DNA from: Gemmatimonadota bacterium
GTDB lineage: Bacteria; Gemmatimonadota; Gemmatimonadetes; Gemmatimonadales; Gemmatimonadaceae
DNA length: 35,750 nt
Reading direction: 5' to 3'
Assembly: GCA_016794835.1 (NCBI GenBank)
Contig: JAEUJL010000525.1
Span: forward strand, 1 to 35,750
Shown here: piece by piece, positions 1 to 35,750 of the stretch
Layout of the letters: every line of letters begins with the position of its first letter
Position numbering within the stretch: the first letter of the stretch is position 1
Made by a program: the position numbers and the translations under genes
Notes under the pieces: model-generated
What the model was told of the DNA's origin: nothing
What the model saw: only the letters and a program-made list of their open reading frames with translations
The model's database searches: none

Positions 1-1
1 C

Positions 2-919
2 GCGGCCGCCTCCACGCAGCTGGTGCTGCGCCTGGCGCTTCCCACCCCGACCACCAACATCAACCTGGCGCGCAGCGCCCTCTGGCGCGGGTACTCGTTC
101 GTGTTGATGGCCGAGACGTTCTGCAGCGGCACCGTGGACGCCGGACCGGAGCTCACCACCACGGCGATGGTTGATTCGGCCGTGGCCAGCTTCACCAGGG
201 CGATCACCATCGGGGCGGCCAACGGCACGGCCGACGCCGTGGCCCTCGCCAATGCGGCGCGGGTTGGCCGGGCGCGCGCCCACCTGCAGGGCGGACGCAA
301 GGCGGAAGCGCTCGCCGATGCGAACGCCGTGCCGGCAGGGTTCACCTTCACCCTCGCCTACATCGACGACCTCGCCAACCGTAACCGGCTCGGGAACCGG
401 CTGTGGCAGTTCACGCTGGACCGCGGCTCGATCAGCGTGTCACCAGCCTTTCGTCTCGCGGACCCCCGGGTGCGATTCAAGACACCCACGCAGCACGCGC
501 TGACACCACAGGATCCCTCGTCCGGGGCGTTTTTCATCCAGGACAAATACCCGGCCTTCAACACCCCGATCCGGGTCGCGTCGAAGCTTGAAGCGGACTA
601 CATCGCAGCAGAAGCGGGCACGACGGCGGCTCAGCTGGCGCTGATCAATGCCCGGCGCGCGGCCAACGGTCAGGCCGCCTACAGCGGGGGTACCGGCGCG
701 AACGAGGTGTTGACGGAGCTGATGTGGCAGCGGTCGCTGGAGTTCTGGCTCGAAGGCAAGCGCCAGGGCGACTCCCGTCGCAATCCGTCGAACATGACCG
801 CACTGCCGGTGCCGGGATCGGCCTACTTCAAGGCCGGATTTGCGCCGGTTGGAAGCGGAACCTGTTATCCGCTGCCGCTCCAGGAGCGGGACAACAATCC
901 GAACCTGCGCGGCGGGTAA
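2..919 (+). CDS. SusD/RagB-family outer-membrane nutrient-binding protein, C-terminal part (5' end lies outside the window)
   Basis: The frame is open from the window edge to TAA at 917-919. The C-terminal region resembles SusD/RagB proteins (LEFWLEGKRQGDSRRNP, then a CYPLPLQERDNNPNL tail). This is a family call from remembered family features, not from a search. Confidence 0.65.
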   Translation, partial: AAASTQLVLRLALPTPTTNINLARSALWRGYSFVLMAETFCSGTVDAGPELTTTAMVDSAVASFTRAITIGAANGTADAVALANAARVGRARAHLQGGRKAEALADANAVPAGFTFTLAYIDDLANRNRLGNRLWQFTLDRGSISVSPAFRLADPRVRFKTPTQHALTPQDPSSGAFFIQDKYPAFNTPIRVASKLEADYIAAEAGTTAAQLALINARRAANGQAAYSGGTGANEVLTELMWQRSLEFWLEGKRQGDSRRNPSNMTALPVPGSAYFKAGFAPVGSGTCYPLPLQERDNNPNLRGG

Positions 920-940
920 GGTCTTTCGATCGCATGAGTC

Positions 941-980
941 GCGGCGGCCCCGGCGTCCCCGGGGCCGCCGCTTCTTTCGC
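941..980 (+). terminator. Rho-independent terminator after the SusD-like gene
   Basis: Perfect 13-bp GC stem GCGGCGGCCCCGG (941-953) pairs with CCGGGGCCGCCGC (959-971). The loop is 5 nt and is followed by TTCTTTC. The hairpin starts 22 nt after the stop codon. Confidence 0.6.
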
Positions 981-1065
981 TCCCTGGACGTTGTTCCATG
1001 CGCGCCGCCGTGGGCGCATCCGGAAGCAAACAAGGGTTGAGCGACCCTCCCGCAGGAGGTGGTGA

Positions 1066-1095
1066 TTGACATCGACGATCGAGCCAGCGTAATTT
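1066..1095 (+). promoter_or_regulatory. Candidate sigma70-like promoter for the DUF1111-Rieske-OMP operon
   Basis: TTGACA (1066-1071), an 18-nt spacer, then TAATTT (1090-1095). It sits in a locally AT-richer patch about 35-55 nt upstream of the candidate starts at 1129 and 1147. Confidence 0.3.
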
Positions 1096-1128
1096 CGGAT
1101 GTCCTAACTTCTGATTTATACAGCCCTC

Positions 1129-2328
1129 GTGAAATTCTCCGGATCGATGCGAGCCGTTTGGGTCGCCGCGCTTCTGGTGGCAGTGACTGCCTGCGGTGCT
1201 CTGTTCACGGAAGCGACGCCGGACGCCGACCTCTTCGACGCCCCACTCGATGGACTCTCGGCGACTGAGCTGGGAGCCTTTGCGCGAGGAGACGCGGAGT
1301 TCGCCCGCCCCTTCTCGGTCCGCGAGGGACTCGGGCCCATCTTCAACGATCTCTCCTGTGCCGCGTGCCATAGCGGTGACGGACGCGGCCGACCGGACAA
1401 CGTGCTCACCCGGATCGGCTCGCCGGCAGACGGCTTTCTCGCGCCACTCGGTGGTCCACAGATCCAGTCGCGCGCGATTCCGGGCGCCTCGCCAGAAGTG
1501 GTCCCGATGGGCGTCGCGCTCTCCCTGCGACTGCCGCCGCCTGTCTTTGGAGTCGGGCTGATCGAGGCGGTGCCCGAGGCGGCGCTTCTCGCCCTTGCCG
1601 ATTCTGCGGACACCAACCGCGACGGCATCTCCGGACGCCCCAACTGGGTCGTGCCGGCCGACTACGTCCCCGGGGTCGCCAGCGCGCGCCGCATTGGGCG
1701 CTTTGGGCGAAAGGGCCAGACGGCGACCCTCCTCGAGCAAACGGTGGAGGCCTACCATCAGGACATGGGGATCACGACCGAACAGCGCCCCAACGACAAC
1801 TTGCATCCCGACGATCCGGCGTCTGCCGCTGACGGTGCCAGCGATCCAGAAATCCCCGCAGCAACGGTCGCCGCGGTCGTCGCCTATCTCCGGATGCTGG
1901 CCCCGCCCGACCCGAGCGCGGAGACACCGGACGTGGTTCGCGGCCGGACGCTGTTTTCGCAGGCCGGGTGCAGTGCGTGTCACGTCCCCACCCTCACATC
2001 CGGGGACGCGCCGATCGCCGCACTCCGCGGTCGAGCCGTCACGCTGTATTCCGACCTGCTCCTCCACGACATGGGCCCCCGCCTGGCCGATCTTCGCCCG
2101 GACGGCAGCGCCACCGGGACCGAGTGGAAGACCCCGCCACTTTGGGGACTCCGCCTCATGTCGCGATTCCTCAATGGGCAGGCCTTTCTCCTCCACGACG
2201 GGCGGGCGCGGAGCATCGCCGAAGCCATCGAGTGGCACGGGGGAGAGGCTGACCGCGCGCGCGCGCACTGGCTGGGACTCTCGCCCGCCGACCAGCGCGC
2301 GCTGCTCGCCTTCGTTGGCTCCCGGTGA
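1129..2328 (+). CDS. Dihaem oxidoreductase / putative peroxidase (DUF1111, DHOR family), probable lipoprotein
   Basis: Two CxxCH haem-c motifs: CAACH at 1357-1371 and CSACH at 1969-1983. Family-typical blocks are present (GLGPIFNDLSCAACH, KTPPLWGL, LHDGRARSIAEAIEWHGGEA). The N-terminus MRAVWVAALLVAVTAC looks like a lipoprotein signal. The start is GTG at 1129 or, perhaps more likely, ATG at 1147. Confidence 0.9.
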   Translation: MKFSGSMRAVWVAALLVAVTACGALFTEATPDADLFDAPLDGLSATELGAFARGDAEFARPFSVREGLGPIFNDLSCAACHSGDGRGRPDNVLTRIGSPADGFLAPLGGPQIQSRAIPGASPEVVPMGVALSLRLPPPVFGVGLIEAVPEAALLALADSADTNRDGISGRPNWVVPADYVPGVASARRIGRFGRKGQTATLLEQTVEAYHQDMGITTEQRPNDNLHPDDPASAADGASDPEIPAATVAAVVAYLRMLAPPDPSAETPDVVRGRTLFSQAGCSACHVPTLTSGDAPIAALRGRAVTLYSDLLLHDMGPRLADLRPDGSATGTEWKTPPLWGLRLMSRFLNGQAFLLHDGRARSIAEAIEWHGGEADRARAHWLGLSPADQRALLAFVGSR

Positions 2329-2332
2329 CCGC

Positions 2333-2803
2333 ATGACTGCACCCGCACCTTGCTCCCGTCGCACCTTTCTCGAACGCTGCGTTCTGGCCAGCGCGACCGG
2401 GCGCGTGCTGCCCGTGCTTGGAGCTTCGGCGCTCGGTGGCTGCGCCTCCGTCGCCACCAGGGTCTTGCCGATGACCAACGGCCAGGTCCATGTCCGTTTG
2501 CGGGAGCACCCGGAACTGCATGAGGAGCATGGCGTCCTCCGGGTCACCCCTGAAGGGTCGACGGATTCCTTCTTCGTCGTCCGTACGAGCGCGGACGTGC
2601 CCATCGCGCTCTCGTCTGTCTGCACGCACCTTGGCTGCGCTGTCGAGCTGGTGACCGGACAGCTCGTCTGCCCGTGTCACGGATCGACCTACGCCCTGGA
2701 TGGAACGGTGCGGCGGGGCCCAGCCGTCAAACCGCTGCCACGATACACCGCGCGGCTTGAACCTGACGACGTGCTGGTAATTGATCTGGGGAAGTCGGCA
2801 TGA
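2333..2803 (+). CDS. TAT-exported Rieske [2Fe-2S] protein
   Basis: Rieske box I CTHLGC at 2621-2638 and box II CPCHGS at 2669-2686. A twin-arginine motif SRRTFL lies near the N-terminus. ATG 2333 is 4 nt after the DUF1111 stop. The longer tracked ORF (1595..) overlaps DUF1111 in another frame and is rejected. Confidence 0.85.
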   Translation: MTAPAPCSRRTFLERCVLASATGRVLPVLGASALGGCASVATRVLPMTNGQVHVRLREHPELHEEHGVLRVTPEGSTDSFFVVRTSADVPIALSSVCTHLGCAVELVTGQLVCPCHGSTYALDGTVRRGPAVKPLPRYTARLEPDDVLVIDLGKSA

Positions 2804-4005
2804 GGGGTCACCGGATGGCCGGTCGCTACCTGCAGGCCACGAGCATCCTCCTGGGGTGGTGTGTTCTGGGAGCTCCGGTCCACGCCCAGGTCACCGATAC
2901 CACGCGAGCCGACACCGTGGCCCGCCCGTTTGTTCGCGGAGGGGTCTACGACAAGCCGTTCCTCACGCGCCTCGGCGGCCGGAGTGTTCTCGGCGGTTAC
3001 GCCGAAGCCCAGGCGCGATACGAACGCGTCGACGGCATTCGCGAACAACTGGGGTTCGAAGCGCGTCGCTTCAATCTCTTCGCCAACGCTCGCGTCAGCG
3101 ACTTCGTGCGCCTCGGCGCCGAGCTGGAGGTGGAGGACGGCGGCCGCGAGATCTCGCTTGAGTTCGCGGCGATCGACGTCCGCGTCCACGCGGCATTCAC
3201 CTTACGAGCCGGGATGCTCCTCTCGCCCATCGGGCGCTTCAACCTGGCGCACGATAGCCCACTGAATGAGTTCACCGATCGCCCGCTCGTCTCGACGCAG
3301 TTGCTCGGCGTCGCCCTCTCCGAGCCCGGCGTTGGCGCGTTTGGCCAGTTCCGCACATCTGGCGCTGGTCGCATCACGTATGAGGCGTACGCCACCAATG
3401 GCTTTCACGACGGCCTGATCCTCGACTCTCCCGACGGCACCCGTGTGGCGCGCGGGACCGACAACTGCGAGGACAATAACGCCACACCGTCGTTTGTCGG
3501 GCGGCTGGCATGGAGTGCAGGGCCAGCCTGGGAGCTGGGGATCTCCGCACACGTGGGACCGTACAACACCTACCGCGTCGATGGCGCGCCGATCGATCGA
3601 GCGCGACAGGTCAACATCTGGGCGCTCGACGCCGAAGGCACGTTCGCCGGGATCACTGCGTCTGGCGAGGCAGCGGTGGTTGACGTCGACGTGCCTGAGT
3701 CGATGCGCGGCGTGTTCGCCACACGCCAGGCGGGCGCGTTCATTGACCTGGTGCGCCCGTTCGGGCGCGGTTGGGTGCGCACCATGCCTGCATCCGCCTT
3801 CGCCCTCAAGGCGCGCTGGGATCTGGTGGATTTCGACCGCGCGCTCACGGGGGACTCGCGCCAACAATTCAGTGCAGGCGTGAACTTCCGTCCGACCCAG
3901 GATACCGCGCTCAAGCTCGACTTTGTCCGCGGCCGTGCACGTGATCGGTTCAACAATGCGTCGGACCACGCATTCGCCCTCTTCTCGATCGCCACGTACT
4001 TCTAG
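2800..4005 (+). CDS. Outer-membrane beta-barrel / porin-like protein (family unassigned)
   Basis: ATGA overlap with the Rieske stop (2800-2803). The signal peptide ends in VHAQ. The sequence alternates amphipathic strands throughout. The C-terminus FALFSIATYF ends in an aromatic residue, as in OMP beta-signals. Confidence 0.6.
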   Translation: MRGHRMAGRYLQATSILLGWCVLGAPVHAQVTDTTRADTVARPFVRGGVYDKPFLTRLGGRSVLGGYAEAQARYERVDGIREQLGFEARRFNLFANARVSDFVRLGAELEVEDGGREISLEFAAIDVRVHAAFTLRAGMLLSPIGRFNLAHDSPLNEFTDRPLVSTQLLGVALSEPGVGAFGQFRTSGAGRITYEAYATNGFHDGLILDSPDGTRVARGTDNCEDNNATPSFVGRLAWSAGPAWELGISAHVGPYNTYRVDGAPIDRARQVNIWALDAEGTFAGITASGEAAVVDVDVPESMRGVFATRQAGAFIDLVRPFGRGWVRTMPASAFALKARWDLVDFDRALTGDSRQQFSAGVNFRPTQDTALKLDFVRGRARDRFNNASDHAFALFSIATYF

Positions 4006-4127
4006 ACAGGTGTACCACACCTCCTGATGCAGAATGATCAGCGGGCCGACATCGCCATCGCTTCCCGAGGCGTCGATAAACAAGCGCCCGGACCTTCGAC
4101 TGCATGTCGCGTTGGGATCCGTTCGCA

Positions 4128-4171
4128 GAGCACCGGCAAACGACGATCCCGTTCTGTCGCACCCGGTGCTC
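4128..4171. terminator. Possible bidirectional stem-loop between convergent genes
   Basis: GAGCACCGG (4128-4136) pairs with CCGGTGCTC (4163-4171). The arms are 9 bp with a 26-nt loop. There is no clear U-tract, so the call is weak. Confidence 0.2.
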
Positions 4172-4184
4172 CGCAAGGCCGAAC

Positions 4185-4718
4185 TCACGATGTCACGAAC
4201 AGGAACATCATGCCGTGACTTCCGCGAATCGGGATCCATTCCCTTCCCATCATTCCCGAGCCCATTCCGGCGCGCGACATTGCGCTCGAGGTCATCATAC
4301 TCCCCGTCACAGAGCGTCCCCCAAGCCCGACGCACGCACCATGATTCAGGCGCTCACCCGATGCGGTGCGAAGGTCCGGCGCCAGGTGCAGCACATATTG
4401 TGACCGCGCCGCGAGCCTGGCCGCAGGTGTGAACGTCAGCGTCGTCCGGTCGGTCGACCACGCGTAGCTCCCCGCGACAGCAGGGCCGTCGATCGTCCGC
4501 TCGTGAAGCACGACGAGCATCTCCATACCACTCATCATGGAGCGATTGAACCGGACAACGACCGGCCGACTCGGATCGACTCCCTGAGTGCCACCCGCGG
4601 GGACGACGCTCAGTACCCCCGATGCATCGTCCATCCCCACGACGTCCATTGGTGCAGCACAACCGGCGGCCACAAGGGCGCCGAGCGCTACGATAGCTCT
4701 TGCAGAACGTGTACGCAT
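4185..4718 (-). CDS. Lipoprotein with an SbsA/Big_5-like Ig domain and a methionine-rich C-terminal tail (putative periplasmic Cu(I)-binding protein)
   Basis: ATG 4718 is preceded by GGAGAGG with a 6-nt spacer. Lipobox LVAAGC. An Ig-like block is present (VVPAGGTQGVDPSRPVVVRFNRSM ... TLTFTPAARLAARSQYVLHL). The last 39 aa contain 8 Met (GSMMTSSAMSRAGMGSGMMG...SHGMMF). Confidence 0.6.
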   Translation of the reverse strand: MRTRSARAIVALGALVAAGCAAPMDVVGMDDASGVLSVVPAGGTQGVDPSRPVVVRFNRSMMSGMEMLVVLHERTIDGPAVAGSYAWSTDRTTLTFTPAARLAARSQYVLHLAPDLRTASGERLNHGACVGLGGRSVTGSMMTSSAMSRAGMGSGMMGREWIPIRGSHGMMFLFVTS

Positions 4719-4873
4719 TTGTGACCTCTCCGCTTGGGAACTGTGCGCCGAGTTGTGTGCTCGGACTACGGTATGTTCGGGCATCGGCGCATCAGGATCA
4801 GTCAGGGTTCTCCTCAGGAGCCGTAGTGTGTATTATGTAGGCTAAAACGCTGCGCCCGGAGGAGGAGCTCCGT

Positions 4874-5614
4874 GTGACGCTGCCCCCTCGTCCTCGCAGA
4901 CCAGGGAGCGTTTGCGACGCTGGCCAGCGGCTGAGTCCGCCTTCGTTCACCATGCCTCCGTTGACACACAACGAGTTTGTTCCCGCCCTCGGTTTTCGCT
5001 TCCTGACGCGCCTCTACGATCCGCTGATGCGCTGGACAATGCGCGAGCAGACGTTCAAGGAAGCGCTGCTCAAGCAGGCCGCCATCGCGGCCGGGCAGCG
5101 CGTGCTGGACCTGGGCTGCGGAACGGGGACGTTGACGCTGCTCGTCAAACAGCGCGCACCAGGAACCGAGGTGTATGGGGTCGACATTGATCCCACAGCG
5201 CTGGAGATCGCGCGCAGGAAGTTTGAGCGCATGGGAGTCGAACTCCAACTCGACCAGGCGCGGACGAGCCTCCTGCCCTACGCCGATGCGACATTCGACA
5301 GAGTCATCTCGAGTCTCGTCTTCCATCACCTCAGGCCCGAGGAGAAGAGGCAGACGGCGTGTGAGATCCTTCGCGTGCTGCGCCCAGGCGGAGAACTGCA
5401 CGTGGCGGACTGGGGCAGACCGCAGAACGTGCTCTTGCGGGCCGCCTTTCTAACGGTGCAAGCACTCGACGGTTTCGCCACGACGGACGAGAACGTGCGC
5501 GGAGCGCTGCCCAACGCCTTCACCGCGGCGGGCTTTGCCGACGTTTCGGCCACGCAACAGTTTGCTACTGCCTTCGGGACGGTCGAGTTGCTACGGGCGC
5601 GGCGCGCGGAGTGA
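4874..5614 (+). CDS. Class I SAM-dependent methyltransferase
   Basis: Motif I VLDLGCGTG, with downstream motifs (VYGVDID, FDRVISSLVFHHL, LRPGGEL). GTG 4874 is 7 nt after GGAGGAG. Confidence 0.85.
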   Translation: MTLPPRPRRPGSVCDAGQRLSPPSFTMPPLTHNEFVPALGFRFLTRLYDPLMRWTMREQTFKEALLKQAAIAAGQRVLDLGCGTGTLTLLVKQRAPGTEVYGVDIDPTALEIARRKFERMGVELQLDQARTSLLPYADATFDRVISSLVFHHLRPEEKRQTACEILRVLRPGGELHVADWGRPQNVLLRAAFLTVQALDGFATTDENVRGALPNAFTAAGFADVSATQQFATAFGTVELLRARRAE

Positions 5615-5728
5615 GTGGCGCGCGGCGGGAGACGGTACCAGGTCAACAAAGGCGAGCGTCGTTCGGTCGACCGACCACACATGGCTGCCTCGCTGTCAGG
5701 TGATCCCCCACGCGTAGTTGGCGTTTGC

Positions 5729-5758
5729 TTGACTTGTATTTGATTGCGCGTCAAATAC
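5729..5758 (+). promoter_or_regulatory. Candidate promoter with an embedded dyad operator upstream of the cus-type operon
   Basis: TTGACT (5729-5734), a 16-nt spacer, then TCAAAT (5751-5756). A perfect 8-bp inverted repeat overlaps it: GTATTTGA (5736-5743), 7 nt, TCAAATAC (5751-5758). The core TTTGA-N7-TCAAA is identical in sequence and spacing to the dyad at 27376-27394. Confidence 0.4.
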
Positions 5759-5824
5759 CGTCCCCACGTCCACCCGTGCCCCAACTCCGGCTCCCTTGCC
5801 GGCCACCCGTTCTGATGTCGACCA

Positions 5825-6106
5825 ATGCGCCTCGCGGGCTCCTTCAACAGGCACGTCGCCTGCGCACTGCTGGCGTCCGCACCGATCCAAGCGGTGCCCT
5901 CGAGTGCCCGGCATGCGGCGAAGTCACCTTGGGCCGGACGCTCCGCGGAGGCAGCCCAGCCTGGGGCACCAATTCAACCGTCGGATCTGGCCGTGATGCG
6001 CGCGGACACCCGCACCGGTGAGGTCGGTGAGCCCATCGACGGCGACGTGGACGAACTACAACCCATGGCTGGTGCATCAGGCGCGTCGGCCCAACAGGGA
6101 GCCTAA
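5825..6106 (+). CDS. Hypothetical small protein (93 aa) filling the leader of the cus-type operon
   Basis: The ORF ends 9 nt before the OMF start. Third-position GC looks coding-like by eye. The N-terminus is weakly signal-like (MRLAGSFNRHVACALLASAPIQA). No recognisable family and no clear SD. Confidence 0.3.
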   Translation: MRLAGSFNRHVACALLASAPIQAVPSSARHAAKSPWAGRSAEAAQPGAPIQPSDLAVMRADTRTGEVGEPIDGDVDELQPMAGASGASAQQGA

Positions 6107-6114
6107 GCAGGAAC

Positions 6115-7506
6115 ATGCTGATCCTCGGATCGAAAGCACCAACCGGATGGCGCACCATCGTGCGCGGCGTTCTCGGGGTACAGGCTGCGTTAGGCGCGGT
6201 TATCGCGGACCATCCGCCGCTCCTGGCGCAGGATCGTGGGAACCCCACGGTCACCGCTGCGGCCGGGCAGGCGCCCGCGCTACTTCTCGGCGATCTTTAT
6301 CGAGACGTGCGGCGCGAGAACCCGCGCGCTGAAGCGGCGCGCGCGCTCACGAGGGCCGCGGAGGCGCGGGTCCCCGGCTCGAAGCGGCCACCGGATCCCC
6401 AAGTGCAGTTCGGCTTCATGAACTACACCGTGCCGGGACTCAAACCCATGGATCCACTCGGCATGGCCCAGCTGCAGGTCATGCAGATGGTCCCGGTCGC
6501 GGGCAAGCTGTCGCTGGCGGGGAAGATCACGTCGTCGCAGGCCCTGGCCCAGCGCGAGCGCGCCAACGAGGTCGAGTGGGAATCGCGGACCCAGGCGGCT
6601 ATGGCGTTCTACGATCTCTATCAGACCGACCAGGCACTCTTGGTGGCACGCGAGACCCTGCGGTTGCTGCAGGACCTCCAGCGGACGGCCGAGGCGATGT
6701 ACCGGGTGGGAGAAGGCCGCCAGGCGGATGTCCTGCGCGCCCAAGTGGAAGTCGCTCGCATGACCGAGGACACCATCCGCATGCAAACGATGCGCCTGGG
6801 GATGCGAGCGCGGATTAACGCCCTGCTGAACCGAGCGGGCGATGCATCGATCGCGCCACCGGAAGTGCCCGCGTTCCCGGACTCCGTCCTTACACTCGGC
6901 GAGCTCGCGGCAGCGGCGGAGCGCGGGCGGCCGATGGTGAGAGCCGGTGAGCGCGACCTGGAGGCCGCCGACGCCGGGTCCACACTCGCCCGGCGCGAGC
7001 TCTGGCCGGACCTCACGTTAGGCATCCAGTATGGCCAGCGGTCCGGCCTGATGAACACCGAACGCATGGGAAGCCTGATGGTGGGCGCGAGCGTCCCGGT
7101 GTTTGCGCGCAGCCGGCAGCTCCGGATGCGGGAGGAGGCGAGCGCGATGCAGGCCATGGCCCGCGCCGATCTCGTCGCGATGCGTTCGGAGACCAGAGGC
7201 AGGGTGACCGAAGCGTTCGCGAACCTGGTGAGGGCGCGCAACCTCATCGCGCTCTATCGGCACACCGTGATGCCGCAAGCCGAGGCCACGGTGACCTCGT
7301 CGCTCGCGGCGTATCGGGTAGGGAGCGTCAACTTCATGACTGCTCTCGACAGCCGCATGACCGTGAACCGCTACCGCCAGGAACTCTTCACACTCGTGGC
7401 GGACGAAGGCAAGTCATGGGCCGAGCTTGAGATGCTGCTCGGCCGCGAGCTCTTCAACCCACCCGTCAGCGCCGGCGTCACGGAAGGAAAAGGAGGTACG
7501 AGATGA
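6115..7506 (+). CDS. cusC: TolC-family outer membrane factor of the Cus-type efflux system
   Basis: 463 aa with the two-repeat coiled-coil/barrel character of OMFs. It lies directly upstream of, and is translationally coupled to, the MFP and CusA genes. Confidence 0.8.
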   Translation: MLILGSKAPTGWRTIVRGVLGVQAALGAVIADHPPLLAQDRGNPTVTAAAGQAPALLLGDLYRDVRRENPRAEAARALTRAAEARVPGSKRPPDPQVQFGFMNYTVPGLKPMDPLGMAQLQVMQMVPVAGKLSLAGKITSSQALAQRERANEVEWESRTQAAMAFYDLYQTDQALLVARETLRLLQDLQRTAEAMYRVGEGRQADVLRAQVEVARMTEDTIRMQTMRLGMRARINALLNRAGDASIAPPEVPAFPDSVLTLGELAAAAERGRPMVRAGERDLEAADAGSTLARRELWPDLTLGIQYGQRSGLMNTERMGSLMVGASVPVFARSRQLRMREEASAMQAMARADLVAMRSETRGRVTEAFANLVRARNLIALYRHTVMPQAEATVTSSLAAYRVGSVNFMTALDSRMTVNRYRQELFTLVADEGKSWAELEMLLGRELFNPPVSAGVTEGKGGTR

Positions 7507-8981
7507 AGTACGAAAACCCTGAAGGTGCTCGAGCCGTCGAGCCTGTGGTCACGCCGCCTGTCCCCGTAACACGTGAGCCCGGACCAGCACCGCATGCCCC
7601 GTCGCACGCCCCGGGGGGCGCAGCCGATTCGATGTCGGCGCCAACGCCCTTCCGCGACTCGTCAGGCGGGGGACGGCGCGCGCTGCGCTGGGCCCTCTAT
7701 GCGAGTGCCCCCATGCTGGCGATTGTGGCCGTGCTGCTGGTTACGCGGCGCGCGCCATCAGCGCCTGCTGCGGCTGCGGCAGGTCACGAGCACACGGGTG
7801 GCGCTCCGGCCGCCAGCGCTGCCGCCCCCGTCATGCTCTCCGCTGATGCCTCGCGGCGCATCGGAGTGACGTACACGCTGGCGACGATAGGCCCACTCGC
7901 GCGCGAAGTCCGAACGGTGGGCCAGGTGACGGTCGACGAAACGCGGGTGAAGTCCATCTCGCCGAAAATCGACGGATGGGTCGAGCGTCTGGACCTCAAT
8001 TACCTCGGCATGCCCGTGCGCGCCGGCGATCCGTTGCTCGCGATCTACTCGCCGATGCTCGTCACCGTTCAGGAAGAACTGCTCCTCGCGAAGAAACTCG
8101 CCATGGACGTGGTCGGCGGGACGTCAGAAGCCACGCGGAGCGCGGCCGAACTCCTCAGCTCGGCCAGGCGCCGACTGGCCTACTGGGACATTCCCCAGAG
8201 CGACATCGATCGCATCGAGCAGACCGGGGAGGTGCTGCGCACGCTCACGCTTCGCTCACCGGTCAGTGGCGTCGTGGTCGAGAAGTCGGTGTTCGCGGGA
8301 CAGAAAATCATGGCCGGGGACGCGATCTTTCGCATCGCAGACCTGAGCATCGTGTGGGTCGAGGGAGAGGTGTTCGAGCAGGACCTGTCGCTCGTCCGCA
8401 TGGGACGGACTGTCACGGCGGAGTTCGAGGCCCTGCCCGGTGAACAGGTCACCGGACGCATTGCCTACCTCTATCCGACGCTTAACCCCGATACACGAAC
8501 AGCGCGCGTGCGCGTGGAGATGCGCAATCCCGGCCTGCGCCTGAAGCCAGGCATGTACGCCACGTTTCGCTTCAGTGCCGGGAACCGACTGAATGTGCTC
8601 AGCGTGCCGCGGTCGGCGATACTGTCGACCGGCGCTCGCAGCCTCGTGTTTGTCAAGCGAGCCGATGGGCAGCTTGAACCGCGGGATGTCACGCTTGGCG
8701 TCGCGGGAGTGGATCGTGTCGAGGTCCGGTCCGGCCTGGAGGCTGGAGAGACGGTTGTGGCCTCGGCCACATTCCTGGTGGATGCGGAGTCGAACCTCGG
8801 ATCCGCGCTCGGTGGGATGGGCAACATGCCGGGCATGGACATGTCGCCTGCCGGCGCCGGTGCAAAGGCGCCAGCACGGCCGCCCGGTACCCCATCGCAA
8901 AAGGACACGGGGACTACTGCGCCGGACGCGATGGCGGAGATGCCCGGCATGAAGCCTCCCCCCCCGGCCCGCCGGAGGTGA
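7503..8981 (+). CDS. cusB: Efflux RND periplasmic adaptor (MFP), CusB-like, with a Met-rich C-terminal tail
   Basis: ATGA overlap with the OMF stop. HlyD/MFP blocks are present (ISPKIDGWVERL, LAIYSP, SPVSGVVVEK, WVEGEVFEQD). The tail at 8811-8978 has 7 Met in 56 aa. The N-terminal 60 aa precede the TM segment, so an internal start is possible. Confidence 0.85.
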   Translation: MKYENPEGARAVEPVVTPPVPVTREPGPAPHAPSHAPGGAADSMSAPTPFRDSSGGGRRALRWALYASAPMLAIVAVLLVTRRAPSAPAAAAAGHEHTGGAPAASAAAPVMLSADASRRIGVTYTLATIGPLAREVRTVGQVTVDETRVKSISPKIDGWVERLDLNYLGMPVRAGDPLLAIYSPMLVTVQEELLLAKKLAMDVVGGTSEATRSAAELLSSARRRLAYWDIPQSDIDRIEQTGEVLRTLTLRSPVSGVVVEKSVFAGQKIMAGDAIFRIADLSIVWVEGEVFEQDLSLVRMGRTVTAEFEALPGEQVTGRIAYLYPTLNPDTRTARVRVEMRNPGLRLKPGMYATFRFSAGNRLNVLSVPRSAILSTGARSLVFVKRADGQLEPRDVTLGVAGVDRVEVRSGLEAGETVVASATFLVDAESNLGSALGGMGNMPGMDMSPAGAGAKAPARPPGTPSQKDTGTTAPDAMAEMPGMKPPPPARRR

Positions 8982-8987
8982 CCGGTC

Positions 8988-11900
8988 ATGCTCAATCGCA
9001 TCATCGAATGGGCGACGAACAACAAGCTGATCGTGCTGATGTTCACGGTCGCCTCGATTGCTGGGGGAGTCTGGGCGATTTCGCGCACCCCGCTCGAGGC
9101 GCTCCCCGACCTGAGCGACGTGCAGGTGATCGTGCAGGCCGAGTTCAGCGAGCAGGCGCCGCGGATCGTGGAAGACCAGGTCACGTACCCTATCGCCGCC
9201 GAGATGCTCAAAGTGCCTAACGCGCGAACCGTGCGGGGGTATTCGTTCTTTGGCATTTCCTTTGTGTACATCATCTTTGACGACGGGACCGATCTCTACT
9301 GGGCGCGTTCCCGGGTGCTGGAGTACCTGAGCGGAATAAAGGGGAAACTTCCGGCAAGCGTCACGCCGACGCTCGGCCCAGACGCGACGGGGTTGGGCTG
9401 GGTGTACCAGTACGCCCTCGAGGACACGACGGGAAAGCTCACGCTGGCCGAGCTGCGGAGTGTGCAGGACTGGTTCCTGCGATATGCGCTCACCGCGGTC
9501 CCCGGCGTCTCCGAGGTCGCGAGCGTTGGCGGATTCGAGAAGCAGTACCAGGTGGACATCGATCCGGCAAAGCTGCTCGCCTACGGGATCCCCGTGGCGC
9601 GGGTGATGAGCGCCATCCAGAACGCCAACAGCGACGTCGGCGCGATGGTGATGGAGCTCTCCGAGCGCGAGTACATGGTGCGGGGGCTCGGATACCTCAA
9701 GTCCATCTCGGACATCGAGAATGTGGTCGTCGGCGCCACGGCGAACGGGACACCGATCCGGGTGGCGGAACTCGGGCAAGTGGCCATCGGGCCCGCGGTG
9801 CGGCGTGGCGTGGCTGAACTCGATGGCCGCGGCGACGCTGTCGGAGGCATCGTCGTCATGCGCTTCGGCCAGAATGCACTCGAGACCATTCGAAATGTCA
9901 AGACAAAGCTCGCTCAAGTACAGAAGGGACTGCCCCCCGGCGTCGTGGTGCGCACCGTCTACGACCGCAGCGATCTCATTGAACGGTCGATCGAGAACCT
10001 GCGAGGCAAATTGCTCGAGGAAAGCGCCGTCGTGGCGCTGGTCTGCATCGCCTTTCTGCTGCACGCCAGTTCTGCGCTGGTGGCGATCATCACCCTCCCC
10101 ATCGGCATCCTGATTGCCTTCATGGCCATGCGATATGTCGGTGTCGGGGCGGACGTCATGTCGCTAGGCGGTATCGCCATCGCGATCGGGGCAATGATCG
10201 ACGCAGCCATCGTGATGATCGAGAACATGCACAAGCACCTCGAGCGCGCCGCGGCCCTGAAGGGTCTGGCCGGCGGCGACGAGCAGCGGCGCTGGTTCGA
10301 CACACGGGCGCTCAGCGCGTCCGAACGATGGCGCGTGGTCACGGAATCATCGAAGGAAGTGGGGCCGGCGCTGTTCTTTTCCCTCCTCATCATCACCGTC
10401 TCCTTCCTCCCGGTCTTTTCGCTCGAGGGGCAGGAGGGGCGGCTGTTCCGTCCCCTTGCGTTCACCAAGACGTTCTCGATGGCGGCGGCGAGTCTCCTGT
10501 CCATCACGCTCGTCCCGGTGGCGATGGGCTTCTTCATTCGAGGTCGGATCTACAAGGAGCGGTCGAATCCGATCAATCGCGCGCTGATCGCGCTCTATAG
10601 ACCGGTCATTGTCTGGGTCCTGCGCCATCGACTGCCCGTGATCTCGGCGGCGGTCGTCGTTCTCGTGTTCACGTGGATCCCGTGGTCGCGCCTGGGAAGC
10701 GAGTTCATGCCGCGGCTGGACGAGGGCACGGTGCTGTTCATGCCGACGACCCTGCCGGGTGTGAGCGTCGCGCGCGCGAGAGAGATCCTGCGCATACAGG
10801 ATAGCCTGCTCATGACCTTTCCCGAGGTGGAGCACGTGTGGGGAAAGGCTGGTCGCGCCAATACCGCGACCGATCCCGCTGGACTCGACATGTTCGAGAC
10901 CACAATCATGCTGCAGCCGGAGGATCAGTGGCGGCCCGGACTGACGTACGACCAGCTCATCGGGCAGATGGACTCCGCCGTCAAGCTCGCCGGCGTGACG
11001 AACGCGTGGACGATGCCGATCAAGGGGCGTATCGACATGCTTGCCACGGGCATCCGAACGCCAGTGGGTATAAAGGTGTTCGGACCGGACCTGGCGGAAC
11101 TCGAGCGTCTCGGCAAGGAGGTGGAGCGCTCGGTGCAGATGGTCCGCGGCACCAGAAGCGCGTTCGCCGAGCGCGCCGTGTCGGGCTACTACCTCGACAT
11201 CGACATCGACCGTGCGGCAGCGGCGCGGCACGGCCTGAACGTCGGCGACGTGCAGCTGGTGATCGCGACGGCGATCGGCGGGATGACGATCACGCAGACG
11301 GTCGAGGGGCGGGAACGGTACGGAGTGCGTGTGCGATACCCGCAGGAGCTGCGCGACACGCCGGAGAAGCTGGCCTCGGTGCTGGTGCCGATCAGTCACA
11401 ACCGGTCAGCCGGAGCGACGTCAGGCGAGGCGGGATCCATGGGTGGGATGGGCACTGCCGATGGCGCGACGCGAGGTGGCGCGCCTCAAGTGCCGCTGGG
11501 CCAGGTCGCGACGATTCGGAAAGTGGCGGGTCCGATGGTGGTGCGAACCGAGGATGCGATGCCGACGGCGTGGGTCTACGTAGACGTGGTGGGTCGCGAC
11601 ATCGGCAGCTACGTCGCCGAGGCGCAGCAGATGGTGGAACGCGAGGTAACGCTGCCGCCCGGCTACTCCATCGTGTGGAGCGGGCAGTACGAGTACATGC
11701 AGCGGGCCAAGGAGCGTATGAAGCTCGTGATCCCGGCGACGCTTGCCCTGATCTTTCTGCTCCTGTACTTCAACTTCAAGAGCGTCGGCGAAACGATGAT
11801 CGTCATGCTCTCGCTGCCATTTTCCATCGTTGGTGGAATGTGGTTTCTCTGGTTGCTCGGGTACAACTGGTCGGTGGCCGTGGCGATCGGATTCATCGCT

Positions 11901-12350
11901 CTGGCCGGCGTCGCAGCTGAGACCGGGGTGGTGATGCTGATCTACCTGGATCACGCGTGGACCGCCCGGCGCTCGGACGGTCGAACGCCGTCGCTCGACG
12001 ACCTGTACGACGCGGTCATGGAAGGAGCGGTTGAGCGCGTACGCCCCAAGATGATGACGGTCACGGCGATCATGGCCGGGCTGCTGCCGATCCTGTGGGG
12101 TCACGGCGCCGGCGCGAGCGTCATGAAGCGTATCGCGGCGCCGATGGTGGGTGGGATGATCTCGAGCACAGTGCTGACGCTGGTGGTCATCCCTGCGATC
12201 TACTCCTTGTGGAAGGAGCGGGAGGTGCGTACGGCACAGCGCCGTGGACGGCCCGCTCCGATCCTCGAACCTCTGTTGCCAGCGGCCGGGGCCGGCGCAA
12301 CCGACGGCGCGGTATGGCTGGCCCACAACTCGGATGGAGTCTCACCATGA
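8988..12350 (+). CDS. cusA: CusA-type heavy-metal efflux RND pump, Cu(I)/Ag(I) type
   Basis: Near-collinear similarity to E. coli CusA as I recall it (ALPDLSDVQVI, GTDLYWARSRVLEYL, LGPDATGLGWVYQYAL). Met residues occur in the contexts of the CusA M573/M623/M672 triad (LFMPTTLPG, LDMFETTI, RIDMLATGI). TM4 is of the monovalent type (GAMIDAAIVMIEN). Confidence 0.95.
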   Translation: MLNRIIEWATNNKLIVLMFTVASIAGGVWAISRTPLEALPDLSDVQVIVQAEFSEQAPRIVEDQVTYPIAAEMLKVPNARTVRGYSFFGISFVYIIFDDGTDLYWARSRVLEYLSGIKGKLPASVTPTLGPDATGLGWVYQYALEDTTGKLTLAELRSVQDWFLRYALTAVPGVSEVASVGGFEKQYQVDIDPAKLLAYGIPVARVMSAIQNANSDVGAMVMELSEREYMVRGLGYLKSISDIENVVVGATANGTPIRVAELGQVAIGPAVRRGVAELDGRGDAVGGIVVMRFGQNALETIRNVKTKLAQVQKGLPPGVVVRTVYDRSDLIERSIENLRGKLLEESAVVALVCIAFLLHASSALVAIITLPIGILIAFMAMRYVGVGADVMSLGGIAIAIGAMIDAAIVMIENMHKHLERAAALKGLAGGDEQRRWFDTRALSASERWRVVTESSKEVGPALFFSLLIITVSFLPVFSLEGQEGRLFRPLAFTKTFSMAAASLLSITLVPVAMGFFIRGRIYKERSNPINRALIALYRPVIVWVLRHRLPVISAAVVVLVFTWIPWSRLGSEFMPRLDEGTVLFMPTTLPGVSVARAREILRIQDSLLMTFPEVEHVWGKAGRANTATDPAGLDMFETTIMLQPEDQWRPGLTYDQLIGQMDSAVKLAGVTNAWTMPIKGRIDMLATGIRTPVGIKVFGPDLAELERLGKEVERSVQMVRGTRSAFAERAVSGYYLDIDIDRAAAARHGLNVGDVQLVIATAIGGMTITQTVEGRERYGVRVRYPQELRDTPEKLASVLVPISHNRSAGATSGEAGSMGGMGTADGATRGGAPQVPLGQVATIRKVAGPMVVRTEDAMPTAWVYVDVVGRDIGSYVAEAQQMVEREVTLPPGYSIVWSGQYEYMQRAKERMKLVIPATLALIFLLLYFNFKSVGETMIVMLSLPFSIVGGMWFLWLLGYNWSVAVAIGFIALAGVAAETGVVMLIYLDHAWTARRSDGRTPSLDDLYDAVMEGAVERVRPKMMTVTAIMAGLLPILWGHGAGASVMKRIAAPMVGGMISSTVLTLVVIPAIYSLWKEREVRTAQRRGRPAPILEPLLPAAGAGATDGAVWLAHNSDGVSP

Positions 12351-12874
12351 ACAGGAACATCACAAAGGTCGAGCGCCGCGAGGGGCGCGTCGCCACGGCC
12401 GTGGCGCGGACACGGTTCACGCGACGCGCTTGGATCGGAGCCATCACGGGTGGATTGGCGCTTGTGATCATTGGAGAGCGTAAGCGGCGGACGCGGCCGC
12501 TCCTGGCGTTGGGCGAGGTGACGGTCTTCAAGAGCCCGAGTTGCCAGTGTTGCGGCAAGTGGGTAGAGCGTATGCGCGAGCACGGCTTCGCCCTCGGGGA
12601 GGAGAACATGGCCGACGTTTCGCCGGTCAAGCAGAAGTACGGAGTGCCAGCGAATCTCTACTCGTGCCACACCGGGATCGCCGGCGGTTACAGCTTCGAG
12701 GGGCACGTCCCGCCGGACCTGGTCGCCCGTGTCCTGCAGGAACGGCCCGGGTTTGCGGGGCTGGCGGTACCCGGCATGCCACAGAGTGCGCCCGGGATGG
12801 ACCTCGGTCATCAGCCATACGACGTGCTGTCGTTCACGCAGAGTGGGGAGACCGCGGTGTATGCAACGCGCTGA
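12347..12874 (+). CDS. copG: DUF411 (CopG-family) periplasmic copper-binding protein
   Basis: ATGA overlap with the cusA stop (12347-12350). DUF411 signature CQCCGKW and the GMPQSAPGM block are present. The N-terminus is TAT-like followed by a TM (FTRRAWIGAITGGLALVII). The longer tracked ORF (12095..) overlaps cusA and is rejected. Confidence 0.85.
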   Translation: MNRNITKVERREGRVATAVARTRFTRRAWIGAITGGLALVIIGERKRRTRPLLALGEVTVFKSPSCQCCGKWVERMREHGFALGEENMADVSPVKQKYGVPANLYSCHTGIAGGYSFEGHVPPDLVARVLQERPGFAGLAVPGMPQSAPGMDLGHQPYDVLSFTQSGETAVYATR

Positions 12875-13205
12875 ACGATCGTGCCGGGACCGACCGTACG
12901 ATTCGGCGGACGAATGGCCAGTCCCTGACGGTTATCAGGCGGCGGTCACGTGCGCGGCGAATTTACCGGTGAGCCGGGCGCCTTTGCCCTGATTTGCCGC
13001 GCGGGAAGAAGGCTGGCGCGAGGTAGACGTCGACCGGTCCGCGCCCGCGCGCCACGGACTCACTATCGGTGACTTCCGGGGCGTAACGGCCAAGGCGATC
13101 AGTTGCATGACGATCACACTTGCCGTGACAGGTGGCGACTGCAACGAGGTGCGCCTGCGATAGCAGGAGGGGTGGCGGAGCGACTTCGCCTGGCCCCTCA
13201 AGGGT

Positions 13206-14375
13206 TCAGATCCACTGCCTCAGCCAGCGGCGTTCGAACAGCACCTTGCCCCAGTGCCACCACCGACTCGGACGACGCAGCGTCACGACCGGCGTCGGCT
13301 CGCCGTAGAAGTTGCCCGCTCCCAACCCCGCCCGGCCGTCGCCTGTCTCGAGGAAGCACTGGCCCTCCCCGCTAAACGTTCGACGCCCACCAGCTCCCGT
13401 CCACAGCCAGACAACATTCGACGCGACCACCTCGGCCTGACCATGAGCAAAGACGCCGGCTTTCGGCAGCGGCTTCCCCATCGTAAGTGGAACGATGGTC
13501 ACGTCCCCGATCGCGTACACACCCTGGAACCGCGTCTCGAACGTTTCGCGATTCACCGGGACCCATCCACTCTCGTCGACGAGACCCGAAGCGCCAACCA
13601 CGGCGGGCACGCGGTGCGGTGGAACGTAGGCGAGGAGGTCGAACTCTGCTGTCGCCCCATTCGCGAATGCGAGTCGCCGCCCAACGGGATCCACGGTGAC
13701 GACCTGGTGCAACGGGTGATAGCTGATCCCCTTGGACTCCACCACGCTACGCACCGCTGCCGAGACGTGCGGCCCCGCCACGCCCATGGGTCCTGCCTCC
13801 GCGGCATACAGATCCAGCACGCATTCGCCTCGCGTCCCACGACGCCGCATCGCCGCCTCCACGAGCATGATCGCCTCGTACGGCGCTGCAGGGCACTTGT
13901 AGGCCGGCGCAGCGGTCAACACCACAATCCGGCCACCCCGACACGCGGCCAGCGCACCGCGGAAGGTGGTCGCCCCCTCCAGTGTGTAGAGATTGTGCCC
14001 GGCAGCAGCGAGCCCGGGAATCGCGTCAGGGGCCAGGTCGGCGCCGAGCGCCACGATGAGCGCATCCCCTGAGACGTCCTGGCCACCCGCACGGATCGTC
14101 CGCGTCGTGGGATCGATCTCGGTGATCTCGCCGGTGATCACCTCGATCCCCTTCTGAAGGAGTCGCTCGAGCGGGCGCTGGATGCTTGCGGGGGTGCGAT
14201 CGCCGACCGCCAGCCAGAGCAGTGACGGTTGGAACAGGTGCGCCCGTTCGCGATCGACCAGGATCACCCGGTGCTGGCGTGGGAGCCGTCGTCTCAAGTG
14301 GTTGGCTGCGACGATACCGCCGACGCCGCCGCCGAGGACGAGCACCGTCTTCGCTTGCATTCCTGATATCAACAT
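13206..14375 (-). CDS. FAD-dependent oxidoreductase of the sulfide:quinone oxidoreductase (SQR) family
   Basis: N-terminal Rossmann motif VLVLGGGVGGIVAA. An SQR-like block is present (YKCPAAPYE, VYAIGD, FAHGQAEV). A GAAGGTG RBS precedes ATG 14375; the alternative start is 14360. It lies directly downstream of a DsrE gene. Confidence 0.7.
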   Translation of the reverse strand: MLISGMQAKTVLVLGGGVGGIVAANHLRRRLPRQHRVILVDRERAHLFQPSLLWLAVGDRTPASIQRPLERLLQKGIEVITGEITEIDPTTRTIRAGGQDVSGDALIVALGADLAPDAIPGLAAAGHNLYTLEGATTFRGALAACRGGRIVVLTAAPAYKCPAAPYEAIMLVEAAMRRRGTRGECVLDLYAAEAGPMGVAGPHVSAAVRSVVESKGISYHPLHQVVTVDPVGRRLAFANGATAEFDLLAYVPPHRVPAVVGASGLVDESGWVPVNRETFETRFQGVYAIGDVTIVPLTMGKPLPKAGVFAHGQAEVVASNVVWLWTGAGGRRTFSGEGQCFLETGDGRAGLGAGNFYGEPTPVVTLRRPSRWWHWGKVLFERRWLRQWI

Positions 14376-14413
14376 CGGTCACCTTCACGGTTTGGCAGCG
14401 ACCTGCGGTCGCC

Positions 14414-14764
14414 TTAGAAGACCACGACCTTCCCGGCCCACGTTGTCCACTCCGCCAGCTCATCGAGCGTGCTCCGCCTGGCACCGTCCACCAGCTCCGC
14501 ATCCGTCATCCCACGCGCAGCCATACAGGTCCCGCATACCCCGATCGGAACCCGCCGCAGCGTCAGCGTATGCAGCATGCTGTTGATGTTGTAGTAGCCC
14601 TGCGGCACGACGTGACCGCGCTTCGCGCACGCGGTGGCGTCGCCCAGGAGAAACAGGCGCACGTCGGTCCCCTCACGTTTCGCCAGTGCGCCGGCCAACC
14701 GAAGGGCGTTGTAGCTGCGCTCAGTTCCGTAGGGCGGGTCGTTCAGGATGAAGATCGTGTTCAT
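14414..14764 (-). CDS. DsrE/DsrF-family sulfur-relay protein
   Basis: 116 aa. Typical N-terminus (IFILNDPPYGTERSYNALRLA) and the Cys loop IGVCGTCMAARG. An AGGTGG RBS precedes the ATG. Confidence 0.8.
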   Translation of the reverse strand: MNTIFILNDPPYGTERSYNALRLAGALAKREGTDVRLFLLGDATACAKRGHVVPQGYYNINSMLHTLTLRRVPIGVCGTCMAARGMTDAELVDGARRSTLDELAEWTTWAGKVVVF

Positions 14765-14967
14765 GGTACCACCTGAGGTATCGGGTGATCACGTAGTTGA
14801 GTCGTGTTGTTCGTCCCGGTCTCCCGGTTATCCGCCTCCGCTCGTTCGTCCTCCGGCAGTAAGACCTCGGTCCCTGATGCATCACACGTCTCCGGGTCAG
14901 GTGGCGCGACGACGTGCGGGAAGTGTCTCGGGCATTCGGAGTCCGACGAGTACGCCTGACGCGGCGG

Positions 14968-16242
14968 TCATTGCCGCCCAACGCCGATGGCCACGGGCAT
15001 ACTGAACAGGTCCGCGAGCACCCCGGCGAGTACGGCCCCGACGGCGTACCCCATGTCGCGCCAGAGGCGATACACTCCGACGGCCGACCCGCGCCAGGAC
15101 GGAAGCGCGACGTCGCCGATCACGGCGAGCAGCGTCGGATAGACCAAGGCGGTCCCAACGCCGAGTACGGCGCCGGTGACGAGCCACGGGGTAAAGCCGC
15201 GCCAGACGACCATGACTGCGAGGGCAGCACCTTGCAGCAGCATTCCGCCGGCGATCATCCACTTGCGTCCCCACCGGTCACTGAGCGCGCCCGTCCAGAG
15301 CTGGGCCACACCCCATGTGGCAGGGTAAACAAACGCTAGAATGCCGATCTCCCGTAGCGACAGTCCGGCGGCGGCATAGAGGAGCGGAAAGAGGCCCCAA
15401 GCGAGGCCGTCATTCAGATTGTTGACCATCCCCGCCTGGCTGGCGCTGGCCAGTGCCGGATCGCGCCAAGTGCCTCGCGCAAAGAGTACGCGCATCGACG
15501 GCGGGGCCGCTGCCGACCCACCGGTTGTGTTCACATGAGCACTGGCCTCCCCTCGCGCGTGGAACGTCGTGTCGCGCACGAAGAGCACGCTGAGCGCGAG
15601 ACCAACTGCGGCGAAGGCGATCCCGAGGTAGAACGGCTCGGGACGGAGCCCATACCGGCCGGCAATGACGCCGGTGGCCAGGGCGCAGAGCGCCACCGCC
15701 AGATAGCCGGCGCACTCGTTCATCCCCATCGCCAGCCCGCGCCGCCTCGGCCCCACGAGGTCGATCTTCATGATGACCGCGGTCGACCAGGTGAGCCCCT
15801 GATTGATTCCGAGGAAGACGTTCGCGACAACGATCCAGTCCCACGTGGGCGCCCACATCACCAGCAGGGGCACGGGCAACGCGAACACCCAGCCGGCAAC
15901 GAGGACGGGCTTGCGTCCGTAGCGGTCACCAAGTCGGCCAGCCAACAGGTTGGTGAGCGCCTTCACGACACCAAAGGTGGCCACGAAGGAGAGCGTGGCC
16001 GTTCTGGATGCGAGACCGAACTCGCGCTCTCCAAGCAACGGAAGGACGCTGCGCTCCAGTCCCACCATGGCGCCGACAAACGCATTGACCAGCACGAGCA
16101 GTGCGAATTGTCGCCAATTCTCGCGCAGCCCGAGGCGCGGCGCCGCAGGAACCGTGTCGACGTTCGGAAGCGCCGCGCCGTGTACCATGGTGAGGGTGGG
16201 GGTTGCGGCGTGTGCCGGGTGGAGTCGCGGTCCGCTGCTCAC
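14968..16242 (-). CDS. MFS transporter
   Basis: About 12 predicted hydrophobic helices. MFS loop motifs are present (GRLGDRYGRKPVL, LSDRWGRKW). A GTGA overlap couples it to the upstream ArsR-rhodanese gene. Confidence 0.85.
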   Translation of the reverse strand: MSSGPRLHPAHAATPTLTMVHGAALPNVDTVPAAPRLGLRENWRQFALLVLVNAFVGAMVGLERSVLPLLGEREFGLASRTATLSFVATFGVVKALTNLLAGRLGDRYGRKPVLVAGWVFALPVPLLVMWAPTWDWIVVANVFLGINQGLTWSTAVIMKIDLVGPRRRGLAMGMNECAGYLAVALCALATGVIAGRYGLRPEPFYLGIAFAAVGLALSVLFVRDTTFHARGEASAHVNTTGGSAAAPPSMRVLFARGTWRDPALASASQAGMVNNLNDGLAWGLFPLLYAAAGLSLREIGILAFVYPATWGVAQLWTGALSDRWGRKWMIAGGMLLQGAALAVMVVWRGFTPWLVTGAVLGVGTALVYPTLLAVIGDVALPSWRGSAVGVYRLWRDMGYAVGAVLAGVLADLFSMPVAIGVGRQ

Positions 16243-16976
16243 GAGGCCCTTCGGCGACGCCGTGAACTCGCGGCGTCCTCGGGCTCGGCCGCCGCAGCGC
16301 CCGGCCCCGTCTCCACGGGATAGCCGGCGAGCCGCCAGCCGGGGAGTCCGTCCGCAAATCGTCGCGCGTCGAGTCCCCGCTTGCGGACGCGTTCAACAGC
16401 TTCGGCGGCCATGACGCAGTAGGGGCCGCGACAATACGCCACGACCATCCGATCTCTCGGCAGGTCTCCGACGCGCGCGTTCAGCTGCTGGAGTGGAACC
16501 GAGAGGGCCCCGGCAATGTGTCCCGCGTTGTACTCCGCCGCCGGGCGCACGTCGATGAGCGTGACCTCCCCCGCCTTCAGCCGCCGACGCAGTTCAGCCC
16601 GATCGACGGGCTCGAGTGCGTCCCGGTGCTCGAAGTAGGTGCGAATCAGGTGGTCGACCTCCCGCAGCCGACGCCGGGTGAGCGCCTGCAGGGGGAGGAG
16701 GACGTCGAATAGTGCTTGGTCGGCAATGCGGTAGTAGACGAACTGTGCCTGTTTGCGCGTCTCCACAAGTCGCGCGCTCTTCAACACGGTCAGGTGCGAG
16801 GAGGTGTTGTTGACGGTGAGGGCCGCTTCGCGCGCCAGCACCTCGACCGTGCGCTCCCCCTGGGCGAGGACCTCAAGGAGTTCGAGCCGCTTGGGGCTGG
16901 CCAGCGCCTTCGCCGTATCGGCCCAGGCAGCGTACAGTGTGTCCTTCAGGTTGCGATGATCCACCGGCGCTCTCAT
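16239..16976 (-). CDS. ArsR/SmtB-family transcriptional regulator fused to a C-terminal rhodanese domain
   Basis: The N-terminal winged HTH (LASPKRLELLEVLAQGERTVEVLA...SSHLTVLKSARLV...YYRI) contains no Cys. The C-terminal rhodanese domain has the active-site loop YCRGPYC. Confidence 0.85.
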   Translation of the reverse strand: MRAPVDHRNLKDTLYAAWADTAKALASPKRLELLEVLAQGERTVEVLAREAALTVNNTSSHLTVLKSARLVETRKQAQFVYYRIADQALFDVLLPLQALTRRRLREVDHLIRTYFEHRDALEPVDRAELRRRLKAGEVTLIDVRPAAEYNAGHIAGALSVPLQQLNARVGDLPRDRMVVAYCRGPYCVMAAEAVERVRKRGLDARRFADGLPGWRLAGYPVETGPGAAAAEPEDAASSRRRRRAS

Positions 16977-17024
16977 ATTCCAGAGTCTTCTGGAATACTA
17001 GATCATGGCGCGACGGTCGGGCAA
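16976..17024 (-). promoter_or_regulatory. Candidate autoregulated promoter/operator of the ArsR-rhodanese operon
   Basis: Inverted repeat with 9-bp arms: TATTCCAGA (16976-16984), 4 nt, TCTGGAATA (16989-16997). It abuts the ATG. On the minus strand, TTGCCC (17024-17019), 18 nt, TAGTAT (17000-16995) overlaps the distal arm. Confidence 0.4.
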
Positions 17025-17097
17025 GAGGGTGACTGCCGCGTTCATCGAAGCCCCCGGACCGCGGTGTTACAACGTGCTTTCGGCGCGTCCGCGTCCC

Positions 17098-18459
17098 TCA
17101 GGAGACACGCACGCCGTCTCGCTCGAGCTCGACCTGGTTGGCACGCCGCGCCACGGTGCCGGGCGGGTCAGCGTACCAGCCAGGATCAACCTGGCTCGTC
17201 ACCTGCTCCCGCACCTTGAGGATCGTGAACATGCCGCCCATGTCGATGTAGCCCTTCGGCCCCTCCCGGCCCAGCATGGGAATGGAGTTGCGAGGCACGG
17301 GCATCCCCATGACCGCATGGTCGCCCATACCCGTTTGCCCCATGGTCATGTAACTCGGCAACAGGTCGCGGGCGGCAGCATCGATGCGCGCGGCTTCCGC
17401 CCCGACGAAGTTCACACCGCTGTGCCCCATCTGGTTCATGGTGTGGTGCGTCATGTGGCAGTGCATCGCCCAGTCGCCGGGGTTCGTCGCTGTGAACTCC
17501 ACCGTTCGCGTCGTGCCCACTGGCACCAACACGGTAGTCTCCGGCCACTGCCCTGCGGCATCGATCGGCCCTCCGTCGGTGGCCACCACACGCCAGGCAA
17601 GTCCGTGCACATGGATCGGATGATGGCTCATCGCGCTCAGGTTGCCGAAGCGCACTCGCACGTCGTCGTTGAGCTGGATCACTAGCGGTGCGGTGCCTGG
17701 GAAGGCCTTGCTGTTGAAGGTCAGCACATTGAAGTCGACCATCTCGTTGGGATCCGGGCGCGATGTCCCAATGCCGATCCGCCACTCACTGGACAACATC
17801 ACGAAGTCCTTATCCGGTCGGCGGCGTTCGCCACGCTCGTGCACGACCAACATCCCCATCATGCCCAACGCCTGCTGGGTCATCTCATCGTAGTGCGGAT
17901 GGTACATGTACGTCCCGTACTGGTTCAGATCGAACTCGTAGAGGTACGTCTCCCCCGGGGGTATCGGCGCCTGACTCAACCCGGACACACCATCCATGCC
18001 TGACGGCAGGATGATCCCGTGCCAATGCACACTCGTCGGCTCAGGTAAGCGATTGGTGACGTAGATCCGCACCCGATCCCCCTCCACCACCTCGATCGTC
18101 GGGCCAATCGTCCGCCCGTTGTAGCCCCAGCACTTTCCCGTCAGCCCCGGGGCGAACTCGTGGTCGAACTCGCCGGTCGTAAGATGGAAGACCTTCACAC
18201 CGTCCACGATCCGAAATGGCAGCGTTTCGCCGTTTGGCGTGATCACGGGCGTGTAGTCTCGGCCCGGAAGGCCCGGCGACACACGTCGGCGCACCCGCGC
18301 AACCGCTAACGCATCCACCGGGACCGACGGTTGCGGCCTGGGGGGCGGCGTGACATGCCCTGCATGCTGAGCTCCGGCGATGCCGGACGCCCCGCTCGTC
18401 ACCGCGAGTACCGCCAATCCCTGGCTGATGGCATTCCGCCGTGACATGGCGTCCGTCAT
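17098..18459 (-). CDS. TAT-exported multicopper oxidase (CopA/PcoA/CueO-like)
   Basis: All four Cu-ligand motifs are present: HWHG, HPHYDEM, HPIHVHG and HCHMTHHTMNQM. TAT motif SRRNAI. ATG 18459 overlaps the upstream OMF stop (ATGA). A Met-rich segment lies at 17218-17358. Confidence 0.9.
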   Translation of the reverse strand: MTDAMSRRNAISQGLAVLAVTSGASGIAGAQHAGHVTPPPRPQPSVPVDALAVARVRRRVSPGLPGRDYTPVITPNGETLPFRIVDGVKVFHLTTGEFDHEFAPGLTGKCWGYNGRTIGPTIEVVEGDRVRIYVTNRLPEPTSVHWHGIILPSGMDGVSGLSQAPIPPGETYLYEFDLNQYGTYMYHPHYDEMTQQALGMMGMLVVHERGERRRPDKDFVMLSSEWRIGIGTSRPDPNEMVDFNVLTFNSKAFPGTAPLVIQLNDDVRVRFGNLSAMSHHPIHVHGLAWRVVATDGGPIDAAGQWPETTVLVPVGTTRTVEFTATNPGDWAMHCHMTHHTMNQMGHSGVNFVGAEAARIDAAARDLLPSYMTMGQTGMGDHAVMGMPVPRNSIPMLGREGPKGYIDMGGMFTILKVREQVTSQVDPGWYADPPGTVARRANQVELERDGVRVS

Positions 18460-19868
18460 GGTGCGCTCCCTGTAGGTTGTTTCTGGGTGGCTTCGCGGCG
18501 CTCCTCCTCGCTGAGTGGCACCAGCGAACCTCCCGCCGCGCGCTCCAGCTCTGCGCGCGTCGTCCAATACGCCGCCAACGCTTCCACGTATGACTGTCCC
18601 GCCTCGACCTCGGCTTGACGCGCCAACAGGAGGGTAAAGATGGTCTCCTGCATCGCGTTCACGAATCGCTGCATCTCGCTGACCACGAGACTCCGGGCGG
18701 GTAACACGTCCGTGCGCAGCTGAAGCGCCCGGGCGCGCGCCCCTGCCATGCGGGCAGCAAGCGTCGTCACCTCGGCCGACACATCCACCACAGCGGCATC
18801 GTGTAACGCGACCGACTGTCGCAACAGCGCGCGATCACGCGCAATCCGCGCCTGGCCGCGATCGAAAAACGGAAGAGGCAGCGAGAACCCGCCGCCGCGG
18901 AAGGCCCCATCCGGCTCCCGTTCATAGCCCAGGCCGATGGTCCCGTCTGCAAGAAGGGCGAACCGCTGAGTCAGTCCAAGTGCTCGCGCTCGCGTCTCCA
19001 CGTCCTGACGTCGTGCGCGCAGGTCGAGGCGGCGTACCAACGCGACCTGCACGACATCGCGCCCCGTCGGTCCCGCATCCTCCGGATCGGCGAGCCGCGA
19101 CGCTACCGTCCACGTCGTATCGGTCGCGTCCAATCCCATCAACCGCGACAGCTCGGCTCGCGTCACCTGTTGCTCTTCACGAGCCCGGATCAGTGACACC
19201 TGCGCCTGCCCCGCCATCGCCCGCTCCTGCGCCAACACAAGGTCGGGAAGGTTACCGGCGGCGTGCAACACGCGCGCGCTCGTGGCACTGGCCGACGTGG
19301 CTGCGCCCACGGTCGTCCATAACTCAACCATCTGCGTGGCGGCCTGTGTCATGACGTAGGCGACGCGAACGCGCTTCGCCAGGTCAATCACCGCATCGGC
19401 CACACGCTGCTCGGCAGCTCGCAACGCGCTCTCCGATACCCGGGTACGCAACGGGCGTTGCAGAGCATCCACCAGGGGGAGCACGACCCCCGCCAGTCGG
19501 ACGGAACCGGCTCCGGAGGCCAGCCGCTCCACGGAAACAACGGGATTTGCGAGCAACCCGGCTTGCCGCAGGTCCGCCTGCGCAAGGCCAACCTCCTCCA
19601 ACGTGGCGCTCAGGTTGCGGTTCATCAGGAGCGCCACCTTGACCGCCGTGTCGATAGGGACTTCGCCCCGGACCACTCGGCGCGCCCACATCGTGACGGC
19701 GGTGTCTGCACTGGTCGTTGCGGGCAGACGCCAGCTGCCACGTTCTGCCAACAACTCCTGCACCCGGCCGAGGTCCGTGGGTCTCCCGGCACTCGCGCAG
19801 CCGCTGATCATCCCGAGCAAGGCGAGGCAGGCTCCCCCGGCGGCGCCACGCGCAAAATTTGCGGTCAC
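18456..19868 (-). CDS. TolC-family outer membrane factor lipoprotein
   Basis: Lipobox LGMISGC. 470 aa with OMF repeat architecture. GTG start 4 nt after the DUF4198 stop. Confidence 0.8.
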   Translation of the reverse strand: MTANFARGAAGGACLALLGMISGCASAGRPTDLGRVQELLAERGSWRLPATTSADTAVTMWARRVVRGEVPIDTAVKVALLMNRNLSATLEEVGLAQADLRQAGLLANPVVSVERLASGAGSVRLAGVVLPLVDALQRPLRTRVSESALRAAEQRVADAVIDLAKRVRVAYVMTQAATQMVELWTTVGAATSASATSARVLHAAGNLPDLVLAQERAMAGQAQVSLIRAREEQQVTRAELSRLMGLDATDTTWTVASRLADPEDAGPTGRDVVQVALVRRLDLRARRQDVETRARALGLTQRFALLADGTIGLGYEREPDGAFRGGGFSLPLPFFDRGQARIARDRALLRQSVALHDAAVVDVSAEVTTLAARMAGARARALQLRTDVLPARSLVVSEMQRFVNAMQETIFTLLLARQAEVEAGQSYVEALAAYWTTRAELERAAGGSLVPLSEEERREATQKQPTGSAP

Positions 19869-19872
19869 GCAG

Positions 19873-21183
19873 CTAATTCCCCGCCGCGCGCCGCGTCCGC
19901 GACGACCAGTGGACCGCCGAGATGCGCCAGCCCTGCGGCGTCCGCACGAGCACCACGAGTTCAGCGCCCGCTGAATTTACCGCGCGGCCACGATAGTCAC
20001 CGGTGGTTGTGCTGGTCCCCGTCACCCACGCCACGTCTCCGCGAACCGTGACTCGACGTACGAGGCGGTCGCTCTTGATGGCCTGCGCGAATGCCATGTC
20101 CCCTGGCAGGTGATGCGAGCGGTACTCGTCCCTGGTCTCGACACCGCCAGACTCCAGGATCATCACATCGTTGGACAACAGCGAGAGTGCACCCGTACTG
20201 TCGCCAGCCGCGAGGGCCGCGTGGAACCTGGTCACGGCGGCGAGGGCCCCTGCCGAATCCGTGGTCGGCTGCACCCGCGGAAGTTCGACCACGCCATTCG
20301 CCTCGTGCTTGTGCCCGCCGGGCACTTCGGTCCGGAACACCACCGTCGCGAACGCTACCTCCCATCCTCGCGCTCCCGCGGCCGCCGGCGCTGCGTGCAA
20401 CGTGCGCACGTTCCAGAGTCCGTCGTGATCAATCGCGATGGTCGCTTCCCCATCACCGTTGGTGACCATGTGTTGGTCCTTCACACCGGCCGGAAGCGCC
20501 GTGCTGTCGGTGACCGCGGCTTCGGGCGCCCAACCCGCGTGCAGGTGCGCGCCGGGTAACGGCTTTCCGCGAAACAGTAGCTTCACCGTGAGCGTGCCAC
20601 CGGTCTTGACCACCGATGGATCCGTCGTCGGCACAAACTCAAGCGCGTGCCCTACCACCTTGGCGAAGGCGCGAGGCCCCCCCATCCCGACTTCCACAAA
20701 GGTCTTGGCATACTTCGTGGTGTGCTGTTCCAGGCTGTCAGTGCCAACAAACGCTCCCTCACTGTCGTACCGCTGTGACAGCTCCGGCGCCCCTTCCAGC
20801 GCGATGTAGCGCTTGAGCCCCGCCGGAAGTGTCCGCGTCGTGCGCGTCACAAGCGCGACACTCACCACACGCTGTCCTGCGGACCCGGGGCGCTGTTTCA
20901 ACAGCAGTGACTTGCCGGCGACCGTCAGGTCCTTCACTGCCAGGTCATCGTTCGCTCCGATCACGCGGGCCTCCGCCACGCGCTCCGGCGTCACCGCGGA
21001 CAGTGAGACCGGAAACTTCGAGCTCGTCTGGCCGCGGATCTCCATGCTCGCGTTCCCCATGACCATGAATGCGTTCGGGATGATCCAGAAGTCGTGAGCG
21101 GCGGCGACCGCCGCGGTGATCGCCAACCCGACAGAAACGACAGCCAACCTGAGCGGCGAGCGCAACGACTGCGTCGAATGCAT
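19873..21183 (-). CDS. DUF4198-domain periplasmic protein fused to a C-terminal NTF2/SnoaL-like (DUF4440-type) domain
   Basis: The signal peptide ends AAA|HDFWIIP, which is the typical DUF4198 mature N-terminus beginning with His. The central block is DUF4198-like (LEFVPTTDPSVVKTGGTLTVKLLFRGKPLPGA). The last ~130 aa look NTF2-like (VTRFHAALAAGDSTGALSLLSNDVMILESGG...GWRISAVHWS). Confidence 0.7.
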   Translation of the reverse strand: MHSTQSLRSPLRLAVVSVGLAITAAVAAAHDFWIIPNAFMVMGNASMEIRGQTSSKFPVSLSAVTPERVAEARVIGANDDLAVKDLTVAGKSLLLKQRPGSAGQRVVSVALVTRTTRTLPAGLKRYIALEGAPELSQRYDSEGAFVGTDSLEQHTTKYAKTFVEVGMGGPRAFAKVVGHALEFVPTTDPSVVKTGGTLTVKLLFRGKPLPGAHLHAGWAPEAAVTDSTALPAGVKDQHMVTNGDGEATIAIDHDGLWNVRTLHAAPAAAGARGWEVAFATVVFRTEVPGGHKHEANGVVELPRVQPTTDSAGALAAVTRFHAALAAGDSTGALSLLSNDVMILESGGVETRDEYRSHHLPGDMAFAQAIKSDRLVRRVTVRGDVAWVTGTSTTTGDYRGRAVNSAGAELVVLVRTPQGWRISAVHWSSRTRRAAGN

Positions 21184-21240
21184 GGTGCGACCTCGGGGTG
21201 AAGGAAAGTCCTGAAGGAAAGGAAGGAAGAACCAGACACG

Positions 21241-23376
21241 TTACAAGCGGGTACGGCGAAGTAACTGGGCGTTTGCGGCAACAATGATCGTGCTGGCCGA
21301 CATCAACACGGCGGCAATGGCAGGCGAGAGGAGAAATCCCCACGGGGCGAGCACCCCGGCCGCAAGCGGAATCGCAATGACATTGTAGCCAGCGGCCCAC
21401 CAGAGGTTCTGCACCATCTTCCGGTACGTCGCCCGCGACAACTCAATGATGCGCAGGACGTCGCGCGGGTCGCTGCGCACGAGGACGACGTCGCCTGCTT
21501 CCACTGCAACATCGGTTCCGGCACCGATCGCCACTCCAACGTCTGCCGTCACCAGCGCCGGGGCATCGTTGACACCGTCACCGACCATTAACACGCGCCG
21601 CCCCTCACGCTGCAACCCCTCAATGCGCGCCGCCTTGTCGCCCGGCAGGACCTGCGCGAGCACGACGTCGATCCCCACCTGTCGTCCCACGGCCTGCGCG
21701 ACCGCCTCGGCGTCTCCCGTAAGCATCACCACGCGCACACCCTCGCGCTTCAACCCGGCGACCGCCGGTGCCGACTCATCTCGCACCACGTCGGCAATCG
21801 TGATGGCCGCCACCGCGTCCCTGGCCCCGTCCCGCTCGCGCACGACGACGACCCGCGCGCGACCGTCGCCAGCGGCTCGCGCAATCGCCGTCTCGATCGA
21901 CGCGGACGGCCTGACGTTGAGCTGGGCGAGGAGCGCTGGTCCACCGACGTAGTACGTGGTCCCGTCGACGTCCGCGCGCACGCCCCGGCCGGGAAGCGAC
22001 TCGAAGAGGAGCGCGCGCGGGATCTGCAGCAGGCGGTCCCTGGCGCTGCGCACAATGCCCGCCGCGATGGGATGCTCGGAGTCCCCCTCAACGGCCGCCG
22101 CGATCCGGAGGGCGTCATCCTGGGTCATCGTGCCGTCGACGACCACCTCCACGACGCCGAACGTCCCCCGAGTCAAAGTTCCCGTCTTGTCGAAGACCAC
22201 GGTGTCCACGCGCCGAGCCTCCTCGAGGCCACGACGGTCGCGGATCAGGAGACCGTGCCGCGCCGCCAGCGTGGTCGAGTTGGCAATCACCAACGGAATC
22301 GCCATGCCCAACGCGTGGGGACACGCCACCACCAGGGTCGTCACCAGACGTTCAACGGCATACGAGGTCTCGGCCCCTGATAGTGCCCAGAAAGCCAACG
22401 TCGTCGCCCCCGCACCTAACGCTACCCATGTCAGCCAGAACGCTGCGCGATCGGCCAGTACCTGGGCCCGCGAACGCGACGTCTGTGCGGCAGACACAAG
22501 GCGCATGATCCCCGCCAGCACGGTGGTCTCGCCCGTTCCGGTCACCTCGATGCGCAGCGACCCCGACCCGTTGACGGTGCCCGCGATCACCTTCGCACCC
22601 TCGACCTTGTCGACCGGCGTCGATTCGCCTGTGATCGCGGACTCATTCACGGCACTGCGCCCGCTGCGGACGGTGCCGTCCGCGGGCACCGCAGATCCAG
22701 GCCGGACCAGCAGCTGGTTCCCCGGCCGCACGTCGGCCAAGGCGACTTCTTCCATCACCTCTGGGTCCGCACCCGCCCGGCGTACACGTGTCGCGGTCCG
22801 CGGGAGAAGCCTGGCGAGTTCACCCAGGGCTCCGCTCGCCTGCGCGATCGAACGCATTTCGACCCAGTGCCCCAGGAGCATGATCGTGACGAGGGTCGCC
22901 AACTCCTCCCACAGCGGCATGCCCGGATACCCAAGCGTCACTGCCAGACTGAAGGCGAAGGCCACACTGACGGCCAGCGCGATCAGCGTCATCATCCCGG
23001 GCAGCCGACCACGAAGCTCCCGATATGCCCCGACGAGGAACGGCCACCCCCCAATGCCAAACACCAGTGTGCCTGCCATGGCAGGCAGCCACGTGCTCCC
23101 GGGGAAGGCTGGCGCCGAATAACCAAAGGCGCTCTGCAGCATGTGGCCCCAGATCAGGGTCGGCGCGCTGAGGGCGAGGCAGGCCAGGAACCGCCGACGA
23201 AACATGCCGATGTGATGTCCGGCATGCTTGTCGCGCCCCCTGTCACCTGCCGTCCCTGGGTTCGTCCGAACGGACGATTCGTCCACCCTGCGATTCGCGG
23301 CTCGCCTCGCCGATTCCTCGGCATCCGCGTGCTCCCGATGACCCTCGACAGGAGCGTGGTCGTGGCCGTGGGTCAT
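21241..23376 (-). CDS. copB: Copper-translocating P1B-type ATPase, CopB-like (CPH motif, His-rich N-terminus)
   Basis: Motifs DKTGTLT, GDGVNDAPAL, TM6 VVACPHALG and MSASTIIVAANAQLL. His-rich N-terminus MTHGHDHAPVEGHREHAD...KHAGHH. No CxxC HMA domain. Confidence 0.92.
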   Translation of the reverse strand: MTHGHDHAPVEGHREHADAEESARRAANRRVDESSVRTNPGTAGDRGRDKHAGHHIGMFRRRFLACLALSAPTLIWGHMLQSAFGYSAPAFPGSTWLPAMAGTLVFGIGGWPFLVGAYRELRGRLPGMMTLIALAVSVAFAFSLAVTLGYPGMPLWEELATLVTIMLLGHWVEMRSIAQASGALGELARLLPRTATRVRRAGADPEVMEEVALADVRPGNQLLVRPGSAVPADGTVRSGRSAVNESAITGESTPVDKVEGAKVIAGTVNGSGSLRIEVTGTGETTVLAGIMRLVSAAQTSRSRAQVLADRAAFWLTWVALGAGATTLAFWALSGAETSYAVERLVTTLVVACPHALGMAIPLVIANSTTLAARHGLLIRDRRGLEEARRVDTVVFDKTGTLTRGTFGVVEVVVDGTMTQDDALRIAAAVEGDSEHPIAAGIVRSARDRLLQIPRALLFESLPGRGVRADVDGTTYYVGGPALLAQLNVRPSASIETAIARAAGDGRARVVVVRERDGARDAVAAITIADVVRDESAPAVAGLKREGVRVVMLTGDAEAVAQAVGRQVGIDVVLAQVLPGDKAARIEGLQREGRRVLMVGDGVNDAPALVTADVGVAIGAGTDVAVEAGDVVLVRSDPRDVLRIIELSRATYRKMVQNLWWAAGYNVIAIPLAAGVLAPWGFLLSPAIAAVLMSASTIIVAANAQLLRRTRL

Positions 23377-24794
23377 CGGGGAGTGCCCAGCCCCGCCGTC
23401 GCGGACGCCATCGGCGCCTCCACAGGCGCAGGCGTCGCCACCAGCACGGCGGTCACAAGGACCACCAACACCGCGACCGACAGCTCGACAGTGGCCACCC
23501 GCCGAAGCTGAGCGTTACCCGCGGGCGTACCCAGGCGAGGTGTCACCACGCGCCAGTTCCAGGCACCGGTCGCGCCCACAATGGAGAGCACGGCGATCTT
23601 GAGCAGGAGGATCTGCCCGTAGGTCGACGCGACGAGTCCGTCCCAGGAGCCGATGTTTTGCCAGCCGCGGAGCACGCCGGTCACGGCGACAAGAGCTGCA
23701 CACACCAACGCGACGCGTGAGAATCGCCCCACCAGCGCCGCCAGGGCGGAGTCCCTTTCGCCGTCCGGCAAACGCTGTGTTGCTGGCACACCCGCGGCGA
23801 GCAGCAGCAGCAGCGTCCCGAGCCATCCGCCGGCACCGGCGACATGCATCCCGTCCACCAGTACGGCGAGCGCGCCCCCGGTGGCGGCATGCCCTGAGAG
23901 GGCCGGCGTGAGCGCCATCCCAAGCACCCCGATGGCGGCAACGTGGTGAGGAGTCTTGCGGCTTCTGCCGGAGCCGAAGGTCCACAAGAGCATCAACGCG
24001 GCACCAAACTGCAGCCCCCACCCCCAACCCCACACGCTCCCTCCCACCAGGTCGCGCGCCAAATCGGCGTCAGCGAGGTTCCCGCCAAATGCGAGCACCT
24101 GCGCGCCCAGTCGCCCAACGGACAGCACAAGCGCGGCCGCCGCCGCGCCGCGCCCCAGCTGCCAGCTGCGCTCGAGTGCGGCAGCGGCGGCTGTCTCCGG
24201 CAGCGTTTCCGCCAGTCGAGAGAACACCACGGCGCCGAGGAGGACGAGGATCGAGGCGAACGTAAGCCAGCGGATCGCCACGAATCCGGGAGCGCCCACG
24301 CCGGCGGCCTCCGGAGCAGCAGCGAGTGGAGCTGAGGGCGCTGTAGATGGTGTCGGCGGTGGGGAGATTGGGGGAACCTGGGCGGGTACACCCTCCGGCA
24401 AGAGCGTGAACGTGAACTCACCGCGAACAGGATGTCCGTCCCTGCCCGCTACTTGCCACCGAACCGTGTGCACTCCCGCCGTCCAGGGGCCACGGACAGA
24501 CGCCACCAAGGTGCGCGGCATCCCTGCGGCCACGTGCACACCATCGAGCGCCACTGCCCCTGCCCCACCGGTGACCTCGATACGGCTGCCGGCGAGACTG
24601 ACGTCTTCATTGAACGTGAGCCTGATCTCCGATGGAGCGACCTTCAGCTCCGCCTTCGCCACGGGGACCGAGGACCGAAGGACACCGTGTCCGAACGCGA
24701 CTCGCGGCAGCAAAACAACGGCAACGACAGAGCCGATCAAGCCGACTCGGAATTTCACTGGGCGCCCTCCCTGGTGTCGGTGATTACCTGACAC
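23373..24794 (-). CDS. CopC-CopD fusion protein (YcnJ-like copper resistance/uptake protein)
   Basis: The signal peptide ends AFG|HGVLRSSVP. A CopC fold block ends VRWQVAGRDGHPVRGEFTF. A Pro-rich linker follows, then about 8 hydrophobic CopD-like helices. An ATGA overlap couples it to copB. Confidence 0.85.
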   Translation of the reverse strand: MSGNHRHQGGRPVKFRVGLIGSVVAVVLLPRVAFGHGVLRSSVPVAKAELKVAPSEIRLTFNEDVSLAGSRIEVTGGAGAVALDGVHVAAGMPRTLVASVRGPWTAGVHTVRWQVAGRDGHPVRGEFTFTLLPEGVPAQVPPISPPPTPSTAPSAPLAAAPEAAGVGAPGFVAIRWLTFASILVLLGAVVFSRLAETLPETAAAAALERSWQLGRGAAAAALVLSVGRLGAQVLAFGGNLADADLARDLVGGSVWGWGWGLQFGAALMLLWTFGSGRSRKTPHHVAAIGVLGMALTPALSGHAATGGALAVLVDGMHVAGAGGWLGTLLLLLAAGVPATQRLPDGERDSALAALVGRFSRVALVCAALVAVTGVLRGWQNIGSWDGLVASTYGQILLLKIAVLSIVGATGAWNWRVVTPRLGTPAGNAQLRRVATVELSVAVLVVLVTAVLVATPAPVEAPMASATAGLGTPR

Positions 24795-24870
24795 CGAGAA
24801 GATGTGATCAGGCTAGTTTTACGTAACATAAAGTGCTACGCCATCTGCTCCCCTGTCAACTCGCGCCTTC

Positions 24871-25782
24871 ATGACTCAGGCCTTGGCGTTTCTGCTCTTC
24901 ACTGGTGGCGCGTCGTTCCTCCTCGAGGCGCAGCCAGCGTCGCTCAACGGGTCGCTTGCGCTCCACACTGACTCCATGGGCGCGGGAGCCCCCACCATCG
25001 TCTTCCTCTCCGGTCTCGGTGCGACGTCTTCCTATTGGGCGAGGCGCGTGCGCCCTTTGGCGGAAACGCACAAGCTCCTCCTGCCCGATCCAATCGGATT
25101 TGGGCGCAGCGCGCGGCCCGATTCGACATACTCGCTGGGGTTCCACGTTCGCGCCGTGCAGCCGCTGCTTGATTCAGCCGGCCCCATCGTTCTGGTCGGC
25201 CACTCCTTTGGCGCGTTGGTGGCAGCCACCTACGCGCGGGCGCACCCTGAGAGCGTGCAGGGGTTGGTCCTGATCAGCGCGCCTGTCTACGCATCAAGAG
25301 CTGACGCCCTTGCGCAGCTCAGCCAGCGGAATCCCATCAAGCAGTGGGTCATGGCGCATCGGAGCTTCACCATCCTTCTGTGCAGCGTGACACGCCGCAT
25401 CGCACGGCCGCTGATCCCCCTGCTGGCCCCGGATCTACCCGGCGAGATCCGCGACGATGCCACGGCACACACCGCCCGTGCTGCGACATCAACGCTGCAT
25501 GACGGACTCTACCCCACAAACGGATTCGACCTCTTGCGCGCACTTCCGCTGGATCTGCCGGTCCTGATCATCCACGGGGATGCTGACCGAACGGCACCGT
25601 GGGCGGCACTCAAGCAGCTACTGGCAGAGCGACCAGAGTGGCAGCAGCTCGTCCTTCGAAACATCGACCATCATCCCCTCCTGCGCTCACCCGAGAGCGT
25701 AACGGAAGCAATTCGAGTCTTTGCCGCCTCGCCTCCACGACCCCCCGCGATCCTGGGAATGTCGCCCGACCTGCGCCCGTGA
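24871..25782 (+). CDS. Alpha/beta-fold hydrolase
   Basis: Oxyanion region IVFLSGLG, nucleophile elbow VGHSFGA, and late IIHGDAD and IDHHP blocks that fit a Ser-Asp-His triad. Confidence 0.8.
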   Translation: MTQALAFLLFTGGASFLLEAQPASLNGSLALHTDSMGAGAPTIVFLSGLGATSSYWARRVRPLAETHKLLLPDPIGFGRSARPDSTYSLGFHVRAVQPLLDSAGPIVLVGHSFGALVAATYARAHPESVQGLVLISAPVYASRADALAQLSQRNPIKQWVMAHRSFTILLCSVTRRIARPLIPLLAPDLPGEIRDDATAHTARAATSTLHDGLYPTNGFDLLRALPLDLPVLIIHGDADRTAPWAALKQLLAERPEWQQLVLRNIDHHPLLRSPESVTEAIRVFAASPPRPPAILGMSPDLRP

Positions 25783-25844
25783 GAACGTCGGAAATGTCAA
25801 GGACAACGGGTCGCCTCGCGTGGCCCATGTGGTCATCGGTGGGA

Positions 25845-26864
25845 TCAGGCACGATGTGGGCACTCGCTGTCCTTCCACCGGAGGACGCCGCCCTTGCAGA
25901 ATAGGTGGCCGAGGGGACCAGTCGCATGGTCGAGGCAGTGCGGTGGCGTCGCGTGCAGGGACCCGACGGGCAAGGGATGTAGCACCATCACCCCGGACGA
26001 CCACGCCAACAAAAGGGCGAGCACCGCACCTGTCAGTGCTCGCGTTGAGATGCGCGTTCTGACCACGGCGTCGACGCCGGTGAGCCGCTTGACGCGACGT
26101 TCGAGCAGATCGTACGGCTGAAACTCCACCACGGATCCAAGAGACTGTCGCGGGTTGGGGCCCCCAGCGAGGGTAACGAGAGCCGACGCCAGCTCGATCG
26201 GGAACCGCCCGGCGACCTCGCTATCCGCGTCGATTTCTGCTTCGTCCGCCAGATCATCCGCAACCCTCCGCAACACCGGCATCCAGAAGGCCACCATCGC
26301 CAGGAACCTCAGCAGCGAGAGCCGCAGCGGATCCCGGCGATCTGCGTGTACCCTCTCATGCATGAGCACCGCGGTGAGTTCCGTGCTGGTGAGCCGACCT
26401 CCCAGGCTCTCTGCCACGTAAACTCGTGGGCGCAGCCAACCCGCCGTGAACGCGGGGACCGGACTGTCCCTGAGGACACAGAGCTGCCGGGGCGCCAGCC
26501 CGGCAGCGGCCGCAGCATCCAGAAAGGGCGTGCTGGAGGACGCCGGGGTGATGGTGGCACCGCGAAGAATCGAGGAGGCGCGCACGGTCGCGCGCGTCCG
26601 ATCCGCGATCGCGACGACCACCCCAACGCCGAGCAACCAGTGAAACGCGGTGTGCAGCGGAGCCAACAGGAGGTGCAGCGACACCAGACAGAAACTCCCG
26701 ACATGTTCCAGCGTTGCCGGTAGCCAGTCGACCGCGCCCACGATGTGGTGGCCCACCACGGGGCTTGTGCTAAGGATGATCAGCAGCACGAGGGCCAGGA
26801 GGAGCCATCGCCGCCGCGCGTACTCTCGCACGCGAATGAGCCGATCGACCCCCGACGTCCGCAT
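25845..26864 (-). CDS. M56-family (BlaR1/MecR1-like) membrane metalloprotease with a Cys/His-rich C-terminal tail and no penicillin-binding sensor domain
   Basis: HExxH in LMHERVHADRRDP, followed by FWMPVL and EAEIDADSEV, as in peptidase M56. After the last TM (AVLALLLAWSSGVMVL) comes a 44-aa tail with 6 His and 3 Cys. ATG 26864 follows AAGGAAGAG; the tracked GTG 26870 (GTGA overlap with the blaI-like stop) is the alternative start. Confidence 0.85.
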   Translation of the reverse strand: MRTSGVDRLIRVREYARRRWLLLALVLLIILSTSPVVGHHIVGAVDWLPATLEHVGSFCLVSLHLLLAPLHTAFHWLLGVGVVVAIADRTRATVRASSILRGATITPASSSTPFLDAAAAAGLAPRQLCVLRDSPVPAFTAGWLRPRVYVAESLGGRLTSTELTAVLMHERVHADRRDPLRLSLLRFLAMVAFWMPVLRRVADDLADEAEIDADSEVAGRFPIELASALVTLAGGPNPRQSLGSVVEFQPYDLLERRVKRLTGVDAVVRTRISTRALTGAVLALLLAWSSGVMVLHPLPVGSLHATPPHCLDHATGPLGHLFCKGGVLRWKDSECPHRA

Positions 26865-26866
26865 GG

Positions 26867-27337
26867 TCACTCTTCCTTCGTGCCCTGCTCTCGAATGCGC
26901 CGGCGGACCAGCCTCGCCAGTTCCTCCAGTTGCTCGGGGCGGTGCTCCGCGAGCACATCGACGAAGGAGGCGGTCACGGCGTCAGGCTGCAGCGACAGTA
27001 TCCCCTCAACCACATGCCGCGACGCCATTTTCATGAACTGATCTTCCCTGAGGAGCGCCGAATAGTGGAAGAGCCCATCCCAGGAAGTGCGCGAGAGAAT
27101 CCCCTTGGCAACCAGCTTATTCAGAACCGTGATGGTGGTCAGGTGTGAGACGGTATGCTCCTCAAGCAGACGCATATGAATTACGCGCGCCGGCTGCGGT
27201 CGGTCGAAGCGCCACACCGTTCGCAGCACACGCGCCTCCAAATCACCCAACACCTTCGCCAAACCCTCTGCCGACAACCGCACCGTGTCCTGCAACCGGG
27301 GTGCGCTCAGCCGCTGCGCCTTTCGGCGGGATGTCAT
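26867..27337 (-). CDS. BlaI/MecI/CopY-family winged-helix transcriptional repressor
   Basis: wHTH block LGDLEARVLRTVWRFDRPQPARVIHMRLLEEHTVSHLTTITVLNKLVAKGILSR. It lies immediately upstream of the M56 gene, as in blaI-blaR1 pairs. There is no C-terminal CxCx4CxC. ATG 27337 is preferred because the tracked GTG 27373 falls inside the predicted promoter. Confidence 0.8.
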   Translation of the reverse strand: MTSRRKAQRLSAPRLQDTVRLSAEGLAKVLGDLEARVLRTVWRFDRPQPARVIHMRLLEEHTVSHLTTITVLNKLVAKGILSRTSWDGLFHYSALLREDQFMKMASRHVVEGILSLQPDAVTASFVDVLAEHRPEQLEELARLVRRRIREQGTKEE

Positions 27338-27364
27338 ACAGTCACGAGGAAGGAGGTTTGGTGG

Positions 27365-27394
27365 AAAGTACACACGTTTGATCCACTGTCAAAC
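27365..27394 (-). promoter_or_regulatory. Candidate blaI-like promoter overlapped by a dyad operator
   Basis: Dyad GTTTGA (27376-27381), 7 nt, TCAAAC (27389-27394). On the minus strand, TTGACA (27392-27387), 16 nt, TACTTT (27370-27365). The -35 element therefore lies inside the dyad. Confidence 0.4.
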
Positions 27395-27504
27395 TATGAA
27401 CCTCGGTCGCGCGGAATGCCCTGGACGGCCTACTCCTTCGAGCGACTGCGACACGGCCGTGGCCTTTACTTCCTGGCCTTCTGCGTCGATACTGTGCGTG
27501 AGAC

Positions 27505-27843
27505 ATGTCGTCACTCCGTCGAGCTTTTCGCGTTGTCCTCAGCCTCTTGGCCGCAACGGGGCTGATGCTTGCTGTGGGTGAGGAGCTCATCCCGGAGCTG
27601 CACGACGGGGACGCAGTCGCCACGGCTTCGGTGTCCCAATCCGGTCCACGGGACCTTCCCGGGGCCCCGCATTCGCCGACCTCGGCCCACATCTGTCACT
27701 GCCTCCACGCGCACGCCCTGGCGCCCGTGGCCACAAGGAGTGTGGCCCAGGGCGGCTACACAACGCGTCCGACACGCAGCCCCGACGAGCAGCTGCCCCG
27801 CAGCGCCTTCGGCGAACCTCCCCTGCGTCCACCGATCGGCTGA
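27505..27843 (+). CDS. Small secreted or membrane-anchored protein with an HICHCLHAH Cys/His cluster (putative metal-binding accessory protein of the czc-type operon)
   Basis: Signal/TM-like N-terminus MSSLRRAFRVVLSLLAATGLMLAV. Motif H-I-C-H-C-L-H-A-H at 27688-27714. Third-position GC is high after the signal region. It lies 59 nt upstream of the OMF gene. TTTACT (27465-27470), 17 nt, GATACT (27488-27493) is a possible promoter just upstream. Confidence 0.55.
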   Translation: MSSLRRAFRVVLSLLAATGLMLAVGEELIPELHDGDAVATASVSQSGPRDLPGAPHSPTSAHICHCLHAHALAPVATRSVAQGGYTTRPTRSPDEQLPRSAFGEPPLRPPIG

Positions 27844-27902
27844 CCTGCTGAGGCCCACAGCGGCGCCACCACGGCGTCGCTGCACCCCTTTGTAGAGTCC
27901 TC

Positions 27903-29156
27903 ATGTCACGTCGCCTGATCCTGGCGATGGTGGCCCTGTCGCCGACGCTCATCCTCCCGGATGACCTCGGCGCGCAGGCCCGTCGCTTAACACTCGAAGC
28001 GGCTCTCCGTGTAGCCGCGAGCTCACATCCCGACCTTCGCATGGCCGTCGCCGAGGTGGCTGCGGCAAGTGGCGCGGTTCGCTCCGCGCGCGCGCGCCCC
28101 AACCCCGAGGCCACCGCCACCCTGGGACCCGCCACAAACGCTGACGCTCGCTTGACGAGTGGTCAGGCGGGCATCGGGCAGACCCTCGAGCTCGGGGGCA
28201 AGCGTCGATTCCGCACCGAAGAGGCGTCGATGCTCGAGAGCGCCGCCGAATCACGGCTCCAGCGCACACGGGACCTGATTGCCCTCGGAGTCTACCGCGC
28301 CTTTTCCCTCGCCGTGCTCGCCGAAGAGCGGGTGAGGACCGCCACGGACGCCGACTCAGTGGGTGAAGCCTTGCGGCAGGCGGCCGCCGACCGCCTCCGG
28401 CTTGGTGCGGGCACGCTGCTTGAGCTGAATGTCGCCGCCGCGGCCGCGGCACGCGACCGCCGGAACCGCCTCCTGGCCGAGCAGTCTCTCACCGCCGCGA
28501 GGTACACCTTGCAGTCTGCCATTGGCCTTCCGGCCTCTGACGAGGTGCAGCCTGAAGGGCCGCTGCCACCCTCGATCGGCGGCGGCGCCGCACTGGACGC
28601 AGTCGCGCTGGTGCAACGGGCGTTGTCGCTCAGGCCGGATTTGCGCGCGCGCGCGCACGAACTGGAGGCGGCGTCTCGTCGCGCTCGTCTGGCGAGTGCC
28701 CTCCGGTGGCCCGACCCCGCCATTGGCATCTCGGCTGGACGCGCCGAGGACTTTCAGGTCCGGCTCTTCACCCTCTCGATGCCCCTGCCCCTCTGGAACC
28801 GAGGGGTTGGGGATCGCGCCGTCGCCGCCGCACGGCTCACACAGGCCGGGGTGGAGGCAGCCCGCGCGAGACAAGACGTTGAGCGTGAGGTGCGCGTGGC
28901 GTTGCAAGCCTACCAGCGCGCTGCCGAAGCGACCACCGCGTTCGAGTCACAGGTCGTCGAACGGCTACGCGAGAACCTGGACCTCGCGCTGGAATCCTTC
29001 CGCAGTGGCAAGATCAGCTTCTTCTCCTACTCGACGCTGCGCCGTGACCTCGTCGCCGCGCGCTTTGACTACCTCGACGCCCTCGCCGACCTGGCAGAGC
29101 GTGACTACGCCCTCGCCGCAGCCGTGGGCGAACGCCTCGGAGGATCCCGACCATGA
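27903..29156 (+). CDS. czcC: TolC-family outer membrane factor, CzcC-like
   Basis: 417 aa with OMF repeat architecture. First of three coupled genes ending in a CzcA-type pump. Confidence 0.8.
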   Translation: MSRRLILAMVALSPTLILPDDLGAQARRLTLEAALRVAASSHPDLRMAVAEVAAASGAVRSARARPNPEATATLGPATNADARLTSGQAGIGQTLELGGKRRFRTEEASMLESAAESRLQRTRDLIALGVYRAFSLAVLAEERVRTATDADSVGEALRQAAADRLRLGAGTLLELNVAAAAAARDRRNRLLAEQSLTAARYTLQSAIGLPASDEVQPEGPLPPSIGGGAALDAVALVQRALSLRPDLRARAHELEAASRRARLASALRWPDPAIGISAGRAEDFQVRLFTLSMPLPLWNRGVGDRAVAAARLTQAGVEAARARQDVEREVRVALQAYQRAAEATTAFESQVVERLRENLDLALESFRSGKISFFSYSTLRRDLVAARFDYLDALADLAERDYALAAAVGERLGGSRP

Positions 29157-30331
29157 ACCGACTCAGTTTCGTTGCACGTTACCTCGCCGCCGCCTTGATC
29201 GCCGGGTGCGGCGCGCCGACACCTGAGACCGAAGCCCCGGCCGACAGCAGCGCTGCGGTGGCGTCACACATCCGGCTCACTCCGGAGCAGGTCGCGTCAG
29301 CCGGCATCACCATCGGCGACGTCGTTCAGCGTCCGCTGGGAATTGCCATTGAGGCAAGCGCACAGATCGAGGCGATGCCGGATCGGGTGGGTCGCGTGGG
29401 GTCACGTGTGGCCGGGCGCATCGTGCGCGTGGCTGCTGGAGTTGGCGATGTCGTTCGCGAGGGCACAGTGCTCGCCGTCGTCGACTCGCCCGACCTCGCG
29501 CGGGCCAAGGCGGACTACCTGAGCACCCTGGCGGCGGCCAATCTCGCGCGCGTCACCGCCGATCGAGAGAAGGCGCTCTTCGAACGACGGATCAGCGCTG
29601 AACGGGAATGGCGTCAGGCGGAGGCCGACGCCATTCGAGCGGATAGCGAGAAGGAAGCCGCCGAGAACCGGTTGCACTCGCTCGGCGTTCCCGATGCCGA
29701 GCTCGCCGCTCTGCAGAATGAGGGGCACTACACATCGACCGTATCCCTCACCGCGCCGTTGAGCGGCACAGTCGTCGAGCGGTCGGCGTCGATAGGGCAG
29801 GCCGTGGAACCCGCCGACCTCCTCTTCTCCATCATGGACCTGCGCCAGGTGTGGATCGTGATGGATGTCTTCGAGAAGGACCTGCGGTTCGTCTCCGCGG
29901 GCCAGAGCGCGATCGTCACAGTCCCAGCGTATCCCGGGGTGACCTTCGCGGGGCGGGTTGCGAATGTCGGCGTTGTGCTTGAGCCCCAGACGCGCGCCGC
30001 CAAGGTGCGCGTCGTCCTCGCAAACCCGGATGGTCGGCTCAAGGCGGGGATGTTCGCGACCGTCGAGATTCAGGCTGCCACGCGGGGTGCGGGCGCCGGC
30101 ATGTTTGTGCCAGCCGGGGCCGTACAACGTGATGGCGCCGACAGCGTCGTCTTTGTGTTGCGCACGGACGGGGCCTTCGAACCGCGGCGCATCACGAGCG
30201 GACAAGTCTCGCGGCAGTGGATCCAGGTCCTGAAGGGCCTGGGCCTCGGGGACCGCATTGCCGTGACCGGGTCCTTCACGCTCAAGGCCGAGTGGCGCAA
30301 GAGTGAGCTGGGCGAATCCGATGAGCACTAG
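29153..30331 (+). CDS. czcB: Efflux RND periplasmic adaptor, CzcB-like lipoprotein
   Basis: ATGA overlap with czcC. Lipobox LIAGC. MFP blocks are present (VGSRVAGRIVRV, LAVVDSPDL, APLSGTVVERS, VWIVMDVFEKDL). Confidence 0.85.
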   Translation: MNRLSFVARYLAAALIAGCGAPTPETEAPADSSAAVASHIRLTPEQVASAGITIGDVVQRPLGIAIEASAQIEAMPDRVGRVGSRVAGRIVRVAAGVGDVVREGTVLAVVDSPDLARAKADYLSTLAAANLARVTADREKALFERRISAEREWRQAEADAIRADSEKEAAENRLHSLGVPDAELAALQNEGHYTSTVSLTAPLSGTVVERSASIGQAVEPADLLFSIMDLRQVWIVMDVFEKDLRFVSAGQSAIVTVPAYPGVTFAGRVANVGVVLEPQTRAAKVRVVLANPDGRLKAGMFATVEIQAATRGAGAGMFVPAGAVQRDGADSVVFVLRTDGAFEPRRITSGQVSRQWIQVLKGLGLGDRIAVTGSFTLKAEWRKSELGESDEH

Positions 30332-30339
30332 GAGACGCC

Positions 30340-33300
30340 ATGATTGAACGCATTCTTGTGTGGGCGCTGGGCAATCGCGTCCTCGTCCTGGTCTTCAGTA
30401 TCCTCCTGTCCGGTGCTGGCATCGTCGCATTGCGCAACCTGCCGATCGACGCCGTGCCCGACGTGACAAACGTTCAAGTACAAGTGCTGACCACCGCCCC
30501 AGCGCTCGGGCCGGAGGAAGTCGAGCGCTTCATCACCACGCCGGTGGAGATCGCAATGAGCGGCCTCCCCGGGCTGGACGAAGTTCGTTCGGTGTCCAAG
30601 TTCGGACTCTCCGCCGTGACCGTCGTGTTCGCCGAAGGCACCGACATCTACCATGCGCGCCAACTCGTCAACGAGCGCGTGCAGACGGCCCGCGAAGCGA
30701 TCCCGGAGGGGTACGGTGACCCCGAAATGGGGCCTATCTCCACCGGACTGGGGGAGATCTTCCAGTTCGAGGTTCGCGGGGAGGGCAAGAGCGCCATGGA
30801 TCTCCGATCCATCCTGGAGTGGGAGATCGCGCCGCGCCTTCGTCGCGTACCAGGTGTCGTCGAGGTCAACAGCTTTGGCGGCGAGCTCAAGACCTACGAG
30901 GTGCAGGTGGTCCCTGAACGCCTCACCCAATACGGCATCGCGCTGGGAGACCTGTTCGAGGCCGTGCGGTCAAGCAATGCCAACGCGGGGGGCGCGTACA
31001 TCGAGCGCAGTGGGGAGCAGTACCTCGTTCGGGGCGAGGGGCTGCTCACCTCGCTTGAAGACATTGGCAACGTCGTGGTATCGACCGACCGCGATGGCAC
31101 ACCCATTTACGTGCGACAGCTGGCGGACGTGCAGTACGCACCCCAGGTGCGTCAAGGTGCCGTGACGCGCGATGGACGCGGCGAGGTCGTCACCGGTATC
31201 ACGATGATGTTGCTGGGGGCCAACGCGCGGGCCGTCGTCACCGACGTCAAGGCAGCCGTGGACGCGATGACGCCAGACCTGACGAGGCTCGGCGTTTCCA
31301 TCGAGCCGTTCTACGATCGCACGGAACTGGTCGACAAGACCGTGGCCACCGTCACGCGCAGCCTGATCGAGGGTGGAATCCTGGTCATCGTCATTCTCTT
31401 CCTGATGCTGCGCAACCTGCGCGCGGGACTCGTCGTGGCCGCTGCCATCCCCCTTTCCATGCTCGGTGCGTTCATCGGTATGCGCGAGCTGGGGGTATCA
31501 GGCAATCTCATGTCGCTCGGCGCCATCGACTTCGGCCTGATCGTCGATGGGGCGGTCATCGTGGTGGAGAACGCCATGCGCCTCATCGCCGTACGTGGGC
31601 ATGCGCTCGGGCGTGCCCTCACGCGAGACGAACGGACCGACGCTGTCCTGACAGGGAGCCGCGAGGTGCTGCGGTCCACAGCGTTCGGCGTCAGCATCAT
31701 CGCGATCGTGTACCTGCCGATCCTGACCCTGACGGACATCGAGGGCAAGATGTTCCGCCCCATGGCGACTACCGTGCTCCTTGCCCTCGCGACCTCGCTG
31801 GTCCTGGCGCTCACGCTCGTTCCGGTGCTCGCCGCCCTCTTTCTCCCGTCGCATGTGTCAGAGGAGGAGAGCAGCATTGTCCGGCGCGCGCGGTCCTGGT
31901 ACGAGCCGTGGCTGGATCGTGCGTTGTCACGCCCACGGACCGCCTTGGGGGCTGCCGCCGCACTCTTCGCCGGCAGCCTCGCCCTCACCCCGTTCCTTGG
32001 CGCGGAATTCATTCCACGCCTCGACGAGGGTACCCTTGCCTTGCAGGCATGGAGGCTCCCCAGCGTATCGTTGGAGGAGTCCCTGCGCCAAACCACCCGC
32101 ATTGAGGCCGTCCTGCGCCGCTTTCCCGAGGTGACCACGGTGGTCTCCAAGACTGGGCGTCCGGAGATCGCCACAGATCCCATGGGCGTCGACATGTCGG
32201 ACATCCTTGTGATGTTGAAGCCGGAGTCGGAGTGGACGACAGCCGACACCCGTGAGGGGCTGATAGCGGCGATTGACTCGGCGCTCAGTACGTCGATCAG
32301 CGGGACCATCCTTTCTTATTCACAGCCCATCGAGCTGCGCGTGAGCGAGCTCATATCAGGGGTCCGGTCGGACGTGGCGCTCAAGGTGTACGGCGACGAC
32401 CTCATCGAACTCAAGTCGATCGCCGACGCCGCCGTTGCCGCCCTCTCGCAGATCCCGGGAGCCGCCGACGTAAAAGCTGAACAAACCGCGGGACTTCCCC
32501 TCCTTCGTGTCATCCTCGACCGCTCGGCGATGGCACGGTATGGAGTCCGCGGGGACGACGCGCTCGATGTCGTGAGCACGATCGGTGGCCGGGCGGCTGG
32601 GGTCATCCTCGAGGGAGCGCGGCGCTTTGACGTGCAAGTGCGGTTTGCCGAAGCATCTCGCAAGGACCCGGCCTTGATCGGGAACCTTCGGGTCCGGACG
32701 ACCTTCGGCGGTTCCGTACCGTTGTCGCAAATTGCGACCGTCCGCCTGGATGACGGTCCGGCGCAGATCAGCCATGAAAACGCCCGGCGCCGCATCACCG
32801 TCGAAATGAACGTTCGCGGTCGCGACATCGCCTCGTTTGTCGCTGACGCGCAGCGTCAACTCATATCGGCGAACGTCGTACCGGCCGGCTATTTCGTGGA
32901 ATGGGGGGGGCAGTTCGAGAACCTCAAGGCCGCATCGCGCACCCTTGCCCTCGTGGTGCCCGTTGCCCTCGCACTGATCTTCCTCCTGCTCTACATGAGC
33001 CAGGGATCCGTTGCCCTGGCCGGCATGATCTTCCTCAACGTCCCCTTTGCCATCAGCGGCGGGGTTCTCGCGCTCGCGCTGCGCGGCCTGCCCCTCTCGA
33101 TATCGGCCGGGGTGGGCTTCATCGCCTTGTTTGGCGTTGCGGTGCTCAACGGACTCGTGCTGATGGGTTACATCAGTCAGCGGCGCACCGAGGGAGCGAC
33201 GGCGCGAGATGCGGCACGTGACGGCGCGCACGTGCGCCTTCGTCCGGTCCTCACCACAGCGCTGGTTGCGGCCCTGGGGTTCGTGCCGATGGCCATCGCC

Positions 33301-33444
33301 TCCGGTTCTGGCGCAGAGGTCCAGCGCCCGCTCGCTACGGTGGTGATCGGCGGATTGATCACCTCAACACTCCTTACCCTCCTCGTCCTTCCCGCCGTCT
33401 ACGCGCTCGTCGAGAGCCGCCGCGACCGCCAGGTCCCATCATGA
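30340..33444 (+). CDS. czcA: CzcA-type heavy-metal efflux RND pump, divalent-cation type
   Basis: The N-terminus is collinear with CzcA as I recall it (LPIDAVPDVTNVQVQV, GTDIYHARQLVNERV). TM4 AIDFGLIVDGAVIVVEN carries the D/D/E proton-relay signature of divalent HME pumps. GGAG precedes the ATG. Confidence 0.95.
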   Translation: MIERILVWALGNRVLVLVFSILLSGAGIVALRNLPIDAVPDVTNVQVQVLTTAPALGPEEVERFITTPVEIAMSGLPGLDEVRSVSKFGLSAVTVVFAEGTDIYHARQLVNERVQTAREAIPEGYGDPEMGPISTGLGEIFQFEVRGEGKSAMDLRSILEWEIAPRLRRVPGVVEVNSFGGELKTYEVQVVPERLTQYGIALGDLFEAVRSSNANAGGAYIERSGEQYLVRGEGLLTSLEDIGNVVVSTDRDGTPIYVRQLADVQYAPQVRQGAVTRDGRGEVVTGITMMLLGANARAVVTDVKAAVDAMTPDLTRLGVSIEPFYDRTELVDKTVATVTRSLIEGGILVIVILFLMLRNLRAGLVVAAAIPLSMLGAFIGMRELGVSGNLMSLGAIDFGLIVDGAVIVVENAMRLIAVRGHALGRALTRDERTDAVLTGSREVLRSTAFGVSIIAIVYLPILTLTDIEGKMFRPMATTVLLALATSLVLALTLVPVLAALFLPSHVSEEESSIVRRARSWYEPWLDRALSRPRTALGAAAALFAGSLALTPFLGAEFIPRLDEGTLALQAWRLPSVSLEESLRQTTRIEAVLRRFPEVTTVVSKTGRPEIATDPMGVDMSDILVMLKPESEWTTADTREGLIAAIDSALSTSISGTILSYSQPIELRVSELISGVRSDVALKVYGDDLIELKSIADAAVAALSQIPGAADVKAEQTAGLPLLRVILDRSAMARYGVRGDDALDVVSTIGGRAAGVILEGARRFDVQVRFAEASRKDPALIGNLRVRTTFGGSVPLSQIATVRLDDGPAQISHENARRRITVEMNVRGRDIASFVADAQRQLISANVVPAGYFVEWGGQFENLKAASRTLALVVPVALALIFLLLYMSQGSVALAGMIFLNVPFAISGGVLALALRGLPLSISAGVGFIALFGVAVLNGLVLMGYISQRRTEGATARDAARDGAHVRLRPVLTTALVAALGFVPMAIASGSGAEVQRPLATVVIGGLITSTLLTLLVLPAVYALVESRRDRQVPS

Positions 33445-35435
33445 CCACTACTCGTCCCTCGCCGTGGCGCACGCCGTTCGCCGTGCGCACCTACCTCGCC
33501 GGTGCAGCGTGGCTCCTTGCCGTCCTATTGAGCCGGCTGCTGCAGGTCCCGGAGTCTGCCGGCTGGCTGCGCCTGCGGACTGACCCCGGGGGCCTGCTAT
33601 TCTACGCCGCGTGCGTCATCGGGGGCCGCAACTTCGTCGGTGCCGGACTGCGGGCGCTCCGTCGCCTGCGGCTCGACATGAACTTCCTCATGACCGCGGC
33701 GATGGTCGCTGCGGTGATCATTGGAGAACCCTTCGAGGCGGCAACGCTGGCATTCCTCTTTTCCGCTGCCGAGCTCCTTGAACGGTACGCGGTCGACCGC
33801 GGGCGACGCGCCCTTGCTGAGTTGGTCGCCATCGCGCCGGAGGATGCAGAGCTGGTCGAGGATGGGGGCACGACGAGCCGTGTATCGGTCGAGGCGCTCC
33901 TGGTCGGTCAGCGCGTCCGTGTCCGCCCGGGCGGAAAGGTCCCGGCAGACGGCACGGTGCTGGCTGGTGACTCGCTCGTGAACGAAGCGAGTATCACCGG
34001 CGAATCGCTCCCGCGTTCAAAGCGCGTTGGCGATCGTGTCTTCGCCGGCACCATGAATGGTGACGGCACCCTCGATGTCGACGTCACGGCCGATGCTCGT
34101 CACAGCACGTTTGCGCGCATCGTGGAGCTGGTGCGTGTCGCCGAGTCGCGACGCGCCCCGGCGGAACAGCTGGTAGAACGTTTTGCCGCGTGGTATACCC
34201 CCATTGTGGTCGTGCTGTCCCTCGCGGTCGCCTTGATCCCTTCGATATCCGCCGGCCAACCCGACGTGGAATGGATCACCCGCGCGATTACGCTGCTCGT
34301 CATTGCGTGTCCCTGCGCGTTGGTCATTGCGACCCCGGTCACGATGGTCAGTGCGCTCACGAGTGCGGCGCGCAACGGCGTCCTCGTCAAGGGCGCCGAA
34401 CATCTCGACACCCTCGCCTCCGTCCGCGCACTCGCCGTGGACAAGACAGGAACCCTGACGACCGGTCAACTCACGGTCGAGCAGTTCAACCTGCTCGGTA
34501 CCGGGGACGCGTCGCGTGTCCTCGCCCTGGCAGGAAACGCCGAGGAGCGGTCCGAGCATCCCGTTGCCCGGGCGATCGCCACCTACGCGCGCGCGTCTGG
34601 CATCTCAACGCTCCCCGTCACGGAATTCACCGCCGAGCGAGGCAAGGGGGTGCGGGCCGTGGTTGATGGGGTGGCGATCACGATCGGCACGGAAGAGATC
34701 GTCGGAGACGCGGTGGCACGCAGCGCCCCGGCGACGCCACCCGGTGCCATGCGGGCCTACATCACGACAGCGAGCGGTGACGTCGGGATGTTCACGCTTC
34801 GCGACGTGATACGCGTGGAAACGGCAGACGTGCTACGTGCCCTGCACGCCCGTGGGGTTTCCCCCATTGTCATGCTCACCGGAGATAGCGACGAAGCCGC
34901 CGCGGTCATCGGGGCGAGCGCAGGAGTCGATGAGATCCGATCGCGCCTGCTGCCCCATGAGAAAGTCGCGGCCGTGGAGGACCTGCGGACGGCGCATGGC
35001 AAGATTGCGATGTTGGGCGACGGGGTGAACGACGCTCCGGCCCTCGCCGCAGCCTCCGTGGGCTTGGTGATGGGGGCTGCGGGATCTCCCGCCGCGATCG
35101 AAACGGCCGACATCGCGCTGATGTCGGACAATCTCCTCGCACTCCCCTACACCTTCGACCTCGCCCGGCGCACGCGCGCGGTGGTGCGCTGGAACATCGC
35201 CATCGCGCTCGCGCTGAAGGTTGCCCTCGGCGTCGGCGCTGCGCTCGGGAGCGTGAATCTGGCGATGGCGGTGCTGCTCGGCGATGTCGGCGGCGCGCTG
35301 TTCGTGACCGCGAATGCCCTTCGGCTCGCAGGACTGCGACCTGGGTTGCCCTCCCGGAGGCAGCCCGCCTCGACCGCGTGGGAGCGCCCGCGACTCCGCC
35401 CCATCCGCGGGGCGGAGCCGGGCAGGGATGCTTAG
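33441..35435 (+). CDS. P1B-2-type (Zn/Cd/Pb-like) heavy-metal P-type ATPase lacking an N-terminal metal-binding domain
   Basis: ATGA overlap with the czcA stop. Motifs: TM6 IACPCALVIATPV, DKTGTLT, GDGVNDAPAL, a TM7 Lys (NIAIALALKV) and a TM8 Asp (LLGDVGGALFVTANALRL). There is no CxxC or His-rich N-terminus; the protein starts about 30 aa before the first TM. Confidence 0.9.
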   Translation: MTTTRPSPWRTPFAVRTYLAGAAWLLAVLLSRLLQVPESAGWLRLRTDPGGLLFYAACVIGGRNFVGAGLRALRRLRLDMNFLMTAAMVAAVIIGEPFEAATLAFLFSAAELLERYAVDRGRRALAELVAIAPEDAELVEDGGTTSRVSVEALLVGQRVRVRPGGKVPADGTVLAGDSLVNEASITGESLPRSKRVGDRVFAGTMNGDGTLDVDVTADARHSTFARIVELVRVAESRRAPAEQLVERFAAWYTPIVVVLSLAVALIPSISAGQPDVEWITRAITLLVIACPCALVIATPVTMVSALTSAARNGVLVKGAEHLDTLASVRALAVDKTGTLTTGQLTVEQFNLLGTGDASRVLALAGNAEERSEHPVARAIATYARASGISTLPVTEFTAERGKGVRAVVDGVAITIGTEEIVGDAVARSAPATPPGAMRAYITTASGDVGMFTLRDVIRVETADVLRALHARGVSPIVMLTGDSDEAAAVIGASAGVDEIRSRLLPHEKVAAVEDLRTAHGKIAMLGDGVNDAPALAAASVGLVMGAAGSPAAIETADIALMSDNLLALPYTFDLARRTRAVVRWNIAIALALKVALGVGAALGSVNLAMAVLLGDVGGALFVTANALRLAGLRPGLPSRRQPASTAWERPRLRPIRGAEPGRDA

Positions 35436-35470
35436 CGCACCTCGAACGTCAGCGACGCCCACTTCGACTC

Positions 35471-35750
35471 CTAGTCCACCGAGTCACGCGTCACTTTCGA
35501 CATGTTGATGAACTTGATGTACCAGTAGCCAGCCGTCGTCAGGGGGATCGAAGCGATCCCCTGGGCATCCGAACGCGTGCTCTTCTGTTCGATGCCACCG
35601 CCCGACGGCATCTCGCCACCATACAGGACATACTGGTTCGCGGCGGGCTTGCCATCGACGAGCGTCCGCACGCGCAAGGTGGCGCCCTTCGCAAGGGAAT
35701 AGGGATTCTCGAGCGGGATGATCTCCGCGGGATAGCCGAACGGGGTCGCG
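35471..35750 (-). CDS. DUF4198-domain protein, C-terminal part (5' end lies outside the window)
   Basis: The frame is open to the window edge. The translation reads ...AEIIPLENPYSLAKGATLRVRTLVDGKPAANQYVLYGG...SDAQGIASIPLTTAGYWYIKF, which matches the DUF4198 core pattern also seen in the gene at 19873-21183. Confidence 0.6.
   Translation of the reverse strand, partial: ATPFGYPAEIIPLENPYSLAKGATLRVRTLVDGKPAANQYVLYGGEMPSGGGIEQKSTRSDAQGIASIPLTTAGYWYIKFINMSKVTRDSVD

Follow-up and report, generated by a model that had tools for sequence, protein, structure and literature searches.

A pair of dyads lying 21.6 kb apart in a metal-resistance island of an uncultured Gemmatimonadota bacterium probably serves as operators for a BlaI-family repressor encoded next to one of them (26867-27337), which together with a membrane protease partner would control a metal-resistance regulon. 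The two dyads are the TTGAY-N5-RTCAA variant of a predicted 15-bp Gemmatimonadota operator that has the consensus cTTTAC-N5-GTAAAa and can be written in degenerate form as TTKAY-N5-RTMAA. The DNA behind these statements, referred to here as the window, is one 35,750-bp contig, and the analysis of the bacterium covers that contig. Pfam scans of all large ORFs in the window outline the island (Table 1), and homologues of its BlaI-like protein carry Gemmatimonadetes or Gemmatimonadaceae annotation. The window was compared with 108 related loci of about 0.75 Mb (given L numbers below), and as these loci were gathered through BlaI, finding the motif together with BlaI is in part a consequence of how they were chosen.

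Table 1. Genes, operons, promoter elements and operator sites of the window, with corresponding genes in related loci where given
Feature	Position	Strand	Remarks
Big_5-domain gene	4185-4784	-	
Candidate degenerate fourth site	4831-4845	-	TTTAG-cctac-ATAAT; PWM 7.4 bits; upstream of Big_5-domain gene
Methyltransferase gene	4874-5614		On the other side of site 1 from the cus-type operon
Site 1	5736-5758		GTATTTGA-N7-TCAAATAC; arms 5736-5743 and 5751-5758; perfect 8+8 palindrome
93-aa ORF	5825-6106	+	Probably no gene; coding score about 0 per codon
cus-type operon	6115-12874	+	Pfam; orthologous operons in L095, L103 and L106
cus-type genes	OEP 6115-7506; CusB-type MFP 7503-8981; RND pump 8988-12350; DUF411/CopG-like 12347-12874		
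Putative operon	17098-24794	-	CopCD, P-type ATPase, DUF4198-DUF4440, OEP, multicopper oxidase; Pfam
Site 3	24818-24832		TTTAC-gtaac-ATAAA; canonical family type; pattern match; top PWM score in window
Alpha/beta hydrolase gene	24871-25782		Opposite strand; inserted between blaR and copCD; same insertion in L001 (6117-7118) and L102 (2845-3726)
BlaR1/PetP-like M56/M48 membrane metalloprotease	25845-26870	-	341 aa; PF05569, PF01435
BlaI/MecI/CopY-family winged-helix repressor	26867-27337	-	156 aa; PF03965; start from homologue alignment
Inferred blaI promoter	27365-27392	-	-35 TTGACA 27387-27392; 16-nt spacer; -10 TACTTT 27365-27370
Site 2	27376-27394		GTTTGA-N7-TCAAAC; 40 nt upstream of the BlaI-like ATG (27337, minus strand)
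czc-type operon	27505-35435	+	Divergent from blaI; Pfam
czc-type genes	27505-27843 (first gene)		Small His/Cys protein, then OEP, MFP, RND pump, P-type ATPase
PEPPPPR(A/V) leader genes, related loci	L015 1777-2163; L018 9398-9811; L065 10492-10977; L066 2505-2867; L094 3-569; L096 6746-7270; L103 8607-9086		First genes of cus-type operons

The original prediction, made by eye, described the dyad at site 1 and the recurrence of its core with the same spacing at site 2, and the sequence is as it described. It also reported seeing no other copy and judged such a dyad to be rare by chance. An exhaustive scan of both strands bears this out: the window has two exact copies of TTTGA-N7-TCAAA, at 5739-5755 and 27377-27393, and allowing one mismatch adds none. 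Dinucleotide shuffles give an expectation of 0.02 exact copies and 0.13 copies with one mismatch, with none of 100 shuffles reaching two, and an iid expectation for the dyad from intergenic composition comes to 0.0003. When both sites are read on the plus strand they have TTTGAT-N5-GTCAAA in common, which amounts to 12 identical positions, and the arms of the two dyads account for four of the ten occurrences of TTTGAY on the two strands of the window. Their flanks are unrelated, and the dyads are therefore not a duplicated segment.

The recurrence stands, and the motif itself turned out to be broader than TTTGA-N7-TCAAA. In that register the closest orthologues, L001 and L002, seemed not to have kept the dyad. 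Because alignment on the inner AC-N5-GT reveals one-mismatch or hybrid versions in these same two loci, the N7 description was dropped for TTKAY-N5-RTMAA. In the new register the operator core of site 1 is TTGAT-tgcgc-GTCAA (5740-5754) and that of site 2, in its minus-strand reading, is TTGAC-agtgg-ATCAA (27378-27392). The degenerate pattern has three matches in the window versus 0.01 expected, namely these two cores and a third related site that had been missed (site 3), and all three sit in metal-operon promoter regions. A position weight matrix (PWM) was built from canonical blaI-proximal sites outside the window only, which means that it penalises the G variant, and was used to rank about 71,000 positions. 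Site 3 scored highest, with 20.3 bits, while site 1 took fourth place with 9.4 bits and site 2 fifth place with 7.7 bits. The position ranked third (10.3 bits), GTTTACGTGGCAGAGAGC at 26406-26423, falls inside the blaR coding sequence with one good arm only and is probably a chance match. The bare GAC-N5-GTC core was also tried as a search pattern and found to be uninformative, with 18 chance matches in this GC-rich window.

The related loci place the window dyads within a family of sites. Most BlaI homologues with 57-70% identity have a conserved dyad, cTTTAC-N5-(G/A)TAAA(a/g), upstream of their genes, and in most of 80 loci it occupies a fixed position on the blaI promoter. In the family logo, which was drawn from 48 distinct blaI-proximal sites, a TAnnnT -10 element appears exactly 17 nt after the first hexamer of the operator (TTTACG), and the operator therefore covers the -35 box and half of the spacer. 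When aligned on the inner AC-N5-GT, the window dyad is the family dyad with G in place of T at the third position of both half-sites, where all 48 canonical blaI-proximal sites have T. The gap between the half-sites is highly specific. Across the roughly 0.75 Mb of related loci, TTKAY-Nx-RTMAA has 137 matches at x = 5 and between 0 and 3 at every other gap from 1 to 10, and everted and direct control arrangements in the same loci yield 0 to 6. Copies in the related loci are nearly all intergenic and recur ahead of metal operons: just 4 of the 104 distinct TTKAY-N5-RTMAA sites lie in called genes, though the DNA is 82% coding. Hybrid sites with one TTGAY and one TTTAY arm make up 14 of these 104 and are spread over many loci, including ones with a canonical BlaI; they are found at the blaI and copCD promoters of 75-80% orthologues as well. 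Because hybrids occur across so many loci, G-type and T-type half-sites are parts of one element. Double-G sites, in which both arms are TTGAY, accompany no BlaI protein less than 82% identical to that of the window, and with this restriction to a subclade it follows that the same protein may not bind G-type and T-type sites equally.

At the blaI promoter, site 2 overlaps the -35 box and the spacer, and its position equals that of the family dyad. The orthologue loci with 82% identity (L084-L093) have TTTGAC-tctgc-GTCAAA at the blaI promoter, so that the arms of the dyad are kept and the spacer is changed. A TAGTTT follows 16 nt after their dyad, which is the same architecture as the TTGACA-N16-TACTTT of the window, and the blaI promoter of L001 keeps TTGACcctgcATCtA. 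A strict sigma-70 scan found no promoter at sites 1, 2 or 3, with the -10 of the inferred blaI promoter matching at 3 of 6 positions, and for this reason the promoter assignments are taken from the family logo only. The original prediction held that the cus-type and czc-type operons share one regulator and named the BlaI-like protein as the candidate. Comparative evidence favors the cus half of this proposal. The czc half fared less well, because site 2 is on the blaI promoter, whereas the czc leader has its own conserved promoter-like element, TTTACT, some 75 nt from site 2 and about 40 nt before the ATG of the small His/Cys gene; control of czc by site 2 is therefore not supported. The small His/Cys protein at the head of the czc-type operon is 79% conserved in L001 (3243-3626), has a signal-like N-terminus and an HICHCLHAH motif, and returned no match in Pfam or NCBIfam. 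It may be metal-binding or regulatory.

Site 1 is intergenic and upstream of the cus-type operon, with 360 nt and an uncharacterised leader between it and cusC. A -35-like TTGACT (5729-5734) ends 1 nt before the dyad and is followed after 16 nt by TCAAAT. These two hexamers had been read as a promoter-like element, and the sequence is as reported, but the -10 role of the second is not upheld: TCAAAT has a C at position 2, and the sigma-70 scan found no recognisable -10 at this site. The small ORF that had been placed at the head of the cus operon is probably not a gene, judging by a coding score near zero and by a search among 5.8 billion proteins, a collection from which the ORF itself is absent, that returned no homologue. 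It consequently gives no homologue anchors for footprinting of the leader, and the site 1 leader had no orthologue for comparison, in that the contig of the 84% orthologue (L094) starts within an upstream gene and the upstream regions of L095, L096, L105 and L108 differ. Of the closest cus orthologues with visible upstream DNA, not all have the operator, which is absent in L095, L105 and L108. The cus-type operons of several relatives start with a small secreted Cys/Met/His-rich protein that ends in PEPPPPR(A/V) and has no family assignment (Table 1). This leader protein, which is unrelated to the 93-aa ORF, is absent from the window, a search for a pseudogene remnant of it between 5500 and 6200 found none, and the cus leader has no Rfam match. 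The last 105 nt or so before the cusC start (6016-6114) are 78% identical to the corresponding non-coding stretch of L094, with indels that are not multiples of three, and may represent a conserved 5' leader element.

Site 3 is of the canonical type. The likely start of copCD, on the minus strand, is about 60 nt downstream of it, and the divergent alpha/beta hydrolase gene begins 39 nt away on its other side. The same blaR-copCD interval in relatives carries TTTACgcatcGTAAA (L084-L087), TTTACgcagtATAAA (L001) or TTTACccagcGTCAA (L100/L101), and members of the subclade (L001, L084-87, L100-102) keep the order blaI-blaR-[T-type or hybrid operator]-copCD. Three subclade members have the alpha/beta hydrolase gene on the opposite strand between blaR and copCD, and in this arrangement the inserted gene and the copCD operator have a short upstream region in common. 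A candidate fourth site at 4831-4845 is degenerate, and we propose it as an operator with low confidence. The element that contains it, TTTAGcctacATAAT (4830-4848), has a homologue, TTTATcctacATAGA, upstream of the Big_5 orthologue in L001 (3757-3771). The Big_5 gene precedes blaI in L001 and is 22 kb from blaI in the window.

Beyond the blaI promoter, the related loci have extra copies of the operator upstream of CopCD, multicopper oxidase, DUF4198, OEP, P-type ATPase, CusC, DUF411 and Csp genes. The 19-kb contig L103 provides the best counterpart of the pair of dyads in the window. Its operators stand at the blaI promoter, at DUF4198 and at a gene for a Csp copper-storage protein. L103 also has a cusCBA-DUF411 operon, about 8 kb from blaI and with a CusC 76% identical to that of the window, and TTGACgcggaGTAAA lies 105 nt before the leader gene of this operon. 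The Csp copy in L103 (7877-7891) lies about 105 nt upstream of the gene (PF03860), and an operator before a Csp gene ties the regulon specifically to copper. In L018 and L027, operators also lie where blaI and cus operons diverge, and a one-mismatch version precedes the cus operon of L015. A module for sulfide oxidation sits amid the metal operons of the window (13206-16976), with a sulfide:quinone oxidoreductase-like flavoprotein, DsrE, an MFS transporter and an ArsR-rhodanese fusion regulator, and a similar module adjoins the BlaI locus in L014.

The two proteins of the proposed switch are encoded by a co-oriented gene pair, conserved in related loci, in which the start of blaR overlaps the stop of blaI by 4 nt. 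The BlaI-like protein matches PF03965 at model positions 1-114 of 115 with 65.9 bits (cut-off 22.6), and a profile of 30 BlaI homologues matches chains of Rv1846c, MecI, BlaI and CopR. None of its 156 residues is cysteine, which excludes direct metal sensing of the CopY type. The BlaR-like protease has its HEXXH motif as HERVH and shows no Pfam match beyond M56/M48 and no penicillin-binding sensor domain. Its C-terminal 45 residues, after the last hydrophobic segment, form a Cys/His-rich tail in which the motif HC.H-x7-HLFC-x~12-CPH is conserved across 46 BlaR-like homologues, as are the N-terminal positions GHH and H..LC..ALH..L.PVH..FH. These conserved Cys/His motifs are a candidate metal-sensing module in place of the beta-lactam sensor domain, and by analogy with the topology of BlaR1 the tail should be extracytoplasmic.

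How such a switch would operate can be outlined from the positions of the sites. At site 2, which covers part of the blaI-blaR promoter (the -35 box and spacer), the BlaI-like repressor would block RNA polymerase and thereby autoregulate. From site 1, just downstream of the -35-like TTGACT, it would repress the cus-type operon, and from site 3 the copCD-ATPase-DUF4198-OEP-MCO operon. Metal, most likely copper, would activate the co-transcribed M56 protease, and the activated protease would then cleave the BlaI-like repressor and derepress the regulon. The induction step is inferred by analogy with PetR/PetP and BlaI/BlaR1, and we also infer the identity of the binding protein, repression as the effect of its binding, the sensing of metal and the cleavage of the repressor. 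For the cus-type operon, the BlaI-like protein is the best candidate regulator, because the dyad at the blaI promoter is conserved, the element recurs before metal operons and PetR offers a precedent.

Three other explanations of the dyads deserve consideration. The first is that there are two BlaI paralogues, one encoded in the window that binds only the G-type dyads (blaI and cus) and a canonical one encoded elsewhere that binds the T-type copCD site. The restriction of double-G sites to BlaI proteins at least 82% identical to that of the window, together with the fact that canonical blaI-proximal sites never have G there, would fit this division of labor, as would the wing sequence, which reads RT(S/T)W-(D/E)G in the window subclade versus REK-DD in other members. 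However, many canonical members have the same recognition helix, LTTITVLNKLVAKG, as the window protein, and the subclade has kept a T-type or hybrid operator between its own blaI-blaR pair and copCD. Hybrid G/T sites are also common with canonical BlaI proteins, and no second blaI gene was seen in any related locus. We regard two paralogues as unlikely.

The second explanation accepts that the dyads are real and assigns them to another factor encoded outside the window, such as a MerR/CueR-type activator acting on a -35/-10 spacer, so that the BlaI gene is merely one target. MerR-type promoters have their dyad within a -35/-10 spacer of 19-20 bp, and site 1 has a comparable geometry, since it lies between the -35 TTGACT and a TAnnnT-type TACCGT 21 nt downstream. 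The link from BlaI to the sites is drawn from sequence comparison, and other regulators do occur beside cus operons in relatives, where L106 has a two-component system and L108 an ECF sigma factor. Against this stands the fixed, autoregulatory position of the element on the blaI promoter in most of the 80 loci. Half-sites of the TAC/GAC...GTA/GTC type are known for BlaI, MecI, CopY and PetR, from cop and bla operators among others, and those found here are of that type. Pfam scans of all large ORFs in the window found no MerR-type, two-component or other metal regulator, the only other regulator being the ArsR-rhodanese fusion inside the sulfide-oxidation module. A MerR-type promoter at site 1 was rejected given that no MerR gene is present, that the only TAnnnT after TTGACT is 21 nt away, a spacer that exceeds those of MerR-type promoters, and that the promoter scan was negative. 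Another factor therefore strikes us as a distinctly doubtful alternative. The third explanation, a coincidence of two unrelated A/T-rich promoter regions with back-to-back -35-like TTGA(C/T) and no dedicated regulator, can draw on TTGAC being the core of the sigma-70 -35 box, on a pattern defined after seeing the data and on intergenic DNA being somewhat richer in A+T, but it is already disfavoured and very improbable in view of an expected number of 0.0003-0.02, orthologues that keep the dyad with a changed spacer, enrichment at one spacing (137 versus 0-3) and an independent PWM that puts both sites in its top five.

Returning to the BlaI-like repressor as the binding protein, a wider reading is that a PetRP-like switch, made up of a BlaI-type repressor and a sensor-less M56 protease with a Cys/His tail, is the master regulator of copper and heavy-metal resistance in Gemmatimonadota. 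The regulon would then comprise RND pumps, P-type ATPases, CopCD, multicopper oxidase, Csp and DUF4198 under the operator TTKAC-N5-GTMAA. We see this wider reading as evenly poised. A survey of the open literature turned up PetRP, but for metal resistance it yielded no regulator of the BlaI/BlaR type, whether in Gemmatimonadota or in other organisms. The one known copper-dependent BlaR-type protease is PetP, which controls a photosynthetic protein swap. If true, the proposal would describe the first BlaI/BlaR-type system known to control metal efflux and would connect three branches of the family, those of bla/mec, CopY and PetR. For a soil phylum that has received little study and is mostly uncultured, it offers a concrete regulon model that can be tested, complete with an operator, predicted targets that span most classes of copper-resistance genes and a candidate metal-binding protease motif. 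Confirmation would make regulated proteolysis of a BlaI-type repressor a general metal-sensing strategy and would improve how about 1,700 genes labelled "BlaI/MecI/CopY family" are annotated, which in metagenomes are now read as regulators of antibiotic resistance.

Among characterised relatives, BlaI/BlaR1 systems are known for sensing antibiotics and CopY proteins for sensing copper directly. The copper repressors CopY, CopR and TcrY of Firmicutes belong to the same superfamily as the window BlaI and repress copper export genes. In contrast to the window system, CopY has no partner protease and does have a CxCx4CxC metal site, which is absent here. The TIGR02698 model scores the window BlaI at 31.6 bits versus a cut-off of 121.95, and the cop box TACAnnTGTA has no occurrence in the window. 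The BlaI/BlaR1 and MecI/MecR1 systems of Staphylococcus and Bacillus, like the window pair, combine a PF03965 repressor with a PF05569 protease, and their autoregulatory dyad operators are of the TAC...GTA type seen in the family described here. The window BlaI also resembles MecI in its full-length profile match, which includes the region aligned to the N101-F102 scissile bond; in the alignment, the homologue consensus in this region is ...aaS-L... and the window has A-S-F. The differences from bla and mec are that BlaR1 has about 585 residues and a penicillin-binding sensor domain whereas the window protease has 341 and none, that the neighbouring genes here are for metal resistance rather than for beta-lactamase or PBP2a, and that the TACA/TGTA arrangement of the bla/mec operators is replaced by half-sites 5 bp apart (TAC-N5-GTA).

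The closest known system, compared by its published description, is PetR/PetP of Synechocystis sp. PCC 6803 and other cyanobacteria. PetP is a BlaR-type protease without a sensor domain that degrades the BlaI/CopY-family regulator PetR in a copper-dependent manner (Garcia-Canas et al., 10.1101/2020.07.31.226407; PNAS 2021). PetRP controls only petE (plastocyanin), petJ (cytochrome c6) and two other genes (10.1101/2020.07.31.226407), and a 2023 review describes it as having no copper-homeostasis output and the role of BlaR homologues in heterotrophs as unknown. In contrast, petE and petJ are absent from the window, where the candidate targets are of the cus, copCD, ATPase and MCO type. The proposed ligands of PetP are two Met residues in the TM2-TM3 loop, unlike the Cys/His clusters of the window protease, which include the C-terminal tail. 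The two pairs are otherwise much alike. Each has a BlaI/CopY-family regulator that lacks the CopY cysteine motif and an M48/M56 membrane protease with HEXXH and without a beta-lactam sensor domain, and in each the two genes overlap, regulator stop with protease start. The likeness extends in part to the DNA. PetR binds in EMSA to promoters with a GAC-N5-GTC core and TTTGAC repeats, and its repressing site lies between the -35 and -10 boxes (10.1101/2020.07.31.226407); the window likewise has an inverted repeat with a 5-bp gap, which reads TTTGAT-N5-GTCAAA, and a predicted repressing site between or over the -35 and -10 elements. Most Gemmatimonadota sites differ from the PetR core in being TAC-N5-GTA rather than GAC-N5-GTC. 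The window sites, as GAT-N5-GTC, agree with it at 5 of 6 positions and the 82% orthologue agrees exactly, with TTTGAC-N5-GTCAAA, so that, on comparison of the two sequences, the PetR operator appears to be essentially the G-type dyad of the window.

Follow-up and report, generated by a model that had tools for sequence, protein, structure and literature searches.

What does a BlaR1-like membrane protease sense when it has no penicillin-binding domain, and which genes does its repressor partner control? The question is raised by two overlapping genes in a 35,750-nt stretch of Gemmatimonadota DNA (the window, meaning that whole stretch; it is also referred to as the island). The first-pass annotation of this DNA took the pair for a metal switch: metal binding to the M56 protein would trigger cleavage of a BlaI-like repressor and so derepress czc-type efflux, a signalling logic thought to be new. 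The best explanation now, to which we give a probability of roughly 0.6, is that the genes encode a PetR/PetP-like proteolytic signalling pair that is most likely copper-responsive. A proteolytic metal switch is thus still the likely answer, but for copper rather than czc, given which genes and operator accompany the pair. The logic is also not new, because PetR/PetP (Slr0240/Slr0241) of Synechocystis sp. PCC 6803, which decides between plastocyanin and cytochrome c6, has already been characterised as a copper-dependent BlaI/BlaR-type switch. The genes concerned are these:

25845..26870, minus strand: M56 zinc metalloprotease gene, 341 aa (ORF list, Pfam)
26867..27373, minus strand: BlaI/Penicillinase_R-family winged-helix repressor gene, 168 aa as the maximal ORF; the ATG at 27337 is the probable start
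27505..35435, plus strand: divergent operon encoding a small secreted His/Cys protein, OEP, MFP, Czc-type RND (DFGLIVDGAVIVVEN) and P-type ATPase (Pfam, motifs)
17098..24794, minus strand: predicted regulated copper cluster (Pfam, ATPase motifs, common neighbours across loci)
16239-16976: ArsR-HTH/rhodanese fusion regulator (Pfam)

Pfam matches agree with the earlier description of a BlaI-type wHTH gene coupled to an M56 gene and divergent from an operon of a small ORF, OEP, MFP, RND and P-type ATPase. The blaI stop overlaps the M56 start by 4 bp (GTGA), an arrangement of translational coupling, and blaI lies directly 5′ of M56 in every related locus with enough sequence. The M56 family is narrow, its members being nearly all from Gemmatimonadota, and a tblastn search of the PLSDB plasmids with the M56 protein gave no matches. 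The RND of the divergent operon is Czc-type (motifs DFG..DGA..VEN) and its ATPase is, by motif reading, of the Zn/Cd type (CPC/N-x7-K/DxG). The copper cluster consists of a CopC-CopD fusion, a P-type ATPase with a CPH motif and a His-rich N-terminus, a DUF4198-SnoaL protein, an outer-membrane efflux protein and a multicopper oxidase. The window holds a second RND operon, Cus-type, besides the czc-type operon and the large copper cluster. The statement that no two-component, MerR/CueR, CzcR/S or ECF regulator occurs in the island is correct as worded, but the ArsR-HTH/rhodanese regulator listed above is present.

The repressor belongs to the BlaI/MecI/CopY (Penicillinase_R) family: PF03965 matches at 65.9 bits (cut-off 22.6) over profile positions 1-114 of 115, and the top PDB match is M. 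tuberculosis BlaI (2G9W, E = 1.6e-4). It is not a member of the CopY/TcrY type, as TIGR02698 (CopY_TcrY) scores 31.4 bits against a cut-off of 121.95. The CxCx4CxC motif of CopY is absent, as had been noted from the sequence, and the sole Cys, at residue 12, precedes the probable start codon. An alignment of 60 orthologues has no conserved Cys at all. It does have conserved H66, H73 and H103; these are probably general features of the family, since M. tuberculosis BlaI has them too (2G9W alignment).

For the protease, the parts that matter are the catalytic site, the membrane helices and two segments rich in potential ligands:

26346..26360, minus strand: HERVH catalytic motif, residues 171-175, with H171, E172 and H175 (conservation, BlaR1 alignment)
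26235-26237, minus strand: E212, candidate third zinc ligand, in EAEIDAD (conservation, BlaR1 alignment)
26688..26750, minus strand: end of TM1 and predicted periplasmic loop, with H41, H42, H56 and C61 (conservation, charge)
26607..26687, minus strand: TM2, with the histidine ladder H66, H73, H77 and with P71 (conservation, AF2)
25980-26045, minus strand: TM3 (prediction)
25848..25979, minus strand: 44-aa C-terminal tail, residues 298-341, after TM3 (conservation, charge)

The protein is a member of peptidase family M56 by its profile match, its HExxH motif with downstream Glu and its BlaR1-like fold. Peptidase_M56 (PF05569) reaches 39.9 bits (cut-off 31), Peptidase_M48 (PF01435) matches too, and PF05569 is present in all 120 homologues among the matches listed. 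H171, E172 and E212 never vary among the 88 homologues used to judge conservation (42-72% identity), and H175 is kept in at least 90% of them; the HERVH...E212 stretch aligns with HEYAH...NEVEAD of BlaR1, and the family profile covers BlaR1 residues 187-310. The AF2 model (pLDDT 81, pTM 0.80) finds S. aureus BlaR1 as its top Foldseek matches (8EXP with TM 0.43, then 8EXQ and 8EXR, all at probability 1.0). A beta-lactam sensor of the BlaR1/MecR1 kind it is not, for it has no C-terminal penicillin-binding domain: Pfam finds no transpeptidase/PBP domain, 44 residues follow the last TM helix, and the NCBIfam BlaR1 models NF033108 and NF000326, with cut-offs of 1200 and 400 bits, reach 12-14. These results support the view of the pair as an M56/BlaI module without a sensor domain.

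The His and Cys residues of the protease are conserved beyond chance, because 12 of its 14 His and 4 of its 5 Cys are either invariant or retained in at least 90% of the 88 homologues, whose mean column identity is 46%. The tail holds exactly 6 His and 3 Cys, the count first given, and its motif (HPLP ... HC-x9-H-x2-C-x11-C-x-H) is invariant or nearly so: H298, C312, H322, C325, C337 and H339 do not vary and H311 is at least 90% conserved. Motif spacing is fixed in 65 of the 88 members, with a mean of 10.3 His+Cys per 48-residue tail. The N-terminal region is His-rich as well, again in agreement with the first reading. Its loop, GAVDWLPATLEHVGSFC, contains no Met; H41, H42, H56 and C61 are invariant or at least 90% conserved there, and in position it corresponds to the TM2-TM3 loop of PetP and to the extracellular loop of BlaR1. 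In TM2, H66, H73, H77 and P71 are invariant, and the three histidines, judging by their spacing (i, i+7, i+11), would lie on one face of the helix. Heme ligation by the TM histidines was also considered and found no support.

Charge distribution suggests how these segments are placed in the membrane. Across the 88 members, K+R make up 26%, 22% and 22% of the N-terminal, post-TM2 and pre-TM3 segments, as against 4.5% of the loop and 5.9% of the tail. Three TM helices are predicted, with loop and tail in the periplasm because they are poor in K+R where the flanking segments are rich. AF2 also gives three long helices, including a continuous one over residues 62-104, with low confidence in the tail (pLDDT 49-71), and together with the charges it puts the tail outside the cytoplasm, where the first-pass annotation had expected it. 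The tail is predicted to be a periplasmic metal-binding (or disulfide/metal) module. Cysteines in the periplasm are frequently disulfide-bonded, and the conserved periplasmic Cys of the protein could be structural.

If the pair senses a metal, its gene neighbourhoods may indicate which one. Genes in related loci were predicted with a codon log-odds caller. Among the 54 loci of at least 10 kb, CopC, CopD, MCO or PcoB lies within 10 kb in 38 and some metal family in 50, a result matched by independent gene calls with precomputed Pfam. The first idea had been made to depend on synteny of orthologous pairs with metal genes and on conservation of the tail Cys/His among orthologues, and both were found. 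The main neighbours are CopC/CopD, multicopper oxidase, CPH-type ATPase and Cus-type RND, and it is the Cus-type RND operon and the copper cluster that turn out to be the relevant context of the pair in the window. A role in copper acquisition would be just as compatible with CopC/CopD and DUF4198. Other Cys/His-rich tails, or Met-rich ones, are found in related short M56 subfamilies; these adjoin Cus-type RND, P-type ATPase or MCO genes, and are accompanied by TAC-N5-GTA dyads.

The operator points the same way. An unbiased dyad search returned TTTA-N7-TAAA, with the family consensus TTTAC-N5-GTAAA. There are 148 such sites in 1.09 Mb of related loci, compared with about 0.95 in composition-preserving shuffles, and 137 of them are outside gene bodies. 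The genes next to them are BlaI (21), SnoaL/DUF4198 (about 21-26), CopC/CopCD (18-20), an outer-membrane barrel family (12-14), OEP (11-14), MCO (8-11), DUF305 (9) and P-type ATPase (3-6). Scanning with the PWM placed a site 5′ of blaI in 38 of 74 loci and immediately behind M56 in 37 of 71, compared with 11 of 240 windows taken at random; in roughly half of the loci blaI has no consensus site ahead of it. Conserved partners and conserved operator together point to copC/copD, MCO, CPH-type ATPase and Cus-type RND. Two palindromes in the window need to be told apart:

24818..24832, no strand: TTTACGTAACATAAA, family operator match (PWM score 27.2, in the range of the 148 family sites)
27376..27394, no strand: perfect palindrome GTTTGA-N7-TCAAAC between blaI and the divergent operon, overlapping a TTGACA box

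The first is the sole strong operator match in the window, and 24 bp separate it from the start codon of copCD downstream. It stands between copCD and a divergent hydrolase gene, and locus L001, the closest relative of the window, has the same site between the same two genes. Because of this shared position, the gene that it would regulate is read from other loci, in which the operator comes directly after M56 and before copC/copCD. The window's own blaI promoter has no consensus operator and carries the second palindrome instead, which recurs at 5738-5756, 5′ of the Cus-type RND operon. That palindrome was rejected as a conserved site because it is missing from all 80 related loci; it also differs in spacing from the family operator. 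Nor does it fit an FNR/CRP-type site, for which the canonical form is TTGA-N6-TCAA rather than TTGA-N7-TCAA. A sigma-70 promoter scan of 25600-28000 found no sites.

In the mechanism that we propose, the BlaI-family repressor would bind TAC-N5-GTA-type dyads (consensus TTTAC-N5-GTAAA) at copper-handling promoters: in the window that of the copCD / CPH-ATPase / DUF4198 / OEP / multicopper oxidase cluster, and elsewhere those of the pair itself, Cus-type RND operons, DUF305 genes and others. The protease would be an inner-membrane protein whose N-terminus and zinc-protease domain face the cytoplasm, with the short loop and the tail on the outer side. Copper would be bound by H41, H42, H56 and C61 of the loop and H298, H311, C312, H322, C325, C337 and H339 of the tail, and binding would activate the protease in the cytoplasm, with the histidine ladder of TM2 possibly relaying the signal. 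The active protease would then cut the repressor and derepress the regulon. The ligand, its binding residues, the cleavage and the direction of regulation are all proposed here from sequence comparison.

The layout of the window invites another answer, namely that Zn, Cd or Co (or metals in general) are sensed by the pair, which would control the divergent operon of small ORF, czcCBA and Zn-type ATPase. Pair and operon share a 130-bp intergenic region with a perfect palindrome, the RND and ATPase are of the Czc and CPC/DxG types, and His/Cys ligands would suit these metals too; a Czc-type RND is also found within 10 kb in a few other loci (L009, L023, L050, L052 and L062). The adjacency to czc, however, is confined to the window and L001, and in L001 an extra gene stands between czc and blaI. 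The family operator is absent from 27374-27902 in the window and from the surroundings of czc-type operons in other loci, copper genes dominate the conserved partners, and the palindrome at 27376, with its different spacing, recurs 5′ of the Cus-type operon and not of a czc operon. We regard control of the czc operon as unlikely.

Two further explanations locate the sensing differently. One is that the M56 protein responds through its Cys to periplasmic thiol/redox state or envelope stress, with copper acting indirectly as an oxidant. C61, C312, C325 and C337 are conserved in or near the periplasm, the site of Dsb chemistry, tails rich in CxxC occur in related subfamilies, and DsbD_2 adjoins the pair in one related locus. 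Set against this are a preponderance of conserved His over Cys (ten versus four, the catalytic site excluded), the Met-rich tail of the related subfamily P0254, which is typical of Cu(I) sites, and a predicted regulon that is copper-specific and not a general envelope-stress set; redox sensing is accordingly improbable in our view. The other is that the His/Cys motifs are structural, as in a zinc- or disulfide-stabilised mini-domain, and that the signal comes from a partner (CopC, cupredoxin or downstream proteins) or the repressor senses metal itself. Conserved periplasmic and outer-membrane proteins are indeed encoded directly 3′ of M56 (CopC, cupredoxin, a 270-300 aa barrel and a 555-605 aa protein), and the repressor has three conserved His. 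Yet those His are shared with M. tuberculosis BlaI and conserved Cys are lacking, and in the Synechocystis system the pair by itself was sufficient for copper-dependent degradation in E. coli extracts, PetP degrading PetR only with copper. The tails moreover differ among subfamilies and stay rich in metal ligands, and therefore fit what is expected of ligand-binding modules. This explanation as a whole is quite unlikely.

Copper-resistance genes are normally described under CueR, CsoR, CopY or CusRS/CopRS, and to our knowledge a proteolytic BlaI/M56 switch is known only from the cyanobacterial choice between plastocyanin and cytochrome c6. A copper-responsive, PetR/PetP-like pair in Gemmatimonadota would extend the same proteolytic logic to copper resistance throughout a soil phylum that has been little studied. 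A computable operator and regulon would come with it, and mutagenesis of the invariant, sharply defined His/Cys would offer a direct route to the way in which PetP-type proteases detect copper. Annotation of “M56 family metallopeptidase” and “BlaI/MecI/CopY” genes, which in metagenomes are easily confused with regulators of beta-lactam resistance, would also improve. A wider generalisation is possible, though we hold it only tentatively: short M56 proteases with a periplasmic loop and tail rich in metal ligands (His/Cys here; in sister subfamilies CxxC-, CPH- or Met-rich) may constitute a widespread class of transmembrane metal sensors, unrecognised so far, in which a single protein detects the metal and signals by destroying a BlaI-type repressor. 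In Gemmatimonadota they might be the main regulator of copper resistance, acting on a TTTAC-N5-GTAAA regulon that extends through the phylum, and the invariant His/Cys set including the TM2 ladder would then reveal PetP-type copper detection.

How does the pair compare with known systems? It shares with BlaR1/BlaI and MecR1/MecI of S. aureus the M56 fold, HExxH with downstream Glu, the BlaI-type wHTH partner and the logic of proteolytic derepression, but its protease has no penicillin-binding/transpeptidase-like domain and one TM helix fewer, and its signal is presumably not a beta-lactam. M. tuberculosis BlaI/BlaR (Rv1846c/Rv1845c) provides the closest solved structure to the repressor, and BlaR of that species also lacks a penicillin-binding domain; the relationship is distant, however, and that system is not known to be linked to metal genes and lacks the Cys/His motif of the tail. 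CopY/TcrY of Firmicutes have the same wHTH family and a TAC...GTA-type dyad, and are described as controlling copper export genes through the cop box TACAnnTGTA. They differ in the spacing of the dyad (N4, against N5 in the Gemmatimonadota family) and in that CopY senses Cu(I) itself by its C-terminal CxCx4CxC, without a dedicated M56 partner.

A search of the literature on M56/BlaI with copper or metal resistance, and on Gemmatimonadetes, returned only PetRP, CopY and a non-metal Pseudomonas BlaIR system. The comparison with PetR/PetP relies on published descriptions, shared Pfam families and the N5 dyad spacing. Both pairs combine a BlaI/CopY-family repressor lacking the CopY Cys sites with an M48/M56 membrane protease lacking a penicillin-binding domain. 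In both, a BlaI-family gene is followed, with start/stop overlap, by the gene of the sensor-domain-less protease, the proposed sensing site is the external loop before the last N-terminal TM helix, and copper is the signal (proposed here). PetR binds GAC-N5-GTC, which has the same spacing as TAC-N5-GTA here. There are also differences. PetP has four predicted TM helices where the Gemmatimonadota family has three, and two conserved loop Met (Met53 and Met58, proposed as copper ligands) without a ligand-rich tail; the Gemmatimonadota loop has no Met, and the family has instead the loop His/Cys, the TM histidine ladder and the 44-aa Cys/His tail. PetRP controls petE, petJ and two small genes, a set outside copper homeostasis; a 2023 review likewise gives PetRP no role in copper homeostasis and leaves the BlaR homologues of heterotrophs unexplained. 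The predicted regulon in Gemmatimonadota, a different phylum, is made up of copper-resistance genes. The pair described here is most likely a resistance-controlling variant of cyanobacterial PetR/PetP.

The repressor and protease genes are coupled and lie as follows:

26867-27373, minus strand: BlaI-type repressor, at most 168 aa, likely start ATG at 27337
25845-26870, minus strand: M56 protease, 341 aa, its start overlapping the repressor stop by GTGA

In Pfam searches the repressor matched Penicillinase_R (65.9 bits) and the protease matched Peptidase_M56, above threshold, plus Peptidase_M48; the BlaR1 equivalog and CopY_TcrY models scored far under their cut-offs. The protease has HERVH at residues 171-175 and, past its last hydrophobic helix, a 44-residue tail with 3 Cys and 6 His. 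ORFs, Pfam matches and residue counts thus bear out the first-pass annotation, which had described a coupled BlaI-M56 pair with this motif, this tail and a His-rich N-terminus, divergent from a small-ORF/czcCBA/P-type ATPase operon; by Pfam that operon comprises small ORF, OEP, MFP, RND and P-type ATPase. The annotation had also denied the repressor a CopY-type Cys site, correctly: the CxC motif is absent from the sequence, and no Cys is conserved across 60 aligned orthologues. Repressor H66, H73 and H103 are conserved in that alignment, but they are probably family features and not a metal site, because M. tuberculosis BlaI, when aligned, has His opposite H66 and H103, and the same aligned stretch takes in the third. 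This argues against CopY-style direct sensing by the repressor.

The candidate ligands of the protease are strongly conserved. A word-indexed search returned 342 relatives, nearly all of 335-370 aa, the named ones being "M56 family metallopeptidase" of Gemmatimonadaceae or Longimicrobiaceae. Where 32 and 88 homologues were aligned (identity 42-72%, mean column identity 46%), H41, H42, H56, C61, H66, H73 and H77 in the N-terminal third and H298 (HPLP), H311, C312, H322, C325, C337 and H339 in the tail are invariant or at least 90% conserved. The tail spacing HC-x9-H-x2-C-x11-C-x-H is identical in 65 of the 88 members, whose tails average 10.3 His+Cys in 48 residues. The first-pass reading thus survives the first of its own refuting cases, tail Cys/His that vary among orthologues. 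The family is narrow, since just 123 of 1.84 billion cluster representatives reach E <= 1e-30 in a profile search.

An AlphaFold2 model built on the 88-sequence alignment (pLDDT 81, pTM 0.80) predicts helices at 10-44, 62-104 and 276-296, a globular domain at 105-263 and a poorly defined tail. Among PDB folds it best matches the cryo-EM structures of S. aureus BlaR1 (prob 1.0, TM 0.43), followed by Ste24 and HtpX, and the family profile aligns to BlaR1 residues 187-310, including the HExxH and E-x-E-A-D region. Across the 88 members K+R makes up 26% of the N-terminus and 22% of the segments after TM2 and before TM3, against 4.5% of the 17-residue loop and 5.9% of the tail. The positive-inside rule therefore predicts a cytoplasmic N-terminus and protease domain and puts the loop and tail in the periplasm, where the tail had been expected. 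The loop is equivalent in position to the external loop of BlaR1 and of PetP (the protease of the copper-dependent Synechocystis pair PetR/PetP, or PetRP), and the tail stands where BlaR1 has its sensor domain. In TM2, H66, H73 and H77 would share one face, given their i, i+7, i+11 spacing.

One genome of each GTDB species was scanned, giving 80 related loci, all from Gemmatimonadota MAGs except a 1.2-kb contig binned as Acidimicrobiia. In tblastn searches with the window's proteins, blaI lies immediately 5' of M56 at every locus with available sequence. Recurrent neighbours are a multicopper oxidase (MCO) with an OEP gene, CopC/CopD, DUF4198, a P-type ATPase resembling the window's at 21241-23376, and RND triplets, mostly Cus-like as is the window's second RND. 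The window's own transporters are:

8988-12350: RND (AIGAMIDAAIVMIEN, 44 Met), CusA-like by signature
21241-23376: P-type ATPase (CPH motif, His-rich N-terminus), P1B-3, CopB-like by signature
30340-33444: divergent RND (DFGLIVDGAVIVVEN), Czc-like by signature
divergent operon's ATPase (CPC, N-x7-K, DxG), of Zn/Cd type by signature

These metal classes follow established literature signatures, reportedly set out by Nies and by Arguello in 2003.

Neighbour census, 80 loci plus the window (codon-model gene caller, clustering and Pfam), with number of loci
CopD/CopCD: 35
P-type ATPase: 32
OEP: 30
MCO: 29
unknown 572-aa protein: 27
SnoaL/DUF4440: 25
DUF4198: 19
MFP: 18
Phenol_MetA_deg-like barrel: 18
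RND: 15
CopC: 13
DUF305: 10
PcoB: 6

CopC, CopD, MCO or PcoB occurs in 38 of the 54 loci of at least 10 kb and some metal family in 50, so the proposed synteny with metal genes holds, and the copper set is the family-wide partner of the pair. Independent gene calls with precomputed Pfam gave the same picture: in a Longimicrobium contig an RND triplet lies upstream of BlaI-M56, after which come cupredoxin, two genes that Pfam does not match confidently and CopC-CopD; a 130-kb Gemmatimonadota contig has BlaI-M56, then two unannotated genes and CopC-CopD, with DUF4198, DUF305 and CsoR nearby.

Downstream of M56 in 27 loci is a conserved protein of ~555-605 aa without a confident Pfam match (for example L057 3649-5367, L064 13126-14805 and L081 10630-12294), usually alongside a 270-300-aa Phenol_MetA_deg-like outer-membrane barrel and a 176-aa SnoaL/DUF4440 protein, whose genes are often preceded by the operator described below. 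All three are candidate uncharacterised copper-handling components. Several MAGs hold two paralogous blaI-M56 pairs on separate contigs (L018/L040, L043/L048, L031/L051), which suggests several parallel switches per genome.

An unbiased dyad search covered the 250 nt upstream of 75 blaI genes; TTTA-N7-TAAA turned up in 32 of them and in none of the shuffles. The 80 loci (1.09 Mb) hold 148 such sites, against 0.95 expected from 100-bp block shuffles, and 137 fall outside gene bodies in DNA that is 83% coding; their consensus reads (C/T)TTTAC-G-N3-C-GTAAA(A/G). Genes whose start is no more than 350 nt from a site (ranges reflect two clusterings of the same genes) encode BlaI (21), SnoaL/DUF4198 proteins (about 21-26), CopC/CopCD (18-20), the outer-membrane barrel family (12-14), OEP then MCO (11-14), MCO (8-11), DUF305 (9), P-type ATPase (3-6) and DUF4396 (3). 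At a PWM threshold of at least 13 bits, a match lies 5' of blaI in 38 of 74 loci; in 37 of 71 one follows the M56 stop by no more than 300 nt, there preceding copC, copCD or a barrel gene; the background is 11 of 240 random windows of the same loci. The relevant window features are:

24818-24832: single strong operator site (TTTACGTAACATAAA, PWM 27.2), 24 bp upstream of the copCD start
24871-25782, plus strand: alpha/beta hydrolase gene, between M56 and operator-copCD
27376-27394: perfect palindrome GTTTGA-N7-TCAAAC in the blaI promoter, before blaI/czc
5738-5756: perfect palindrome TTTGA-N7-TCAAA, upstream of the Cus-type RND operon
27505-27843, plus strand: small ORF heading the czc-type operon, 112 aa, signal-peptide-like N-terminus, conserved HSPxSAHICHCLHAHA motif

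The window's copCD heads a copCD / CPH-ATPase / DUF4198-SnoaL / OEP / MCO cluster. The hydrolase insertion, which interrupts the otherwise conserved order, is confined to the window and its closest relative L001 (counterpart 6117-7118), so blaI-M56-operator-copC(D) is the ancestral order. A SAM-dependent methyltransferase gene at 4874-5614 has a weak operator-like site 42 bp upstream, at 4832-4846 (ATTATGTAGGCTAAA, PWM 15.7).

The first-pass annotation had set the pair at the head of the czc operon, a link that the wider comparison does not support. No family-type operator occurs in 27374-27902, ahead of that operon, or adjoining the Czc-type operons of other loci, and in L001 a lipoprotein-like gene (3822-4409, plus strand) lies between czc and blaI; the placement is therefore probably incidental. 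The product of the L001 gene has a C-terminus rich in Met (MMTSGAMPRAGMGAGMMGKG...HGMM) and resembles a Cu(I)-binding protein of the periplasm. The TTTGA-N7-TCAAA palindromes, absent from the 1.09 Mb of related loci (0 expected by chance), have a spacing 2 bp off that of the family operator; they may be a variant specific to the lineage or another regulator's site. The 112-aa ORF has no Pfam match, but it is in frame in L001 (79% identity) with substitutions by codon position of 15/11/35, and by this conservation and pattern we read it as a real gene; its product is possibly a periplasmic metal-binding protein.

The island was said to lack two-component, MerR/CueR, CzcR/S and ECF regulators, an accurate description to which an ArsR-HTH/rhodanese fusion regulator (16239-16976) must be added. 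It belongs to a sulfide/persulfide-type module (13206-16976, minus strand) with an MFS transporter, a DsrE-like protein and a Pyr_redox_2/FCSD-type (SQR-like) flavoprotein. Positions 1129-2328 hold a gene for a DHOR di-haem oxidoreductase.

The lower-scoring profile matches, M56 proteins of 300-350 aa, have ligand-rich tails of other kinds (H.AH...CPHHH..H; DCTESRCATH...CRTHCKTMEHKH; CPxC-rich; MMAMPMMPGCPVMCGRH), and their blaI-M56 pairs again adjoin metal genes. In one case the pair diverges from genes for P-type ATPase, OEP, CusB and RND. The pair of a Deltaproteobacteria MAG precedes a TCTAC-N5-GTAGA dyad and an OEP/CusB/RND operon (RND, AIGVMVDGAIVLVEN). Another has cytochrome c, SnoaL and then an HMBD P-type ATPase after it, and yet another a CTAC-N5-GTAAC dyad and a cluster of Metal_resist/LTXXQ, DsbD_2 and multicopper oxidase. 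These neighbourhoods support the general idea that M56 proteins with ligand-rich tails are metal sensors, and extend it beyond one phylum.

The original observation is thus confirmed and its interpretation partly supported. Family membership, conservation, the topology signal, synteny and the operator are demonstrated. For ligand, repressor cleavage and direction of control we infer, at a probability of roughly 0.6, a PetRP-like switch: periplasmic His and Cys of the M56 loop and tail would sense copper, copper would trigger proteolysis, and TTTAC-N5-GTAAA operators would put a copper-resistance regulon under the switch's control.

The belief that no metal-responsive BlaR1/BlaI system had been characterised is out of date, since PetRP is one. 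PetR, of the BlaI/CopY family, is degraded only with PetP plus copper, in vivo as well as in extracts of Synechocystis and E. coli; PetP, an M48/M56 membrane protease, lacks the BlaR sensor domain, its gene and the petR stop codon overlap, PetR binds GAC-N5-GTC, and two conserved Met in the TM2-TM3 loop of PetP are the proposed copper ligands (Garcia-Canas et al.). PetRP is also treated in a commentary and a 2026 review; a 2023 review places copper homeostasis genes outside its control and leaves the BlaR homologues of heterotrophs unexplained. In the literature we found no M56/BlaI pair reported to control copper resistance, nor a report on Gemmatimonadota. Compared by description, PetRP and the present family share architecture, gene coupling and N5 dyad spacing. 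They differ in TM number, in predicted regulon and in ligands: loop Met in PetRP, and a His/Cys loop, a TM histidine ladder and a Cys/His tail here.
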